Source of the DNA: Candidatus Bathyarchaeota archaeon | GTDB lineage: Archaea; Thermoproteota; Bathyarchaeia; TCS64 | DNA: 64,000 nt | Reading direction: 5' to 3' | Assembly (NCBI GenBank): GCA_043826455.1 | Contig: JBDRQD010000002.1 | Span: 1-64,000 of the forward strand | Part shown: positions 1-64,000 of the stretch, in pieces | Layout: each line of letters opens with the position of its first letter | Position numbering within the stretch: position 1 is the stretch's first letter | Translations under genes and position numbers: made by a program | The notes under the pieces: generated by a model | Databases searched by the model: none | Told to the model about the DNA's origin: nothing | The model's input: the letters and a program-made list of their open reading frames with translations, nothing else

Positions 1-40
1 ACTTGATAAAATTATTAGACTATTTGTTGAAGACGAATTA

Positions 41-682
41 ATGAGACCGAATCAAAAACCATACGTTTTCGAATTTAGAGTAGAATTATCTGAAGATGAA
101 TTCTTTAAAATACAAGAACAACTAGAAAAAATGGTACTTTCATATGAGGATAAACCGGATCACTCATATGAATTTATTGATTATTATTTTAAACCTAAAA
201 ACATTAATGCTAAAACCTGGATCTCAAAAAAAGTAACAACTCGTATTAGAGATTGGAGACATCCATATAAAGATACAGTTGATTATTTATATAGTAAAGT
301 TGAAGTTAAAGATAGGGGATATATAGCAGCACATTCATTAGGATCAAAAATTATTCTTAAAGATGACATTACAATTGCTAATGAATTTAGTAACGATGTA
401 GAATTAGAAGAATTTATGAGAATTACTAAAGATTTAGGATACAAATACGACATTAAAGAACCTTTTCCATACACAGTATATCTTGAAAAGATGACAATTC
501 AATTAGATGGATATAAAAAACAAGTTTATAGCATGGAAGTAGAGTTTTGGATAACTGACCCGAAAGATCAAATTAGTATAGATGATCAATGTAAAAAAAT
601 CTATGAAATATTAAATATTGATCAAAAAAGAGTCCAGAATAAACCTCTACAAAGTACATATTGGATACACGTGCAAACGTAA
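41..682 (+). CDS. CYTH-like (triphosphate tunnel metalloenzyme) domain protein in an AT-rich segment
   Basis: N-terminal FEFR, DYYF, TRIR and a late EVE motif resemble the CYTH signature; far more AT-rich than the rest of the window. Confidence 0.5.
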   Translation: MRPNQKPYVFEFRVELSEDEFFKIQEQLEKMVLSYEDKPDHSYEFIDYYFKPKNINAKTWISKKVTTRIRDWRHPYKDTVDYLYSKVEVKDRGYIAAHSLGSKIILKDDITIANEFSNDVELEEFMRITKDLGYKYDIKEPFPYTVYLEKMTIQLDGYKKQVYSMEVEFWITDPKDQISIDDQCKKIYEILNIDQKRVQNKPLQSTYWIHVQT

Positions 683-849
683 TCTTCAACAGCGCACGAG
701 GTTTAATAGAGGAGAAATAATTGCGCGCGCCCCAAATAATATATTTTAGGGTTTTTCTATAATCCGTCCGTTCGCTAATAGTGACTTCCTTCTCAGTAAG
801 AAAAAAATACTTACTTGGACACAAACACGTAGGGGAAGTAACATTATAA

Positions 850-1779
850 TTATGTTCTGAGTATGGGGCAGGTCATGCAGTGGATGCCGCCCCAGCCCTT
901 CCGGAGCTCCTCTCCGGGTATCTGCACCACGTCGATGCCCCGTTCTTTAGCTTCCTTCATGACCCTGGGGTTCCCCGTGTAGTGGAGCGCCAGGTCGGGG
1001 GCCACGGTGAGGAAGTTGGCGGCCATGTCATTGCACTCCCGGTCGGTGATCTCCAGGATGTCCCAGCCTTCCTCCCGGAGCCACTCCATGAAGCTGCCGT
1101 CCCACCTCTCGTTTCTGGTCCTGAAGTGGGTGGGCACGGCCTCCATGACCGGAGGGTGGCTGAGGGCCACCTTGCCGGGCAGCTCGGCGAACTCCCCGTC
1201 TATGTGCACTATGCCCTTGGGCATGTCCAGGGTGATCCAGAGGTCCACCAGGTTGTGGTCTAGGAGATAGTCGCCCATCTGGTCCAGGGCGCCCTGGGTG
1301 GACCTGTCGCATAGGCCGGCTACGGCTGCTCCACCGTCCAGCATGGCGAAGCCTCCGCCCTCGAAGGTGTCGGGCTCACGCATCTCCAGGGCTACGGGGA
1401 CGCCTAGGGCCGTGTGGGCGGCCTTGATGACGGGGATCTCCAGGCGCCTGGTGGGTAGGCCCATCCTGAAGAGGAGGGCTCCGCCGCTGGTCACGGTGCT
1501 GCTGTCCCTGACGAAGACCATGTTGGGGCACCTGAAGCTCTGCTCGTAGGCCACCTTATCATCTTTGACCAGGTCTCTAACCTGCAGGACCTCGACGCCG
1601 GCCTCCTCCAAGGCGTCAATGAGCTCCTGGTGGTCGCTGATGAACCGCTTGGTGTCCACGGGCATCTCGAAGTGGTGGGGCTCGGGGTCCCTGTTGGCTA
1701 TCTCCAGCTCCCTGCCCGGGTGGTGAACCATGACCCGTTTTAGGGTGCCCGACTCGTGGTTTATCCCGTAACTAGGCAT
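850..1779 (-). CDS. Amidinotransferase / arginine deiminase / dimethylargininase family protein
   Basis: ESGTLKRVMVHHPG, FVRD, FEGG, HID and the C-terminal GGIHCMTCP catalytic Cys motif. Confidence 0.9.
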   Translation of the reverse strand: MPSYGINHESGTLKRVMVHHPGRELEIANRDPEPHHFEMPVDTKRFISDHQELIDALEEAGVEVLQVRDLVKDDKVAYEQSFRCPNMVFVRDSSTVTSGGALLFRMGLPTRRLEIPVIKAAHTALGVPVALEMREPDTFEGGGFAMLDGGAAVAGLCDRSTQGALDQMGDYLLDHNLVDLWITLDMPKGIVHIDGEFAELPGKVALSHPPVMEAVPTHFRTRNERWDGSFMEWLREEGWDILEITDRECNDMAANFLTVAPDLALHYTGNPRVMKEAKERGIDVVQIPGEELRKGWGGIHCMTCPILRT

Positions 1780-1839
1780 ATTATGGGGTGTGACGCGTGG
1801 AGCTTAAAACAGTAACCCGGTGTAGGTTCACCTGACGCT

Positions 1840-2091
1840 TTACTTGGCGGCCTTCTTCTCTGCCTTGGCCTTGCGCTTAGCCGCGGCCTCGACCTCCTCC
1901 TCGGTGCACCTGTAGCGCCGGACGCCGTCCTCATCCCTGAAGCCGCTGACGCGTTCCTCGGTGAACATGCCTTTCAGGAGGTTGTAGGCCTTCTTCTCCT
2001 TGATGCCCATGGCTTCGGCTAGCTCGGCTATGCTCATGGGCTTGTCCAGAAGCAGGACTCCGATCTCGTTCTTGAGCTTGGTGGCCGACAT
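1840..2091 (-). CDS. Small winged-helix DNA-binding protein with Lys/Ala-rich tail
   Basis: PMSIAELAEAMGIKEKKAYNLL helix-turn-helix pattern. Confidence 0.7.
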   Translation of the reverse strand: MSATKLKNEIGVLLLDKPMSIAELAEAMGIKEKKAYNLLKGMFTEERVSGFRDEDGVRRYRCTEEEVEAAAKRKAKAEKKAAK

Positions 2092-2286
2092 GCTCTCACC
2101 TTGATACTGGTTGTTTTTTTAGATAAAGTTTGGTGCGTTTCTGGTTGCCCTCAGTATATAAAAGTAACTTTTGAGGAGTCTCCAGGACGTGTTGAACTGT
2201 TCAGAACCGTTGAATAAGGTGCCCCGTGTTCACGTGTAACTTGACTGGGATAGGTTAATGGTTGCAGATAATGGGCGTTGACCAGA

Positions 2287-2534
2287 TACACTCGTTTATT
2301 AGGCTTTTTTTTGTGTTAAACGAGCCCCCCTACCTTTTTTCACATCAGGCTCTCCGCTGCGCCTTGTTTAATGTGTTTAATGTGCCTTGTTTCTGTGTGG
2401 AATGGACGGCGTTTTTACATAGAATGGCGTCGCAGCGGACCGGTTCCGTGGCTCCTTTTGGCGTGGGGAGGCCGTTTCCGGTTCACATTGCTCTACCCCT
2501 CCTCATTTCTGGTGCCAGGTGCTGGCGTGGTGCG
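2287..2534 (-). repeat. Dispersed intergenic element, copy A (partial, inverted relative to copies B and C)
   Basis: Reverse complement contains CCCCACGCCAAAAGGAGCCACGGAACCGGTCCG and AAAAACGCCGTCCATTCCACACAGAAAC, matching 23734-23813. Confidence 0.9.
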
Positions 2535-2600
2535 GAAGAGTACAGGCATATTGATGTGGTTCCTCTTCAAAGCGACGCTGAGATATCTGAGTGGTTGCTG

Positions 2601-3389
2601 TCACTTGGGGATGAGCTGTATCTCGAATAGGTTTGGCCACTGTTTGCCGGTTACGTAGATTTTTCCGGTCTCTCTGTTGTATGCGATTCCGTTGAGTACA
2701 TCGATCCCCCTTGTGGAATTGAGTTCATTTTGGAGTCCTGTTAGGTCGATCCATGAGACCACGTTGCCGGTGGATGGGTCTATTACAGCGATGTTGTCCG
2801 TCTGCCATATGTTGGCGTAGACCTTGCCCTCGATGTACTCCAGCTCGTTGAGCAGTCCGACCTCATCCTCCTCGTAGGTGGCTATTACTGTTTCTACTAT
2901 TTTCATGGTCTGGGGGTCGATGAAGCTCAGCGTCGAGGTGCCGTCGCTGAGTATCAGGTGGGTGCTGTTTTCTGTGAGTCCCCAGCCCTCGTTTGGTATG
3001 CTGAAGGTTGACTCTCCATTTAGCTCTAGGTCATATACGAAGCCTGTGTGCTCCCGCCAAGTGACCTGATACACTTTATTGTTTAGAATGGTTACTCCCT
3101 CCCCAAAGAAACTCTGCGATAAATCTACTTTGCGTAATATCTCACCGGTCTCTTGTTCGACTATTCTGATGCTTGAACCTCCATAGAGGCCTGTTCCCTC
3201 ATAGAGGACCCCGTTATGGATGACGAGGCCTTGGGTGGACGCCCCGGGGTCATGGGGGTACTTTTTTACCACGCGGTAGGTATAGAATGACTCCAGCTTA
3301 GGCTCTTGGTTGAGGTTCTGGTACGTGTAGAGGGCAGCAACGCTCAACATGATTACCAAAGCGACTGCTATCCTCTGATCCATCTTCAT
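2601..3389 (-). CDS. Glutaminyl-peptide cyclotransferase (beta-propeller type), membrane-anchored
   Basis: N-terminal TM; YPHD..TQGL, FGEG, EGWGL, LNELE, ANIW and VLNGIAY motifs. Confidence 0.93.
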   Translation of the reverse strand: MKMDQRIAVALVIMLSVAALYTYQNLNQEPKLESFYTYRVVKKYPHDPGASTQGLVIHNGVLYEGTGLYGGSSIRIVEQETGEILRKVDLSQSFFGEGVTILNNKVYQVTWREHTGFVYDLELNGESTFSIPNEGWGLTENSTHLILSDGTSTLSFIDPQTMKIVETVIATYEEDEVGLLNELEYIEGKVYANIWQTDNIAVIDPSTGNVVSWIDLTGLQNELNSTRGIDVLNGIAYNRETGKIYVTGKQWPNLFEIQLIPK

Positions 3390-3538
3390 ACAGGATAAAA
3401 GGATGTTGAGGGGGTAAAAAAGAGGGGCGGTTACCTGCGCGCACGCAATATATCTGGACCAAAATCATCGCCGCGGAGCGAAGCGGAGCTCTGTGTGTGG
3501 GGGATAAAATTATTGATTAATGTGAACTGAGGATAAGA

Positions 3539-3877
3539 TTATGGATGTATGTTGGCGTCATCCTTCATATAAACCTGGGCTCTTACATGGCTTCCACATT
3601 TCGGGCAGGTCAAGAGCTTCCAACCGCCGCCGCGACCAAACCCGTGGGGTGAGACAAGGTCGGTGACCGTGCTTATGCTGAATAGTTGATCACATTCTGG
3701 GCAACGATACGCTGTGTTTCTGGCATGCCACCTTACGACAGTTAATAGTGACGTAATGACGATGATGATCCAGAGGGCGAATCCGAAGGGCCAGTATTTT
3801 GGTGCGAGGATTAACGCGGTGAAGATGGTGGTGGCGATGAATGCGATTAGAGCGGTGCTGGTATTCAAGGAATCCAC
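3539..3877 (-). CDS. Small two-TM membrane protein with C-terminal zinc ribbon
   Basis: Two hydrophobic helices followed by CPEC...CPKC. Confidence 0.75.
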   Translation of the reverse strand: MDSLNTSTALIAFIATTIFTALILAPKYWPFGFALWIIIVITSLLTVVRWHARNTAYRCPECDQLFSISTVTDLVSPHGFGRGGGWKLLTCPKCGSHVRAQVYMKDDANIHP

Positions 3878-4034
3878 TTCTGAATATGATCTGAATTACA
3901 TGGGTCTCCCTTAACCTATTCTGGTTCACATACGCTGTGCGTGTGTCAACACCTGTGGGTATCAAATATTATTTACGTATGATTTCTTTGCGGTCAAGGA
4001 TTATATAGGGACACGTGTTAGGATATGGAATCCG

Positions 4035-5213
4035 GTGTCAAATATGAAGAGCGAAGACGCCAGCGTCATAGCCATCACGGGAAGCCACGGCATAATGCAC
4101 GGTTACCTCGTCCTCCTACCAGCGCTGCTGCCCCTCCTCCACGGGGACCTGGGGGGGATAGCCACCTTCGGGCTCCTGGTCTCCCTGGTCAACTGGTTCT
4201 ACGGCTTCGGCAGCCTGCCCGTGGGGTTCATGGCGGACAGGATGAGCAAGAAGATGCTCATCACTGTGTCCATGGCCCTCCTGGGGGCGGCCTCCATCAT
4301 CGTTGGCCTGTCCCCCAACGTGTGGGTGGCCGCAGTCGGCTTCATAGTGCTGGGCATCGGCGCCAGCCTCTACCATCCCTGCGGCTACGCCCACATGAGC
4401 CTCCTCAGCGACGAGATGAGGGGCCGCTACATGGGGTACCAGGGCATGGGGGGCGACCTGGGTATGGCCCTCAGCTTCCTCACCACCAGCCTCCTGGGGG
4501 CCCAGTTCGGGTGGAGGGCCACCTTCATCATCTGGGGCGTCGTCGGCCTGGCCCTGGCCGCCCTGGACCACCTGGTCATCCAGGACGTAGCATGCGATCT
4601 GGATTCCGCGCGTGAGGGCGTAGTACCCACCATAAGGAAGATGTTCGCCGTCGCGGACCGCACGACTCTTCTCCTCACCTTCATCATCGTCATCCTCAGC
4701 GGCATGCTGTGGCAGGGCGTCAGCGCCTACATAATGGTGTACATCACCGACGTTAAGATGGTGGCCCTGGTCATCGCCGGCGGGCTATCCACCCTCAAGT
4801 ACACTGTAGGCGCGGTGGCCCAGATACTGGGCGGTGACCTGAGCGACAGGATGGGCAGGAAGATCATGCTCCTAGCGGGGTTCGGCGTCTTCACTGTCAG
4901 CCTCCTAGCCATGACCCTGGCCCCCAGCAACCTCCTGGTGCTGGCGGGGCTGGTGGTGGTGCTGGGCTTCTCCTTCTTCGTCACCCAGAGCCCCATGAAC
5001 GCGCTCCTGGGCGATGTGAGCCACAAGGACACGGTGGGCGTCACCTACGGCGTCAACTTCACCCTCAAGTACGGGATCGGGTTCTTCACCCCGGCCATAG
5101 CCGGGTACCTGGCCGTCAACTACAGCCTGGACCACGTGTTCTACTTCTTCGCCGCCCTCTCGGCCGTGGCCTTCCTGGTGAGCCTCTTCGTCAAGGACAA
5201 GAAGAAGAACTAG
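4035..5213 (+). CDS. MFS transporter
   Basis: About 12 TM helices; GFMADRMSKK and GDLSDRMGRK motif A copies. Confidence 0.92.
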   Translation: MSNMKSEDASVIAITGSHGIMHGYLVLLPALLPLLHGDLGGIATFGLLVSLVNWFYGFGSLPVGFMADRMSKKMLITVSMALLGAASIIVGLSPNVWVAAVGFIVLGIGASLYHPCGYAHMSLLSDEMRGRYMGYQGMGGDLGMALSFLTTSLLGAQFGWRATFIIWGVVGLALAALDHLVIQDVACDLDSAREGVVPTIRKMFAVADRTTLLLTFIIVILSGMLWQGVSAYIMVYITDVKMVALVIAGGLSTLKYTVGAVAQILGGDLSDRMGRKIMLLAGFGVFTVSLLAMTLAPSNLLVLAGLVVVLGFSFFVTQSPMNALLGDVSHKDTVGVTYGVNFTLKYGIGFFTPAIAGYLAVNYSLDHVFYFFAALSAVAFLVSLFVKDKKKN

Positions 5214-5935
5214 GGTAGGCCGCGGGCCAGCTTGCCCACGCCTTTGCCGAACCTTGTTTTAAGCAGCTTATCTGGGTCCCCGATGGTGGCCTCCAGCTCC
5301 TCATCGTAGTCCAATGCTCCAAGGTACCTGAGGCCCAGGCTCTTGACCTCGTCCTCCACGTAGCGGCTCCGGTTCACCACCATGTTCTCTAGGACCCCTA
5401 TGACGGATATCTTCAGGTCTCTGAGGAGCAGCAGCAGCCTCCTCACGGACTGGTAGGCCACCACGCTGGGGGTGGTGACCACCATGAACTCGATCCTGGG
5501 TATCAGCCGCAGGGTGTCCAGGGTGGCGTCCCCGATGCCCGGGGGCATGTCCAAGATGAGGATGTCCAGCTCCCCCCAGCGGGTGATGGCCAGGAGCTCT
5601 ATGATGACGTTGGATACGTCCTCGCCGCGGAGGGGCGCAGGCTCGTCCAGGCTGTAGTGGACTATGCTCATGTACTTGAGGCCGTGGGCCAGGGGGGGCA
5701 CTATGCCATACTCCTCTTCGGGGTAGAGGCCCTCGACACCCAGGATGACGTGGGTGCTGGGGCTGGTGAAGTCCAGGTCCAGGAGGCCCACCCTGAGGCC
5801 CTGCTCCACTAGGCTGAGGGCCAGGGTGGTGGCCACCATGCTCTTGCCGACGCCGCCCTTGCCGCTGCTGACTGCTATGATTCTGCCTACGTCCTGGAAC
5901 CTTTTCTCTATGACGGCTAGGCGTGGGTCACTCAG
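5210..5935 (-). CDS. Mrp/MinD-family P-loop ATPase, probably the ATPase-type HypB partner of HypA; inferred CTG start
   Basis: Frame extends upstream of the ORF call to (L)SDPRLAVIEKRF...SGKGGVGKS; DMPPG and ENM motifs; lacks the Fe-S-binding CxxC; overlaps the hypA stop. Confidence 0.85.
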   Translation of the reverse strand: MSDPRLAVIEKRFQDVGRIIAVSSGKGGVGKSMVATTLALSLVEQGLRVGLLDLDFTSPSTHVILGVEGLYPEEEYGIVPPLAHGLKYMSIVHYSLDEPAPLRGEDVSNVIIELLAITRWGELDILILDMPPGIGDATLDTLRLIPRIEFMVVTTPSVVAYQSVRRLLLLLRDLKISVIGVLENMVVNRSRYVEDEVKSLGLRYLGALDYDEELEATIGDPDKLLKTRFGKGVGKLARGLP

Positions 5936-6335
5936 CTTTCCTAACCCCCTTGATGGTGGCCAGCCAGACGCCCCGGCCCTCCGTGACCTCGAAGTCGGGG
6001 CTGCCGCACTCGCCGCACTTGATGTACACGTGGGCCATCTCGGGGACGAAGTGGATGGCCTCGGAGACCTCCTCGGTCATGCCCTCCGCTGTGAAGCCCC
6101 ACTCGTGGCCGCAGTTCCTGCACCTGAATCTGGCTGGCTGGGTCTTGAGGATGAACTCGGCGTTCTTGAAGAGTGGGGTCTTGAGCTGCTCGAAGGCGAA
6201 CATGAGGACCTCGTGCTCTACCTGCTGGAGCTCCCCCACCATGACCACCACCTCGGTGACCTCCGTGAGGCCGTTCTCCTCTGCGAACCGGGCGGCCGTG
6301 GATATGACTCCCTCCGCTAGGGCCCATTCATGCAT
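5928..6335 (-). CDS. hypA: Hydrogenase nickel incorporation protein HypA
   Basis: MHE N-terminus, CRNC and CGEC zinc motifs, GRG near the C-terminus. Confidence 0.95.
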   Translation of the reverse strand: MHEWALAEGVISTAARFAEENGLTEVTEVVVMVGELQQVEHEVLMFAFEQLKTPLFKNAEFILKTQPARFRCRNCGHEWGFTAEGMTEEVSEAIHFVPEMAHVYIKCGECGSPDFEVTEGRGVWLATIKGVRKAE

Positions 6336-6452
6336 GGTGCCTCCTTTTCCGGCGGGCGTTAATAATGTTACTGAGGCCCACTCAGTATTCCACCATGTTA
6401 TCGGATAACAGGTTTGAAGCAGCTCATCAATGAGCCGCGCAAATGATTACAC

Positions 6453-6839
6453 GTGAACCTTAACAGGAAGACAGTGGCATCAGCCATCACGGTAGCCATA
6501 GCCCTCATGACCCTCAACGTAACCTACCGAGGAATAGCCACGGGGGTCGGGGTCATCCCCGGCATGAGCTTCCTCCTCTGGACCCTCATAGCCCTGGCCT
6601 ACACCACCCAGGAGGAGATAGAGGAGTACGTGAGGAATAACCACAAAAGAGTCACAGTACCCGCTGAACACTACGCGGCCAGGATCACAACCTGGACACG
6701 GGAAGCGGCGTCACAGGAGAACCAGAGACGCCTCCGCGGAGCCCTCGAGACCAGATACGACGCCGCCAAGCTAAGGCTCTCAGCCCTCACCGACCAACTG
6801 AAGGACACAATAGACCACGTCATAGAGGAGCACCTCTGA
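6453..6839 (+). CDS. Hypothetical membrane protein (two TM plus coiled coil)
   Basis: Clean ORF divergent from hypA with a hydrophobic N-terminal half. Confidence 0.6.
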   Translation: MNLNRKTVASAITVAIALMTLNVTYRGIATGVGVIPGMSFLLWTLIALAYTTQEEIEEYVRNNHKRVTVPAEHYAARITTWTREAASQENQRRLRGALETRYDAAKLRLSALTDQLKDTIDHVIEEHL

Positions 6840-6882
6840 GAAACAATAAAAGCCGCGGACACCATCAAACCCGAGACACCCC

Positions 6883-7308
6883 ATGAGCGGCTACCTGGAA
6901 GCACTGGAGACGACAGGCAACAGCCTCATGGTGTACCGGGACGGAGCCCTCGTTTTCCAGAGCAGCAGCAAAGGCATAAGGCCCCACCTGGAAGCCATAG
7001 ACCAGCTAGGCGAGGGCCTCCGCGACGCCGTCATGGTGGACAAGATAGTGGGCCGCGCAGCCGCCCTCCTCATCCTCTACAGCGGGGCGGCGGAGGCCCA
7101 CGCAGCAGTCCTAAGCACCCAGGGTAGACGCGTCCTAGAGATGCACGGCCTCAGGTTCACCTACGCGGAGGAGGTGGAGCACATCAAGATGCGGGACGGC
7201 CGCATATACTGCCCCTTCGAGGCCATGGTTCAGGGCCTCACCAACCCCGAGGAGGCGTACCGGGCCATAGTGGAGAAGATGAGGAGCCTCCGGGACCAGG
7301 CCCGGTAG
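6883..7308 (+). CDS. DUF1893 (TM1506-like) protein
   Basis: GIRP, DKIVGRAAALL and CPFE motifs. Confidence 0.85.
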   Translation: MSGYLEALETTGNSLMVYRDGALVFQSSSKGIRPHLEAIDQLGEGLRDAVMVDKIVGRAAALLILYSGAAEAHAAVLSTQGRRVLEMHGLRFTYAEEVEHIKMRDGRIYCPFEAMVQGLTNPEEAYRAIVEKMRSLRDQAR

Positions 7309-7413
7309 CAGCCAAGCCCTGAGCGGCCTGAGCCAGGAGCGGTCACCCAGCAGTTGGATAGTTTGATGGCGTCAAGTGGCTGTCCGAATAACATTGGAAG
7401 AATTTAAGAACCC

Positions 7414-8121
7414 GTGAGAGCAGTGTATGGGATTCAGCCTCAGGTGAAGGGCGTGCTGGAAGAGCTAACACCCCTAGTGGACACGATTACGGACCCCAAG
7501 CTACGCGGCTTGGTCAACGAGTTCCTCACGGACCCCCCAGCCGACATAGACCACCCCTCCCTACCCCTGGCCCAGTGCCCCGCCGGAGCATACCAGCACC
7601 ACAGCTACCCGGGGGGCCTACTGCAGCACACCCTCAGCGTCGTCAAGATCGCCGCCGCCCTCTGCGACATAGTGGAGGAGCTTTACGGCGGCCAAGTCAA
7701 CAGGGACCTGGTCCTCGCCGGCGCCATACTCCACGACGTCATGAAGGTCTACTGCTACGAACCGAACGGCAGCGGAGGCTTCCAGACCAGCGAGTACGGC
7801 GGCATGGTGGACCACCTCACCCTCATGGTGGCCGAGATGCACAGCCGCGGCCTGCCAGCGGACCTCATCCACGTGGTGGCCGGCCACCACGGCGACGTGG
7901 GGCCCACCAAGCCCAAGACCCTGGAGGCGCTGATAGTGTCAGTGGCTGATCAGGCCGACAGCGACCTCAACGGGAAGCTGCTCCGGGCCGCCGAGTACCT
8001 GCTCAGGAGGAGCGGCGAGCATAGGCCCCAGCTCAACAGCGCCCTGGAGGCGCTGAGGGTGGTGGCGGCCAAGAGCCATGAGGGGTGGCCTGGAGTGCAG
8101 CGGCTGGTGGACGAGGGTTAG
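7414..8121 (+). CDS. HD-domain phosphohydrolase (YhaM-like)
   Basis: PAGAYQHHSYPGGLLQHT, LHDVMK, HHG and AD motifs. Confidence 0.88.
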   Translation: MRAVYGIQPQVKGVLEELTPLVDTITDPKLRGLVNEFLTDPPADIDHPSLPLAQCPAGAYQHHSYPGGLLQHTLSVVKIAAALCDIVEELYGGQVNRDLVLAGAILHDVMKVYCYEPNGSGGFQTSEYGGMVDHLTLMVAEMHSRGLPADLIHVVAGHHGDVGPTKPKTLEALIVSVADQADSDLNGKLLRAAEYLLRRSGEHRPQLNSALEALRVVAAKSHEGWPGVQRLVDEG

Positions 8122-8199
8122 GCTGCTTGTACCGGTGGCTGGGTATTCCTGTTTTTAGGGCATAACGTCTATTAGTGTGGTTGCCTGGGTTTGTTGCGG

Positions 8200-8285
8200 G
8201 CAGCGGTGACAGAGCGGTTATCGTGCTGGTCTCGAAAACCAGTGGCCTCCGTGCCTCAAGGGTTCGAATCCCTTCCGCTGCGCCA
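8200..8285 (+). tRNA. tRNA-Ser(CGA), CCA encoded
   Basis: Acceptor GCAGCGG/CCGCTGC, anticodon arm CTGGT-CTCGAAA-ACCAG, long variable arm, GGTTCGAATCC T-arm, G73. Confidence 0.95.
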
Positions 8286-8407
8286 TATAATGAACTCAGG
8301 GTATCAGGAGCACACATGCATCACGCCTGTTTTCCCATGCTCCATGGTGTGGGCACGTGGAGATGCTACTTTTAACCACCTCACATCACAGTATAGGCTG
8401 AAAGACG

Positions 8408-10390
8408 ATGAGCGCCCCAACCCTCAGCTTCAGGTACGCCATCATCTCCGACACACATCTACGCCCCAAGTCCGAGAGCTCCTCCCCCTGGGCCACCAAC
8501 CTCCAGACCAACAGCAGAGCCAAGTGGATCGTAAACCAGGTCAACAAACATGAGCCCGATCTGGTCATCCACCTCGGAGACATAATACACCCCGTCCCCC
8601 ACCAGCCCTCCTACACCGCCGCGGCGGATGTGGCCAGGCAGACATTCGGCGAGCTGGACGCACCCATCCACTACGTCCCGGGCAACCACGACGTCGGCGA
8701 CAAGCATAACCCCAACGTCCCCGCGTACCCCGTGGACGCTCACGGGCTGACGGTGTACGCCACGGCCTTTGGGCCCCGCTACTCCTTCTTCGACCACGGG
8801 GGCGTCCACTTCGTGCTCATCAACTCCTCGGTGATAAACAGTGGGCTGCCTGAGGAGGCCGAGCAGAAAAGGTGGCTGGAGAAGGACCTGAAGGAGAACC
8901 ATGGTAAGAGAATTCACCTGTTCAGCCACTACCCCCCCTACATAGTGGACCCCGGGGAGGCCAGCAACTACGACAACGTGGATGAGCCGGGCCGGTCGTG
9001 GCTTCTCAGGCTCCTGTCTGAGCACAATGTGGAGGCCATGTTCGCGGGCCACGTCCACCAGTTCGGGTACAACGCATACGCCGGGACCCGCATCTACAAC
9101 CTCCTCTCCACCTGCTTCGTGCGCCAAGACTACTCGGAGCTGTTCCGAGTGGAGGCGGCGGACGAGTACGGCAGAAACGACACCGCTAAGCTAGGTTACG
9201 CCACAGTGGATGTCCACGAAGGCGGCCACAGGCTGAGGGTCGTGAGGTCATATGGGGCCGTGGAGGCCGCCCCAGGGAAGATGTTAGAGCGGAGCTGGGG
9301 GATCAGCGACCTGAAGACGACCCTGGGCGTCCACGTCAGGCACCCCCTGGCGGAGGTGCTGACGCTGCCATACAACGGGCCCATCGACGAGTTCACCAGG
9401 AAGATGGTCCGCAACGACTACCCCATCCTGGGGCTGTGGGAGACCGGGTTGAAGGCCCTCAGGCTACCCTTGACGGACCTAGCGGAGCCTGCGACGGCCA
9501 AGCGGGTTGGGGAGCTGGCGGAGTTTGGCCACGTCTTCGACTTCTTCACCGTGGGGCCCCCGTCAGGGGAGCTGCTCGAGGCACTGTCCCAGCACAGCGG
9601 CCTGGTGGACATGCTTGAGATCATCGTCCCGTGGGAGAAGGCCGTGGACTATTATCCAGAGATCATGGAGGTCCGTGACACCATCGAGAAGCCTGTCTAC
9701 ATGGCCAACATCGAGACCTCGGTCCACAGGGAGAAGGGGGGCCCCAAGTTCAGCCACTACGTCAGCCACGGGTTCCACATAGACGACACGGGGCCGCTGG
9801 ACGCCGTCCTGGACCAGTTGGGTGGCGTCGACGGATACGTGTTCCAGGTGGGCCACGGCGCGTCTCCGCTGAGCAGCGTCAAGGCCATAGGCGGGTACGC
9901 CGAGAGGAACGGGTTCAAGGCCCTGGTGAACGTCAAGCTCTGCTCCGATAACCCCGCCGAGTACCTGAGGGACGACGGCTACGTGGCGGACATGGCGGCG
10001 GAGTCCGTCATGGCGGCGTGCGTCGCCCCCAACGTCACGGTCTTCCTTGACACCTTCATGGACATCGACAGAGGCTACTTCCCGAGGACGGGGCTGTACG
10101 ATCGAAGGTACAACCCCCGGGTGGGCAGCGCCGTGCTGGGTAACCTGCAGGAGGTTCTCTTCGGGGAGACCGGCGTCAAGCACACCGGAACCCGTCTCGG
10201 CGGCGGCTGGGTGATCCACGGGTTTGAGACGGAGAGGTCACTTCTCTCACTCGTTCTGCCTTCGGGGCCCAGCTCGTCAGCGGAGTTCCCCGGTGACCTG
10301 GGAAAGGGGAAGTTGATCAACCTCGACACAGGGGTGGTGGGCTCTTCCCCTCGGCAAGGGGCAAGGTTCATGATCCTCAAGGCCAAGTGA
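8408..10390 (+). CDS. Calcineurin-like metallophosphoesterase fused to a large C-terminal domain
   Basis: DTH, GD, GNHD and GHVH motifs in the first ~280 aa; about 380 further aa not assigned. Confidence 0.85.
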   Translation: MSAPTLSFRYAIISDTHLRPKSESSSPWATNLQTNSRAKWIVNQVNKHEPDLVIHLGDIIHPVPHQPSYTAAADVARQTFGELDAPIHYVPGNHDVGDKHNPNVPAYPVDAHGLTVYATAFGPRYSFFDHGGVHFVLINSSVINSGLPEEAEQKRWLEKDLKENHGKRIHLFSHYPPYIVDPGEASNYDNVDEPGRSWLLRLLSEHNVEAMFAGHVHQFGYNAYAGTRIYNLLSTCFVRQDYSELFRVEAADEYGRNDTAKLGYATVDVHEGGHRLRVVRSYGAVEAAPGKMLERSWGISDLKTTLGVHVRHPLAEVLTLPYNGPIDEFTRKMVRNDYPILGLWETGLKALRLPLTDLAEPATAKRVGELAEFGHVFDFFTVGPPSGELLEALSQHSGLVDMLEIIVPWEKAVDYYPEIMEVRDTIEKPVYMANIETSVHREKGGPKFSHYVSHGFHIDDTGPLDAVLDQLGGVDGYVFQVGHGASPLSSVKAIGGYAERNGFKALVNVKLCSDNPAEYLRDDGYVADMAAESVMAACVAPNVTVFLDTFMDIDRGYFPRTGLYDRRYNPRVGSAVLGNLQEVLFGETGVKHTGTRLGGGWVIHGFETERSLLSLVLPSGPSSSAEFPGDLGKGKLINLDTGVVGSSPRQGARFMILKAK

Positions 10391-10656
10391 GAGCACATGG
10401 AATCATGGTTAACCCCTCATCCACCTGGAGAGCGGCTGGAACGAATATTCCGCCCTTTCTTTACACGTAGCGACGGCCCTCAATATGTTAACCAAGTTGT
10501 CCGGCTTCGACTGGTGACGTGAACCAGCTTCACTATTTTATCCATCTCTATTTTCTGCGTAATGGTATAGCCCGGTGCACGCGCTGTGTCCGCCGGGGTT
10601 GAGTGAGCGGTTAGAATCAAGTACTGTCACGACCCTACTACTGCAGAGCGGAGGAC

Positions 10657-12579
10657 GTGGTTGAGGTGCGGACGCTGACCGAGAAGCTCATCGAGTCACA
10701 CCTACTGGAGGGCTCCATGGCCCCGGGAGATGAGATGGGAGTAAGGATAGATCACACCCTGATACAGGACTCCCTGGGCACCCTGGCGGCCCTAGAGTTC
10801 GAGGCCATGAAGGTCCCCCGCGTCGCCACAGAGCTCAGCGTGTGCTTCGTGGACCACAACACCCTCCAGGACGATTATAGAAACGCGGACGACCACGTGT
10901 ACCTGGCGGGGTTCTCGGCGAAGCACGGCCTGGTCTACTCGAGGCCGGGCAACGGGATATGCCACCAGGTCTTCCTTGAGAGGTTCGCCGCCCCCGGCAA
11001 GACCCTGCTGGGGGCTGACAGCCACACCCCCACAGCCGGCGCTGTGGGCTGCCTCAGCATAGGAGCCGGGGGCCTGGACGTGGCCGCGGCCATGGCGGGT
11101 GAGCCCTTCTACTTTGAGGCGCCCAGAGTCGTCGGAGTGGAGCTGGTGGGCAGGCTCACCCCGTTCGTCTCAGCCAAGGACATCGCCCTGGAGGTCCTCC
11201 GCAGGGTAGGCGTCAGCGGCGGCGTGGGCAAGGCCCTGGAGTACACTGGGCCGGGAGTCGAGGGCCTCAGCGTTCCCGAGAGGGGCACCATCGCGAACAT
11301 GGGCGCCGAGACAGGGGCCACCACCTCCATCTTCCCCAGCGACCAGGCCACGTGGAGGTTCCTCGAAGCCCAGGGTAGGCCGGACGCTTGGGCCGAGCTG
11401 AAAAGCGATGAGGGCGCGAAGTACCATGAGCGCCTCAGCATCGACCTGGGCGAACTGGAGCCCCTCATCGCGCTGCCTCACAGCCCAGGCAACGTGAGGA
11501 AGGTGGCTGAGGTTCAGGGGTTGGCGATCGATCAGGTCTGCGTCGGGAGCTGCACCAACTCCAGCCTCTCCGATCTCAGAGTGGTGGCCCGTCTCCTGAG
11601 GGGTCGAACCATACATCCCCGGGTGAGCCTCACGGTGTCACCCGGCTCAAAGCAGGTGCTCAGCCACCTGGCTGCTGGTGGGGAGCTAAAAACCATCATC
11701 GAGTCCGGTGCCAGGCTGCTGGAGTGCGTCTGCGGGCCCTGCATAGGAATGGGGCAGGCGCCCCCCACTGGCAGCGTCTCGCTCAGAACCTTCAACAGGA
11801 ACTTCAGGGGCAGGTCGGGGACGCCCAGCGCCAAGGTGTACCTCTGCAGCCCGGAGACGGCCGTCGCCTCAGCAGTAACCGGGGTGATAACGGACCCCCG
11901 GAGCCTGGGGGAGTACCCCGAGTTGGTTGACCCCGGGAGGTTCAACGTCAACGATGGCCTGCTCGTCTGGCCCTCGAAGACCCCCGACGAGGTCCAGATC
12001 ATCAGGGGCCCCAACATCAGGCCGCTGCCAGAGTTCAAGCCCCTGCCCGCCACACTGGAGGGCGAGGTGCTCCTGAGGCTGGGGGACGACGTCACCACCG
12101 ACGACATAATAGCTGGGGGAGCCAAGGTCCTGCCCCTGAGGAGCAACATCCCGGAGATAAGCAGGCACGTCTTCGAGCAGATTGACCCAGGCTTCCACGG
12201 CAGGGCCGCGGAGAAGGGGGGAGGCTTCCTGGTGGCCGGCGCGAACTATGGGCAGGGGAGCTCCCGCGAGCACGCCGCCCTCGCCCCCAAGTACCTGGGG
12301 GTCCACGCCATCATAGCGGTGTCCTTCGCCCGCATCCACAAGTCGAATCTGGTGAACTTCGGGGTCATGCCCCTGGAGTTCAGGGACGACGCAGGCTACA
12401 CGAGGATCGGGCAGGGCGACAGGCTCCTCATCGACGCCGGGGACCCGCGAGACGTGAGGCTTGTGAACGTCTCCAGGGGCCTGGAGGTCGCCGTCAAGCT
12501 AGACGTGGGGCAGCGGGCGAGGGAGACGCTCATGGGGGGCGGGAGACTCGTATACATCCGGGAGAAGACGCGCCGCTGA
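10657..12579 (+). CDS. Aconitate hydratase (short aconitase family)
   Basis: DHN, GICHQV, DSHT, GSCTN, CGPCIG, NRNF and NYGQGSSREHA motifs. Confidence 0.93.
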   Translation: MVEVRTLTEKLIESHLLEGSMAPGDEMGVRIDHTLIQDSLGTLAALEFEAMKVPRVATELSVCFVDHNTLQDDYRNADDHVYLAGFSAKHGLVYSRPGNGICHQVFLERFAAPGKTLLGADSHTPTAGAVGCLSIGAGGLDVAAAMAGEPFYFEAPRVVGVELVGRLTPFVSAKDIALEVLRRVGVSGGVGKALEYTGPGVEGLSVPERGTIANMGAETGATTSIFPSDQATWRFLEAQGRPDAWAELKSDEGAKYHERLSIDLGELEPLIALPHSPGNVRKVAEVQGLAIDQVCVGSCTNSSLSDLRVVARLLRGRTIHPRVSLTVSPGSKQVLSHLAAGGELKTIIESGARLLECVCGPCIGMGQAPPTGSVSLRTFNRNFRGRSGTPSAKVYLCSPETAVASAVTGVITDPRSLGEYPELVDPGRFNVNDGLLVWPSKTPDEVQIIRGPNIRPLPEFKPLPATLEGEVLLRLGDDVTTDDIIAGGAKVLPLRSNIPEISRHVFEQIDPGFHGRAAEKGGGFLVAGANYGQGSSREHAALAPKYLGVHAIIAVSFARIHKSNLVNFGVMPLEFRDDAGYTRIGQGDRLLIDAGDPRDVRLVNVSRGLEVAVKLDVGQRARETLMGGGRLVYIREKTRR

Positions 12580-12740
12580 GGGCAGCAGGCTGCGATGATA
12601 TCCGGCGCCCCCGCATTTAAGCCCTTAAAGCTTGGGGCCACGTGGTCACATATTGTGATTATCTTTCATGATTGTTTCACGTCATCATGACACTTGAGTC
12701 GCCCTTATATGCGGAGCCTTGGACTGAACCCTGATGATGT

Positions 12741-12950
12741 ATGGAGGCAAGAAAGATGGGTTATGAGGTTGGGGCAGGGTCCGGCGGGGTCGCTGGGGCC
12801 GAGTCGAGCCTGGAGAACAAGATAGGGGAGCTGTCGCGGAGCGTCTCAGAGGTGTACAAATACGAGTTGCTGACCACGAACCAGTACCTGAGGCAGATGG
12901 AGCTGGTGCTGGACATCTTCCACGAGCTGTCTGAAGTGATCCACAACTAG
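12741..12950 (+). CDS. Small hypothetical helical protein
   Basis: Coding-like codon usage; TATA-like CTTATAT about 35 bp upstream. Confidence 0.5.
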   Translation: MEARKMGYEVGAGSGGVAGAESSLENKIGELSRSVSEVYKYELLTTNQYLRQMELVLDIFHELSEVIHN

Positions 12951-13033
12951 GCGTGGGCGTGGGGGAAGGAAGGAGCAGCCGCCCTCGACCAAAATTTTAT
13001 CAGTAATTCTTGATAACCTTATTATGACGTGAA

Positions 13034-13552
13034 ATGGTCGAGTTTGTTCTATTTGACAAAAATGTTCACATGAAAGAGTTCCATGATATGAATATTGAAT
13101 ATATGACGTGGATTTTCAATGAACTGGACAATAACTATCAAATCGATTCACTGGCAATTATGGGCATGTCAATTCCAGAAGTAGTCGACAACACCATCGG
13201 ACCATTTCTAGGTATAAAGCCTCCAGAAGGCATCCTCCTCATCGCTGAAGTCGAGGGGAAGATCGCTGGGATGGGTGCCCTGACGAGGCTGAGTGACGAG
13301 ATGGGGGAAATCAAGCGGATGTATAATCGCCCACAGTATAGAGGACGAGGCCTTGGAAAACAGATGCTACATAGGCTACTGGAGGCGGGAAGAGAATATG
13401 GCTGTACCTCATTCATGCTTGATACCCCCAAGTGGGCTTATGCCGCTCAACACATCTACAAGTCAGCTGGGTTCAAGGAAATAGAAGAATATCCCGAGAG
13501 CCAGATACCCCCAGATTTTAGACAATATTGGATGTTCATGGAGAAAAGATAG
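13034..13552 (+). CDS. GNAT acetyltransferase
   Basis: GEIKRMY and YRGRGLG acetyl-CoA motif; IYKSAGF. Confidence 0.9.
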   Translation: MVEFVLFDKNVHMKEFHDMNIEYMTWIFNELDNNYQIDSLAIMGMSIPEVVDNTIGPFLGIKPPEGILLIAEVEGKIAGMGALTRLSDEMGEIKRMYNRPQYRGRGLGKQMLHRLLEAGREYGCTSFMLDTPKWAYAAQHIYKSAGFKEIEEYPESQIPPDFRQYWMFMEKR

Positions 13553-13652
13553 ATACGAAGTCGAATCCATAATTTTCTCAAGGAAACCTTATATTCAAAA
13601 CAGGTCGAAGATTATATCCTCACTTCACCCTAAGTGCTACCTGTGAACTAGT

Positions 13653-14180
13653 ATGGTTGAGATTGGTACGATCCTGAGCTTCATCCAAGCCGCAGGAATC
13701 ATAGCGGGTGTAGCTTACTATATCATGAACATACATAACAATCAGAAGAACCAGCAGCTGCAGCTTGAGACAAGGCAAACTCAAATCTTCATGCAAATCT
13801 ATCAGCAGATCAACACCGAGGAGGTATACAAATCATGGGCAGAGCTTGTGAATATTGGAAAAATAGACTATGCGGAGTATCTCCAGAAATACGACTCAAC
13901 TGTTAACCCGGATCACTTCGCTAAGAGAGCCCAAATATGGTATAGCTACAATACAATAGGCGAACTATTGCGTCAAGGGATTATTCAGCTCAACCTTTTA
14001 AACAGATTGTCCTTGGGTCCAATGGTGATAACGATGTGGGAGAGGTGGGAGCATATAATTAGGAAAACTAGGGAAAGGGAGAGTGGACCTGATCTTTGGG
14101 AGGGGTTTGAATATTTGTACAATGAGGTGAAGAACTACCGTGATAGAGAAGGGTATCCCGGTTTTACGTATCATGCTTGA
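13653..14180 (+). CDS. Single-TM hypothetical protein (DUF4760-like), paralog 1
   Basis: N-terminal TM ending YY, then TRQxQIF, IGxLxxxG and FEYLY; paralogous to 14283-14813. Confidence 0.7.
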   Translation: MVEIGTILSFIQAAGIIAGVAYYIMNIHNNQKNQQLQLETRQTQIFMQIYQQINTEEVYKSWAELVNIGKIDYAEYLQKYDSTVNPDHFAKRAQIWYSYNTIGELLRQGIIQLNLLNRLSLGPMVITMWERWEHIIRKTRERESGPDLWEGFEYLYNEVKNYRDREGYPGFTYHA

Positions 14181-14254
14181 ATTAGTACATTCTCAGCACA
14201 TTAACCTCTGTTCAGTTCAGGTGAGCAGTTCATCTCAACAATCAAACCATAATC

Positions 14255-14273
14255 TTATCCTCACTTCTCGGTA
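14255..14273 (+). repeat. 19-bp junction repeat TTATCCTCACTTCTCGGTA, identical copy at 14825-14843
   Basis: Exact match between the two sites; degenerate copies at 13611-13628, 15367-15384, 13565-13579, 12989-13001 and on the minus strand at 3522-3546. Confidence 0.85.
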
Positions 14274-14282
14274 ATCCTAATT

Positions 14283-14813
14283 ATGGTTTCGTTCGAGTTT
14301 CTAGCGATCATCCTAGCCGGTCTCGGTTTGATTGTATCTATTCTTTATTACACATATACACTACAGAACGCAAATAAAACAAGACAAGCACAGCTATTCG
14401 TCCAGATATGCAACCAGACATTGAACAATCCTGCATTCATGAAAGGATACTACGTTATAATGGAGAACGACTGGGAAAACTTCAATGAATATCTCGAGTT
14501 TTTAGGAGAACCAGGCTCCGAAAACTGGAATGATATCTTCCTGGTTGGAGGGATTCTTGAGAGTATAGGTGTTCTAGTTGAGGAAGGCTTGGTAGATATC
14601 AGTCTTGTAGCGTCTTTGATGGCTCGTGTTGTTATTGAGTATGGTGAGAAGGTGGTTCCGATGCTTCATGAGCGTGCGCTGTTGTGGAGGCAGACACGTA
14701 TGCAGCAGGAAAAGACATTACTTGAGATGCATGCGGGTGCTCAATGGAAAGCAGAGTATCTTTATCACAAACTCATGAAGTACTTAGAAGCACACCCAGA
14801 ACTGGCAACATAG
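14283..14813 (+). CDS. Single-TM hypothetical protein (DUF4760-like), paralog 2
   Basis: N-terminal TM ending YY, then TRQAQLF, IGVLVEEG and EYLY. Confidence 0.7.
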   Translation: MVSFEFLAIILAGLGLIVSILYYTYTLQNANKTRQAQLFVQICNQTLNNPAFMKGYYVIMENDWENFNEYLEFLGEPGSENWNDIFLVGGILESIGVLVEEGLVDISLVASLMARVVIEYGEKVVPMLHERALLWRQTRMQQEKTLLEMHAGAQWKAEYLYHKLMKYLEAHPELAT

Positions 14814-14852
14814 TATCGAACATTTTATCCTCACTTCTCGGTAGCTAAGTGC

Positions 14853-15374
14853 ATGGAGTTGAGTCAGAAAATAACAAAGGACATTGAAATTAATCCTATT
14901 TCTGAGGAGTACATTGAGAGTTTTCATGCCTGCCTTGACTCTGTTGCCCGTGAAAGACGATACCTTGCAGGGGTCAAAGCCAGGCCCATTGAATCAACAC
15001 GCGAGTTCGTATTATCAAACATACGCAACAATTATCCCCAATACGTAGCCTTAGAGGGAAACAGGGTTGTGGGCTGGTGCGACATCATACCATTGAAAGG
15101 CATAGATTTCGCTCACTGCGGGGTCCTGGGAATGGGCGTGCTCAAAGGTTACCGTAGGCAGGGACTTGGGACATTATTGTTAGATACCACTATAGGTGCT
15201 GCGAAGGAGTTCGGGATTGAAAGGGTTGAGTTGGAGGTATATACGTCGAATACTCCTGCAATCAGGCTCTATGAGAAACGTGGATTCCTCTTTGAGGGAG
15301 TGAAGAAGAAAGCCCGTAAACTTGATGGAGAATACTATGACATACAGGTAATGGCACTATTCATCAATCCATAA
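14853..15374 (+). CDS. GNAT acetyltransferase (YhhY-like)
   Basis: VVGWCDI, GVLGMGV, YRRQGLG and NTPAIRLYEKRGF motifs. Confidence 0.9.
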   Translation: MELSQKITKDIEINPISEEYIESFHACLDSVARERRYLAGVKARPIESTREFVLSNIRNNYPQYVALEGNRVVGWCDIIPLKGIDFAHCGVLGMGVLKGYRRQGLGTLLLDTTIGAAKEFGIERVELEVYTSNTPAIRLYEKRGFLFEGVKKKARKLDGEYYDIQVMALFINP

Positions 15375-15431
15375 TCTTGTCCTCCTCAACGATTATATAT
15401 TACAGTTGATATCTCCTGTAATACGAGTGAT

Positions 15432-15743
15432 GTGGGGTTGACTGATGCTATAAGCCTCCGGCTACCCGAGGAAACCTTAAGAAAACTGGACGACCTGAGC
15501 ACACGTGAGGGCAAGGACAGGTCCACCCTCATCCGGGAGCTCCTTGAGAAAGGGATCAAGGAGAAAGACCTGGACAACGCAGTAGAGCAGTACAAGAGAG
15601 GCGACGCCACAGGCTGGAGAGCAGCCCAGCTAGCCGGCGTCTCCCTCTGGAACTTCATCAAGGTTCTCGACGAGAGAGGCGTCCTCCTCCAGTACGGAGA
15701 GAGGGACCTGGAACGTGACCTAGCCGCCCTAAGAGAAGACTAG
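15432..15743 (+). CDS. Antitoxin, ribbon-helix-helix plus UPF0175 domain
   Basis: ISLRLP...DRSTLIRELL RHH pattern; RAAQLAGVSLWNF; directly upstream of a PIN gene. Confidence 0.85.
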   Translation: MGLTDAISLRLPEETLRKLDDLSTREGKDRSTLIRELLEKGIKEKDLDNAVEQYKRGDATGWRAAQLAGVSLWNFIKVLDERGVLLQYGERDLERDLAALRED

Positions 15744-15745
15744 CC

Positions 15746-16267
15746 TTGCCAGCCGTCTCCAACAGCAGCCCTTTGATGTGGCTAGCAAAGGCTGGCAGGA
15801 TAGAGACCCTCAGAAACATCTTCGGAGAGATACTCGTCCCCAAGGAAGTTTACAGGGAGGTGGTCTCCGAGGGCCTGAGGCTAGGCTTCAGCGACGCGCT
15901 AGCAGTGGAGGAGGCTGTAAGGGCTGGGTGGATCAAGGTGATAGCCCTGACGGATGAGGAAGAAGAGTTCTCGTCAAGGCTGATCCAGGGCGCAGGGGAG
16001 ATACACGTCGGCGAGGCGCAGGCCATAGCACTAGCCAGAGGCCGTGGGGTGCCGCTGCTCATGGACGAGTCTAGTGGGAGAGCCCTCGCCGAGGCCCTGG
16101 GCATCGAGGCACGGGGAACAATCTACGTCGTGTTGAGAGCACTCAGGCAAGGCCTCATGGACAGGGGTGAGGCCAAGGAGACCATGAACAGGATGGTGGA
16201 AAAAGGTATGAGGGTAGACCCCAGGCTGCTCTCCAGGGTCCTGAAGGAGATCGACAGCTACAGGTGA
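15746..16267 (+). CDS. PIN-domain toxin (DUF3368 family)
   Basis: VSNSSPL, VPKEVYREV, GEAQAI, LMDE and RGT motifs. Confidence 0.88.
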   Translation: MPAVSNSSPLMWLAKAGRIETLRNIFGEILVPKEVYREVVSEGLRLGFSDALAVEEAVRAGWIKVIALTDEEEEFSSRLIQGAGEIHVGEAQAIALARGRGVPLLMDESSGRALAEALGIEARGTIYVVLRALRQGLMDRGEAKETMNRMVEKGMRVDPRLLSRVLKEIDSYR

Positions 16268-16395
16268 AATCCTCTCAGATACAATGTGAACGGAGGAATA
16301 ATGGAGCCATCGCCGTGTCACCGTCAAGGCTCCGCCAACAGGAAACAGGCAGTCAACCCAAATTATGAGATGATAAAAACTCTGGTTACTGGAGG

Positions 16396-16743
16396 CTAGA
16401 TCATGCCCACCTGCCTCAGGTAGTCCTCCCGGGGCGGTGTAAAGCATTCTATCAGCACCGCGGGTCTTCTGCCCGTTGCGTCGAAGTTGTGGGGCGCGTT
16501 GGGCGGAACCCAGAAACTGGTTCCCCTCTTGATGTGCATGGACTCGTCCCCGATGTACAGGGTGCCCTCCCCCTCTAGGACGATGCCCATCTGCTCGTGG
16601 GGGTGCGAGTGGGGCGGCGTCGGCACGTTGGGCTCAACGGTCAGCCTCATCATCATAGCCTTATCCCCCACTATGATGATCTCGCCGCGTCTGCCCTTCA
16701 CGGTCTCCAGGGCCGGGTGCTCTCCCGGCTTAACAACCTTCAT
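16396..16743 (-). CDS. Cupin domain protein
   Basis: HSHPHEQ...PHN and FTPPREDY motifs. Confidence 0.9.
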   Translation of the reverse strand: MKVVKPGEHPALETVKGRRGEIIIVGDKAMMMRLTVEPNVPTPPHSHPHEQMGIVLEGEGTLYIGDESMHIKRGTSFWVPPNAPHNFDATGRRPAVLIECFTPPREDYLRQVGMI

Positions 16744-16798
16744 AACTAACCAGTGAAAACCCCGGCCAAACCCACATAAGGCTATTCATCCACGGGGG

Positions 16799-17350
16799 TC
16801 ACAGCTGGGGCATCTTCCAGTCCTGGGCCAAAATACCAAAGGTGAGCCGGTCCACCCATGCCTCATCCCACTGGTGGATCTCCCGCTCCACCCCCTCCAG
16901 CTTGAAGCCCAGCTTCTCAGCCGTCCTCCTCATGAAGGTGTTGAGGCTGTAGGTCCGCAGGGCCACCCTGTGGAACCTGGACTCGAAGAGGTGGTCCACC
17001 CACAGGGCCAGCGCCTCAGAGCCCAGACCCACGCCCTGCCTGTCGTCCTCGCAGACGGTGATGGTCACCTCGCAGGCGTCGGGGTTGGCGTTGTCCACGT
17101 AGCAGGCCACCCAGCCCACGGGGGCCCCGTCGGTTCTGTCCACGATGATGGCCCGGCGCCTCCCCTGGACCAGGTAGCTGTTGAACACTTTCTCAGCCTT
17201 CCGCCTCTCCCCCTCGGACCAGGGGGTGTTCAGCCAGGGCGCGTCCATCCGTTTCCACCTGCCGTCCCCGCTCATCCACCTGAGGTAGGGCTCTCTGTCA
17301 CCCTCCTCGAAGTCTCTGAGCAGCACCCTGCGGCCGCGGGCTGTCTGCAT
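16799..17350 (-). CDS. GNAT acetyltransferase, RimJ/RimL-like
   Basis: LLRDF, QGVGLGSEAL and N...AEKLGFKLEG motifs. Confidence 0.88.
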   Translation of the reverse strand: MQTARGRRVLLRDFEEGDREPYLRWMSGDGRWKRMDAPWLNTPWSEGERRKAEKVFNSYLVQGRRRAIIVDRTDGAPVGWVACYVDNANPDACEVTITVCEDDRQGVGLGSEALALWVDHLFESRFHRVALRTYSLNTFMRRTAEKLGFKLEGVEREIHQWDEAWVDRLTFGILAQDWKMPQL

Positions 17351-17367
17351 GTTACCTCTATCCAATC

Positions 17368-17877
17368 TTAGCTCGCTTCCCTTTTGATGTTATCGGAGGC
17401 CCCGCCCCGCATGGCCTCGGAGAGGGGCCCCCTGGTCTTCCTCATGAGTATCTCTGAGCTCCCCCGGACCAGATAGTCCCTGAGCTCCCCAACTGTCTCG
17501 TAGTCCAGCCCCTGGTAGAACCTCCGGGCCCCGTCATTGAAGTCCGAGACGCAGAGGAAGACGTTGGGCGTCTCCCTGAAGATTCTCTCCTCCACATAGG
17601 CCATCAGCTTGACCCCGATACCTCTGCCTCTCAGGTCCGGCGCGACACAGATGGACTTGATGTAGCCGGTGAAGGCGCCCCGCATCTCCACCACCACGAA
17701 GCCCGCTATCCTGCCATCGATGACCGCGACATATACCTCCCTCGACGGGTCAGACACCACGCTAAGGCTCTCCTGGTAACCCCTCCCCAGGGTGACCCAG
17801 GGCTCCGACTCCGCCATCATCCCGGCGCACGCCTCAGCTTCGTCTCCGCCTCTCAGCAGTCTCATCTCGACGTTCAT
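17368..17877 (-). CDS. GNAT acetyltransferase
   Basis: YIKSICV, LRGRGIG and NDGARRFY; start placed at MNVEMR. Confidence 0.88.
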   Translation of the reverse strand: MNVEMRLLRGGDEAEACAGMMAESEPWVTLGRGYQESLSVVSDPSREVYVAVIDGRIAGFVVVEMRGAFTGYIKSICVAPDLRGRGIGVKLMAYVEERIFRETPNVFLCVSDFNDGARRFYQGLDYETVGELRDYLVRGSSEILMRKTRGPLSEAMRGGASDNIKREAS

Positions 17878-17971
17878 GCGTCTACCTCCACCCATGTGGC
17901 ACTCCCAGGAGATAAGGGGGCGCCCCCAAATACAAATTAAATCCTGGCCCAACACTATTACCTGAGGCAAC

Positions 17972-19015
17972 TTGCTCACCGACGCCCAACTGGAGAGAAG
18001 CGTTGAGTGGCTTCTAGGCCACGCTTCAGCCCCTGTCCGCTACCTGACCCACATACACGTCCTAGGGGCAAGCCCGGTCTCAGGGGAGGCCGCGAGTCTC
18101 TGGCGCTCGGTGGAGGAGGACCCCTCCAGCCTGGAGATACTTGGAAAGCAGCGCGCCGACGGCTCATGGTGCGACGGCGGCTCCTGGGCCCCCAAGCCAA
18201 GCTACCAGCCCATGGGCGGGTACACTCCTGTGAGCCCCAAGTACGTCACCACCGCCTGGATGCTGTCCATCCTGGGGGACATGGGTTACACCGTGGAGGA
18301 CCCACGAATAGCCCGTGCATGCGAGTGGGTCATGGGGTGGCAGCGGCCCAACGGCGTCCTCTCTGAGACCAGGCGGCCTTATACTGAGGCTGACTACGAC
18401 CCCAGCCCACGGAACGTCCCCTGCAGGATGAGCATCCAATTGGACGGCCTCTCCCGGGTGGGCTTCGGCCCGGATCCGCGGCTGACCAAGTCATGGGGCC
18501 TGATGTTAGGGTGGCAGAGAGAGGACGGCGGCTGGGTCCAGGAGGGCCACAGGGACGCGACGGCGTCCCCTTATAAGGTGTGGGACAGGAGCTGCCCCTG
18601 GGTCACCTACTTCGCGTCAAGCGCCCTCCACAACTCGAGCATAGATGAACACGGTGAGCCCCTCAGACGTGCCCTGGGCTTCATTCTCTGGCACCTAGAC
18701 CAGAAACGTCCTCAAGACATCATGCGCTTCTTCTGGCATGGTCACGACACGGTTAGGGAGCTGGTGATGTTCGCCGAGCACGGCTTCAGCCCAGAGCAGC
18801 CCTCAATCAAGACGCTTCTGGACTGGCTGGAGACTATGTATGAGCCCGAGACAGGCGTCTTCAGGTACACGGGTAAGCCCGTGTCCAGAATGAGAAGGAG
18901 CGAGGACGGCGGCACCCCGGCAGTAATGAAGTACAGGCTCTTCCACCTGATCGAGCCCGACTGGCTCACCTACTGGGCCACGCGGGCCGAGTACAGCTTC
19001 CTGAGAGCCTCATGA
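17972..19015 (+). CDS. Prenyltransferase / terpene-cyclase-like alpha/alpha barrel protein
   Basis: Repeated QW-type motifs: QRADGSW, QRPNG, QREDGGW. Confidence 0.7.
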   Translation: MLTDAQLERSVEWLLGHASAPVRYLTHIHVLGASPVSGEAASLWRSVEEDPSSLEILGKQRADGSWCDGGSWAPKPSYQPMGGYTPVSPKYVTTAWMLSILGDMGYTVEDPRIARACEWVMGWQRPNGVLSETRRPYTEADYDPSPRNVPCRMSIQLDGLSRVGFGPDPRLTKSWGLMLGWQREDGGWVQEGHRDATASPYKVWDRSCPWVTYFASSALHNSSIDEHGEPLRRALGFILWHLDQKRPQDIMRFFWHGHDTVRELVMFAEHGFSPEQPSIKTLLDWLETMYEPETGVFRYTGKPVSRMRRSEDGGTPAVMKYRLFHLIEPDWLTYWATRAEYSFLRAS

Positions 19016-19091
19016 AGCTTAAATGCCCTCCAGTAATCGGCTTAAAGAGGAGAAAAGAGACGCTCCACGTAACGTAACACGAGGTGCCGGC

Positions 19092-19595
19092 TTGAGCGGT
19101 GAAAGAAAACTAGGTCTGAGGGAGGACTGGGCCGTGGTGCCCTTCATGTCCCTGACGATGCTCGGATTCGCGGCTACTGTCTACGATTTCACCGTGATCC
19201 AGAACTTAAGCTACCAACTGAGCCCTATGAGCCTCCTAGGCCTGGCCATGTTCTCCTTCGGTGGCTACCTCAGGTTCATGAGCAGGAGGCGGCTCATGAG
19301 GGCCGGCCTCACCATGCTGGGCAGCTCGCGGCTAGTCACGGTGGAGGGGCAGCGGCTGGTCACGGATGGCCTTTACAGGCGCATAAGGCACCCTCTGTAC
19401 CTGGGGGAGATGACTAGGAACCTGGGTTTCACCCTCATCCTGACCAGCGGCTACGGCTTCACCCTGGTTCTCCTCGGAAGCGCGTTTCTACTCTTCAGGA
19501 TACCGCGGGAAGAGAGGATGATGTTGGAGGAGTTCGGCGACGAGTACAGGGAGTACATGAGGCGCACGTGGAGGCTAATCCCACACGTGTACTGA
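19092..19595 (+). CDS. Isoprenylcysteine carboxyl methyltransferase (ICMT/Ste14) family membrane protein
   Basis: LVTDGLYRRIRHPLYLG and EERMMLEEFGDEYREY. Confidence 0.88.
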   Translation: MSGERKLGLREDWAVVPFMSLTMLGFAATVYDFTVIQNLSYQLSPMSLLGLAMFSFGGYLRFMSRRRLMRAGLTMLGSSRLVTVEGQRLVTDGLYRRIRHPLYLGEMTRNLGFTLILTSGYGFTLVLLGSAFLLFRIPREERMMLEEFGDEYREYMRRTWRLIPHVY

Positions 19596-19630
19596 GGCTC
19601 AAGCATCAATGATACAAGAAGTAGACCCTG

Positions 19631-20065
19631 TTATCTGAGACTGGACAGGGGCTCCACAGGGTACCCCTTGGGTGAAAGCCTGCTGAACTGTGTCTTCACG
19701 TCCCCCGTGACACACACCGTTCCCCGCATCTCAGCCAAAGCCACAGGCAGGGCATCATATATCGTCACATCGCCATCGTACGCTATCTCCGCCGCCCTTA
19801 TGAGGAGCGCCTCGACCACGGGCGCGGACCCCATGTGAAGTCCATACATGTGTTCAACGGCCCTCCTGAGCCCATCTAGGTCAAAACCAGGGTTGTACCT
19901 CAGGGCGTTGGCCACCTCGGAATAAGCAAGGTCCACCACCCAGAGCATCACCGACCCCTCTACATGCCTATCCAAGAGCCGCAGGGCCTCCTCGGAGCCC
20001 TGCTCTTGGCTAAACCACTTCACGACGACAGAGCTGTCCAGGACTACCTCGTCGCGTCTCTCCAT
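19631..20065 (-). CDS. VapC-family PIN toxin
   Basis: VLDSSVVVKW, EVANAL, TIYDA and VTGD motifs. Confidence 0.9.
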   Translation of the reverse strand: MERRDEVVLDSSVVVKWFSQEQGSEEALRLLDRHVEGSVMLWVVDLAYSEVANALRYNPGFDLDGLRRAVEHMYGLHMGSAPVVEALLIRAAEIAYDGDVTIYDALPVALAEMRGTVCVTGDVKTQFSRLSPKGYPVEPLSSLR

Positions 20066-20274
20066 CTCCTTATCTCCGCTGCGCCGTCCCAGTCAGGGCC
20101 GCTCCGCTTCCTCATGACCCTGATCTGCTCCGCCGCCCTCCTCATCTCCTGCCGCTGGATCGTCTCCTCGAAGGCACATCGCGCCACCTCGCTCCAGTTG
20201 ACGTCCCTATGCTCTTCCATTCGGCGCTTCAGCTCGTCAGGGACCCTTATCGTCACGTTGCTCGTGCACACCAC
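20044..20274 (-). CDS. VapB-like ribbon-helix-helix antitoxin
   Basis: VTIRVPDELKRRM...VNWSEVAR; overlaps the vapC start. Confidence 0.88.
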   Translation of the reverse strand: MVCTSNVTIRVPDELKRRMEEHRDVNWSEVARCAFEETIQRQEMRRAAEQIRVMRKRSGPDWDGAAEIRRWRDATR

Positions 20275-20418
20275 CCCTGCACATAATATATGCACATATA
20301 ATTAAACTGTACCCTACGTAAATGCATCAACTTGCCCCAGATTGATGCGCTTCACTCTTCGCCCCGGTACCCGGCTCCTCTGATACTGCTTTATACTTAC
20401 CTGATTATACCCTAACCC

Positions 20419-21498
20419 ATGTCTGAGCCAGTAGATTTCTGCCAAAGAAGGTACGGCCACCTGAAGAAGCTCATGCAGGAACAGGAACTCGACCTGGTCT
20501 ACCTCACGGGGGCAGGCCAGAGGCTTAAAAGGATAGCCGACACACCTTCCGGGGCGGCCCTCATAGTGCCCCTGGACGGCAACCCCCGGCTCTTCTGCTA
20601 CTCCGTGGACATCAACAGCACCCGGGAGGAGTCATGGATACCCGTAGAGGAGATCAAGACCAGGGCCGAGGCCAACAGGCAGATAGCCGACCACTGCAAC
20701 CAGCACCTCCGGGAAGGCTCCAAGATAGGGGTCCAGTCCGAGGCCTTCAGCCACACCACCTACGCCTTCATGAAGGAGAACCTGAAGGGGGAGCTGGTGG
20801 ACATCGCCGACACCCTGGTTCCCGAGGTCTTCTACGGCCTCTACACTGAGGAAGTCAAGCATCAGAGGAGGGTGAGCAGGCTCGCCGACATCGCCTGCTC
20901 CGCCGCAAGAGAAGCCATGAGGCCCGGAGCGACAGAGTACGAGATCGCGGCAGAGGCCGAGTACGCCATGAGGCGGGAGGGGGCCGAGCTCACCAGCTTC
21001 GCCACCATAGTCTCCACTGGGCCCAGGAGCGCCTACAGTCACGGCTGGCCCACGTCAAGGATGCTCAAAGAGGGGGAGTTCATGCTGGTGGACCTGGGCC
21101 CCCAGATAGACGGGTACGCCGCCGACGAGACCCGCACCTTCCTCCTAGGCTCAGACCCCAAGAAGCAGCGCATGCTGGAGGCCATGGACAAGGCAGTCGA
21201 GGCCGTCATTCAAGCTGTGAAGCCCGGCGCCAAGTGCGTCGACCTGGACGCCCTCAGCCGCAGGGTCCTGGCGGACCACGGGTTCCCCGACTACAACCAC
21301 AGCCTGGGCCACCCTCTCAGCGGATTCGCGGTGCCCAACCTGTCCAAGACCAGTACCCACGTCCTCAGGGAGGGCATGCTCTTCACCGTGGAGCCCGGCA
21401 TCTATCGGCCAGGATACGGCGGCGTCAGGATGGAGGAGAACGTTGTGGTCACCGGGGACGGCTGCGAGCAGCTCACCAGGAGCCCACGAATCCCCTAG
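20419..21498 (+). CDS. Xaa-Pro peptidase (M24B family)
   Basis: DLG, YAADETRT, HSLGH, TVEPGIY and GVRMEE motifs. Confidence 0.92.
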   Translation: MSEPVDFCQRRYGHLKKLMQEQELDLVYLTGAGQRLKRIADTPSGAALIVPLDGNPRLFCYSVDINSTREESWIPVEEIKTRAEANRQIADHCNQHLREGSKIGVQSEAFSHTTYAFMKENLKGELVDIADTLVPEVFYGLYTEEVKHQRRVSRLADIACSAAREAMRPGATEYEIAAEAEYAMRREGAELTSFATIVSTGPRSAYSHGWPTSRMLKEGEFMLVDLGPQIDGYAADETRTFLLGSDPKKQRMLEAMDKAVEAVIQAVKPGAKCVDLDALSRRVLADHGFPDYNHSLGHPLSGFAVPNLSKTSTHVLREGMLFTVEPGIYRPGYGGVRMEENVVVTGDGCEQLTRSPRIP

Positions 21499-22577
21499 AG
21501 CTTCGCCAACGCCACCCTGATGCGCATCAGGGCCTCCTCAAGCTCAGCAATGCTCTGGGCGAAGGCGTTCCTCACGTGGCCTTCACCGTTAGCCCCGAAC
21601 AGGTGCCCCGGGGTCACGGCCACGGCCGCCTCCTCCATGAGATACTTGGACATCTGGGCCGAGGTCATCCCATACTCTGAGAGGTCAGGGAAAGCGTAGA
21701 AGGCGCCCTTGGGTTCGGTGACCGTGACCCCCGGGATGTCCCTCCAGGCGTCCACGACGAACCTCTTCTTCCTGTCGTAGTCGGCCACCATCTCTTTGAC
21801 GCAGCCCTGGGGCCCCGTGAGGGCTGCCAGGCTTGCGTGCTGGATGGCCGCGTTCACCACAAGGAACGATGCCATCTGGAGGCTGAACAGCCTGTCGTAC
21901 AGCGCCTGGCTGGGCGCGATTATGTAGCCCGCCCTCCAACCCGTCATGGCGTAGGTCTTGCTCAGGCCGTTGAGTATAACCGTTCTCTCGGCCATCCCGG
22001 GCAGACTAGCGACGCTCTTGAACTTGACGCCGTCGTAGGTGATCTCGTCATAGATGTCGTCGCTGATGACCGTGACGTCCTTCTCCTCAGCGTAGTCGGC
22101 CACCGCGCCCAGCTCCTCGTCTCCCATGACCGCCCCCGTGGGGTTGTCGGGGCTGCAGATCAGCAGCGCCCTGGTCTTGTCGGTGGTCGCCCCGTAGAGG
22201 TCCTCAGGGTGGAACACCCAGTCCTCCTCCTTATACCTGGGCACTGTCCGAGCCTTGATGCCCAGGTGCCTCACAGGCTCATAGTACCCGAAGAAGCAGG
22301 GGTCCATGGTGATGAACTCCTCACCCGGCGCCATCAACGTCTTGAAGACCATGTAGATGCCCATGGTGCTGCCCGGCGTTATGATGACCCACTCCGGGTT
22401 GGCGTCCACCCCCAGCCTCTGATACTTGGCCGCCACTGCCTCCCGGAGCTCTGGGATGTGCCTAAAGTCCCCGTAGTGGGTGTGGCCCTCCTCCATTGCC
22501 CGCACCATGGCCTCCACTATGTGGCCCGGGGTCCTGTACTCCGGCTCTCCCCCGCCGATCCTGATGACACGCTTCAC
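21495..22577 (-). CDS. PLP-dependent aminotransferase, class I/II
   Basis: SPDNPTG, DDIY, GLSKTYAMTGWRAG and GAFY motifs. Confidence 0.93.
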   Translation of the reverse strand: MKRVIRIGGGEPEYRTPGHIVEAMVRAMEEGHTHYGDFRHIPELREAVAAKYQRLGVDANPEWVIITPGSTMGIYMVFKTLMAPGEEFITMDPCFFGYYEPVRHLGIKARTVPRYKEEDWVFHPEDLYGATTDKTRALLICSPDNPTGAVMGDEELGAVADYAEEKDVTVISDDIYDEITYDGVKFKSVASLPGMAERTVILNGLSKTYAMTGWRAGYIIAPSQALYDRLFSLQMASFLVVNAAIQHASLAALTGPQGCVKEMVADYDRKKRFVVDAWRDIPGVTVTEPKGAFYAFPDLSEYGMTSAQMSKYLMEEAAVAVTPGHLFGANGEGHVRNAFAQSIAELEEALMRIRVALAKL

Positions 22578-22688
22578 GCAAGACACTCCTCTACGGTAAA
22601 CCGCCAAGAGCACCTATAAAAGGGTACAACGGGGCCGGCACCCATCCGCGGCCGACACACCCGTGAACGAGGCCGAGAACCATGAACA

Positions 22689-23450
22689 CTACAGGGGGAT
22701 GAGCAGCGACATGAGCTGGGCGAACATGGTGCCCACGATGAGCCCCGTGGAAACTATGTGCTTGTGCTCCAGGCTGCAGTACTTGTGGGCCACAGGGATA
22801 AGCTCGTCCACCGTCACGTAAGTCATCACCCCCGCAGCGAAGCCCAGGCCGTACCCCACCACGTCGCCGCCCCCCAGCCCCTGGATGACCGTCAACCCTA
22901 TCAAGGCCCCCAGGGGCTCCATCACCCCCGAAAGCATGGCCAGGCCCAGGGCCCTCCACCGCCGCACCCCCGACTGGATGAGAGGCGTCACCGTGGCGAT
23001 CCCCTCCGGGATATTGTGGAGGCAGATCATCACGGCCACCAGGACCCCCAGCTCCGGCTGGTGAGTGAACCCCGCGCTCACCACCATCCCCTCAGGCAAG
23101 TTATGCAGCGACATCCCAACCGCAATAATCATCCCGCTGTTAAACAGAGGCCTATCCTTGACCCCATCCTCCCACAACCCAAACTCGATATGAGGCAACG
23201 ACAAGTCCACAGCCATCATAAACAACGCCCCCACCCCAAAAGACAAAGCCACCTCCAACAAACCCAGAACACCCAACGCCTCCGCATACAGATTCACAAA
23301 ACTCACCACCAACATTACACCCCCAGCAAACCCCATAAAAAAACCAACCAACCTCTGATCCAGCCTCCCCAACAAAATCACTAAAAGGCCCCCAACACCA
23401 GTTGCAGAGCCAGCCAGAAAACTTAGAATAATAGGCGTCAGGAGATCCAT
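22689..23450 (-). CDS. zupT: ZIP-family metal transporter
   Basis: LHNLPEG, LHNIPEG and AAGVMTYVTVDELIP motifs. Confidence 0.9.
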   Translation of the reverse strand: MDLLTPIILSFLAGSATGVGGLLVILLGRLDQRLVGFFMGFAGGVMLVVSFVNLYAEALGVLGLLEVALSFGVGALFMMAVDLSLPHIEFGLWEDGVKDRPLFNSGMIIAVGMSLHNLPEGMVVSAGFTHQPELGVLVAVMICLHNIPEGIATVTPLIQSGVRRWRALGLAMLSGVMEPLGALIGLTVIQGLGGGDVVGYGLGFAAGVMTYVTVDELIPVAHKYCSLEHKHIVSTGLIVGTMFAQLMSLLIPL

Positions 23451-23520
23451 AGGCTCACCTTTGAAGCTAGCCTAAAATCTGTCACCGAATATTTAGGCTT
23501 TCCTAATATTTTTCAGTTGG

Positions 23521-23920
23521 GGCTTTCGATTAACCGTGTTCTCTGGGCTCAGAGGTCAAGGACGAGGAGGCATCTCATTGAAGTAAAAGCATGTAATAAA
23601 AGATGGAATTTTTTTCCGCCTTATACCCTCTAGGAGGGTATAAGACACCCAGCGAAACGATACACGCACCACGCCAGCGCAGAAGCCCCAGAGAGGGGGG
23701 AGGGGGTAGAGCAAGAAAAACCGGAAACAGGTGCCCCACGCCAAAAGGAGCCACGGAACCGGTCCGATGCGATCCCAGTCTATGCAAAAACGCCGTCCAT
23801 TCCACACAGAAACACGGCACATTCAACACAGGTACGGCGCAGCGGAGACCTGATGTGCAAAAAAGGTAGGGGGGTACCATATAATGGAGAATTTTTCTAG
23901 TAATAAACAGTGTACTCGAC
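23521..23920 (+). repeat. Dispersed intergenic element, copy B
   Basis: Colinear with 62392-62880 from GG(C/T)TTTCGATTAACCGTGTT onward; perfect 11-bp hairpin at 23620-23644. Confidence 0.9.
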
Positions 23921-24005
23921 CCTGACAGGGCGATTGATCGGTCTAGGCGCATACTCCTGTGAATCCCTGAGGTACAGATAACGTCTCAGCATGATAAAAA
24001 AAGGG

Positions 24006-24881
24006 TTAGAGGGTTAGGCTCTTGCCCTCCTGGGCCAGAAGGTTCCTCCTCCTCTCATCCACCTCGGCCTGGATGTACTCCACCTGCTCATCCTTCAGGC
24101 CCCGGAACCTGCCCTGGGCCTTCAGGTACTCGGTCACCGGCTTCTGCTCGGGCTTCCGGCTCATCTTCAGCACCCCCTTCTCCACCTCGTATAGGGGCCA
24201 CGTCCAGGTGTCCACGCCCAGGCGGGTGACCTCCACGGCCTTGGCCGGGTCGAACCTCCAGCCCGTGGGACACGGTATGACTGTGTGGATGTACTTGAAG
24301 CCCTTTATCTCCTTAGCCTTCCTGAGCTTGGCTTGGAGGTCCCGGGGGTAGGCGATGCTGGTGGTGGCCACGTAGGGGACCTTGTGGGCGGCTATGATTA
24401 GGGGTATGTCCTTCTTGTTGGACTCCTTGCCGGTGGGGGTGGTGGTGGTCCAGGCCCCGAAGGGCGTTAGGCCGCTCTTCTGGATGCCCGTGTTCATGTA
24501 GGCCTCGTTGTCTATGCATATCTGGATGATGTTCTCGTTGCGCTCCGCGGCCGCCGAGACCTTGCCGAAGCTGATGTCACCGGTGGCCCCGTCACCACCA
24601 GAGCTCACAATGGTGATGTCTTCGCGTCCCTTGACCTTCATGGCCGCGCTTATGCCCGTCGCCCCGTCGGCGATGAAGCTGAAGTGGATGGCGAAGAATG
24701 GCACCTTGACGTTCCTGAGGGCGCACATGGCGCAGGGCCCGTCGCCGTAGACTATGGTCTCGGGGCCCAGCACCTCCAGGGCCATCCTCCAGAACATGGG
24801 TCCTCCGCACCCGGGGCAGCACTGGGTGCCGCCCTGGATGAGTATGTCGCTGTACCGTCTGTCGAACTTCTCGCTGATCAT
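24006..24881 (-). CDS. porB: Pyruvate / 2-oxoacid:ferredoxin oxidoreductase beta subunit
   Basis: CPGCG, GGDG...DNEAYMNTGIQ TPP motif and PCPTGW. Confidence 0.92.
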   Translation of the reverse strand: MISEKFDRRYSDILIQGGTQCCPGCGGPMFWRMALEVLGPETIVYGDGPCAMCALRNVKVPFFAIHFSFIADGATGISAAMKVKGREDITIVSSGGDGATGDISFGKVSAAAERNENIIQICIDNEAYMNTGIQKSGLTPFGAWTTTTPTGKESNKKDIPLIIAAHKVPYVATTSIAYPRDLQAKLRKAKEIKGFKYIHTVIPCPTGWRFDPAKAVEVTRLGVDTWTWPLYEVEKGVLKMSRKPEQKPVTEYLKAQGRFRGLKDEQVEYIQAEVDERRRNLLAQEGKSLTL

Positions 24882-26072
24882 CTACATCACCTCTCCCAGG
24901 TCGTGGGCCTCAACCCAGTCCACGACCCTCTTCACCTTGCCAGTCTCGGCCGCCTTCAGCGTCTCCTTGCACATGTACTCTATCTGCCTCATTGTGACGT
25001 CTGTGCCTGAGAGGCCGACATGGAAGTTGAGCAGCAGGGGCCTGTCCGGGACGCTGTAGAGGGCCCGGGCCACCTCCATGGAGACGATGCCTCCGCCGGC
25101 TGACCCGAAGCTGTTGTTGCGGTCCACCACGGCCAGGGCCTTGTACTTGGGTGCTATCTTCTGCAGCTCCTCTGTGGGGAAGGGCCTGAAGCCCCTCATC
25201 TTTATGAGCCCTATCCTCTTGCCCTTAGCCCTCATTATGTCCACGACGTCGCGGGCCGTGCCCGTCATGCTGCCCATGGTCATGATGACGGCCTCTGCGT
25301 CCTCGCAGTTGTACTCCTCCAGGAGGCCGTCGTAGCCGCGGCCGAACGTCTTCCTGTAGTCCTTGTCCACGGCCTCGATGACCTTCTTGGCCCTCTGGTG
25401 GGCCTCCTCGAGCCCCATCCGCATCTTGATGAAGCTCTGGGGTTGAGGCATCTTGAACTCGCCCGGTATTAGGCTGTACCACTCGTGCCTGTAGGGGGGC
25501 AGCCACTCGTCCACCCGGGCCTGGTCCGGGACCGTTGTCGGGGTGGCTGTGGCTGAGACGAAGTAGCCGTCATAGCAGACGGCCACGGGTAGGTAGATGT
25601 CCTTGTTCTCCCCCACCTTGTAGCCCATGAGGATGGTGTCCAGGGCCTCCTGGCTGTTCTCACAGTACAACTGAATCCAGCCCAGGTCCCTCTGCAGGAG
25701 GCTGTCCGTGTGGTCGGGCCTCAGCCCTCCGAGGGGCCCCATGGTGCGGTTCACTATACACATGACTATAGGTAGTCTCCTGCCGGGGGGCTGCCACAGG
25801 GCCTCCTCCATGAAGGCGATGCCCTGGCTGCTGCTGGCCGTGAAGACGCGGGCCCCCGCCACCGACGCGCCCACGGCTGCCGCCATGGCGGTGTGCTCTC
25901 CCTCCACCTTGATGTACTCGGCCTTCATCGTCCCGTCGGCGATGAGGGTGGCGATGTTGCTGATGAGCTCGGTCTGGGGCGTTATGGGGTACGCGGGTAC
26001 CACCTCTGCCCTGGCCAGCTTGGCGCCCCAGGCGGCCGCCTCGTTTCCTTCCATCATCCTTGTGAAGCTCAT
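24882..26072 (-). CDS. porA: 2-oxoacid:ferredoxin oxidoreductase alpha subunit
   Basis: AYPITPQT, EGEH, ASSSQG and FRPFP motifs. Confidence 0.92.
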   Translation of the reverse strand: MSFTRMMEGNEAAAWGAKLARAEVVPAYPITPQTELISNIATLIADGTMKAEYIKVEGEHTAMAAAVGASVAGARVFTASSSQGIAFMEEALWQPPGRRLPIVMCIVNRTMGPLGGLRPDHTDSLLQRDLGWIQLYCENSQEALDTILMGYKVGENKDIYLPVAVCYDGYFVSATATPTTVPDQARVDEWLPPYRHEWYSLIPGEFKMPQPQSFIKMRMGLEEAHQRAKKVIEAVDKDYRKTFGRGYDGLLEEYNCEDAEAVIMTMGSMTGTARDVVDIMRAKGKRIGLIKMRGFRPFPTEELQKIAPKYKALAVVDRNNSFGSAGGGIVSMEVARALYSVPDRPLLLNFHVGLSGTDVTMRQIEYMCKETLKAAETGKVKRVVDWVEAHDLGEVM

Positions 26073-26281
26073 TGTGTTCCCTCCTTCACCATCTCTATAG
26101 CGTGCACCGGGCACTCGTTGGCGCATACTCCGCAGCCCTTGCAGAACCTATAGTCGTAGATGGGTTTCTTGTTCTCGTCCAGCATAACCGTTCCCTCGGG
26201 GCAGTAGAGCTGGCAGTTGCCGCAGCCCACGCACTTGTCGGGGTCGGCCTTGGGGGCGAAGGCCCTCACCATCTGGCTCAT
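26069..26281 (-). CDS. porD: 2-oxoacid:ferredoxin oxidoreductase delta subunit (2x[4Fe-4S])
   Basis: CVGCGNCQLYCP and CKGCGVCANECP. Confidence 0.92.
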   Translation of the reverse strand: MSQMVRAFAPKADPDKCVGCGNCQLYCPEGTVMLDENKKPIYDYRFCKGCGVCANECPVHAIEMVKEGTQ

Positions 26282-26835
26282 CTGGACACCTCCACGGCGT
26301 CGTGGCCGCGCTTGCACGCCGCCACGTTCATCTCCCCCAGCCTTCCGGGGAACGCGTGCTTTATGGGTCCGGTGAGGCTCTCCAGCTCCACCCACTCGGT
26401 GGCCTTGGCTATGGCGCCCAGCATGATGGTGTTGGTGATGGGTATGGCCCGGGCCCCGAAGAGCTCCGCGCTCATGGCCGTGGCGTCCAGGGTGGCCACC
26501 TTCTTGAGCTTGACCCCCAGGTCTACCTCATTGGGCTTCCTGGGGTCGTTGAGCACCACCGTGCCCCCCTTCTTCAGGCCCTGAGTGACGCCCCCCTGCT
26601 CCGTGAGGGCGGGATCCAGCACCACTAGGGCGTCCGGCTCGTAGATGCCGCATGTCCGTCTGATGGGCTTGTCGTCCAGGCGGAGGAAAACGGTGACGTC
26701 TCCGCCTCGGCGCGCGCCCCCGTAGACAGGGATCTTCTGGGCGTACTTGCCCTCGCTGAAGGCCGCCTCTGCCAGTATGAGGGCCCCCATGACGGCTCCC
26801 TGTCCACCCATTCCGTGGAACCTTATCTCGATCAT
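26278..26835 (-). CDS. porG: 2-oxoacid:ferredoxin oxidoreductase gamma subunit
   Basis: MIEIRFHGMGGQG, YGGARRG and NTIMLGA motifs. Confidence 0.92.
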   Translation of the reverse strand: MIEIRFHGMGGQGAVMGALILAEAAFSEGKYAQKIPVYGGARRGGDVTVFLRLDDKPIRRTCGIYEPDALVVLDPALTEQGGVTQGLKKGGTVVLNDPRKPNEVDLGVKLKKVATLDATAMSAELFGARAIPITNTIMLGAIAKATEWVELESLTGPIKHAFPGRLGEMNVAACKRGHDAVEVSR

Positions 26836-27008
26836 CTCATCACGACAGAATTCAAGATCAGTATGTTTTCGGTTAGATAAGACTTGCCCGGTCAAGCAGT
26901 CCCCGGCCGCGTTTCTACTCAATGGTTCAGCCGCCGCCTTGTTTTCTGTTTACCCGTCTGGGGGTCCCATCATTAACGTCTTATAGACTCGCGGGTGAGT
27001 ACAATCTG

Positions 27009-27677
27009 ATGGCTTTGTCAGGCGGGGTCTTGGCTGTGGTCTCTCACCCGGACGACGAGACCTTCGGGTGCGGAGGGACCCTGGCCCTCCACGCGTCCAT
27101 GGGCGTCCCAGTGAGCGTCCTTTGCCTATCCTGCAATCCACCGGGTAGACGTGGGGAGATCATGGGGGCAGCCGAGGAGCTGGGCGTCCCCGAGCCCGTG
27201 GTCCTCGATGACCTGAGCATCGCGCAGACCCCGGGCCTCATCAGGCGGGTGGCTGACCACATAGTGGCCGCTAAGCCCAAAGTTGTGTTGACTCACGTCC
27301 CCTTCGACTATCACCGTGAGCACAGGGCGACCTACGAGGTGGTGAAGGAGGCCGTGGAGTGGGCGGCCCACACCACTACCTACGATGAGCCCTGCTTGGT
27401 GGAGCGGCTTCTGCTGATGGAGGTGAACACGCTCATACCTAGCCCCCACGTACTGGTGGACGTGTCGGAGGCCATGGACGCGAAGAGGCGGGCCACCAAG
27501 CGGTACACGTCCCAGCTGGCCAAGTTCACATGGGGCTACTATGAGAGGTTCAACGAGAAGAAGGCCGAGCTCCGCGGCGTCCAGGGCGGCTGCTCCTACG
27601 CCGAGGCTTTCCAGGAGGAGCCCCTGGCCAGGAGCGGCCCCTTCTACCCGGTGAAGAGCGTCAGGAGCCTCCTCTGA
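27009..27677 (+). CDS. bshB: PIG-L/LmbE-family deacetylase, probable GlcNAc-malate deacetylase
   Basis: HPDDE..GCGG, HxxH (HREH), YTSQ and YAEAF motifs; clustered with bshA and bshC. Confidence 0.8.
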   Translation: MALSGGVLAVVSHPDDETFGCGGTLALHASMGVPVSVLCLSCNPPGRRGEIMGAAEELGVPEPVVLDDLSIAQTPGLIRRVADHIVAAKPKVVLTHVPFDYHREHRATYEVVKEAVEWAAHTTTYDEPCLVERLLLMEVNTLIPSPHVLVDVSEAMDAKRRATKRYTSQLAKFTWGYYERFNEKKAELRGVQGGCSYAEAFQEEPLARSGPFYPVKSVRSLL

Positions 27678-27724
27678 GCCTCAAGGTTTAAACCGGCTCC
27701 GCGCCGTCTTTTCTGGGAGGAAAC

Positions 27725-28672
27725 TTGAATCTCTACGGGCTCAAGGTCATAGACTTCCACAGCCACTTCCCCGTCCAGAGGGGCGGCGGAGGGGGAGGCT
27801 ACTGGCAGCGGGTGGTCGAGAAGTACGGGGAGGAGCGGGCCACCATCATCATCCAGAACAGCCGAAGGTACAGGGACGACTGGAGGCGGATGTGGGGCTT
27901 CGAGGCTCCGGAGGAGGGGACCCACAGCGACGAGGAGCAGGCGGAGCGCTGGGTGGCTGACCTGGACGCCAAGGGCGTGGAGAGGGTGAACTTCGTCACC
28001 GGAGGCGGCAACGACAACCTGGTCAAGGTTGTGGCCATGCACCCCGACAGGTTCACTGGGTTCGCCCACCACGACCCCTTCAGCGAGGACGCGGCCGGTG
28101 AACTGGAGCGGGCCGTGAAGGATCTGGGCCTAAGAGGCTACAAGCTGATATCGTCGAGCCTGACTCAGCCGGTGGACGACAAGTCGCTTTACCCCCTTTG
28201 GGAGGCGGCTGAGAGGCTGAAGGTGCCCGTGCTCATCCACTTCGGCGTCCTTGGGGGAGGAGGGGGCCCCTCCAGGGACCTGAGGAACATGGATCCGCTG
28301 ACTCTGTGGGAGGTGGCCGCCAGTTTCCCGACGCTAAACTTCGTGGTACCCCACTTCGGGGCCTGTTACCTCCGGGAACTCCTTCAGCTGTGCTGGAGCT
28401 GCCCCAACGTGCTGATGGACACCTCGGGGAGCAACCAGTGGACCAGGTGGATGCCATACAGGCTGACCCTGGAGGACGTATTCAGGAAGGCCATAGAGAC
28501 GGTTGGCCCAGACAGGATCGTTTTCGGCACCGACTCCAGCTACTTCCCCAGGGGCTTTGCCCAGGAGTACCTGAGGGAGCAGCTGATGATATGCCGCAGC
28601 ATCGGCCTGGAGCAGGGCACGGTTGAGAAGATATTCAGCGGGAACGCGGCCCGGCTGCTCAGGCTCTCTTGA
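27725..28672 (+). CDS. Amidohydrolase_2 family metal-dependent hydrolase
   Basis: IDFHSH, PVLIH, PHFG, DTSG, FGTD and NAARLL motifs. Confidence 0.9.
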   Translation: MNLYGLKVIDFHSHFPVQRGGGGGGYWQRVVEKYGEERATIIIQNSRRYRDDWRRMWGFEAPEEGTHSDEEQAERWVADLDAKGVERVNFVTGGGNDNLVKVVAMHPDRFTGFAHHDPFSEDAAGELERAVKDLGLRGYKLISSSLTQPVDDKSLYPLWEAAERLKVPVLIHFGVLGGGGGPSRDLRNMDPLTLWEVAASFPTLNFVVPHFGACYLRELLQLCWSCPNVLMDTSGSNQWTRWMPYRLTLEDVFRKAIETVGPDRIVFGTDSSYFPRGFAQEYLREQLMICRSIGLEQGTVEKIFSGNAARLLRLS

Positions 28673-28717
28673 AAGGTTTTTATGAGCTCCCTCTGATGTG
28701 CATCCTATAAGTGGGGC

Positions 28718-30442
28718 ATGCACTTGGAGAACACTGCGCCGGCGCACCTGATCTACAGCGACTACGTGGAGAAGGGATTGAGGGCGGAGCTGGCCCAGGC
28801 TCTTTGGGGGCAGATACCGTCCATCATGGGTGACGCCTACGAGGCATTACCCAGGATTCGCTCAAAGTACGAGGCCTCCGCGGAGATCGAGGGCTTCAAG
28901 AAGGCTCTGAAGAACGAGATGAGGTCCATGGGGCTCCTCACGGGCCGGGTGGAGGCGAGCATCGACCGCTTGGACCGTGGCGTCGTGGAGACGGGCCAGC
29001 AGCCCATGTGCTTGGGGGGTCCCAGCCTGATCCTGAACAAGTTGGCGTACGCCCACAGCCTATGCGGCATGGGGGACCACGGCTACGTCCCCCTATTCTA
29101 TAACGCCGACTATGACGGTGTACAGGCCGAGCTGCTGAACATCCGGCTGCCTAGTCCCTCCTCGCATGGTTTGCTGCTTTCTTACCCGTCTGAGCTGGGT
29201 GACGAGGGTGTGCCCATCCGCCTGCTCCATAACCCGTCTGAGGACTGGTTTAGAAAGACTGTTGAGAAGATCGAAGGCAACGTCAAGGGGATCATGAAGG
29301 GGGTGAACCAGGATGATCAGGAGAGGGTGGCTCAGAGGCTGAGCCACGCCCTGACCATCATCAGGGGCGCCTACTTCAGCACTGGCAATGTGTCGGACTG
29401 GGCCGCCAAGACCCTGGGGATCATCATCAATTTGGAGGCCGACATGGGTGTGCCCGTGGTCTCCCCCAGCAAACCTGAGCTCAGGCCCTTCTTCCAGGAT
29501 GGGTACGAGTTCCTTCTCTCGGAGCCCACCCGCAGCCGCTTCGTGGAGGCATCCAACAGAGCCGCTGAGCTGGTGGAGGGTGCCGGGTACAGGGCGCAGA
29601 TAGGGTTGCGGGGCCGGGACTACGTCCCCTTCTTCCTGGAATGTATGACGCCGGGCTGCAGGCGGAGCCGCGTCGAGCTGAAGTACGACGCTGGTGTGGT
29701 TAAGGGGAAGTGCCCCAAGTGTGGGGAGGAGTACGAGTTCAGCTTCAACCCTGGCAGCCCCGACCTCACCGACATCATCGACTGGATATCACCTAGAGTG
29801 GACTCTAGGCAGATCATAGTGGACTCTGTAATGCCCGTGCTGGCCCACGTGGGGGGCCCCGGTGAGACCAGCTACTACGCTGAGGTGATCCCCGCGGCCA
29901 GCGAGCTGGGTGTACCGTTCCCTCAGTACCTGCGCTACACCAGGGTCTTCTATAACACGCCGTGGAACGAGGCCGCCGCTAAGGAGGTGGAGGCCCTGGG
30001 CCTCCCGATGATCCTTGGCGAGGCCCTCTTCGCCGCCCTCGGGAAGTGGGTTGAGGCGCGTAACTCAGAGAACGGGGCGGCGCTGGCTGAGGCTCACAGA
30101 GCCATCCGGGCTTCCATTGATGGGAGCTTCGGCGCCCTGGTGGGCGAGGCTGAGAGGCTTCAGGGGGAGATCGAGGGCATCAAGGGTCAGCTGGGCTCCG
30201 TGAAGGAGCGGGGGCCCCTCATCAGGGAGATGAGGGAGAAGCAGGGTAGACTCGGAGCCCTCGACCAGTACCTGTCCTGGGCCTACGGCAGGTTCAGCCC
30301 TGAGCGGTTCGGCCAGGAGGTCAGCTGGCACTGGCTGGACCTGGCCACGGTCACAGGCTTGGGGGACCTCATGGGGGTCTTCGACCGAGTCTATAACAGG
30401 TGGACGCCCAACAGCTCCGTCTACTTCGCCAACACGGGCTAG
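28718..30442 (+). CDS. bshC: Bacillithiol biosynthesis cysteine-adding enzyme BshC-like
   Basis: VETGQQP..LGGP.....K, SP...R, HVGGPGETSYY and a C-terminal coiled coil match the BshC layout. Confidence 0.82.
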   Translation: MHLENTAPAHLIYSDYVEKGLRAELAQALWGQIPSIMGDAYEALPRIRSKYEASAEIEGFKKALKNEMRSMGLLTGRVEASIDRLDRGVVETGQQPMCLGGPSLILNKLAYAHSLCGMGDHGYVPLFYNADYDGVQAELLNIRLPSPSSHGLLLSYPSELGDEGVPIRLLHNPSEDWFRKTVEKIEGNVKGIMKGVNQDDQERVAQRLSHALTIIRGAYFSTGNVSDWAAKTLGIIINLEADMGVPVVSPSKPELRPFFQDGYEFLLSEPTRSRFVEASNRAAELVEGAGYRAQIGLRGRDYVPFFLECMTPGCRRSRVELKYDAGVVKGKCPKCGEEYEFSFNPGSPDLTDIIDWISPRVDSRQIIVDSVMPVLAHVGGPGETSYYAEVIPAASELGVPFPQYLRYTRVFYNTPWNEAAAKEVEALGLPMILGEALFAALGKWVEARNSENGAALAEAHRAIRASIDGSFGALVGEAERLQGEIEGIKGQLGSVKERGPLIREMREKQGRLGALDQYLSWAYGRFSPERFGQEVSWHWLDLATVTGLGDLMGVFDRVYNRWTPNSSVYFANTG

Positions 30443-31032
30443 TCCCCGTGCCGCTTCCTGAGGGGCGGGGAGAGCCTCACCATGGTGAGCATTCGCTCGA
30501 ATATGTCCACCCACTCGGCCATATCGGCCTCCAGGGCCCTCGGGCTGAGTACGCCCTGGGGCTGCCCTCGGCCTATCTCCCTGGACGCCTTGGCCCTGTA
30601 GACTGTGACTAGTCTGTCTCCGAAGCGGCCCACCTCCCAGAAGTCCTCTGTGAGGAAGATCACCATGGGCACTCTGAGGGCGCCGAGGATGCGCAGCTCG
30701 TCCTGAAGCTCCTCCGACGCCTCCCGGTCAATGACCCTGAGGTGGACCCTTTCACCGGCTGTGTCAGCCAGCTTATTGAGCATGGGGCCCTGCCTGGCGC
30801 AGTCGCCGCACCAGATGCCCCCGTACATGAGGACGTTGAGCTCCCTGTCCCAGCCCTGGAGCCGCTCCTCCTGATCCGGTGTGAGTTCGGGCAGTCGCTC
30901 CGCGTTCTCCCTCCACCTTGCGGCTTTCTCCTGGTCGGACTCGTCGATGAAATCGTCGTAGGGCTTGGCCATGTTGAAGTGGCGCTTCCAGAACTCTGCC
31001 CTCTTGTCGTAGTAGGTCGGATTCTCGGTCAC
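30439..31032 (-). CDS. Thioredoxin-fold protein (WCGDC)
   Basis: WCGDC active site; RVP cis-Pro loop. Confidence 0.88.
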   Translation of the reverse strand: MTENPTYYDKRAEFWKRHFNMAKPYDDFIDESDQEKAARWRENAERLPELTPDQEERLQGWDRELNVLMYGGIWCGDCARQGPMLNKLADTAGERVHLRVIDREASEELQDELRILGALRVPMVIFLTEDFWEVGRFGDRLVTVYRAKASREIGRGQPQGVLSPRALEADMAEWVDIFERMLTMVRLSPPLRKRHGD

Positions 31033-31065
31033 ATCGAATTGGATTGAGGCCGCACCATATATTGG

Positions 31066-32172
31066 TTAGCCTGTGACCCGCCTGTAGACGTCCAGGTACT
31101 GCTGCACAACCTTCTCGGTGCTGTAGCGCTCCACCACGGTCTCCCGTGCCGCGGCCCCCATCCTCTTCAGCTTCTCCCTGTCGCCGTGGAGCTCAAGTAT
31201 CTTCTCTGCTATGTCCTCCGGGTGCTTGAGGGGCACCAGGAACCCGTTGCGGCCGTCCTCTACGATCTCCGGTATGCCGCCCACGTTGGTGGCTACCACC
31301 GGGAGACCTGTGCTCATGGCCTCCAGGATGGTGAGTGGGGCGCTCTCCGTCTCGCTGGGCAGCACCAGGGTGTCAACGCATCTGAGGAGGTCCGGGACGT
31401 CGCTCCTGTAGCCGGTTAGAACCACGTTGCGGCGGAGGTCCATCTTGTCGATGAGGCGCTCCACCCTGTGCCTCTCGGGGCCGTCCCCGATGAGCATCAG
31501 CTTGGCCTTGGGCGCCGTCTTGGTGACCATGCACATGGCGTAGACCAGGTCGTCCACCCTCTTCACGGGCCTGAAGTTGCTTACGTGGGCAACGACGATG
31601 TCCCGCTCAGGCTGCTCCATGAGCTCGCAGGGGGCCGGTGAGTAGACCTCTGTGTCCACGAAGTTAGGTATCACCTTGATCGCGTTGTTGATCCCCAAGT
31701 TGTTCTTGGCCTCGTCGGCCATGAACCTGGAGACGGCTGTCACGGCGTCGGCCTGCTCCACGCTGAAGGTGTTCACAGGCTCGTAGCTTGGGTCGCTTCC
31801 CAAGATGGTGACATCGCTGCCGTGCAGCGTCACCACGTAGGGCTTCCCTGTGAGGCCCCTGCTCAGGTAGGCGGCGGTCGCGTGAGGGATGCTGTAGTGG
31901 ACGTGGAGGAGGTCTAGGCCACGCTTCACGGTGACGCGGCTCATCTCGCTGCCCAGGGCGATGGTGTAGGGAGGGTACTTGAAGAGGGGGTACTCTAGGA
32001 CGCTCACCAGGTGAACGTACACGTTCTCCGGGTCCACCCCCTGGATGGCCACAGGCCGCTCATATGTGATAAAGTGGGCCTCGTGGCCCCTCTTGGCGTA
32101 CTCGACGCCCAGCCTTGTGGCCAGGATGCCGCTGCCCCCCACCGTGGGGTAACATGTTATGCCTATCCTCAA
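31066..32172 (-). CDS. bshA: N-acetyl-alpha-D-glucosaminyl L-malate synthase BshA
   Basis: IGITCYPTVGGSG, YPLFKYPPY, HVHYSIPHA, TLHGSD and SNFRPVKR are BshA-specific motifs. Confidence 0.93.
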   Translation of the reverse strand: MRIGITCYPTVGGSGILATRLGVEYAKRGHEAHFITYERPVAIQGVDPENVYVHLVSVLEYPLFKYPPYTIALGSEMSRVTVKRGLDLLHVHYSIPHATAAYLSRGLTGKPYVVTLHGSDVTILGSDPSYEPVNTFSVEQADAVTAVSRFMADEAKNNLGINNAIKVIPNFVDTEVYSPAPCELMEQPERDIVVAHVSNFRPVKRVDDLVYAMCMVTKTAPKAKLMLIGDGPERHRVERLIDKMDLRRNVVLTGYRSDVPDLLRCVDTLVLPSETESAPLTILEAMSTGLPVVATNVGGIPEIVEDGRNGFLVPLKHPEDIAEKILELHGDREKLKRMGAAARETVVERYSTEKVVQQYLDVYRRVTG

Positions 32173-32230
32173 GACGGGTCACCGTAATGCTATACTGACT
32201 AGAAAGAAAGGATGGGATAAAAAGGTGGGG

Positions 32231-32704
32231 TTAGGTGCCCTTCATGCGCTTCTCGACGCCCAGGATGGCGGCGATCTGGCCCTCGTGGTGGATGATCTCG
32301 CTGATGGCTAACATCAGGTACTTCTCCTTGGGCTGGACACCGTAGAACCAGTCCAGGGGCTCGGCCAGGTCCTTGTCCTTGAGCCTGTTGAGGGTCTTGA
32401 TCAGGTTCTCCTTGCCGACCTTGATGTCCCCCATGATCTTGTCTAGGGAGTAGCTGGTGTTGCCCACGTAGTCCTTGGGCCACCCTTTGGGGGTGTAATC
32501 CTTGTCTCCCTTGACAATCTTGGGGATGAAGGCGTGGAGCTCGCTGGACAGGTGGGTCAGTATCCACCGTATGGTGTTGGCCTGGGGGCAGCTCTTCCAG
32601 TCAAGCTGCTCAGGCTTCAGGTCCTTTGTGGCTCGTTCTAGGCGTTCGAAGCCTAGCATCGCGAAGCCCTTCAAAGAGTCAGTCTTCTTGGTCATGTTAA
32701 TCAC
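32231..32704 (-). CDS. DinB-superfamily protein (putative thiol S-transferase)
   Basis: NTIRWILTHL...EIIHHEGQI four-helix pattern. Confidence 0.85.
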   Translation of the reverse strand: MINMTKKTDSLKGFAMLGFERLERATKDLKPEQLDWKSCPQANTIRWILTHLSSELHAFIPKIVKGDKDYTPKGWPKDYVGNTSYSLDKIMGDIKVGKENLIKTLNRLKDKDLAEPLDWFYGVQPKEKYLMLAISEIIHHEGQIAAILGVEKRMKGT

Positions 32705-32775
32705 GTTAAAACTGGGTACAACCTAGTTGGCTTGTACCGGTAATAATACTTTTGATCCGAAGAAAAAAAGGGGAT

Positions 32776-33255
32776 TTACTTGAGGAAGCCGGGGTCCTTC
32801 TCCTTGAGGCGCTTCACTGTGCCCCTGATGTAGGCGATCTGGCCCCTGTGATGGTACAGCTCACCTATGTAGGCGAATATCCCCGTCTTCCGCTTCTGCT
32901 TGCCTCCCCAGAGGGGTATCTCCTCCTCCAGCTGCTCGTCCTTGAGCTTGGCGAGGCCCTCAACGGCGGCCTTCTTACCGGCCTTGATGTCCTTCATCAG
33001 CTTCTCCAGGCTGTAGGCCTGGTCGCGGTAGTCCTCTGGCCACCCCTTGGGGCTCCAGTTGGGGTCCGCCTTGACGATGCGGGGGATGCTCATGTTCACG
33101 ATCCTGCTCAGGTGGTTCAGGTTCCACTGGATACTGTTGGACTCCGACGTGAGCTTGTATGTGAACTCCTTCTCGCCCAGGTTCTCGGCGTGCCTGTCCA
33201 GGCTGTCGATGACGTACCCGAGCTGCTCTGCAAGTATTGACGTTTTGTCTCCCAT
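32776..33255 (-). CDS. DinB-superfamily protein (putative thiol S-transferase), tandem paralog
   Basis: NSIQWNLNHL...ELYHHRGQI; shares PKGWP.DY with its neighbour. Confidence 0.85.
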   Translation of the reverse strand: MGDKTSILAEQLGYVIDSLDRHAENLGEKEFTYKLTSESNSIQWNLNHLSRIVNMSIPRIVKADPNWSPKGWPEDYRDQAYSLEKLMKDIKAGKKAAVEGLAKLKDEQLEEEIPLWGGKQKRKTGIFAYIGELYHHRGQIAYIRGTVKRLKEKDPGFLK

Positions 33256-33305
33256 AGAAACACCATGATCAGTGTTGAACGGGCGCTTATAACGCGTTCC
33301 CCCAC

Positions 33306-34073
33306 CTACGCCTCTCTCATCTTCTCAACGAAGCCCACCAGGTACTCCACCGTCTTCTCGTAGAGCTGTCTCCCCTTCTCGGCTGAGCCCCGCGTAGGGT
33401 CACCCATGAAGCCGCTGGGCTCCACCTCCTCGGCCCAGTAGTAGACGCTCTGAGGGTGGCCGTCGAACACGTGGGTGCCGTAACTCCGGGTCTCCAAGCC
33501 CTCCAGCGGCTGGTTCAGAGGCTTGAGCTCGGCCCTGCTCATATCCACCAGCTCCGGGTGCAGGTGCAGCATCACCGATGTTACGGGCTCGCCGCCGTGC
33601 CCCATCCTGAGGCCTGGGCCCCAGAAGTCCTTGGGGGTCATCTGGGTGACGACGCCCCAGACGTGGATGACGGCGCACAGGGCCCCAGCCTCCTCCCTGA
33701 GCCTGTATGAGACCTCTCTGAGGGCGGGGAGGTTGTCGCCGCCGTGGGCGCTGAAGAAGATGATCTTCCTGAAGCCGCATTTAGCTAGGCCCAGGCACGC
33801 CTCGTAGACGTACCGGCTCAGGGTCTCCATGCTCACAGTCATGGTGCCGGGGAAGTGCTTGTAGGGCTCGGAGACGCCGAAGGGGATCACCGGAGTGACG
33901 GGCACCCGGATCCTCTCCCCCACGTCCCTGGCCGCGGCCTCGGCCAGCAGGTAGCAGCAGCCCACCGGCTTGTGGGCTCCGTGAGGCTCCATGCTGCCCA
34001 GGGGCACTATGACGGTGTCGGCGGCCTCCTCCTCTATGGTGACCCAGCTCTTATGGTGCAGGTAGAATGACAA
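33306..34073 (-). CDS. Creatininase family amidohydrolase
   Basis: PLGSMEPHGAH, FPGT, HGGDN, HGGE and GDP motifs. Confidence 0.88.
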   Translation of the reverse strand: MSFYLHHKSWVTIEEEAADTVIVPLGSMEPHGAHKPVGCCYLLAEAAARDVGERIRVPVTPVIPFGVSEPYKHFPGTMTVSMETLSRYVYEACLGLAKCGFRKIIFFSAHGGDNLPALREVSYRLREEAGALCAVIHVWGVVTQMTPKDFWGPGLRMGHGGEPVTSVMLHLHPELVDMSRAELKPLNQPLEGLETRSYGTHVFDGHPQSVYYWAEEVEPSGFMGDPTRGSAEKGRQLYEKTVEYLVGFVEKMREA

Positions 34074-34119
34074 TCTGATCGGTTGAGGGTCAGCGCCTCG
34101 GTTTAAAGAACTTGTGAGG

Positions 34120-34416
34120 CTACCGGAGCCGCCCGCCGCTCACCCTGTTGAAGAGCCTGATGAGGTTGCCGCTCCTAAGGAGCCTGTGGAACTGTTCGCC
34201 GCGCTCCGTCTTCTTGTAGTAGTAGTTGCGGCCTTCCCTGCGCTCCGCGAGCACCTTCTCCGGGAGCATGAAGTCCTCCACCCACTTCTTGAACTGGGCA
34301 TCATTACCCAGCACCTTTATGAGGTCCCACTTGGTGGCCTCGCCGCGCTCCTCCACTGTGTCCAGTAGCTCCAGCGCTATGACGTCGGGGGTGCGGCGTA
34401 CACTCAACCTGCTCAC
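34120..34416 (-). CDS. Winged-helix DNA-binding protein
   Basis: RRT..VIALELL...TKWDL...YYKKTERG pattern. Confidence 0.75.
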   Translation of the reverse strand: MSRLSVRRTPDVIALELLDTVEERGEATKWDLIKVLGNDAQFKKWVEDFMLPEKVLAERREGRNYYYKKTERGEQFHRLLRSGNLIRLFNRVSGGRLR

Positions 34417-34739
34417 TTTTTCAGCTTCTTGCGGAGATCGAAGAGCCTGCTGTACCTGCTCCTCAGCTCTATGTACTTGTGGATGTTGAAGAGTCCTACG
34501 ATGAGGTTGGAGCCCGGCGCGATGATCATCGCCAGTATGAAGAGGGGGTCGTCGAGGTTACCGTAGCGGAGGCCGATGAAGAGGACGTACACGCCGAGAG
34601 CTATGACCAGGACCCCCGCGGCCCCCACGTAGGTGACGCCTGAGAGCAGGTCCCCTACTAGGGTCTCGGAGTCGTCTATTATGCCATCGAGTATGGTGTT
34701 CCAGTTGACGAGCTCCTCGTCCACATCTTTCTTCGCCAT
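34413..34739 (-). CDS. Two-TM hypothetical membrane protein
   Basis: Two hydrophobic helices; overlaps the wHTH gene by 4 bp. Confidence 0.65.
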   Translation of the reverse strand: MAKKDVDEELVNWNTILDGIIDDSETLVGDLLSGVTYVGAAGVLVIALGVYVLFIGLRYGNLDDPLFILAMIIAPGSNLIVGLFNIHKYIELRSRYSRLFDLRKKLKK

Positions 34740-34821
34740 GTTTATCAGGGGTTCAGTGTCCGATGACGTTAAAACGGTTGTTCTGAAGACAGCGCCGTGT
34801 CTAGTTCCAGAAAAAGGGGGG

Positions 34822-35658
34822 TTAGGGCCTGATGGGCGCCTGCACCTCGGTCATGATCTCGTCAGGGGCCACCTTGTTGGGGTCGTTGAGGTACAGGTCC
34901 CTCATGGGGCCGGCGATCTCCAGGCTCTTCTCCGAGACGTAGCCGTGGAGCCTCTGGTACGCCTGCCCTATGGTCTCGTAGCTGCCTCTGTGGACGAGGC
35001 TCACCACCCTGCAGGGCTCCAGGTTCCTGACCTCCACGGCGGGGTCCTCCACCACCAGCTTCCCCGTGACGGGGACGGCCACCTCTACGTCGGCGCCCTC
35101 CTCCTTGTACTCCTCGTCATGGTAGATGGTCATCACCGGGCCCACAATCTTCACGTAGTTTCGCTGGTTCTCGGGGGCGTATAGCACCCTCATGAGGTCG
35201 CCTATCAGCCTCCCAATGGTCTCGTCGTAGCTGCCGGTCTCCCTCTTGCTGAGGACACGGAGCCCGGGGACGTCCTTCACCACGGGGTCGGACATGGTCA
35301 CTTTAAACATCTCCTCCTTCTGGTTTCCTCTGAGCAACGACACGACCCGCTGGAGCCTGGTGAGCTCCCTCTCGGCGTCACCCAGGCGCAAGCTGAGGAG
35401 CTTATCCTGGGCGTCTCCGTCTCCCCTGTCCTCAGCCTCGAAGTATGCCGCCATCTCCTCGACGCTGAACCCCAGGTCGGATAGCTGCCTGATCTTGACG
35501 CCCCTCTGAATCTGGGCGCCCGTGTAGTACCTGTAGCCCGTGAAGGGGTCCTTGGCGCCGGGCACCAGGAGCCCCTTGGCGTCGTAGTAGCGGAGGGCCT
35601 TCTGGCTGAGGCGGGTGACCACGCTGAACCTGCCGATGGATATCTGGTCGACCGTCAT
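34822..35658 (-). CDS. MerR-family regulator with GyrI-like effector domain (BmrR-like)
   Basis: SIGRFS...KALRYYD..GLL, TGYRYY; C-terminal HRGSYE and YLNDP. Confidence 0.92.
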   Translation of the reverse strand: MTVDQISIGRFSVVTRLSQKALRYYDAKGLLVPGAKDPFTGYRYYTGAQIQRGVKIRQLSDLGFSVEEMAAYFEAEDRGDGDAQDKLLSLRLGDAERELTRLQRVVSLLRGNQKEEMFKVTMSDPVVKDVPGLRVLSKRETGSYDETIGRLIGDLMRVLYAPENQRNYVKIVGPVMTIYHDEEYKEEGADVEVAVPVTGKLVVEDPAVEVRNLEPCRVVSLVHRGSYETIGQAYQRLHGYVSEKSLEIAGPMRDLYLNDPNKVAPDEIMTEVQAPIRP

Positions 35659-35862
35659 CGCTCAACACTATTGACACGGCCCGGCTTCTAACGGCTTGGA
35701 GTCTGCCACAGGGTAGGGTTTGAGCAGCTGAGAGTTATCTGTTTGCCCCTTTGTCACCGAGACATTGTTCGGTTCAATGAGCGATGTGTGCGAAACATCA
35801 TCGAGTATTATTAAAATATTTAAACGGCTGAGTTTCCTTAACCTTTAATTGGAGGCTCAACG

Positions 35863-37014
35863 TTGTTCAAGGCGCGTTTCTGGGTGAGGCTGTTGTTGGC
35901 GGTCTCCCTGTCATTAGCCGCCACGGCTCCAGCCGCCCTGTGCTCCTCTGGGCCGAGCTCACGGTACGGGTGCCGGTTGGTCTACGACTCTGTGAACGAG
36001 AGGCTCATGATGTTCGGAGGCACCTACGAGGGGACGTCGCCTCAGGTCTATGACGACACGTGGGCCTTCGACTGGGACACCGAGTCGTGGAGGCTTCTGG
36101 AGGTTGAGCCCCACCCGCCACTGCGAATGGACTACGGAATTGTGTACGTCCCGGAGCTTGAGGGCTTCATCCTCTTCGGGGGGTGGAACAAGGGAGGTTG
36201 GCTGGGGGACACGTGGCTCTACGACTGCGCCTCCCAGACTTGGACTGAGCTTCACCCCGCCGCGGCGCCCGAGGCCAGGACCAGCATGGGGTTCTGCTGC
36301 GACGAGGCGAATGGCGTCCTAGTGCTTTACGGTGGTTACACGGAAGCTCTACCCGACATGGGGGACACGTGGCTCTACGACTACTCCACAAACACGTGGA
36401 CGGAGGCCGCGCCGGAGGCCAGCCCACCGGCCCTGTACGGGTGCGAGATGATCTATGACCCATCCACCCAGGCCGTGCTCATGTTCGGGGGCCACTACTA
36501 CGAGAATGACAGGGACTTCTTCATAAGGAGCGTGTGGGAGTACGATGTGGCTGCTAACACGTGGACTGATCGGCAGACGCAGAGCGGACCCTCTGAGAGG
36601 TACTGGCAGAACACGGCGCATGATAGCCAGGACGGCACCGTGATAGTCTTCGGGGGGAGGCGCCTCGGGAGCCAGTACGACGACACCTGGATATATAACC
36701 CAGGCGACGACAGCTGGACGAGGCTCGACGTGGCTCGCCGCCCCCAGGCCCGATTCCAGTCAGCCTTCGCCTACGACCCGGTGCGTAACGCGGCTGTGCT
36801 GTTCGGCGGCTTCACCTTCGAGAATCGTCAGAACTTCGGAGACACCTGGATACTTGACTTATCCCAGGAGAGCCCAGACTGGAGGCAGGTGGGCGAAGGG
36901 ACACAGCCTGAGAGCGCACCTTCCTCGGGTATAGACGGCTTCCCCGCCGAGACCATCTTTCTGGGGATGCTTGCATTTCCTCTGCACGCTTACTTCAGGA
37001 GACGAATGTCATGA
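35863..37014 (+). CDS. Secreted Kelch-repeat beta-propeller protein with C-terminal anchor
   Basis: Signal peptide; six FGG...DTWxYD repeats; GIDGFP-TM-RRR tail. Confidence 0.9.
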   Translation: MFKARFWVRLLLAVSLSLAATAPAALCSSGPSSRYGCRLVYDSVNERLMMFGGTYEGTSPQVYDDTWAFDWDTESWRLLEVEPHPPLRMDYGIVYVPELEGFILFGGWNKGGWLGDTWLYDCASQTWTELHPAAAPEARTSMGFCCDEANGVLVLYGGYTEALPDMGDTWLYDYSTNTWTEAAPEASPPALYGCEMIYDPSTQAVLMFGGHYYENDRDFFIRSVWEYDVAANTWTDRQTQSGPSERYWQNTAHDSQDGTVIVFGGRRLGSQYDDTWIYNPGDDSWTRLDVARRPQARFQSAFAYDPVRNAAVLFGGFTFENRQNFGDTWILDLSQESPDWRQVGEGTQPESAPSSGIDGFPAETIFLGMLAFPLHAYFRRRMS

Positions 37015-38291
37015 AATCTGAGACCTCATCACTGTCTTTTAAAAAAAGTTTCATGCACGGTGCGCTTCTGCTTTGTATCATCCTTCAAACATCAGCACAG
37101 CTGCCGTCAACGCTCGCAACAGACTCGAACCCCTCGGAGAGGTACGGTGCAGCCATGGCATACGACGAGGCGAACGGGAGGCTCATACTCTTCGGGGGCA
37201 GCGAATGGGACGACACCCCCACATTCTACGACGACACGTGGGCCTATAACTACAGCTCCAACGAGTGGGTGGAGCTAAGCCCCGCGGTTCGGCCTCCCCC
37301 CAGGTTCAACCCCGGGGTAGCGTACATCCCGGACAGGCAGGCCATCCTCATCTTCGGCGGGTACAAGCCCCCCGAGCGTAACCTAGGCGATACCTGGCTG
37401 TTCGACGTGAAGACGGACACTTGGCGAGAGCTGGAGCCCTCGAACAGCCCCACGCCGCGGAGCAACGTGGGCATGGCATACGACACCAAGAACGGGAAGG
37501 TGATCCTCTTCGGGGGCAGCAGCAACTCCGAGTATCCTACATCAGACACGTGGGCCTACGATTTCGAGGCGAACACCTGGACGGAGATGCATCCGGCGGC
37601 CTTCCCCAAGCCCCAGTACGGCGTCGGTATGGTTTACGACTCCCTGAACGAGCGCATCCTGCTCCTGGAGGGCCACTGGGTAACCAGGGAGAGCGGCGCG
37701 GTGAGGGACGGCTACGACGGCGGACTCTATACGTACGACTATGCCGCAGACACCTGGACGAAGATAGAGTGCTCGACACCGCCCGGGCGGTACTGGTACT
37801 CGACCGCGTACGACAACGACCTTGGGCGGATGATAGTGTTCGGCGGCATCAGGTGGATCGGGGGATACGGGAACATGTACGACGAGACATGGGTCTACGA
37901 TTCTGAGACGAATACATGGTCCAAATCCATTGAGAAGGGTCCCGAGAAGAGGTACATATCGGGGATGGCCTACGACCAGGGCGGCGGGGTGACCGTGCTC
38001 TTCGGCGGCGCAGTTGTCGTAGGTGATGCGCCGGGGGGAGGCGACCTGCGGGAATACTACTCGGACACCTGGGCCCTCAACGCCACACTCGGGTGGAGCA
38101 GGCTCCTCGAGTCCGCGGCCCCAGTTGAGCCGGCAGAGGCGGAGGAGCCCGAGGCGGACATGGGTATCCCGGCGTTCCCTGTTGCCTCGTTATCAATCGG
38201 CCTCGGCGTGGCGCTCCTGTACCTGAAATGGAAGAGGCTTTCAAAAGCCGCATGGGATGTCTCCCCCGGGGGAGACTCCCAGCATATATAG
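37011..38291 (+). CDS. Secreted Kelch-repeat beta-propeller protein with C-terminal anchor, paralog
   Basis: Signal peptide; Kelch repeats; GIPAFP-TM-KWKR tail. Confidence 0.9.
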   Translation: MKSETSSLSFKKSFMHGALLLCIILQTSAQLPSTLATDSNPSERYGAAMAYDEANGRLILFGGSEWDDTPTFYDDTWAYNYSSNEWVELSPAVRPPPRFNPGVAYIPDRQAILIFGGYKPPERNLGDTWLFDVKTDTWRELEPSNSPTPRSNVGMAYDTKNGKVILFGGSSNSEYPTSDTWAYDFEANTWTEMHPAAFPKPQYGVGMVYDSLNERILLLEGHWVTRESGAVRDGYDGGLYTYDYAADTWTKIECSTPPGRYWYSTAYDNDLGRMIVFGGIRWIGGYGNMYDETWVYDSETNTWSKSIEKGPEKRYISGMAYDQGGGVTVLFGGAVVVGDAPGGGDLREYYSDTWALNATLGWSRLLESAAPVEPAEAEEPEADMGIPAFPVASLSIGLGVALLYLKWKRLSKAAWDVSPGGDSQHI

Positions 38292-38317
38292 GGTCCCGCG
38301 GATTAACGTCTGTTGAG

Positions 38318-38926
38318 ATGAGTAAGCAGGACCTCCGGAAGGAGCTGAAGGAGTACTACACGGCTAAGAAGAAGCCCGAGCTGGTGGACGTTCCCGAGGG
38401 CGTGTTCCTAACCATTGTTGGGCAGGGAGACCCAAGCGGCGAGGAGTATATGCAGGCCATGATGGCATTGTACGGGGCCGCCTACACGCTGAAGTTCAGG
38501 CAGAAGGAGCAGGGCAGGGACTTCACGGTCATGGGCCTGGAGGGGCTCTGGTGGACCGACGACATGGTATTCGATCCGACTGACCCGGAGAACAGGGCCA
38601 GGTGGCGGTGGAAGAGCATGATCAGGCAGCCCGGCTGGGTGACCCAGGCTATGTTGGATGAGGTGCTGCCCGAGCTCCGGGAGAAGAGGGGCGGCAAGGT
38701 GGACCAGGTCAAAGTGGAAAAGTTCCACGAAGGGCTGAGCGCTCAGGTGATGCACGTGGGGCCCTACAGCGAGGAGGGGCCCACTATAATGCTTCTCCAC
38801 GGCTGGATTAAGGAGCAGGGCTTCAGGCTCCGTGGCCGCCACCACGAGATATACCTGAACGACCCCAGGCGCACCGCGCCGGAGAAGATCAAGACCATCC
38901 TTAGGCAGCCCGTGGAGAAGGCGTAG
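38318..38926 (+). CDS. GyrI-like small-molecule-binding protein
   Basis: LEGLWW, MIRQP, HVGPYSEE and HHEIYLNDPRR motifs. Confidence 0.9.
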   Translation: MSKQDLRKELKEYYTAKKKPELVDVPEGVFLTIVGQGDPSGEEYMQAMMALYGAAYTLKFRQKEQGRDFTVMGLEGLWWTDDMVFDPTDPENRARWRWKSMIRQPGWVTQAMLDEVLPELREKRGGKVDQVKVEKFHEGLSAQVMHVGPYSEEGPTIMLLHGWIKEQGFRLRGRHHEIYLNDPRRTAPEKIKTILRQPVEKA

Positions 38927-38967
38927 CACCAGGGTTCAAATACGGGGGCGCCGGTCATAGTGCCCTG

Positions 38968-39825
38968 TTGGACCCCACATATCTGACGCTGCTGCTGCCC
39001 ATCGCCAGCCTCACATGCCTCAACATGGTGATCCGCCTCTCCGTGGGCAGATCAAAGACCAGGTGGGGCGTCATAGCGTTCAACTACATGACGGGCGCCA
39101 TCATAAGCCTCGCCCTGGTTCTGAGCGGCGGCGGGTTCACGGCGAGCCCCTTCACGCTGGCCCTGGGCGTGGTAACTGGTGCCCTGTACACCTGCGGCAT
39201 GTTCCTCAGCATGACCACCATGGGGCGGAGCGGGGCATCCATAGCGGCCTCCGTGTCCCAGCTCAGCGTCACCGTGCCTGTGGCCATGTCCGTGCTGGTC
39301 TACGGTGAGACCCTGAGGGGCCTGCAGCTCCTGGGGGTGGCCGTGGCGGTTGCTGCGCTACCCTTCCTGGCCTACAAGAAGAAGGGAGACCGGAACGGCC
39401 CGGTGGACAGCAGCCTAGTACCACTGATGGCTACCATGCTGGTGGTGCAGGGCTTCGCCCAGCTCAGCAGCAAGGCGTTGGTGGCCGGCGGCCTGGAGGC
39501 CGAGAGGAACATGTTCTTCCTAGCGGTTTTCACCTCGGCCACCCTGCTGGCGACGCCCCTCGCTTACAGGGTGAGGGACAAGGTGGTTTTCCCACGGGAC
39601 GCGGGCTTCGGAGTCGGTCTGGGCGTGTTCAACATGCTCACCAACATGAGCATACTGCTGGCCCTGAGGAGCGTCCCGGCCAGCCTCTTCTTCCCGCTGA
39701 ACGGCTCAGGTGGGCTTATGCTCACCACCTTCGCGGCGACGCTATTGTTCAGGGAGCGGATCAGCAGAGTGAACGCCATGGGGGTTGCCCTCACTCTGGC
39801 GGCCGTGGTCCTCATCAACCTGTGA
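38968..39825 (+). CDS. EamA/DMT family transporter
   Basis: About 10 TM in two repeats; YGE and FRE motifs. Confidence 0.85.
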   Translation: MDPTYLTLLLPIASLTCLNMVIRLSVGRSKTRWGVIAFNYMTGAIISLALVLSGGGFTASPFTLALGVVTGALYTCGMFLSMTTMGRSGASIAASVSQLSVTVPVAMSVLVYGETLRGLQLLGVAVAVAALPFLAYKKKGDRNGPVDSSLVPLMATMLVVQGFAQLSSKALVAGGLEAERNMFFLAVFTSATLLATPLAYRVRDKVVFPRDAGFGVGLGVFNMLTNMSILLALRSVPASLFFPLNGSGGLMLTTFAATLLFRERISRVNAMGVALTLAAVVLINL

Positions 39826-39866
39826 GCCGGGCAACCTGTTTATAGTCCCCAAGCCGTGGTTCAGCT

Positions 39867-40703
39867 ATGAGCATCCTCAGAGAGAAGACGCAGCGCCTCA
39901 TAGAGGACACCGCGGAGGAGTACCCTGCAGTCATGGGGCTGCACTCCGTGAGCCTCACCGACCCTGACGACGAGCTGTCGCTGAACGCCGACGAGGTGTT
40001 CCCCACGGCCAGCATCATCAAGGTGCCCGTGCTCCTAGAGTTCTACAGGCAGGCCGAGGAGGGCGCCCTGGACCCGGGCGAGGTCAGAGCCCTCAAGGAG
40101 GAAGACAAGGTGGGGGGCAGTGGCGTCCTCCAGCATCTCACCGTCGGCTCCACCGTGCTGACGCTGGAGGACTACGCCCGGCTGATGATCAACCTGAGCG
40201 ACAACACAGCCACCAACGTGGTCATCGACCAGGTGGGCCTGGACAACGTCAACGGGCTCCTCCAGGGCCTCGGCCTCGACGCGACCAGGCTGGCGAGGAA
40301 GATGCAGGTCAAGGGCCTTGACCCTGACAGGGTGGAGAACCTGTCAACGCCCAGGGAGCTGACAGGGCTCATGGAGGCGATCCACCGGGGCGAGGGCCTG
40401 AGCCCGGGCGTCTGCGAGAAGACGCTGGTCATCCTCAGTCTCCACAAGCCCGGGGTGATCAGGGACGCCGTGCAGAATGGGGTGGATGTGGCGGACAAGA
40501 GCGGGTGGATGGGTGGCGTGGAGTGCGACACAGGCATCGTCTACACGTCCAAGCCCTACGCGGTCACAGTCATGGCCAAGAACATCCCCGCCTGGGACTT
40601 GGGCGGCCTAGAGGCCAAGGAGGTCCTCAGGGAGCTGGTCTCAACTGTCCACGACTACTACCTGAACGTGGGGACGGCCACCAGGCACGGCCGCAGGCGC
40701 TAG
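39867..40703 (+). CDS. Serine hydrolase, class A beta-lactamase-like fold
   Basis: ASIIK (SxxK), SDN and KSG motifs; no signal peptide. Confidence 0.9.
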   Translation: MSILREKTQRLIEDTAEEYPAVMGLHSVSLTDPDDELSLNADEVFPTASIIKVPVLLEFYRQAEEGALDPGEVRALKEEDKVGGSGVLQHLTVGSTVLTLEDYARLMINLSDNTATNVVIDQVGLDNVNGLLQGLGLDATRLARKMQVKGLDPDRVENLSTPRELTGLMEAIHRGEGLSPGVCEKTLVILSLHKPGVIRDAVQNGVDVADKSGWMGGVECDTGIVYTSKPYAVTVMAKNIPAWDLGGLEAKEVLRELVSTVHDYYLNVGTATRHGRRR

Positions 40704-40896
40704 AAGACTCAAACGTCTAAGGGGCCTCTTCCATTGGCTCTTCGGGCCCCGTTACCCAGTTTTCCTTCGTTTTATGGGCGGATGCAGCTAAAATGTGATT
40801 GAACCCAGTCAAGAAGTGGAACAGAGTACCAAAACCCGGATATTTAACCTCGTGTATAGGAGTCGATCAAGAGGAGTAGTTACACTTTGGAAGGCG

Positions 40897-42288
40897 ATGA
40901 CGATGATGTTCAAGGAAAGAGTAGCGGAACTGGAGAACTACATCTTCAAGCGGATGGGCGACGCCGAGATAATAGGCCTCAGCATCGCCGCAGTGAAGGA
41001 CGGCCAAGTAGCCTACAGTAACGGTTTCGGTTTCAGGGATTTTGATAAGGGCAGCAGCGCGAACCCGGAGACCACGTACTGCATAGGCAGCGTGACCAAG
41101 AGCTTCACGGCCCTGGCGGCGCTGCAGCTCCAGGAGAGGGGCCTCCTCAGCTTAGACGACCCCATAACCAGGTACGTAAACTTCAAGGCCAAGCCCATGG
41201 GGGAGCCCATACGCGTGAAGCACCTCCTGAGCCACAGCAGCGGCCTCCCCTCACTGGGATACGCCGAGGCCACCCTGGGGGCGGTGACCGAGACCTATGA
41301 CAGCTGGTTCCCCATAAGCAGCCCCAAGGACCTCCTGATCTTCATGAGCGGGGCCGACGAGTGGGCCCTGGCCAGACCGGGAGAACGCCACGCGTACCTG
41401 AACGAGGGCTACATCCTGCTGGGCAGCATAATCGAGGAGGCCTCGGGACGCGACTACGTGTCCTATGTGACTGAGAACATCCTCCGCCCCCTGGGCATGG
41501 ACAGGAGCACCTTCATGGAGGAGGACGTGAAGAGGGACAGGAACGTGGCCACCCCCTACGTCACCAACAAGGACGGCGTCAAGGTGGCCACCAGGTACCC
41601 CTACGGGCAGATGCTGGCCGACGGCGGCCTCATGAGCAACGCCGTGGATATGGCAAGGTTCACCGAGATGCTCCTTAACCTGGGTGAACTTGATGGCGTC
41701 CAGGTGGCGCGGCCCGATACAGTGCAGGCTATGATGGAGCCCAAGATACGCACGGTGGAGGAGCCTGTGCCGGGGGCGGGCCACCACAGCTACGGGTACG
41801 GGATGCGCATAAAGGAGGAGTTCCTAGGCCACAACCTGGTGTACCATAGCGGCAGCGTCTACGGTTCCAGCGCCTACATGTGCCTGGTGCCCGATGAGGA
41901 CGTGGCCGTGGTCATACTGGCAAACGGAGGCTACTTCCTGGAGGACATGGGGGAGTACGCCATGGCCCTGCTACTCGGCAGGGAGCCCGGTGAGGTGCCC
42001 TACATGAAGAGGACTGGCGCCCTGGACAGGCTGACCGGCACCTACAGGACCTTCAAGGACACCTCCAGCTACGAGGTGACCCGGAGCAGCGGCATCCTCC
42101 AGCTGGAGATGACGTGGGGCAGGAGAACCTACACGGTGCCCCTCATCCCTGTGGACCTTGAGGGGGAGCCCAAGCTGTTCAGGATGTGCGGGGTGGAGGC
42201 CACGACGCCGGTGGAGTTCTTCCAGAGGGGCGGCGCCACCTACATGGTGTACGACCGCACCATGGCCAAGAAGGCCAACGGCTGTTAG
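40897..42288 (+). CDS. Serine hydrolase, class C / Pab87-like peptidase with C-terminal domain
   Basis: GSVTK, LLSHSSG, YLN and HSG motifs. Confidence 0.9.
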   Translation: MTMMFKERVAELENYIFKRMGDAEIIGLSIAAVKDGQVAYSNGFGFRDFDKGSSANPETTYCIGSVTKSFTALAALQLQERGLLSLDDPITRYVNFKAKPMGEPIRVKHLLSHSSGLPSLGYAEATLGAVTETYDSWFPISSPKDLLIFMSGADEWALARPGERHAYLNEGYILLGSIIEEASGRDYVSYVTENILRPLGMDRSTFMEEDVKRDRNVATPYVTNKDGVKVATRYPYGQMLADGGLMSNAVDMARFTEMLLNLGELDGVQVARPDTVQAMMEPKIRTVEEPVPGAGHHSYGYGMRIKEEFLGHNLVYHSGSVYGSSAYMCLVPDEDVAVVILANGGYFLEDMGEYAMALLLGREPGEVPYMKRTGALDRLTGTYRTFKDTSSYEVTRSSGILQLEMTWGRRTYTVPLIPVDLEGEPKLFRMCGVEATTPVEFFQRGGATYMVYDRTMAKKANGC

Positions 42289-42422
42289 CCTGCCCCATTT
42301 TAGCCCTTTTTCTAATCCCCGTCTTTCATCCAGTGAATAAGCGAAACGAGAAATCAACACGAGCCACGTGATGTGGAAACTTAAAAATGCGCCCTGAACC
42401 CCTAAAGGTATCAGTGTTCTAA

Positions 42423-43526
42423 ATGGGCGCCACGAGGAAGAGTAGGGCACGGGACCTGGGCGTACCCTTCGACGGGGAGCCGGGTACCTTCAACGCCATA
42501 ACCGACGTGAAGGGAGTTCTGGTCGGGCACTCGACCATCATCTCAGGGGAGGGTAAGATGGTGGTCGGCAAGGGCCCAGTGAGGACGGGCGTCACCGCGG
42601 TCCTGCCCCGCGGCAGGTGCTATGATCCAGTCTTCGCAGGCTGGTCGTGCCTCAACGGGAACGGTGAGATGACCGGCACCACCTGGGTGGAGGAGTCCGG
42701 TTTCCTAGAGGGCCCCGTCATGATCACCAACACCCACAGCGTGGGGGTCGTCCACGACGCCGTCATCGAGTGGATGAACCAGAGGAAGGCGGAGAACCCC
42801 ACCATAGGCGAGGTTCACTGGTCGCTGCCCGTGGTGGCTGAGACCTACGACGGGCGCCTCAACGACATCAACGGGTTCCACGTGAAGAAGAAGCATGCCT
42901 TCCAGGCCCTTGAGTCGGCTGCCTCGGGCCCCGTCGAGGAGGGAAACGTGGGCGGAGGCACAGGGATGATATGCCACCAGTTCAAGGGCGGCATCGGCAC
43001 GGCCTCGAGGCGGCTGAGTGAAGATGAGGGAGGGTACACGGTGGGCGTCCTGGTTCAGGCCAATTATGGGCTGAGGCCGCTCCTCACGGTGGCCGGCGTC
43101 CCTGTGGGCCGCGAGACACCGGACCTGATGCCCGCCATCAGTGGCGAGGGCGGCTCCATCATCGTGGTGGTGGCCACTGACGCGCCCCTGCTGCCCCACC
43201 AGCTGAAGCGGCTGGCTAGGAGGGCGCCCCTCGGGATAGCCCGTGTGGGCGGCGTCGGCGGCGACAGCTCCGGGGACATCTTCATCGCCTTCTCCACGGC
43301 CAACCCCGGGGTTCACGGGAAGGGCAAGGTGTCTGAGCTCAGGATGCTGTCCAACGACCTCAACACTGGGCTGTTCCTGGCCACGGTCCAGGCCACGGAG
43401 GAGGCTATAGTCAACGCCCTGGTGGCCGCCGAGACCATGACAGGCGTCAACGGCAACACGGTCTACGCATTACCCCACGACAGGCTGAAGGACGCCCTGA
43501 GGAAGTACAATCGGTTGGCCGAGTGA
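42423..43526 (+). CDS. dmpA: DmpA / P1 family aminopeptidase
   Basis: NAITDV, NGNGE, EGNVGGGTG, GS autoprocessing site (GGSIIVV) and SGD. Confidence 0.92.
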   Translation: MGATRKSRARDLGVPFDGEPGTFNAITDVKGVLVGHSTIISGEGKMVVGKGPVRTGVTAVLPRGRCYDPVFAGWSCLNGNGEMTGTTWVEESGFLEGPVMITNTHSVGVVHDAVIEWMNQRKAENPTIGEVHWSLPVVAETYDGRLNDINGFHVKKKHAFQALESAASGPVEEGNVGGGTGMICHQFKGGIGTASRRLSEDEGGYTVGVLVQANYGLRPLLTVAGVPVGRETPDLMPAISGEGGSIIVVVATDAPLLPHQLKRLARRAPLGIARVGGVGGDSSGDIFIAFSTANPGVHGKGKVSELRMLSNDLNTGLFLATVQATEEAIVNALVAAETMTGVNGNTVYALPHDRLKDALRKYNRLAE

Positions 43527-43669
43527 ACCGCGCGAGCGCCGCTCGGCCAAGGAACCCCATCGGGCACTGGCCCCGACGCGGCTCACCAACATTCTACCTA
43601 TGCACAATGCGTGTCGCCGGGAGCCGTGCACCGGGGACCACAACCAATATGGAGCCCCGCTTCCTGTGA

Positions 43670-44671
43670 GTGATCGAGATGTCCACCGATCACATATGGG
43701 ACAGGATCAAGGACAAGAGTAACGTCGTAGGCTACTCCAAGAGGCTGAGAAGACGCATAAGGGACGGCGTTGAGATGGAGGAGGAGGTCATAAGGGTCTA
43801 CGTCTCCAGGAAGCTCCACGCCTCAGCCCTGGACCTAAAGGACCTTATACCCGGGGAGATCGACGGTGTCCCCACGGACGTAGTCGAGATAGGGGACATG
43901 AGAGCCCTGAACATCTACCCTATGGCCCACGTGACGAGGGTTCGCCCACTCGTCGCGGGGGTAAGCATAGGTAACTGGGCGATAACGGCGGGGACCTTGG
44001 GCTGGTTCTTCAGGGATGGTAGAGGAAGGGATATGCTGGGCAGCAATGCCCACGTCTTCGCAGAAGACCCCCTGAGCCAATCGTCAGGCGAGACCCGCAT
44101 AGTGCAGCCGGGCAGGGCAGACGGGGGCATAGTCCCTGAGGACATGGTGGGCACGTATAACTGGCACCAGCCCCTCGCCGGGAGCGGCTGCGCATTCTCC
44201 AACGCCATTGTGGGCCTGCTGAACGGCGCCAGCGCCCTCCTCGGTAGGAGAACCAGGTTCCATCTCAAACTTACCGACAGAGCCAGGATCGACTTCGCCG
44301 TCGCCGAGCCCACCGTCGATTACGAACTGAAGCTGCTAACAGCCGAGGAGTGGGACGACTTCGTGGGCCTCGGGTTCGCCGGGAGCTCACAGGCCAGCTT
44401 CTTCTGCAAAGCGGAGCACATAGAGGCGGCAGGCTGGAAACCCGTGGAGAAGACCATCCAGGCCGTGACCATCGGGGACACCATTCACAAGATCGGGCGC
44501 ACCTCCGAGTACACATCGGGCCAGATCCTGGACGACTCGGCCTACGGCAGGGTCAGCTACGGCGGCCTGAGCCTGGTGGAGTTTGACGACGTCATCCTTA
44601 CGACCCCCATGTTGGAGGCGGGGGACAGCGGGGACTCGGCCTGGAAAACCATGATTAGGAATGCAGAATAA
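43670..44671 (+). CDS. Trypsin-like (S1) serine protease with N-terminal prodomain and rearranged C-terminal barrel
   Basis: AGTLG, SNAHV (His), IDFA (Asp), GRT and GDSG (Ser). Confidence 0.85.
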   Translation: MIEMSTDHIWDRIKDKSNVVGYSKRLRRRIRDGVEMEEEVIRVYVSRKLHASALDLKDLIPGEIDGVPTDVVEIGDMRALNIYPMAHVTRVRPLVAGVSIGNWAITAGTLGWFFRDGRGRDMLGSNAHVFAEDPLSQSSGETRIVQPGRADGGIVPEDMVGTYNWHQPLAGSGCAFSNAIVGLLNGASALLGRRTRFHLKLTDRARIDFAVAEPTVDYELKLLTAEEWDDFVGLGFAGSSQASFFCKAEHIEAAGWKPVEKTIQAVTIGDTIHKIGRTSEYTSGQILDDSAYGRVSYGGLSLVEFDDVILTTPMLEAGDSGDSAWKTMIRNAE

Positions 44672-44820
44672 GTGAGGCGGTTTTCTGACAGCGTCAAGTT
44701 GGGGAAAAATTAGGCAGACTAGTAATCAGCTATTTTATTAAAATTAAAATGGTTCAGCAAATGCGCCACGTAATATGGTTAATCTTATTTTACCACCAGA
44801 GGATAAGAAGATGATTCATC

Positions 44821-46476
44821 ATGTTTGACACCCATACAGTTGAGAGCATTGAAAGATTTGTATCAGCCGAAATCACCTGTAGAGGCCACCCCGGCTCAAG
44901 CCTATCAATTATTGTAGATGGAAAAGTAGCGTGGGCGAAGGGGTTTGGCTACGCCGAAGTTGAAAAAAAAGAACCAGCCAAACCCGAGACAGTGTATAGA
45001 TGCGCGTCGGTCACCAAACCCGTCATCACTGTAGGTCTCCTCCAGCTCATGGAGAAGGATAAGTTTCATCTCGACGACGAAGCGAACAGCTACCTGGACG
45101 TAAAGATCCAGGACGTTAAAGGAGAAGAGCCGACTATACGGGACCTCCTCACCCATCGCAGCGGCATGCCCACACGGGTGCCACCAATATACATGTTTGA
45201 CGAGGACCCCCTAACAATGCGAGGCTACATAGAGTCCGCCGCACGAGCTGTAAGGCCGAGGGGGGAAGCGTGGGCCTACTGTAACACTGCTTACATGATC
45301 GCCGGCTACATGATAGACCTCTTCTCCGGGAAGACCTACGACAAATACGTAACCGAAAACGTGCTCAGGCCGCTGGAAATGAGAACAAGCGCCTTCACCC
45401 TGACCCCAGAGATCAGAGCAAAACTAACCCAAGGCTACAAACGGGCCGGAGGCCCCGATAAACCGCTGACACCTGTCACCCCCTACATACTAGGCACCAT
45501 GCCTGAGGACCCAGCAGGGAGCCTCTACTCCACTGTACTCGATCTAGCAAACTTCGTCATAATGAACATGAATGGAGGCACATACAAGGGCAGACGGATA
45601 CTAAGAGAAGAGACCATTGAGGAGATGCACCGGCTACAGGCCCCCACGGGAAACTCTAGAAGCGGCATGGGCCTCACCTGGATCCACAGCATCCACGACG
45701 GCCACGTCATGCTTAACCACACAGGCGGGTTACCCGACTTCACCAACAACGTGTGCTTCTACCCGGAGGAGAAGGTGGGGGTGTGCTGGCTCAGCAACCT
45801 TCAGGACGGCTCGGGCTGGAGGCCGCCAGCCCCCACAGTACTCAGGATCGCCCACGGAGACAAGCCGGCTTTCGGTGCAGGTCTCCAGACAGTACCCGAG
45901 AACTGGGACAATATCTGCGGCCTTTACGGCGACGAGACGCATCAGTTGGCTTTGGCGGTTCGGAACGGGTACCTAACCCTTGACAACAATGTGGTGCTGG
46001 AGAGGGTGGATGATACCCGTTACCGGGCTCGGGGGCCTTCAAACGACGGTTATGAAGTAACCATGGAGTATGGGAAGGATGGAAAGACCAAGAGCATAAG
46101 CTGGGGAACCACGTATCTCGCAAGATACCTCCCTGAGGCACCGGAGATCGATGCGGACCTCGAGCTGAAAGGCACCTGGAGAGGCGAGTACCATGACTCA
46201 TCGGGGTTCCACACACTGGAACTTACAGTCCAGGATGAGGACCACGGCTCCATCCGGGATCCTCAAGGGGAGACCATGGTTCTTGAAAATTTCAAAACTG
46301 CCGCCGGCAAGGTAGCAGGAGGTTTCCGGTATCAATTGCCGAAGGAGTATGCGCGATGGGGAACCAGCGACTATGCAGATGTAAGCCTAGAGTTACGGGC
46401 TGTTGGAGGGGAGCTCAGAGGGGTCCTACGGTCTCGCGGTGGAGCGACATTGGTAACGCTAAATAAAGTCTCATAA
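44821..46476 (+). CDS. Serine hydrolase (beta-lactamase / PBP fold) with C-terminal extension
   Basis: ASVTK, LLTHRSG, YCN and HTGG motifs. Confidence 0.9.
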   Translation: MFDTHTVESIERFVSAEITCRGHPGSSLSIIVDGKVAWAKGFGYAEVEKKEPAKPETVYRCASVTKPVITVGLLQLMEKDKFHLDDEANSYLDVKIQDVKGEEPTIRDLLTHRSGMPTRVPPIYMFDEDPLTMRGYIESAARAVRPRGEAWAYCNTAYMIAGYMIDLFSGKTYDKYVTENVLRPLEMRTSAFTLTPEIRAKLTQGYKRAGGPDKPLTPVTPYILGTMPEDPAGSLYSTVLDLANFVIMNMNGGTYKGRRILREETIEEMHRLQAPTGNSRSGMGLTWIHSIHDGHVMLNHTGGLPDFTNNVCFYPEEKVGVCWLSNLQDGSGWRPPAPTVLRIAHGDKPAFGAGLQTVPENWDNICGLYGDETHQLALAVRNGYLTLDNNVVLERVDDTRYRARGPSNDGYEVTMEYGKDGKTKSISWGTTYLARYLPEAPEIDADLELKGTWRGEYHDSSGFHTLELTVQDEDHGSIRDPQGETMVLENFKTAAGKVAGGFRYQLPKEYARWGTSDYADVSLELRAVGGELRGVLRSRGGATLVTLNKVS

Positions 46477-46690
46477 AACGCTTCACTCGGTACAAAAGCA
46501 GATAATATCTGCTCTATTTTTAAAGCACACTTTCCCGGCTTCTACTGCCTACTCCATTTGTGCCCGTATCATAGTAACCTGTTTTCCGTAGCTATGCGAT
46601 GATAAACATCCACACCACTCGTAGGCCGCCTTTCCTCATTAGTCATATTCACAGAAAACAAGCCAAACGAGATCTGTAGCCACTAAAACT

Positions 46691-46732
46691 GGAGGTACCC
46701 CATAGGAAGCCTTCAGGGAACTCTCTCGGCAT
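46691..46732 (-). pseudogene. 5-prime remnant of a glycoside hydrolase family 1 gene
   Basis: Reads MPREFPEGFLWGTS (GH1 N-terminal signature), then loses similarity and stops 13 codons later; TATA-like TTTATT about 25 bp upstream. Confidence 0.6.
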
Positions 46733-47022
46733 ACCCCTACGTAACTACTATTACAATAAACGGTTTCCATAACACTCACGCCTAAATCTACAAAAAATCA
46801 AACCCCATCAAACCGATCGATCTCACACTCTTCCACGCAGCCGTCAGGCACCCCCAAACAAACACCACCCCACGGCGGCCCCGCGACGGACACCGCCACC
46901 CACCGCCACCGCCAAAGAACCCCAAAAAAGCCTCCGAAACCGAAAAAACCCCTAAAACCCGGGAAACGCGATGGCGATGATGGTACCCCCCCTCCCCCCC
47001 ACGCACACACAACAAGAAAAGA

Positions 47023-47110
47023 TGGTGCGGAGGGTGGGATTCGAACCCACGAACTCCTAAGAGACAGGAGCCTCAGTCCTGCGCCTTTGACCAGGCTGGG
47101 CGACCTCCGC
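47023..47110 (-). tRNA. tRNA-Leu(GAG), CCA encoded
   Basis: GCGGAGG/CCTCCGC acceptor, CAGGA-CTGAGGC-TCCTG anticodon arm, variable arm, GGTTCGAATCC. Confidence 0.95.
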
Positions 47111-47152
47111 CCGCACACCCATAAACCGGCGACACCGATTTATCTCTTTGGA

Positions 47153-47227
47153 TGGGGCCGCAGCGGGGAATCGAACCCCGTCCAAGGGATCCACAGTCCC
47201 GTATGCTGCCATTACACCACAGCGGCC
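47153..47227 (-). tRNA. tRNA-His(GTG) with encoded G-1 and CCA
   Basis: G-GCCGCTG start, anticodon loop CTGTGGA, GGTTCGATTCC, C73. Confidence 0.93.
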
Positions 47228-47272
47228 ACGCAAACAACAACAACCAGCCGACCAATTAAAAGGGTTTCGCGG

Positions 47273-48058
47273 CTAAATCCGCCCACTCACACACGCCACA
47301 TACTTACCCGACTCCGTGACCCTGTAAAGGTTCTCCCTACCCCTACGCTCCTTCTCGATATATCCCGCCGTCTCCAGCTTACCCGTCACCCCTTTGTTCA
47401 GCCGCATGAGCACCGTCATCTTCTCCTCCCTGCTCAGCTTCTCAGGGTCCTCCTCGGCGAAGCCCTCCACCCCCTCCCGGTAAAGGAGGCTCAGAATGTC
47501 CCCCGTCCTCATCTCGCCCCTGCTGAACAGCTCCACCAGCACCTTGACGCCTCGCTCATCCGGCAACTGAATCTTAAAGTTCTCGATGAAGTGGACCTGG
47601 GGAGTAGTCACAATGGCGTTGCCGTGGCTCATCTTCTCCTCCGGCGTCTGACTATACCTGTTACACCTCACATAATACAGCCTGGCGTCCTGCACCATGG
47701 CCGCCATGGCTGTGCCCACACTCACGAAGGGGCCCCCTGCCGACATGTTCACGAACACCGTGTTACCCCTCTCCTTCTCAGCCCTCACCACAGAGCTCAC
47801 CCGCTTAATCACCTCCAACATGTCAAAGATGTTAGTCAGCACCGTCACCACCTCCAACCCCAGCCTACCCAGCCGCCTACGAACCTCACCATGATAATAG
47901 ACAAGGTCCCTGTTCACCCCCTCAAACCCCTCAGGCACCCAGGCCAACAGGTAAACCTTGTTAGCCTTGAACCCGTTCTCCACCTCAAAGACCCTCACAG
48001 CCCGGTCGATCTCATCCTCCAGGGGCACCACGTGGACGCTCTCCACGCCTCCGAACAT
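47273..48058 (-). CDS. DUF6293 / HFX_2341-like protein (CARF-like Rossmann domain plus winged helix)
   Basis: VHVVPL..EIDR, KVYLL, VFVNMSAGG...LYYV; C-terminal LE..GYI...GRE....VTESG wHTH. Confidence 0.8.
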   Translation of the reverse strand: MFGGVESVHVVPLEDEIDRAVRVFEVENGFKANKVYLLAWVPEGFEGVNRDLVYYHGEVRRRLGRLGLEVVTVLTNIFDMLEVIKRVSSVVRAEKERGNTVFVNMSAGGPFVSVGTAMAAMVQDARLYYVRCNRYSQTPEEKMSHGNAIVTTPQVHFIENFKIQLPDERGVKVLVELFSRGEMRTGDILSLLYREGVEGFAEEDPEKLSREEKMTVLMRLNKGVTGKLETAGYIEKERRGRENLYRVTESGKYVACVSGRI

Positions 48059-48086
48059 GGCGTTCAGCCTCGGTAATGTAATAGAC

Positions 48087-48113
48087 AACGTTAAACACGT
48101 TAAAGATGTTAAA
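48087..48113. promoter_or_regulatory. Three 9-bp direct repeats (xAyGTTAAA) upstream of the DUF6293 gene
   Basis: AACGTTAAA CACGTTAAA GATGTTAAA. Confidence 0.5.
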
Positions 48114-48233
48114 CCAAATAAGTTTAACTACCCGACCCGTCACAGAAAGTAGAACCAAGGCCCCGAATAAATCCAGCCATTGGATTTCCTTCCGTAAACA
48201 AAACGGGGCCCGGTTCAAAAGGAGCTACACAGC

Positions 48234-49559
48234 ATGACGACGAGACTCAGGGGCATGACGGGCTTCACCGTCATATGGGCGGGCCAGTTCGTCAGCCTCC
48301 TAGGCACCAGCATGACCAACTTCGCGCTGACCATCTGGGCCTGGGAGCAGACCGGCCAGGCCACAGCCCTCGCCCTCATGCAGCTATTCTTCTTCGCACC
48401 CCAGATCCTCATGAGCCCCCTGGCCGGGGCCCTGGTGGACAGGTGGAGCCGCAAACGTGTGATGATTCTCAGCGACATCGGGGCCGGCCTCGGCACCGCA
48501 GCCATATTCCTCCTCATGAGCACAGACAGGCTGCAGCTCACCTACCTGTACGCCGTCTCGGCCTTCATGGGCGCCTTCCAGAGCTTCCAGTTCCCTGCCT
48601 ACTCAGCTGCCGTCACCACCATGCTGGAGAAGGAGCAGTACGCCAGGGCCAGCGGAATGATCGCCCTGGCCCAGAGCGCCTCAGGCATCTTCGGGCCCGC
48701 CGCCGCAGGCGCCCTCATAGGCGTCATCGGGAAGACGGGGATCATCGCCTTCGACATCCTAAGCATCCTTGTGGCCATCTCGGCCCTCCTAGCGGTCCCC
48801 ATCCCCCAACCGGCAGCCACGATGGCAGCCAAGAAGCCCAGCCTCCTCCAAGACAGCCTCTACGGCTTCAGGTACATAGCCGCCAGGCCCAGCCTCCTGG
48901 GGCTCCAGCTCATCTTCTTCATTATAAACTTCACAGGCAGCCTCTGCTTTCCCCTCATAGCACCCATGGTGCTCTCCAAGACGGGTAACGACACAGTGGC
49001 CCTGGGGGCCGTTCAGTCCGCCTTTGGGGCCGGCGGCGTCGTCGGCGGCCTGCTCCTGAGCGCCTGGGGCGGCCCAAAGAAACGGGTGAACGGGGTGCTG
49101 CTGGGCATGTTCGGGAGCTACCTCCTAGGCTTCACGCTGATGGGCGTGGGCTCCGGGACCCTCATCTGGGCCACGGCGGCCTTCATCATCCTCTTCTTCA
49201 ACCCTCTCATCAACGGCAGCAGCCAGGCCATCTGGCAGAGCAAGGTTCCCCCCGAGGTGCAGGGCAGGGTCTTCTCGGCCAGGGCCCTAATAGCCCAGAT
49301 ATCGGCCCCCATAGCCATGCTCATCACCGGGCCCCTCACCGATGGCGTCCTGACGCCAGCCATGATGCCCGGAGGCTCACTGGCCCCGGCATTCGGGTGG
49401 CTCGTTGACACGGGCCCCGGCGCGGGCCCTGCCCTCCTCTTCCTAGTGATGGGCGTCCTGGGGAGCATCCTGTCACTCACAGGATACATTTTCCCCCACA
49501 TCAGGAACGTGGAGGATATCATACCCGACCACGACGCAGCCGCTGGACTAACTAATTAA
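48234..49559 (+). CDS. MFS transporter (macrolide-efflux-like DHA3 family)
   Basis: WAGQFVSLLG, GALVDRWSRK and QGRVF motifs. Confidence 0.9.
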   Translation: MTTRLRGMTGFTVIWAGQFVSLLGTSMTNFALTIWAWEQTGQATALALMQLFFFAPQILMSPLAGALVDRWSRKRVMILSDIGAGLGTAAIFLLMSTDRLQLTYLYAVSAFMGAFQSFQFPAYSAAVTTMLEKEQYARASGMIALAQSASGIFGPAAAGALIGVIGKTGIIAFDILSILVAISALLAVPIPQPAATMAAKKPSLLQDSLYGFRYIAARPSLLGLQLIFFIINFTGSLCFPLIAPMVLSKTGNDTVALGAVQSAFGAGGVVGGLLLSAWGGPKKRVNGVLLGMFGSYLLGFTLMGVGSGTLIWATAAFIILFFNPLINGSSQAIWQSKVPPEVQGRVFSARALIAQISAPIAMLITGPLTDGVLTPAMMPGGSLAPAFGWLVDTGPGAGPALLFLVMGVLGSILSLTGYIFPHIRNVEDIIPDHDAAAGLTN

Positions 49560-49659
49560 TTCTATTGTAATCGAATTGTATTCGTCTACCATAAAATATA
49601 AATACGGAATCAAACCCTATTTCGACCTGAATCAAATAGTATTCGCTTGACATCGAATA
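49558..49659. promoter_or_regulatory. Four 20-bp imperfect palindromes flanking a TATA box
   Basis: AATTCT-N8-CGAATT, TATTCG-N8-AAAATA, ATTTCG-N8-CAAATA and TATTCG-N8-CGAATA. Confidence 0.7.
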
Positions 49660-49660
49660 G

Positions 49661-50380
49661 GTGATGGATGTGTCAGATAGGAACGAGAAGATGAAGGAGC
49701 TTCAGGACGAGATGAGGCTGCTAAAGGATCAGCTCTTGAGGATCAGTGAACGCCTTGAGGAGACCGCAGAGGAGGAGCCCACCCAGTCGGAGGCCCCCAG
49801 CGTCGAGGCGGAGCCCGAGGAGGCCCCCCAGAGCGCAGAAACCCACGACGACGATGAAGAGGTCGACGCCGAAGAGGACGTAGGGGGATACTACTATGGG
49901 CCCAGGTACCGTAGGTACAGGAGACCCCCCAGGCCGCCGGCGCCCCAGTGGGGTGACCGCCTTGGGGACTACATCAGCGAGTTCGTGGACGACGTCATGG
50001 AGGGAGTCACGTCGGAACTGGAGAGGAGCCTCTTCACAGAGCAGGGCGACCGTGGAGAGCGGCCCACAGTCCTGACTGACAGCGAGGTTACCAGGACGGC
50101 GGCGGTGATGAACGCCATGGCTAACGAGCACAGGATCAAGATATTGAAGGAGCTCACTTGGGGGGGCATGTACGCCGGGGACTTCCAGGAACGCCTAAAG
50201 GAGATCAGCCCCAGCACCCTCAGCAGCCACCTGGACACCCTGCAGGACGCTGGCCTCGTAATCCAGGAGCGCCGCAGAGGCAGGTACCTCATAACCATGA
50301 ACGGCAGGATAGCCATAAAGATGGCCGCCACCATAGCCAAGAGAGCCGATATGCGAGTCGAGCCGGAAGACCTGGACTAG
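49661..50380 (+). CDS. ArsR-family winged-helix regulator with long acidic N-terminal extension
   Basis: AMANEHRIKIL...STLSSHLDTL..AGLV...GRYLIT. Confidence 0.85.
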   Translation: MMDVSDRNEKMKELQDEMRLLKDQLLRISERLEETAEEEPTQSEAPSVEAEPEEAPQSAETHDDDEEVDAEEDVGGYYYGPRYRRYRRPPRPPAPQWGDRLGDYISEFVDDVMEGVTSELERSLFTEQGDRGERPTVLTDSEVTRTAAVMNAMANEHRIKILKELTWGGMYAGDFQERLKEISPSTLSSHLDTLQDAGLVIQERRRGRYLITMNGRIAIKMAATIAKRADMRVEPEDLD

Positions 50381-50461
50381 CACACAGAGTAGCGCACGGA
50401 ACACCCGCCCACAGATTTGGGTGCAAACTTTTTTCCACCAACACAGGCATCATGTCACAGC

Positions 50462-51283
50462 ATGCCCACCACGCAGGTAAACGACATCGAGGTCTACTAC
50501 GAGACAAGGGGACACGGGAGCCCCCTGATGCTCATAAACGGCTGGGGCGGCAACCTGAACAGCTGGAGCACCAGGATGGTTGGCTTCCTCTCAGAGCGGC
50601 ACTGCGTCATCATGATGGATAACAGGGGTACAGGCAGAAGCGGCAAACCCGATGCCCCCTACACCATGGACTTGATGGCCGCCGACACCGCCGGCCTCCT
50701 GGACGCATTAGGCGTGAAGCAGGCCCACGTCATGGGGTTCAGCATGGGCGGCATAGTGGCTCAGGCCCTCGCCCTGAACCACCCGGGTAAGGTGAGGAGC
50801 CTGGTCCTGTGCGGCACCAACCCCGGAGGCATTCATCGCGTGTCATCCTCCATCCATGTCCAGACGGAGCTGGCCCTCATCGCCAGCCCGCTGCCCGAGA
50901 TGACTGAGCGGGACAGGACAGTGAAGCTGCTATACCTCCTCTACCCACGGGGCTACGTCGAGGAGAATCTGGAGAAGCTGATACTGGACGAGACCTACAG
51001 CGACCACCCCACACCCGACTACGCACTAATGAGGCAGAGCCAGGCAATTGCCGGCTTCGACAGCTACGACCAGCTGCCCTCCATTAAAGCGCCGGCGCTT
51101 GTGGTCACAGGCGTAGACGATGTGCTTGTTCCGCCTAGGAACAGCGAGATACTGGCTGAGAGGATACCCGACGTCCGGCTCGTGAAGGTCCCGGGGGCGG
51201 GCCACGGCGTGCTGAAGCAGAAGACAGAGGAAGTTGTACCAGTCATACTGAGGTTCCTAGGGGAAGTCGATGAGAGGCTCTAG
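50462..51283 (+). CDS. Alpha/beta hydrolase
   Basis: DNRGTGRS, GFSMGG nucleophile elbow, DD and GAGH. Confidence 0.92.
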   Translation: MPTTQVNDIEVYYETRGHGSPLMLINGWGGNLNSWSTRMVGFLSERHCVIMMDNRGTGRSGKPDAPYTMDLMAADTAGLLDALGVKQAHVMGFSMGGIVAQALALNHPGKVRSLVLCGTNPGGIHRVSSSIHVQTELALIASPLPEMTERDRTVKLLYLLYPRGYVEENLEKLILDETYSDHPTPDYALMRQSQAIAGFDSYDQLPSIKAPALVVTGVDDVLVPPRNSEILAERIPDVRLVKVPGAGHGVLKQKTEEVVPVILRFLGEVDERL

Positions 51284-51783
51284 CCCTCAGCCAGCTTCCT
51301 GAAGACCTCAGGGGTCATCCTGAAGGTGGTCCACTCGTCCATGGAGACCGCCCCCAAGCGGTAGTAGAACTGGCGGCTGGGCTCGTTCCAGTCCAGCACC
51401 GTCCACTCGACGCGGCCGCAGTCCCTCTCCACGGCTACCTGGCACAGCCGCTTCAGCAGCTCCGTCCCTATGCCGTTGCCCCTGAACTCCTCCGGGACGT
51501 AGATGTCCTCCAGCCACAGGGTGGGCCTGGACTCGAAGGTGCTGAAGGTGTAGTAGTAGAGGGCCACCCCCAGGTAGGGTGGGCCCACGTTGCCTGTGTT
51601 CTCCACCAGGAGGCAGTCGAATATCTTGTCCTCGCTAAACCCGTACCGCCTATACAGCTCGGGGGTCCCCTTGAACTCCAGCTTCTCGTATACGCTGAGC
51701 TGGTAGCAGAGGTCCATGATGACGGGGATGTCCCGCTCCTCCGCCACCCGTATCTTCCATCTTAAGCCAGGGATCTTAGGCAA
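51280..51783 (-). CDS. GNAT, diamine/spermidine N-acetyltransferase-like
   Basis: WLEDIYV, RGNGIG and VEWTVLDWNEP motifs. Confidence 0.9.
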   Translation of the reverse strand: MPKIPGLRWKIRVAEERDIPVIMDLCYQLSVYEKLEFKGTPELYRRYGFSEDKIFDCLLVENTGNVGPPYLGVALYYYTFSTFESRPTLWLEDIYVPEEFRGNGIGTELLKRLCQVAVERDCGRVEWTVLDWNEPSRQFYYRLGAVSMDEWTTFRMTPEVFRKLAEG

Positions 51784-51823
51784 ACCTTTTCACGGTATAT
51801 CCGTGGGCCTGACCCTATTAACT

Positions 51824-52483
51824 TTAAGACCCGTTGAGGAACCGGGCCAGCTCGATGAGGCTCATGTGCCTGGAGTTACTGTCGTAGCCGCCCCGCCTCA
51901 GGAAGAACTGGACGCTGACGCCCACCATGAGAGCGGTGATCACCGTCCCCACGCCGACAGGGCCACCCAGCAGGTAGCCTAGAACCAGCACCGTCACCTC
52001 GATGGCGCCCCGCACCTGGGACACAGGCCGGTCCAGCTTGTGGACGAAGCCCAACATGAGGCCGTCCCTGGGACCCGCCCCTAGCTTTGGGCTCATGTAC
52101 AGGTAGCTGCCTATGCCTATGGCCGCGATGCTGCCGAGAAGCAGGAGGTACTCACCTGGAAGGCTGTCGTATCTTGGCACCAGGCCCCACTCCATGATGA
52201 GGTCGATGAAGAACCCTATGAAGTACATGTTCATCAGGGTGGCGAAGCCCGGGGCGAACCCCAGAACCCAGCCGATGACTAGAACCACCAAGCCCACCAG
52301 TTGGGAGACCTGACCTAGCGTGAGGGGCACGTGGTTAGCGATGCCCACCTGCAGCACGCCCCAAGGGCTCATGCCTAGGTGGGAGTACAGGTTCATCACC
52401 ACCCCCACGGCGAAGAGGAAGAGGCCGATGAATAGGCTCGGAAGCTTAGCGAGGAAGCTTATCCAGTTATCCGTCCGCGACAC
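51824..52483 (-). CDS. YczE/YyaS/YitT family membrane protein
   Basis: LGMSPW, LGAGPRDGLM and GGPVGVGT motifs. Confidence 0.88.
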   Translation of the reverse strand: MSRTDNWISFLAKLPSLFIGLFLFAVGVVMNLYSHLGMSPWGVLQVGIANHVPLTLGQVSQLVGLVVLVIGWVLGFAPGFATLMNMYFIGFFIDLIMEWGLVPRYDSLPGEYLLLLGSIAAIGIGSYLYMSPKLGAGPRDGLMLGFVHKLDRPVSQVRGAIEVTVLVLGYLLGGPVGVGTVITALMVGVSVQFFLRRGGYDSNSRHMSLIELARFLNGS

Positions 52484-52495
52484 TGTCCGCTGCCC

Positions 52496-53533
52496 CTATC
52501 CTGGTATGAACTCCACCTTGCCCCCGGACCTGTCCAGGGCCACCCGGAAGGCCTCCTCCGCCTGTTCCAGGCTGAACCTGTGGGTGAGCACTTTCATGAC
52601 GTCAACCCGGCCCCTTGATATGAGGTCGATGCTCTGGGGGAAGTTGGAGGGCTTGGCGTCGTAGGCGCCCGCGATGGTGAGCTCGCGGCGCACCACCCAG
52701 GTCATGTCTAGAGCCACGTCTTTCCCGAAGATGCCTACGACGGTGATGTGTCCCCTCTTCCTCACTATCTCCGTCGCCTGTCTCACCGCCTGAGGAGCGC
52801 CGACAGCCACGTAGGCCACATCGGCCCCCTCCCCACCTGAGAGCTCCATAACGCGGTCCAGAAGGCTCTCCTCCTCGATGTTCAAAGTCTCGAGGCCCAG
52901 CCTCTCGGCGATGCCAAAGCGGACAGAGTCCAAGCCCAGGCCCGTCACCAGGACCCTGGCGCCGCCCAGCCTGAAGAGCTGGGCGCTGAACAACCCTATG
53001 GGTCCGCAGCCCTGGACCACCACCAGGTCGCCGAACCTGAAGGGGGTGATGTCTCTGACGAAGTGGAGGGCGTTGCTGAGGGGCTCCACAAGGGCGGCCT
53101 CCTCGTAGCTCATAGTGTCGGGCACCCTGTGGAGAAGCGTGTGGGGTACCGCTATGTACTCTGCGAAGCCCCCGTCCGTGTGTATCCCGAAGAGGGTCGA
53201 GCCGTCGCACAGGTTGCTCATACCCGACTTGCAGAAGCCGCAGCCACCGCAGGCCTTCACGGACTCGGCGAGAACCCGGTCCCCCGGCTTGAAGCCCACC
53301 GTCTCAGGGCCCGCCTCGACTACTTCCCCTGAGAACTCGTGGCCCATTACCACGGGTAGCCTCATCTTACTGTAAGCGGGCGTGTAGTTGTAGATGCCCA
53401 GGTCGCTGCCGCAGATGGCCGCTGCCCTCACCTTGATTAGCACCTCGTCGCCCCTTATCGTGGGGGCAGGAATCTCCTTGACCTCCACGCCGGGCCCGGG
53501 CCGCGTCTTCATCACTGCCTTCAAATGGTGCAC
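52496..53533 (-). CDS. Zinc-dependent alcohol dehydrogenase (threonine/sorbitol dehydrogenase-like)
   Basis: ICGSD, GHE, CGGCGFC...C and GCGPIG motifs. Confidence 0.92.
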   Translation of the reverse strand: MHHLKAVMKTRPGPGVEVKEIPAPTIRGDEVLIKVRAAAICGSDLGIYNYTPAYSKMRLPVVMGHEFSGEVVEAGPETVGFKPGDRVLAESVKACGGCGFCKSGMSNLCDGSTLFGIHTDGGFAEYIAVPHTLLHRVPDTMSYEEAALVEPLSNALHFVRDITPFRFGDLVVVQGCGPIGLFSAQLFRLGGARVLVTGLGLDSVRFGIAERLGLETLNIEEESLLDRVMELSGGEGADVAYVAVGAPQAVRQATEIVRKRGHITVVGIFGKDVALDMTWVVRRELTIAGAYDAKPSNFPQSIDLISRGRVDVMKVLTHRFSLEQAEEAFRVALDRSGGKVEFIPG

Positions 53534-53630
53534 CGCAACCCATGTGCGCCAGGGAGTCTTAATGTTTTCCAGTGACTCAGAAGAGTGGCTCGTGAATCAG
53601 CTCTTAAACTGAGCCGCCCCTGATTAGAGG

Positions 53631-54242
53631 ATGGAGCTCACTTTCACCATCTGCTTGGCAGGGTTCATCCTCGTCCTGGTTCCCTACTTCCTCTCCCTGG
53701 AGCACTGGAGGCTGAGCCAATTATTCGGCGAGGAGAGGGGCGTCCTTGTGGGGGACACCCTCGGCGTGGTCTCGGGGTGGGGCTTCTTCGGGTTCTGGAT
53801 CGGCTTGTGGGTCGCCCCTCAGGGGAGTCTACCTCTGGTGGGCTACACAGTGAGCGTCCTGGGCGCCGAATTGAGTGTAGCATACCTGCTGCTGACGCTG
53901 GTCTTCCTGGTTCTCGCCTTCTGGCTGGGACTGGGTGGCGTCCGCGAGCTGGGGCTCAAGGTCTCCGAGACCCACCGCCCCGTGAAGGTGATCTCCAGCG
54001 GAGTCTACGGCCTCGTAAGGCACCCACAGTACCTTGGAGGGGTCCTAGGCCACATGGGCGTGTCCCTGCTCCTCAGCTCACGGGACTCGCTGCTTTTCAC
54101 TCCTCTTGTGATCGGCGTGGTCTACTTGATCTGCTGGAAGGAGGAGGTGGAGCTGGTTAGGGTGTTCGGGGACGAGTACAGGGAGTACCAGAGGAGAACG
54201 CCCATGCTGATCCCTGGGCTCCGAAGACCGGACAGCCAATGA
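53631..54242 (+). CDS. ICMT/Ste14 family membrane methyltransferase
   Basis: GVYGLVRHPQYLG and EEVELVRVFGDEYREY. Confidence 0.88.
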   Translation: MELTFTICLAGFILVLVPYFLSLEHWRLSQLFGEERGVLVGDTLGVVSGWGFFGFWIGLWVAPQGSLPLVGYTVSVLGAELSVAYLLLTLVFLVLAFWLGLGGVRELGLKVSETHRPVKVISSGVYGLVRHPQYLGGVLGHMGVSLLLSSRDSLLFTPLVIGVVYLICWKEEVELVRVFGDEYREYQRRTPMLIPGLRRPDSQ

Positions 54243-54269
54243 TAAAAACCCTGAAGCCGATAATGACAC

Positions 54270-55214
54270 ATGTCTTCCCTTGACTTCGGGGTCCAGATAG
54301 AGCCCCAGTACGGGTTCACCTATACCCAGATAAAGGAGGTAGCTCAGGCCGCTGAGCGCCTCGGCTATGAGTCCATCTGGGTCAGCGACCACTTCTTCAT
54401 GACGCCAGACACCGTGGACACCAACTGCCTGGAGTGCTATACCGTGCTCACAGCCCTCGCCCGGGACACCCGGAGGCTCAGGCTGGGCGCCATGGTGGCC
54501 TCTCAGAGCTACCGGAACCCGGCGCTCCTGGCCAAGATGGCCGCGTCCCTGGACCACATCAGCGGGGGCCGCCTATACTTCGGCGTGGGCGCCGGATGGA
54601 AGGAGGCGGAGTACAGAGCCTACGGCTACCCCTTCCCGGGGCCGGGTGTGAGGATCAGGCAGCTGGACGAAGCCATCGAGGTGTGCAGACGCATGTGGAC
54701 CAATGACAGGGCAAGCTTCGAGGGAAAATACTACACAGTCAGGGACGCCCTGTCAGCCCCCAAGCCCGTCCAGAGGCCGCTGCCCGTGTGGGTGGGGGGC
54801 ACAGGCACCCAGACGCTGCGCGTCGCTGCTAAACACGCCGACGCCGTCAACTTCGCTTGGAGCCAGCCGCCGGCATTCTTCGGCGAGCGCCTCAAGGTGC
54901 TGGAACGCCACTGCAAGAAGATCGGCCGAGACCCCGCGGAGATTCGTAAATCAGCTGGGCTGATGGTGGTTATGGACGAGACCTCGGAGGGCGTGGAAGC
55001 CCGGCTGGAGGCATTGAGAAGGCGCAGAGATGCCGAGTACATGAGGTACCTGAGCAGGCAGCCCCCTAACGTCACGGTGACACCCGACGCCCTTGCCGAG
55101 CTGCTTGGGGAGTACGCCGCGCTGGGTGTGGGCCATTTCATACTGCGCTGGCACTACGGCGACGAGTTGAGGTCACTGAAGCTGTTCGCGGACAAGGTGA
55201 TGAGGAAGCTTTAG
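54270..55214 (+). CDS. LLM-class, probably F420-dependent, oxidoreductase
   Basis: WVSDHF, YRNPALLAKMAASLDHISGGR, GAGW and WVGG motifs. Confidence 0.92.
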   Translation: MSSLDFGVQIEPQYGFTYTQIKEVAQAAERLGYESIWVSDHFFMTPDTVDTNCLECYTVLTALARDTRRLRLGAMVASQSYRNPALLAKMAASLDHISGGRLYFGVGAGWKEAEYRAYGYPFPGPGVRIRQLDEAIEVCRRMWTNDRASFEGKYYTVRDALSAPKPVQRPLPVWVGGTGTQTLRVAAKHADAVNFAWSQPPAFFGERLKVLERHCKKIGRDPAEIRKSAGLMVVMDETSEGVEARLEALRRRRDAEYMRYLSRQPPNVTVTPDALAELLGEYAALGVGHFILRWHYGDELRSLKLFADKVMRKL

Positions 55215-55261
55215 CCGGGCCTGGCAAAGGTGATATTTCCCCCAGGCGGCATGATACGCTG

Positions 55262-56521
55262 ATGACGTTGAACGCCGTGGAGAGACGAGTCCTCGACTCA
55301 CTTGACCTTGACGACATGATCCGTTTCATCGGGGAGCTGGTGGCCATCCCCAGCTACGGGGGCAGGGAGACACGGGCCCAGAGGCACATGGCAGAGAAGC
55401 TGGGGAGCCTGGGCTTCGACGTGGACGCCTGGATGATAGACTTCTCGGAGCTGCGAAGGCACCCCGACTTCAGCATGAGCATCCCCCGGGACGAAGGGAT
55501 GGGCGTCGTGGGCACCTTGGGCGGCGACGAGAGGAGCCTCATCCTCTGCGGCCACATCGACACCGTGGACCCCGGCGACCCAGCTAACTGGGCCACGGAC
55601 CCCATGAAGGCCACCATGAAGGACGGGAAACTCTATGGGCGAGGCGTCTGCGACATGAAGGGTGGACTCTCAGCAGCCCTATACGCGGTGAAGGCCATCA
55701 CGGACGCCGGCGTCAAGCTCAAGGGCAAGCTGATCTATGAGAGCTGCATAGGCGAGGAGGACGGAGGCTGCGGCGCCCTGGCCACGTGCCTCCGCGGCTA
55801 CAGGGCGGACTCCGGCGTGATCATGGAGCCCAGCGAGGTCAAGGTGGCCCCCGAGGTGGCTGGGGCCATGAGTTTCAGGGCCACCGTCCCCGGCAGAAGC
55901 GTCCACGCCTGCGTCAGGGAGGAGGGCGTCAGCGCCATAGAGAAGTTCGTCACAGTCTTCAACGGCCTCAAGGAGCTGGAGGCTGACCGGAACAGGCGGG
56001 TATCCAACCCACTGTACAAGCGCTACAAGACGCCCTACGCACTCAGCATAGGCACAGTCCACGGCGGTCAGTGGCCCGGCACAGTGCCCGAGAAGGTGAC
56101 CTTCGAGGGCCGCCTCGGCGTAGCCGTCGGGGAGACTCAGCATCATGCCAGAGCCGAGCTGGAGAAGAAGGTAGGTGAGATCGCTGACGGGGACCCGTGG
56201 CTCAGAGACCACAGGCCGACGGTGGAGTGGTCCGGTTACAGTTTCGCCCCCAGCAGGGTGCCCCTGGACCACCCCATAGTGAAGACGCTGGCCGCCGGCT
56301 ACAGGGACGCCACAGGCTCGGAGCCGGTGTATGAGGGCATGACTTACGCCTCCGATGCGAGGCTCCTCATCAACGTGGGGGGGACTCCCACGGCAGTGTT
56401 CGGGCCCGGCGATGTCCGGGCCGCCCATGGAGCAAACGAGCACGTGTCCCTGGCGGAGCTGGAGACCACGGCCCGGACCTTGGCCCTAACGGTTCTCAGG
56501 TTCCTGGGATACGAGGGTTAG
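55262..56521 (+). CDS. ArgE/DapE family (M20A) deacylase
   Basis: GHIDTV, GRGVCDMKGG, GEE, MEP, FGPG and AHGANE motifs. Confidence 0.92.
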   Translation: MTLNAVERRVLDSLDLDDMIRFIGELVAIPSYGGRETRAQRHMAEKLGSLGFDVDAWMIDFSELRRHPDFSMSIPRDEGMGVVGTLGGDERSLILCGHIDTVDPGDPANWATDPMKATMKDGKLYGRGVCDMKGGLSAALYAVKAITDAGVKLKGKLIYESCIGEEDGGCGALATCLRGYRADSGVIMEPSEVKVAPEVAGAMSFRATVPGRSVHACVREEGVSAIEKFVTVFNGLKELEADRNRRVSNPLYKRYKTPYALSIGTVHGGQWPGTVPEKVTFEGRLGVAVGETQHHARAELEKKVGEIADGDPWLRDHRPTVEWSGYSFAPSRVPLDHPIVKTLAAGYRDATGSEPVYEGMTYASDARLLINVGGTPTAVFGPGDVRAAHGANEHVSLAELETTARTLALTVLRFLGYEG

Positions 56522-56718
56522 AGGTCCGGTGGCCCTACTCGCACCCGGTCCAGGGCCTCTTCCCCGCTGTACTTTAACCCGAAGACTGAGCACAGGAGCC
56601 ACGTCACTCCTGCGGACTCGACATTATCCGCCAGCGTCCTCAGCTCTTTCCTGTCGTCCGGCCACTCCTGCCCGTAGCAGACATTGAAAGGCGCTCTAGT
56701 ACTACTTTTCAGCTCAAT
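56518..56718 (-). pseudogene. 3-prime remnant of an LLM-class oxidoreductase gene
   Basis: Start-less open frame IELKSSTRAPFNV...AGVTWLL...RVRVGPPDL-stop, resembling LLM C-termini; absent from the ORF track. Confidence 0.5.
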
Positions 56719-56755
56719 TCATAACTTAAATACCGTCCCGGTCAAGGCTTATGGG

Positions 56756-57862
56756 TTGAACACCGTCGGCCTCATAGTCAACCCAGTCGCCGGGATAGGC
56801 GGAGCCGTGGGCCTCAAGGGCAGCGACGGCGAGGAGACCCAGCGCAGGGCGCGGGAATTAGGCGCAGTGCCCCCCGCCCCTAGGAGAGCCACAGCAGCCC
56901 TCAGGGCCCTCAAGGCGGCGGTGCCGGAGGTAAAGGTCGTCACCTACCCTGGGTCTATGGGTGAGGACCCATGCAGGGAGGCCGGTATCGAGCCGGTGGT
57001 CCTGGGCGAAGTAGGGGGCGTCACGACTGCTGAGGACACCGTGAGGGCGGCTCTTGACCTCCGGGAGGCGGGTGTTGATCTCATCCTTTTCGTGGGTGGA
57101 GACGGCACAGCCAGGGACATCCACCTGGCCGTGGACTCCAGGATACCCGTTCTTGGTGTGCCCTCGGGCGTAAAGATACACTCGGGGGTGTTCGCTGTTA
57201 ACCCCGGATCGGCGGGCAGCCTCGCGGCCCTCTACCTCCGGGGTGACGCGCCTCTGAGGGATGCCGAGGTCATGGATATAGATGAGGAGGCCTTCAGGCG
57301 TAACCAGCTGTCGGCCAGCCTCTACGGCTATATGAGGGCACCATACTCGCCGCGGCACCTGCAGAGCAGCAAGGAGGGGGCCGGCCACCAGGAGGAGTAC
57401 ACGTTGGAGGCCATCGCCGCGGATGTGGTGGAGCACATGGAGCCTGAGGTTCTGTATATTCTGGGGCCGGGCTCAACCACGGTGCCCATAGCCGTGAAGC
57501 TGGGCCTTGATAAGACGCTCCTTGGCGTGGACGCGGTCCTTGACGGTGAGCTGGTGGCGAGCGACGCATCGGAGGAGACCCTCCTGGGGCTCCTGGAGGG
57601 GCGAAGAGGCGCCGTGGTCCTATCCGTGATCGGGGGCCAGGGCTTCATACTGGGCAGGGGCAACCAGCAAATAAGCCCTAGGGTCATCCGTCAGGTGGGC
57701 AAGGAGAACATTATTATTGTGGCTACACCTGAGAAGCTGGCCTCGCTCAGGGGCCAGCCTCTGAGGGTGGACACCGGAGACCCGGGCCTGGACGAGGAGC
57801 TGAAGGGCTACTACAGGGTGGTGACGGGGTACGGCAGGAGAACCATCATCAGAGTCGTTTAG
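56756..57862 (+). CDS. ATP-NAD kinase / AcoX-like family protein
   Basis: GLIVNPVAGIGG, GGDGTARD, GVKIHSGVF and GRGNQQ motifs. Confidence 0.9.
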   Translation: MNTVGLIVNPVAGIGGAVGLKGSDGEETQRRARELGAVPPAPRRATAALRALKAAVPEVKVVTYPGSMGEDPCREAGIEPVVLGEVGGVTTAEDTVRAALDLREAGVDLILFVGGDGTARDIHLAVDSRIPVLGVPSGVKIHSGVFAVNPGSAGSLAALYLRGDAPLRDAEVMDIDEEAFRRNQLSASLYGYMRAPYSPRHLQSSKEGAGHQEEYTLEAIAADVVEHMEPEVLYILGPGSTTVPIAVKLGLDKTLLGVDAVLDGELVASDASEETLLGLLEGRRGAVVLSVIGGQGFILGRGNQQISPRVIRQVGKENIIIVATPEKLASLRGQPLRVDTGDPGLDEELKGYYRVVTGYGRRTIIRVV

Positions 57863-57863
57863 G

Positions 57864-58592
57864 CTAGGCGGCCCCCTCGAGGAACTAACAGAGGGCTACA
57901 AGGCCTCCAGGCACCCCTACAATGAGACTGGTGCCGAGATATACAGGCTCACCCACCCGGAGAAGCCGAGCCTATACCTTAAGGTCTACAGGAACACAGG
58001 GTTCAGGCTGAGGCGGGAGTACGATATCCTCAAGTGGATCGGGGTCAGGCTGCCCACCCCCGAGCCTCTCTTCTACATGTTCTCGGAGGGCGTGGAGTAC
58101 CAGCTGACAAGTGAGGTGCCCGGTACCCCCGCCCATCAGGTGCAGCCCGAGGAGCGGGAGAACGCTGTACGGGTCCTGGCCTTCACCCTCAAATGTATTC
58201 ACGAGCTGGACACAGACGCCTGCCCCTACACTAACACCATTAAAGACCGTGTCATAGTCCTCAAGTCGGCGCTAAATCAGAGGGACGGGACGAAGCTGGA
58301 CGAGCTCATGGAGCACGCCCCGGCTGAGACGCTGGTCTTCACCCACGGCGACTACTGTCTCCCCAACGTGATCACCCTGGGTCCCCGCCTCAGCGGCGTA
58401 ATAGACTGGGACCACGCCGGCCTGGCGGACCCATACGTGGACCTGGCTTCCTGCCTCTGGAGCCTCAAATACAACTACGGGGAGCGGGACTCCAAGGATA
58501 TGTGGATACCCCTCTTCCTGGAGGTCTACGGCCTGGACGCTCTGGACGACGAGAAGCTGGGATTCTACTCGGAGCTCATGGCGCTGGAGTAG
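57864..58592 (+). CDS. APH(3')-like phosphotransferase; true start unresolved
   Basis: Frame open upstream of the ORF call with GAEIYRL...LYLK...E..IL.W; HGDYCLPN, IDW and AD.YVD motifs. Confidence 0.8.
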   Translation, partial: LGGPLEELTEGYKASRHPYNETGAEIYRLTHPEKPSLYLKVYRNTGFRLRREYDILKWIGVRLPTPEPLFYMFSEGVEYQLTSEVPGTPAHQVQPEERENAVRVLAFTLKCIHELDTDACPYTNTIKDRVIVLKSALNQRDGTKLDELMEHAPAETLVFTHGDYCLPNVITLGPRLSGVIDWDHAGLADPYVDLASCLWSLKYNYGERDSKDMWIPLFLEVYGLDALDDEKLGFYSELMALE

Positions 58593-59399
58593 CTATCTGG
58601 GCTTGTAGGGGCCCAGGTACTCCTCCTGGAGGATGTTTCCGCCGTCGATGACTATCTCGCTGCCGGTCAGGTAACTGGACTCGTCCGAGGCCAGGAAGAG
58701 GACCAGGTTGCCCACGTCTTCAGGGCTGCCCTGCCGCCCCACCGGTATCTTGTAGCCGAACTCCCGCATCTTCTCATCGGCGTCCTCGTCGCCGCTGCTG
58801 CCTCTGAGGCCGAAGGCGCCTGGACTGTGGATGTAGCCGGGAAGGATGGTGTTCACGTTGATGCCGCTCTGAGCTGTCTCCAGGGCCAGGGTCTTGGTGA
58901 AGCCTACGACCGCCGCCTTGGTGGCACCGTAGGCCGTCTGGCCTCCGCCGGGGGAGCCCACCATGGGGCCCGTGACGCTGCTCATGTTGATGATCTTGCC
59001 GTACCTGCGCTCCATCATGCCGGGGAGCACGGCCTTGGCGCACCTGAACATGCCGAACACGTTGATCTCGAACATCCTGTGGAGGAACTCCTCATCCATC
59101 TCCACGAGCCTCCGCCGAGGGTAGATGCCAGCGTTGTTCACCAGGATGTCCACCCTGCCGTGTCTTCTTTCGATGTCCGCCATGACCTCAGCCACCTGAT
59201 CGGGGTCGGTGACGTCCATGATCATGCTCTCAGCCTTGTAGCCCTCGGAGGCTATCGTCTTGGCCGTCTCCTCCACCTTCGAGGAAACATCTGTCAGTAC
59301 CACGGTTGCCCCGTTCCTAGCCAGCACCCGGCTTATGCCGGCGCCGATGCCCTGCATGGCGCCGGTCACCACAGCCACTTTACCCTCAAGCCTCACCAC
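58593..59399 (-). CDS. Short-chain dehydrogenase/reductase
   Basis: TGAMQGIG, NNAG, SS, YGATK and IDGG motifs. Confidence 0.93.
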   Translation of the reverse strand: MVRLEGKVAVVTGAMQGIGAGISRVLARNGATVVLTDVSSKVEETAKTIASEGYKAESMIMDVTDPDQVAEVMADIERRHGRVDILVNNAGIYPRRRLVEMDEEFLHRMFEINVFGMFRCAKAVLPGMMERRYGKIINMSSVTGPMVGSPGGGQTAYGATKAAVVGFTKTLALETAQSGINVNTILPGYIHSPGAFGLRGSSGDEDADEKMREFGYKIPVGRQGSPEDVGNLVLFLASDESSYLTGSEIVIDGGNILQEEYLGPYKPR

Positions 59400-60931
59400 T
59401 TCTCACCTCTCTTCCTCTTGTAGGCCCTCCAGCTCATGGCCCACCTCTCCGGGTCATCGAAGCCACCGTCCAGAGTCACGTGGTTGCTGCTCCTGTGGGG
59501 GGCCGTCTTAACCAGCTCAGGGTCCGAATAAGCCTCCTCGATAACTGTCCTCAGGGCCTCAACCCAGTAGTCTATGTCCGCCTTGCTGTAGGTCTCGCAA
59601 GGCTCAGGGGTGAAGGGCTCAGGCACCAGCCACGGGTGGTGGCTGGTGAACATGCTCTGCACTCCGTAGTCGATGAGCCTGTTGTTGACCTCGTGGACGC
59701 CGACGCCCGTCTCCTCCTTCAGCCTCTCAAGGCTCCACCTGGCCTGGTCGAGCCGCCTGCCGCCGAAGGGCAGCGTCACGCCTCTGATCTTCTTCACCTT
59801 CTCCACCAGGTACTGGTTGTTGATCATGCTCACCTCGGCGGCCTCCCTGATGCCCTCGGCGCCCATGGCAATGCACCAGGCGTAGCTGCGCACCACTGCC
59901 TGGAGGTTGCCCATGAAGTCCCTGACCCGGCCAATGCTGTGGGGCCTATCGTAGTCCAGACGGTAGAGGCCGTCCCTCTTCACTATGACGGGCACTGGCA
60001 GATAGGGTTCCAGCTCCTCGGTGACGCCTACTGCGGCTGAGCCTGGGCCGCTGCTGCCGTGGGGGCTGCTGAAGGTCTTGTGGAGGTTGAAGAAGCACAG
60101 GTCGAACCCGGCCTCACGGGCTCTGGTCACCCCCATGATGGCGTTGGCGTTGGCCTGGTCGTAGGAGCAGAGGCCCCCAGCCTCATGGATTATGCTGGTC
60201 CACTCATCGATCTCCTTGTTGAATATGCCCGTGTCCTCGGGGTTTGTGATGAAGCAGCCAGCCGTCCTAGGGCTGACGGCCTCCTTAAGGGCCTCCGTGT
60301 CGGGGAGCCCGGTCTCCGGGTTAGGGTACAGGGTTATCACCTTGTAGCCGGCCGTGGCCGGGCACGCGGCGTCGCATGGGTGGCTGAAGATGGTGGTTAT
60401 AACCTCGTCCCTCCAGGGCTCGTCGTTCGTCTGGTGGTACTTTCTCATGATCAACGCGTTGTTGTAGGCCCCGGCTGACCCCCCGGGGGGCTGGAAGCTG
60501 AAGGCGTCCATGCCGCTGATCTCCCTGAGGAAGACATCGCCGAACTCGTACACCACCTGAAGTAATCCCTGGATGGTCTCCTCAGGCTGCTCCGGGTGAA
60601 CCTCCGCGATCATGCCGACCAGGTCCTCGTTCACCTTGGGGCTGTACTTCATGGTGCATGTGCCCACCCCCAGGTCTATGTCCAGCTCCATGCCCAGCGT
60701 CATCTGGCTGAGCCTGAGGTAGTGGCGCAGCACCTGAGCCTGACTGATCTCAGGCAGCCCAGGCTTCTCTCTCCTCCTCATAGAGGCCGGCACCAGCTTT
60801 GAGGCGTCCCCCACCTTGGCCTTGATCTTGTTCTCGGCCCTGGGTGGTATGAAGCCTCTTTCACCGGGGCTGCTCAGCTCGTGGACTATGGGCTCATTCC
60901 ACCTGGCCGCGTGATACTCTCTCACCTTCAT
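59393..60931 (-). CDS. gcvPB: Glycine dehydrogenase (decarboxylating) subunit 2-like
   Basis: RHYLRLSQ, GTCTMKY and NLHKTFSSPHG PLP-lysine motif. Confidence 0.9.
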   Translation of the reverse strand: MKVREYHAARWNEPIVHELSSPGERGFIPPRAENKIKAKVGDASKLVPASMRRREKPGLPEISQAQVLRHYLRLSQMTLGMELDIDLGVGTCTMKYSPKVNEDLVGMIAEVHPEQPEETIQGLLQVVYEFGDVFLREISGMDAFSFQPPGGSAGAYNNALIMRKYHQTNDEPWRDEVITTIFSHPCDAACPATAGYKVITLYPNPETGLPDTEALKEAVSPRTAGCFITNPEDTGIFNKEIDEWTSIIHEAGGLCSYDQANANAIMGVTRAREAGFDLCFFNLHKTFSSPHGSSGPGSAAVGVTEELEPYLPVPVIVKRDGLYRLDYDRPHSIGRVRDFMGNLQAVVRSYAWCIAMGAEGIREAAEVSMINNQYLVEKVKKIRGVTLPFGGRRLDQARWSLERLKEETGVGVHEVNNRLIDYGVQSMFTSHHPWLVPEPFTPEPCETYSKADIDYWVEALRTVIEEAYSDPELVKTAPHRSSNHVTLDGGFDDPERWAMSWRAYKRKRGEKW

Positions 60932-62325
60932 GCCAGCGCCTCCTTCATTGCATGCTCCAGAGCCTCTATCTGCTCCAGGGTGTGGACCTCCGTTACGCAG
61001 TAGAGGGCCGACTCCCCGAGAGCCGGGAACTCCTTCGACAGGTCCTTCCCTCCGAGTATCCTGCGCCTCAGCAGCGCCTTGTTCACCTCTCTGACGGTTT
61101 TACCTGTGAAACTGACAGGGAACTCCTTGAAGAAGCCCATGTAGGGTACCTGTATGCCTTCCAGCTCGCCCAGAAGCCCCGCTGTGTAGTGGCTCTTCTG
61201 AAGGATGGTCTCCCCCACCTCCCCGATGCCCTCGGGACCCAGCAGACTCATGTAAACCGCAGCTACTATCCCCCAGAGGGCCGTGGTGGTGCCCACCCAG
61301 TCCTTGGCGTTCTCCCGGGCCACGTAGCTGGTGCGCTCGTAGAGGGCCTGCCCGAACCCGTACTCCCCCGGGACGACGGTTTCGGTGATGCTCACCAGCC
61401 TCAGGGGGTACTCGGCCACGTACCTCTCCTCGTCCCTGCTGGCTATGAAGCCGCATGAGCCGCCCCCAGCGTACATGTGGACGCCCAGGGACTGGGCCTC
61501 TCCGCAGGCTATGTCCACGCCGTAGTCGCTGGGCGGGGCCAGGACCCCCAGGCTTATGGGGTCCACCCCGCAGACGCTCTCCGCCCCAACGCTATGGGCC
61601 AGGGCGCTTATCTCTTCTCCCTCAGCCTCTATGACTCCTAGGTAGTTGGGGTTCTCGAAGTAGACGCAGGCCACGTCCTCACCCAGCTTGGACTCCAGGT
61701 CGCCGAGGTCCACTGTACCGGTTTCGAGGTACATATCCACGGGGACCACATCTATGCCGGCGCCTTCCTGGGCCGAGCCGCAGAAGTTGGTGATGACGCT
61801 GAGCCTGGAGGGGCTCACGTTCCCTGGTACCAGTATCTTCCTTCGCCCTGTGAGCCTGGATGCCATCCTGACGCTGTTGCCGGCGGCCGCCGCCCAGTCG
61901 TAGGTGGGGATGCCGGTCACCTCCATGCCCAGGAGCTCGCAGATGAGGCTCTGGAACTCGAAGTTGGCCTGGAACCTGCCCAGGTCGCTGTGGCTGCCAC
62001 CAGCGTAGGCTGTGAGGAACTCGCTTCGGCCGGCTATCACCTCGCAGACCTTGGGGACGTAGTGCCTCCAGCAACCTGCGCCCAGGAAGCTGATGTACTC
62101 GGCCGCAGTCACGTTCCTGCTGAGGATGGACTCAACGTGGCGTCTGAGCTCCAGCTCCCCTGGAAGGGGCTCAGGCAGCCTCAGCTGCCTCTCCATGAGC
62201 AGCCTGTCGGGTATCATCTCCCTGTAAAGCTCGTCGGCGTCTCTAGCCCCCACGGCTCTAAGCATCTCCCGTTTGACCTCAGGCACGGAGTTGGGTATGT
62301 AGGGGTGGGGTGCGCCTTTGACCAT
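60928..62325 (-). CDS. gcvPA: Glycine dehydrogenase (decarboxylating) subunit 1-like
   Basis: HPYIPN, SFLGAG, SEFLTAY, GEAQSLG and CVTE motifs. Confidence 0.9.
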   Translation of the reverse strand: MVKGAPHPYIPNSVPEVKREMLRAVGARDADELYREMIPDRLLMERQLRLPEPLPGELELRRHVESILSRNVTAAEYISFLGAGCWRHYVPKVCEVIAGRSEFLTAYAGGSHSDLGRFQANFEFQSLICELLGMEVTGIPTYDWAAAAGNSVRMASRLTGRRKILVPGNVSPSRLSVITNFCGSAQEGAGIDVVPVDMYLETGTVDLGDLESKLGEDVACVYFENPNYLGVIEAEGEEISALAHSVGAESVCGVDPISLGVLAPPSDYGVDIACGEAQSLGVHMYAGGGSCGFIASRDEERYVAEYPLRLVSITETVVPGEYGFGQALYERTSYVARENAKDWVGTTTALWGIVAAVYMSLLGPEGIGEVGETILQKSHYTAGLLGELEGIQVPYMGFFKEFPVSFTGKTVREVNKALLRRRILGGKDLSKEFPALGESALYCVTEVHTLEQIEALEHAMKEALA

Positions 62326-62391
62326 GATTTCACCTAGCCCATAGACGGTGGGCTCTGTGTTTAACGGTTTCCAGTGAAAGCAAAAGTAAGA

Positions 62392-62880
62392 GGTTTTCGA
62401 TTAACCGTGTTTTCTAGGGCTCCGAAGTCAAGGACGAGGAGGCACCTCACTGAAGGAAAAGTATGAAGCTATAGATGGAAATTTTTTTCGCCTTATACCA
62501 TCTAGGACGGTATAAGCCACATCTCAGGGACTTCACGCCAGCACTATAGCCCCAGAGGGGGGTAGAGCGAGATAGACTGGAAACGGACGCCCCACACCAA
62601 AAGGAGCCACAGAACCGGTCCGACGGCGCATGAATCTATGCAAAAGCGCTGTTCATACCATACAAAAATACGGCACATTCATCACATCAAGCACAGGGCA
62701 ACGATGGTTGATATGCAAAAAAAGTAGGAGGTATCATCTAATGGCGAATATTCCTATCATTCAGGATCACCCGCACATCGACGAGACGCCTGAGCACCCC
62801 AGGTAAATTGACGCGAAAAAGGTAGGAGGGATATCATATAATAGCGCATATTTTTATTATTAGACAGATTACTTGCCCAA
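62392..62880 (+). repeat. Dispersed intergenic element, copy C, with internal duplication of its right-hand motif
   Basis: Colinear with copy B; the AAAAA(A/G)GTAGGAGG..ATCAT.TAAT motif occurs twice (about 62717 and 62816). Confidence 0.9.
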
Positions 62881-63047
62881 AGTCGAAGACTACAGCACAT
62901 TAAAAAGATAGTCAAAAGCCTCGTAAGTGTCTCCAAAAACTTGTGGCAGCGATAGAGCCTGGGCATAGCGCCTTAAACGCTTCATCCCCCCTGCACAAAC
63001 TTTAATCACTTAAGCCCCGTGAGGTATCTTTAACTGGTGGAGGCTTA

Positions 63048-64000
63048 GTGGAGGAGACCCCCAAGAGGACGCTGATTCCCCGCAACGTGCTCGTCCTAAC
63101 CATGAGCAGAGCCATCTGGAGCATGAGCGACACCAACATAGATAACTTCATCAGCAGCTACATGCTCGCCCTGGGGGCCAGCGTCCCCACCATCGGCCTC
63201 ATCAACGCCCTGGGCAGCTTCGGCGCCATGCTCCTCTACCCCATAGGCGGCTACATAGCGGACAAGAGCGGCCGGGTCCGCCTCGTCTCATACTCCACCA
63301 TCCTCTACGTGTCCAGCTTCCTCGTCTTCCTGTTCGCCCCAGGCTGGGAGTGGGCCGCCTTCGCCATGATCTACCAGCAGATGGTCCTCTTCTACGTGCC
63401 CGCCATGAACGCGGTGATGGCTGACAGCATCCCCGTGGGCGAACGGGGGAGACTATACGCCTTCAACTTCGCCCTACCCAACATCATCAGGATCATAGCC
63501 CCCTACATAGCGGGCCTCTTCATAGCCAGGTTCGAGCTCATCCCGGCAATGCGCATAGGGTTCACCTTCAGCTTCATCACAGGCCTGGTGGTGGCCGCCC
63601 TCCGCCTCTTCTTCCTGAAGGAGACCCTCCCTAAAATGGAGACCATGGACTGGAACCCGCTGCGCCTCTTCGTGAACGCCTACAGGGACATGGTGGTGAC
63701 GTTGAGGTGGGTCTGGGACAACATACGGACCTACGCAGCCTTGAGCATGACACTGTCCTTCCTCAGCAGCATGATTCTGCCCTTCTGGATAATATACGCG
63801 GCCTTGGAGATAGGGCTAGAACCCTACCAGTGGGGGGTGATCCTCCTATGGAGCGGCGTAGCCAGGGCCGTCCTGAGCCTGTTCATCGGGGAGATAGTGG
63901 ACAGGTTGGGCCCCCGAAGGTGTTTCCTGGCCGGCTTCCTCCTGTCCATCCCGTGCATGTTCCTGTTCACCTTAGCCTCAGGGTTCTGGGACTTGCTGGC
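63048..64000 (+). CDS. MFS transporter, runs off the window end
   Basis: GTG start at 63048; GGYIADKSGR and GEIVDRLGPRR motifs; frame open to 64000. Confidence 0.85.
   Translation, partial: MEETPKRTLIPRNVLVLTMSRAIWSMSDTNIDNFISSYMLALGASVPTIGLINALGSFGAMLLYPIGGYIADKSGRVRLVSYSTILYVSSFLVFLFAPGWEWAAFAMIYQQMVLFYVPAMNAVMADSIPVGERGRLYAFNFALPNIIRIIAPYIAGLFIARFELIPAMRIGFTFSFITGLVVAALRLFFLKETLPKMETMDWNPLRLFVNAYRDMVVTLRWVWDNIRTYAALSMTLSFLSSMILPFWIIYAALEIGLEPYQWGVILLWSGVARAVLSLFIGEIVDRLGPRRCFLAGFLLSIPCMFLFTLASGFWDLL

Follow-up and report, generated by a model that had tools for sequence, protein, structure and literature searches.

Does an archaeon encode the enzymes for making and using a bacillithiol-type thiol? 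The question is raised by a gene cluster at positions 26922-33255 of the window, the whole 64,000-nucleotide stretch of Candidatus Bathyarchaeota DNA analyzed here. Three plus-strand genes, encoding an LmbE-family deacetylase, an Amidohydro_2 protein and a BshC-like protein, converge on four minus-strand genes encoding a thioredoxin, BshA and two DinB proteins. All seven genes named in a preliminary description of the locus were found at the positions and on the strands given there, and their content and convergent arrangement were confirmed by open reading frames, translations and Pfam/NCBIfam matches. The intergenic gaps of 33-71 nt and the 4-nt overlap of the convergent ends are compatible with two operons.

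Bathyarchaeia are among the most abundant archaea in sediments. Asgard archaeal homologs of BshA and BshC were given in a 2020 review by Rawat and Maupin-Furlow, in which bacillithiol had been measured only in bacteria and no such thiol in any archaeon (PMC7278568). NCBI already labels these Bathyarchaeota proteins as BshC, together with Heimdall, Thor, Hodarchaeales, Ranarchaeia and Promethearchaeota proteins. The available part of a 2025 RefSeq survey using strict BLAST criteria lists no archaeon with a complete pathway (PMC12719100). Literature searches for bacillithiol with Bathyarchaeota or Bathyarchaeia returned nothing on topic, and with Asgard only the 2020 review was relevant. The novelty suggested in the preliminary description is therefore smaller than it appeared, archaeal bsh genes being already known; what is new here is the set of unassayed Bathyarchaeal variants, namely a BshC with a cysteine knuckle, a BshA with an altered motif and an Amidohydro_2 companion. 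As argued below, the cluster is native and family-wide and probably makes and uses bacillithiol or a close analog. Family membership, folds, catalytic motifs, synteny and co-occurrence were observed computationally, and from them we infer every substrate and product.

Biosynthetic enzyme families

The three enzyme families of the bacterial pathway, BshA, BshB1(B2) and BshC as known from Bacillus subtilis and B. anthracis and from Staphylococcus aureus, are all represented in the cluster (reference structures: BshA 2JJM/3MBO/5D00, BshB 6P2T/2IXD, BshC 4WBD). The best match was the GT4-type N-acetylhexosaminyl L-malate synthase BshA (31066..32172, minus strand), which scored 413.5 bits against the NCBIfam model TIGR03999 (equivalog cut-off 273.7) and 318 bits against the solved B. 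anthracis BshA (2JJM/3MBO), whereas the next GT4 enzyme, TarM, reached only 93.6 bits. This supports its identification as a true BshA. The H, N, K and E...E residues were conserved, and the ligand-contact segments LHG-S/T-D, NF-x-D and SNFR-x-VK were retained. The exception was the GlcNAc-contact motif, expected as ESFG, which reads ESAP in the window. All 36 Bathyarchaeal BshA sequences carried E(S/N)(A/T/S)P at this site, in contrast to E(S/A)FG in all 122 sequences from bacteria and Heimdall, a partial contrast set made up of relatives of a Heimdall BshA without named Bacillota. B. anthracis 2JJM, the one checked among five solved Bacillota BshA structures, carries ESFG in its alignment to the window protein. 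S100A and F213M were further Bathyarchaeal differences. A phylogenetic tree placed these proteins in a clade with a long stem (0.75), separate from the Asgard-like clade, and two Heimdall loci keep ESFG. According to the available part of PMC10361700, ESFG (residues 280-283) hydrogen-bonds GlcNAc in S. aureus BshA, and a G/P position switches the Gal/Glc donor choice of the N. meningitidis W polymerase. Since the sugar-contact motif is altered in every Bathyarchaeal copy, the donor sugar may differ, and the motif change offers a simple handle on donor-sugar specificity.

The LmbE/PIG-L family zinc deacetylase (26922..27677, plus strand; Pfam PIG-L 63.8 bits, GA 28.2) is encoded by a single-copy gene. 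Its H42-P-D-D45 and H131/H134 residues were at least 95% conserved in 34 orthologous rows, leaving the zinc and catalytic motif intact. The best NCBIfam match was BshB1 with 74 bits against a cut-off of 182.5, followed by BshB2 with 60 against 195 (TIGR04001/TIGR04000). Among PDB structures, the protein was about equally close to TT1542 (43 bits), to BshB of S. aureus (6P2T, 42.6 bits) and to diacetylchitobiose deacetylase (40.9 bits). The preliminary description places the start at position 27009, an internal ATG of the frame; as homology sets in near residue 34, this ATG may well be the genuine start codon.

The archaeal-type BshC-like protein (28718..30442, plus strand), a putative cysteine ligase, scored 48.9 bits against the Pfam family Rossmann-like_BshC (PF10079, GA 27) and 51.4 bits against TIGR03998, far below the equivalog cut-off of 265.8. 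Because both this protein and the LmbE protein fall far under their equivalog cut-offs, the names bshB and bshC used in the preliminary description are retained at the family level only. An AlphaFold2 model of the BshC-like protein (pLDDT 96.3) contained a Rossmann-like core and a C-terminal coiled-coil region with long helices at residues 435-556. Its best Foldseek match was B. subtilis BshC 4WBD (E 1.4e-18, TM 0.68/0.72, 14% identity in the structural alignment), followed by class I LysRS (E 1e-7). A sequence-only PDB search found 4WBD only at E 0.31, so homology to BshC was settled by profile and fold. In addition, the GQQ and GPGE-x-Y motifs aligned with B. subtilis BshC, and Q95, K108, D133, R318, G380 and Y386 were invariant in both archaeal and canonical types. 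Pfam, motifs and fold thus agree with the earlier assignment of the 28718 product as a BshC homolog. A four-cysteine knuckle (C309, C314, C332 and C335) was present here, whereas none of the 16 canonical representatives inspected had one. In the tree, the Cys-knuckle branch was common to Bathyarchaeia and Asgard archaea and was split from the canonical type by a branch with a support of 100. The Bathyarchaeal sequences were 25-31% identical to four Asgard-named representatives and 27% identical to the BshC of two Heimdall loci (L051 and L053). BshA and LmbE proteins occur in the same Asgard genomes, whereas in the two Heimdall loci BshC is accompanied by a Pyr_redox_2 flavoprotein instead of LmbE and Amidohydro_2. 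The available part of PMC5790435 describes the BshC reaction as never reconstituted in vitro, bacterial enzymes included, so the label of cysteine ligase is itself putative. Taken together, the system resembles the bacterial one in its equivalog-level BshA, its intact LmbE zinc motif and the fold and signature residues of BshC; it differs in the four-Cys knuckle, the ES(A)P motif of BshA and the single convergent cluster with an extra Amidohydro_2 gene.

Companion genes and proposed thiol use

The Amidohydro_2 gene (27725..28672, plus strand; Pfam 156 bits) encodes a TIM-barrel metal hydrolase that is additional to the bacterial pathway. H12, H14, H172, H210 and D270 were invariant in 30 sequences. 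The nearest fold to its model (pLDDT 85) was the uncharacterized BB4693 (3IRS, E 3.7e-14), followed by LigW, gamma-resorcylate decarboxylase and LigJ, and the best 120 homologs were all Bathyarchaeota proteins, either unnamed or annotated as amidohydrolase family. Sequence and fold searches ended at 3IRS and aromatic-acid decarboxylases/hydratases. In 24 loci the gene is flanked by LmbE and BshC, and orthologs were found in 52 of the 60 BshC-positive family genomes and in none of the 11 BshC-negative ones. This synteny and co-occurrence tie it to the pathway, as the preliminary description had suggested. A complex prediction with the BshC-like protein scored 0.00 (mark 0.32), which speaks neither for nor against binding.

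Both DinB_2 proteins (DinB1, 32231..32704, 46.1 bits; DinB2, 32776..33255, 41.7 bits; minus strand; GA 24.8) are candidate thiol S-transferases. Their three metal-binding histidines were retained: H51, H139 and H140 of DinB1 showed a conservation of 95% or more across 30 rows, and H48, H135 and H136 of DinB2 were conserved in 26 rows, with the genes syntenic in 29 and 25 loci, respectively. The tandem paralogs are 38-39% identical to each other, and a third paralog lies on contig C66. They share the DinB_2 four-helix family and three-His site with the DinB/YfiT S-transferases B. subtilis BstA and mycothiol S-transferase, and are likewise encoded beside thiol biosynthesis genes. However, the two proteins reached 29.7 and 41.3 bits with the NCBIfam mycothiol-transferase model MST_Rv0443, whose cut-off is 170, and their scores with Pfam MST (GA 27) were 24.3 bits for DinB1, below the threshold, and 28.2 bits for DinB2, just above it. 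The S-transferase role earlier ascribed to the pair is thus backed by the histidine triad but not by the NCBIfam mycothiol-transferase model.

The Thioredoxin_9 redoxin (30439..31032, minus strand; Pfam 67.7 bits) has a WCGDC active site, in which the CxxC noted earlier is kept. Conservation of W74, C75, D77, C78 and the cis-proline P122 reached 95% or more across 19 rows, and the nearest structure was the uncharacterized PA1234 (1Z6N). Bacteria recycle the disulfide with BrxA/B/C and Bdr (YpdA); a thiol system here would have the same requirement, whereas the redoxin of this cluster is a PA1234-related Thioredoxin_9. In the 97.7%-complete genome, YpdA/Bdr (TIGR04018, cut-off 340) was matched with 52 bits at best, and no matches to BrxA/B (PF06491) or YtxJ (TIGR04019) were found. 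The description of the utilization system as complete was therefore too strong.

Distribution and archaeal origin

Among 45 Bathyarchaeia-type loci of other assemblies, 34 repeated the gene order and orientation, and in the remaining 11 the contigs ended inside or beside the cluster. The recurrent order was LmbE-[Amidohydro_2]-BshC convergent with [Trx]-BshA-DinB-DinB, an arrangement that is not due to chance. BshC was found in 60 of the 71 genomes of one family (f1). In the comparison with the rest of the class, 59 of 70 family genomes carried it, against two weak matches in 330 genomes elsewhere. Within this family, BshA occurred in 56 of 60 BshC-positive and 0 of 11 BshC-negative genomes; the corresponding figures for Trx9 were 48 of 60 and 1 of 11, with five whole genera missing it. 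The Amidohydro_2 and Trx9 genes lie outside the cluster in G402-G404, with orthologs elsewhere in the genome at 70-73% and 50-54% identity, respectively. G480 was the only genome with unlinked genes in which BshC, BshA and Amidohydro_2 were jointly missing, and co-loss of the cluster genes can largely be explained by physical linkage. The comparison of synteny and phylogeny proposed in the preliminary description thus returned a cluster conserved across 34 loci and a BshC on the archaeal branch common to Asgard. Short RNA-library contigs of relatives (90-97% alike) covered Trx9 to DinB2, with little or no cover of BshC and Amidohydro_2; they give only a weak hint, since neither transcription nor a ranking of genes can be read from such contigs.

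A bacterial contaminant contig in an archaeal bin would offer a different explanation of the locus. It draws on the estimated contamination of the bin (7.2%, at 97.7% completeness), on the MerR-type regulators and BshA, which are typical of bacteria, and on three related loci in MAGs named as bacteria (two Desulfaltia and one Krumholzibacteriaceae). However, these three loci are 2-8 kb contigs with Bathyarchaeal-type genes of 64-94% identity, and of the 48 related loci, 41 belong to MAGs labeled Bathyarchaeia or Bathyarchaeota, some of them on contigs 377-527 kb long or in genomes assembled as a single contig. The 16S gene of the genome scored 1492 bits with the archaeal model versus 1114 bits with the bacterial one; it was 96% identical to that of a MAG named Bathyarchaeia (G401) and 88-89% identical to those of G402-G404, and BshC identity to the same genomes followed this order (79% and 53-54%). 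Moreover, the flanking PorCAB and Kelch genes were syntenic in locus L007, and the GC content of the contig (0.591) matched that of the 16S contig (0.593). The contig is thus archaeal and native, and contamination is extremely improbable. A similar reading drawn from a phylum sample, in which 401 genomes gave three weak matches besides the genome itself, was rejected, since family f1, the home of the gene, was hardly drawn in that sample. One locus named Woesearchaeota (L054) was dropped, having a 24-residue match only and no cluster genes.

Proposed pathway, alternatives and neighboring genes

In the proposed pathway, BshA would couple L-malate to a UDP-N-acetylhexosamine, the LmbE enzyme would take off the acetyl group, and the archaeal-type BshC would put cysteine onto the free amine. 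The predicted product is a cysteinyl-hexosaminyl-malate serving detoxification and thiol-disulfide exchange. The two DinB proteins would conjugate this thiol with electrophiles, and the WCGDC thioredoxin might reduce the thiol disulfide or mixed protein disulfides in place of the absent Bdr and bacilliredoxins. Amidohydro_2 may add a further step, for which hydrolysis of an S-conjugate or a precursor amide, by analogy to Bca/Mca, is our likeliest guess. The search for a GCS2-type gamma-glutamylcysteine ligase found none, which counts toward a bacillithiol-type thiol, while the sub-cut-off LmbE and BshC scores, the altered BshA motif and the breadth of the DinB_2 superfamily count against it. 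The earlier proposal that this archaeon makes and uses bacillithiol or a variant is hence sustained by gene families, motifs and synteny, and weakened by the LmbE and BshC scores and by the recycling families not found.

Two alternatives bear on the product itself. The cluster might make a distinct analog, either because the FG-to-AP change gives BshA another donor, such as UDP-GalNAc, or another acceptor, or because Amidohydro_2 remodels the product. The consistent motif contrast (36/36 versus 122/122), with S100A and F213M, the BshA clade on its 0.75 stem, the GlcNAc contact in S. aureus and the Neisseria G/P switch reported in the available part of PMC10361700, the separate Cys-knuckle type of BshC and the co-occurring extra enzyme all point in this direction. 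Nevertheless, BshA lies 140 bits over its equivalog cut-off with its other ligand-contact residues kept, the Neisseria parallel rests on a distant GT4 enzyme, the contrast set is partial and lacks named Bacillota, and nothing ties Amidohydro_2 to a modification; we consider a distinct analog rather unlikely. Far less probable is a non-thiol glycoside, carrying another amino acid or being a GlcN-malate solute or precursor, with the DinB and thioredoxin genes as unrelated neighbors. The substrate of BshC is unproven in any organism according to the available part of PMC5790435, the structural alignment of the archaeal type with 4WBD shows only 14% identity, and Trx9 is absent from 12 of 60 BshC-positive genomes and five whole genera. 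Against this, BshA and the two DinB genes remain adjacent in 25-29 loci, the BshC signature residues are invariant in both types, and a thiol system would be expected to combine the three biosynthetic genes with a transferase family for thiols and a redoxin of CxxC type, as is the case here.

The preferred reading, bacillithiol or a close analog, leaves a defined family-wide cluster as concrete genes for expression and assay, and the archaeal-type BshC with its steady companions Amidohydro_2 and Trx9 offers a new starting point for work on the BshC reaction, which is unsolved. To our knowledge, attempts to reconstitute that reaction have failed for fifteen years. An extended and unlikely proposal is that a single Bathyarchaeia family produces a novel sugar thiol distinct from bacillithiol, through another hexosamine set by the altered BshA motif or through an Amidohydro_2 step, and that its zinc-knuckle BshC together with Amidohydro_2 could supply the missing reconstitution factor.

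Beyond the cluster, a creatininase-family gene (33306..34073, minus strand; Pfam 188.7 bits) adjoins DinB2. It had been suggested to modify the thiol or recycle its conjugates, but outside the window this adjacency recurs just in the two nearest relatives (L007 and L052), and the genome holds about ten paralogs; the gene was therefore rejected as part of the system and is probably unrelated. Further along, a gene (34822..35658, minus strand) encodes a regulator with a MerR HTH (MerR_1, 43.9 bits) and a GyrI-like ligand-binding domain (75.7 bits). Such genes were found beside or near DinB2 in six loci (L007, L010, L023, L035, L037 and L052), and the protein may regulate the minus-strand genes, an arrangement limited to some of the relatives.

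Gene organization and archaeal origin of the cluster

The preliminary description reported a complete bacillithiol locus built of two convergent gene groups, and this layout was found to be accurate by ORF listing, translation, and Pfam and NCBIfam scans. The plus strand encodes an LmbE/PIG-L deacetylase (26922-27677), an Amidohydro_2 protein (27725-28672) and a BshC-like protein (28718-30442). The minus strand encodes, in transcription order, two DinB_2 proteins (33255-32776 and 32704-32231), BshA (32172-31066) and a Thioredoxin_9 protein with a WCGDC motif (Trx9, 31032-30439). Genes within a group are spaced 33-71 nt apart, with a 4-nt overlap where the two groups converge. A creatininase-family gene, a small membrane ORF and a MerR/GyrI-like regulator are found upstream of the DinB genes, and the opposite flank is occupied by PorCAB genes for a 2-oxoacid:ferredoxin oxidoreductase. 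For the creatininase gene, the genome holds about ten paralogues, and among related loci it adjoins the cluster only in the two closest relatives (L007 and L052).

The possibility that the contig is bacterial was examined and rejected. The genome (2.95 Mb in 81 contigs, with 97.7% completeness and 7.2% contamination) contains a single 16S gene, which scored 1492 bits with the archaeal model versus 1114 bits with the bacterial one. This gene was 96% identical to that of the L007 MAG, named Bathyarchaeia by its submitters, and 88-89% identical to those of three further MAGs named Bathyarchaeota; BshC identity to the same genomes ranked alike (79%, then 53-54%). The flanking Por and Kelch genes are shared with L007 at 77-97% amino-acid identity, and the GC content of the window contig (0.591) matches that of the 16S contig (0.593). 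Among 48 related loci drawn from species-representative genomes, 41 were in MAGs named Bathyarchaeia or Bathyarchaeota, two in Heimdallarchaeota and one in an "uncultured archaeon", and one was discarded as a 24-residue chance match. The remaining three (L012, L013 and L014) sit on 2-8 kb contigs in MAGs with the bacterial names Desulfaltia and Krumholzibacteriaceae; their cluster genes are of the Bathyarchaeal type (64-94% identical), and they probably reflect mis-binning in public bins. On the combined basis of the 16S gene, the parallel BshC ranking, the L007 flank synteny, GC content and locus naming, the contig is archaeal, and the cluster is real and native to this archaeon.

Several other features of the window were recorded. 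Two neighbouring Kelch-repeat beta-propeller genes (35863-38291), placed after the MerR gene, have syntenic counterparts in L007 and L052. Peptidase and beta-lactamase-fold genes are lined up at 39867-46476 and look like a set for D-amino-acid or peptide utilisation; they encode a class A beta-lactamase-like protein, a Pab87-type serine hydrolase with an octamerisation domain, a DmpA/S58 aminopeptidase and a further beta-lactamase-fold protein. At 12000-16300, GC content drops to 47-52% from about 62%, and this island contains consecutive small ORFs on one strand, encoding two GNAT acetyltransferases, DUF4760 and DUF3368 proteins and one product lacking a Pfam match. RNA-library contigs from sediment and groundwater, 90-97% alike and derived from relatives rather than from this strain, cover 30251-33520 across Trx9, BshA and both DinB genes, which is not proof of transcription.

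The predicted biosynthetic enzymes

The BshC-like protein scored 51 bits with the NCBIfam model TIGR03998, well below the cut-off of 265.8, and matched B. subtilis BshC in pairwise comparison at an E value of only 0.31. It passed the Pfam family PF10079 (48.9 bits, GA cut-off 27). When 1.84 billion cluster representatives were searched, 287 matched at E up to 0.001, 50 of them at E up to 1e-30, and 51 sequences from this search were aligned as input for AlphaFold2. The resulting model (pLDDT 96.3) retrieved the B. subtilis BshC structure 4WBD at first rank in Foldseek (E 1.4e-18, TM 0.68/0.72), with class I lysyl- and methionyl-tRNA synthetases ranking below, and Q95, K108, D133, R318, G380 and Y386 were invariant in all 51 sequences. 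The PF10079 match, the shared fold and the invariant residues identify the protein as a genuine, though remote, homologue of BshC.

The protein further belongs to an archaeal type of BshC. It carries cysteine pairs (C309, C314, C332 and C335) flanking a hairpin with the invariant R318; other long-branch relatives in the alignment are also cysteine-bearing, most with three or four, whereas none of the 16 canonical-length BshC representatives has the pairs. A quick maximum-likelihood tree of the 51 rows separated the canonical and cysteine-bearing groups by a branch with 100% SH-aLRT, and placed the eight Bathyarchaeal rows in one clade (100%) within the latter. Four of ten representatives looked up had NCBI names, all of them Asgard and all BshC (Ranarchaeia, Hodarchaeales/Thorarchaeota, Promethearchaeota and Harpocratesius). 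More divergent BshC-like ORFs (21-29% identity) adjoin an LmbE homologue (28-33%) in three genomes of the class or phylum that belong to other families (L004:573-2364, L005:1507-3478 and L006:1507-3310), in loci too short to judge the nearness of BshA.

BshA scored 413.5 bits with its NCBIfam equivalog model, above the cut-off of 273.7, and 318 bits against B. anthracis BshA structures versus 94 bits for the next GT4 enzyme, which sets it apart from generic GT4 enzymes. It was aligned with 35 Bathyarchaeal orthologues from the related loci, two Heimdall orthologues and 120 relatives of a Heimdall BshA drawn from the database; where these 120 had a source name, which few did, it was Heimdallarchaeota, Ignavibacteria, Gemmatimonadota or Zixibacteria. 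At the position of the S. aureus ESFG motif, all 36 Bathyarchaeal rows read E(S/N)(A/T/S)P, whereas all 122 others read E(S/A)FG; S100A and F213M are further clade-specific changes. In PMC10361700, the ESFG motif is described as hydrogen-bonding GlcNAc in BshA, and the Gly/Pro position as switching the Glc/Gal donor preference of the N. meningitidis W polymerase. The altered motif may thus point to a different donor sugar, as a lead rather than proof. A quick tree was built from 87 rows, among them 13 of the 36 Bathyarchaeal ones, database rows 1-20 and every second one after these, with two GT4 paralogues from the window genome as outgroup. It placed the Bathyarchaeal clade (100%) on a long stem, distinct from an Asgard-like clade (99%) and, in this sampling without named Bacillota, weakly (80%) sister to bacterial rows.

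The LmbE protein had been described as bshB-like. Its LmbE family membership stood, with zinc and catalytic motifs kept across 34 orthologue rows; BshB1 was its top NCBIfam match, yet below the equivalog cut-off (74 versus 182.5 bits), and comparison with PDB structures placed it equally near BshB, TT1542 and diacetylchitobiose deacetylase.

Conservation and co-occurrence

Of 45 Bathyarchaeia-type loci, 34 share one arrangement, in which BshC and BshA meet tail to tail and have LmbE and the DinB genes, respectively, on their upstream sides; in the other 11, contigs end in or beside the cluster. Full-length copies in the loci numbered 41 for BshC, 37 for BshA, 33 for LmbE, 29 and 25 for DinB1 and DinB2, 24 for Amidohydro_2, 18 for Trx9, six for MerR and two for the creatininase.

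A survey of the class covered 401 genomes. Apart from the window genome, its family contributed 70, of which 59 had the BshC-like gene; all remaining families (330 genomes) gave two weak matches. Within the family (71 genomes including the window's own), BshA occurred in 56 of 60 BshC-positive and 0 of 11 BshC-negative genomes, the Amidohydro_2 orthologue (E up to 1e-70) in 52 and 0, and Trx9 in 48 and 1. These are given as counts without statistics, since the genomes are kin and not independent. BshC lies at a contig end in five of the eight BshC-positive genomes lacking Amidohydro_2, and five BshC-negative genomes, spread over three genera, are 94-96% complete. Much of the joint absence can be put down to physical linkage; G480 is the sole family genome with joint absence of unlinked genes. 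In genus g163, the amidohydrolase and Trx9 are on other contigs than BshC and are retained at 70-73% and 50-54% identity. The single-contig family genome G491 carries two BshC-BshA pairs (C1:31389-34207 and C1:1445091-1447927) about 1.4 Mb apart.

Proposed pathway and redox partners

The cluster very probably constitutes a bacillithiol-type thiol system. Families, folds, motifs, synteny and co-occurrence were determined by computation, and we infer every chemical step. BshA would form N-acetylhexosaminyl-malate, LmbE would remove its acetyl group, and BshC would attach cysteine to the deacetylated product. The DinB proteins, each keeping three His, may join the thiol to electrophiles, and the MerR/GyrI regulator may activate the minus-strand genes in the genus carrying it. 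Amidohydro_2 could add a conserved step, with hydrolysis of a conjugate or precursor amide as the best guess. It was 64-95% identical among its 120 best database matches, all unnamed or generically named Bathyarchaeota proteins, with H12, H14, H172, H210 and D270 invariant; its model (pLDDT 85) is a TIM barrel whose closest structure is the uncharacterised BB4693, followed by LigW, gamma-resorcylate decarboxylase and LigJ.

In Rawat and Maupin-Furlow 2020 (PMC7278568), 39 archaeal InterPro matches each are listed for BshA and BshC, mostly Asgard, and many of the Bathyarchaeota proteins studied here are already named BshC by NCBI. Applying strict BLAST criteria to RefSeq, Hammerstad et al. 2025 (PMC12719100) found the complete pathway in no archaeon, which is consistent with low archaeal BshC similarity and the absence of MAGs from RefSeq. 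A literature search of main texts for bacillithiol with Bathyarchaeota, Bathyarchaeia or Asgard returned no description of the cluster. The present analysis contributes co-occurrence profiles at the family level, a contrast of the BshA motif between clades and a check for missing redox partners.

In the window genome, no YpdA exceeded the cut-off (best 52 bits versus 340), and YtxJ, BrxA/B and a GCS2 ligase were not found; a CoA-disulfide-reductase-like gene scored 380 bits against a cut-off of 579. Trx9, which retains WC-G-DC and the cis-Pro, may do the disulfide recycling otherwise done by Bdr and Brx. In two Heimdallarchaeota loci (L051:6890-9554 and L053:6927-9587), a Pyr_redox_2 flavoprotein of 310-312 aa is divergently paired with the BshC-like gene and is a candidate disulfide reductase for an Asgard counterpart of the system.
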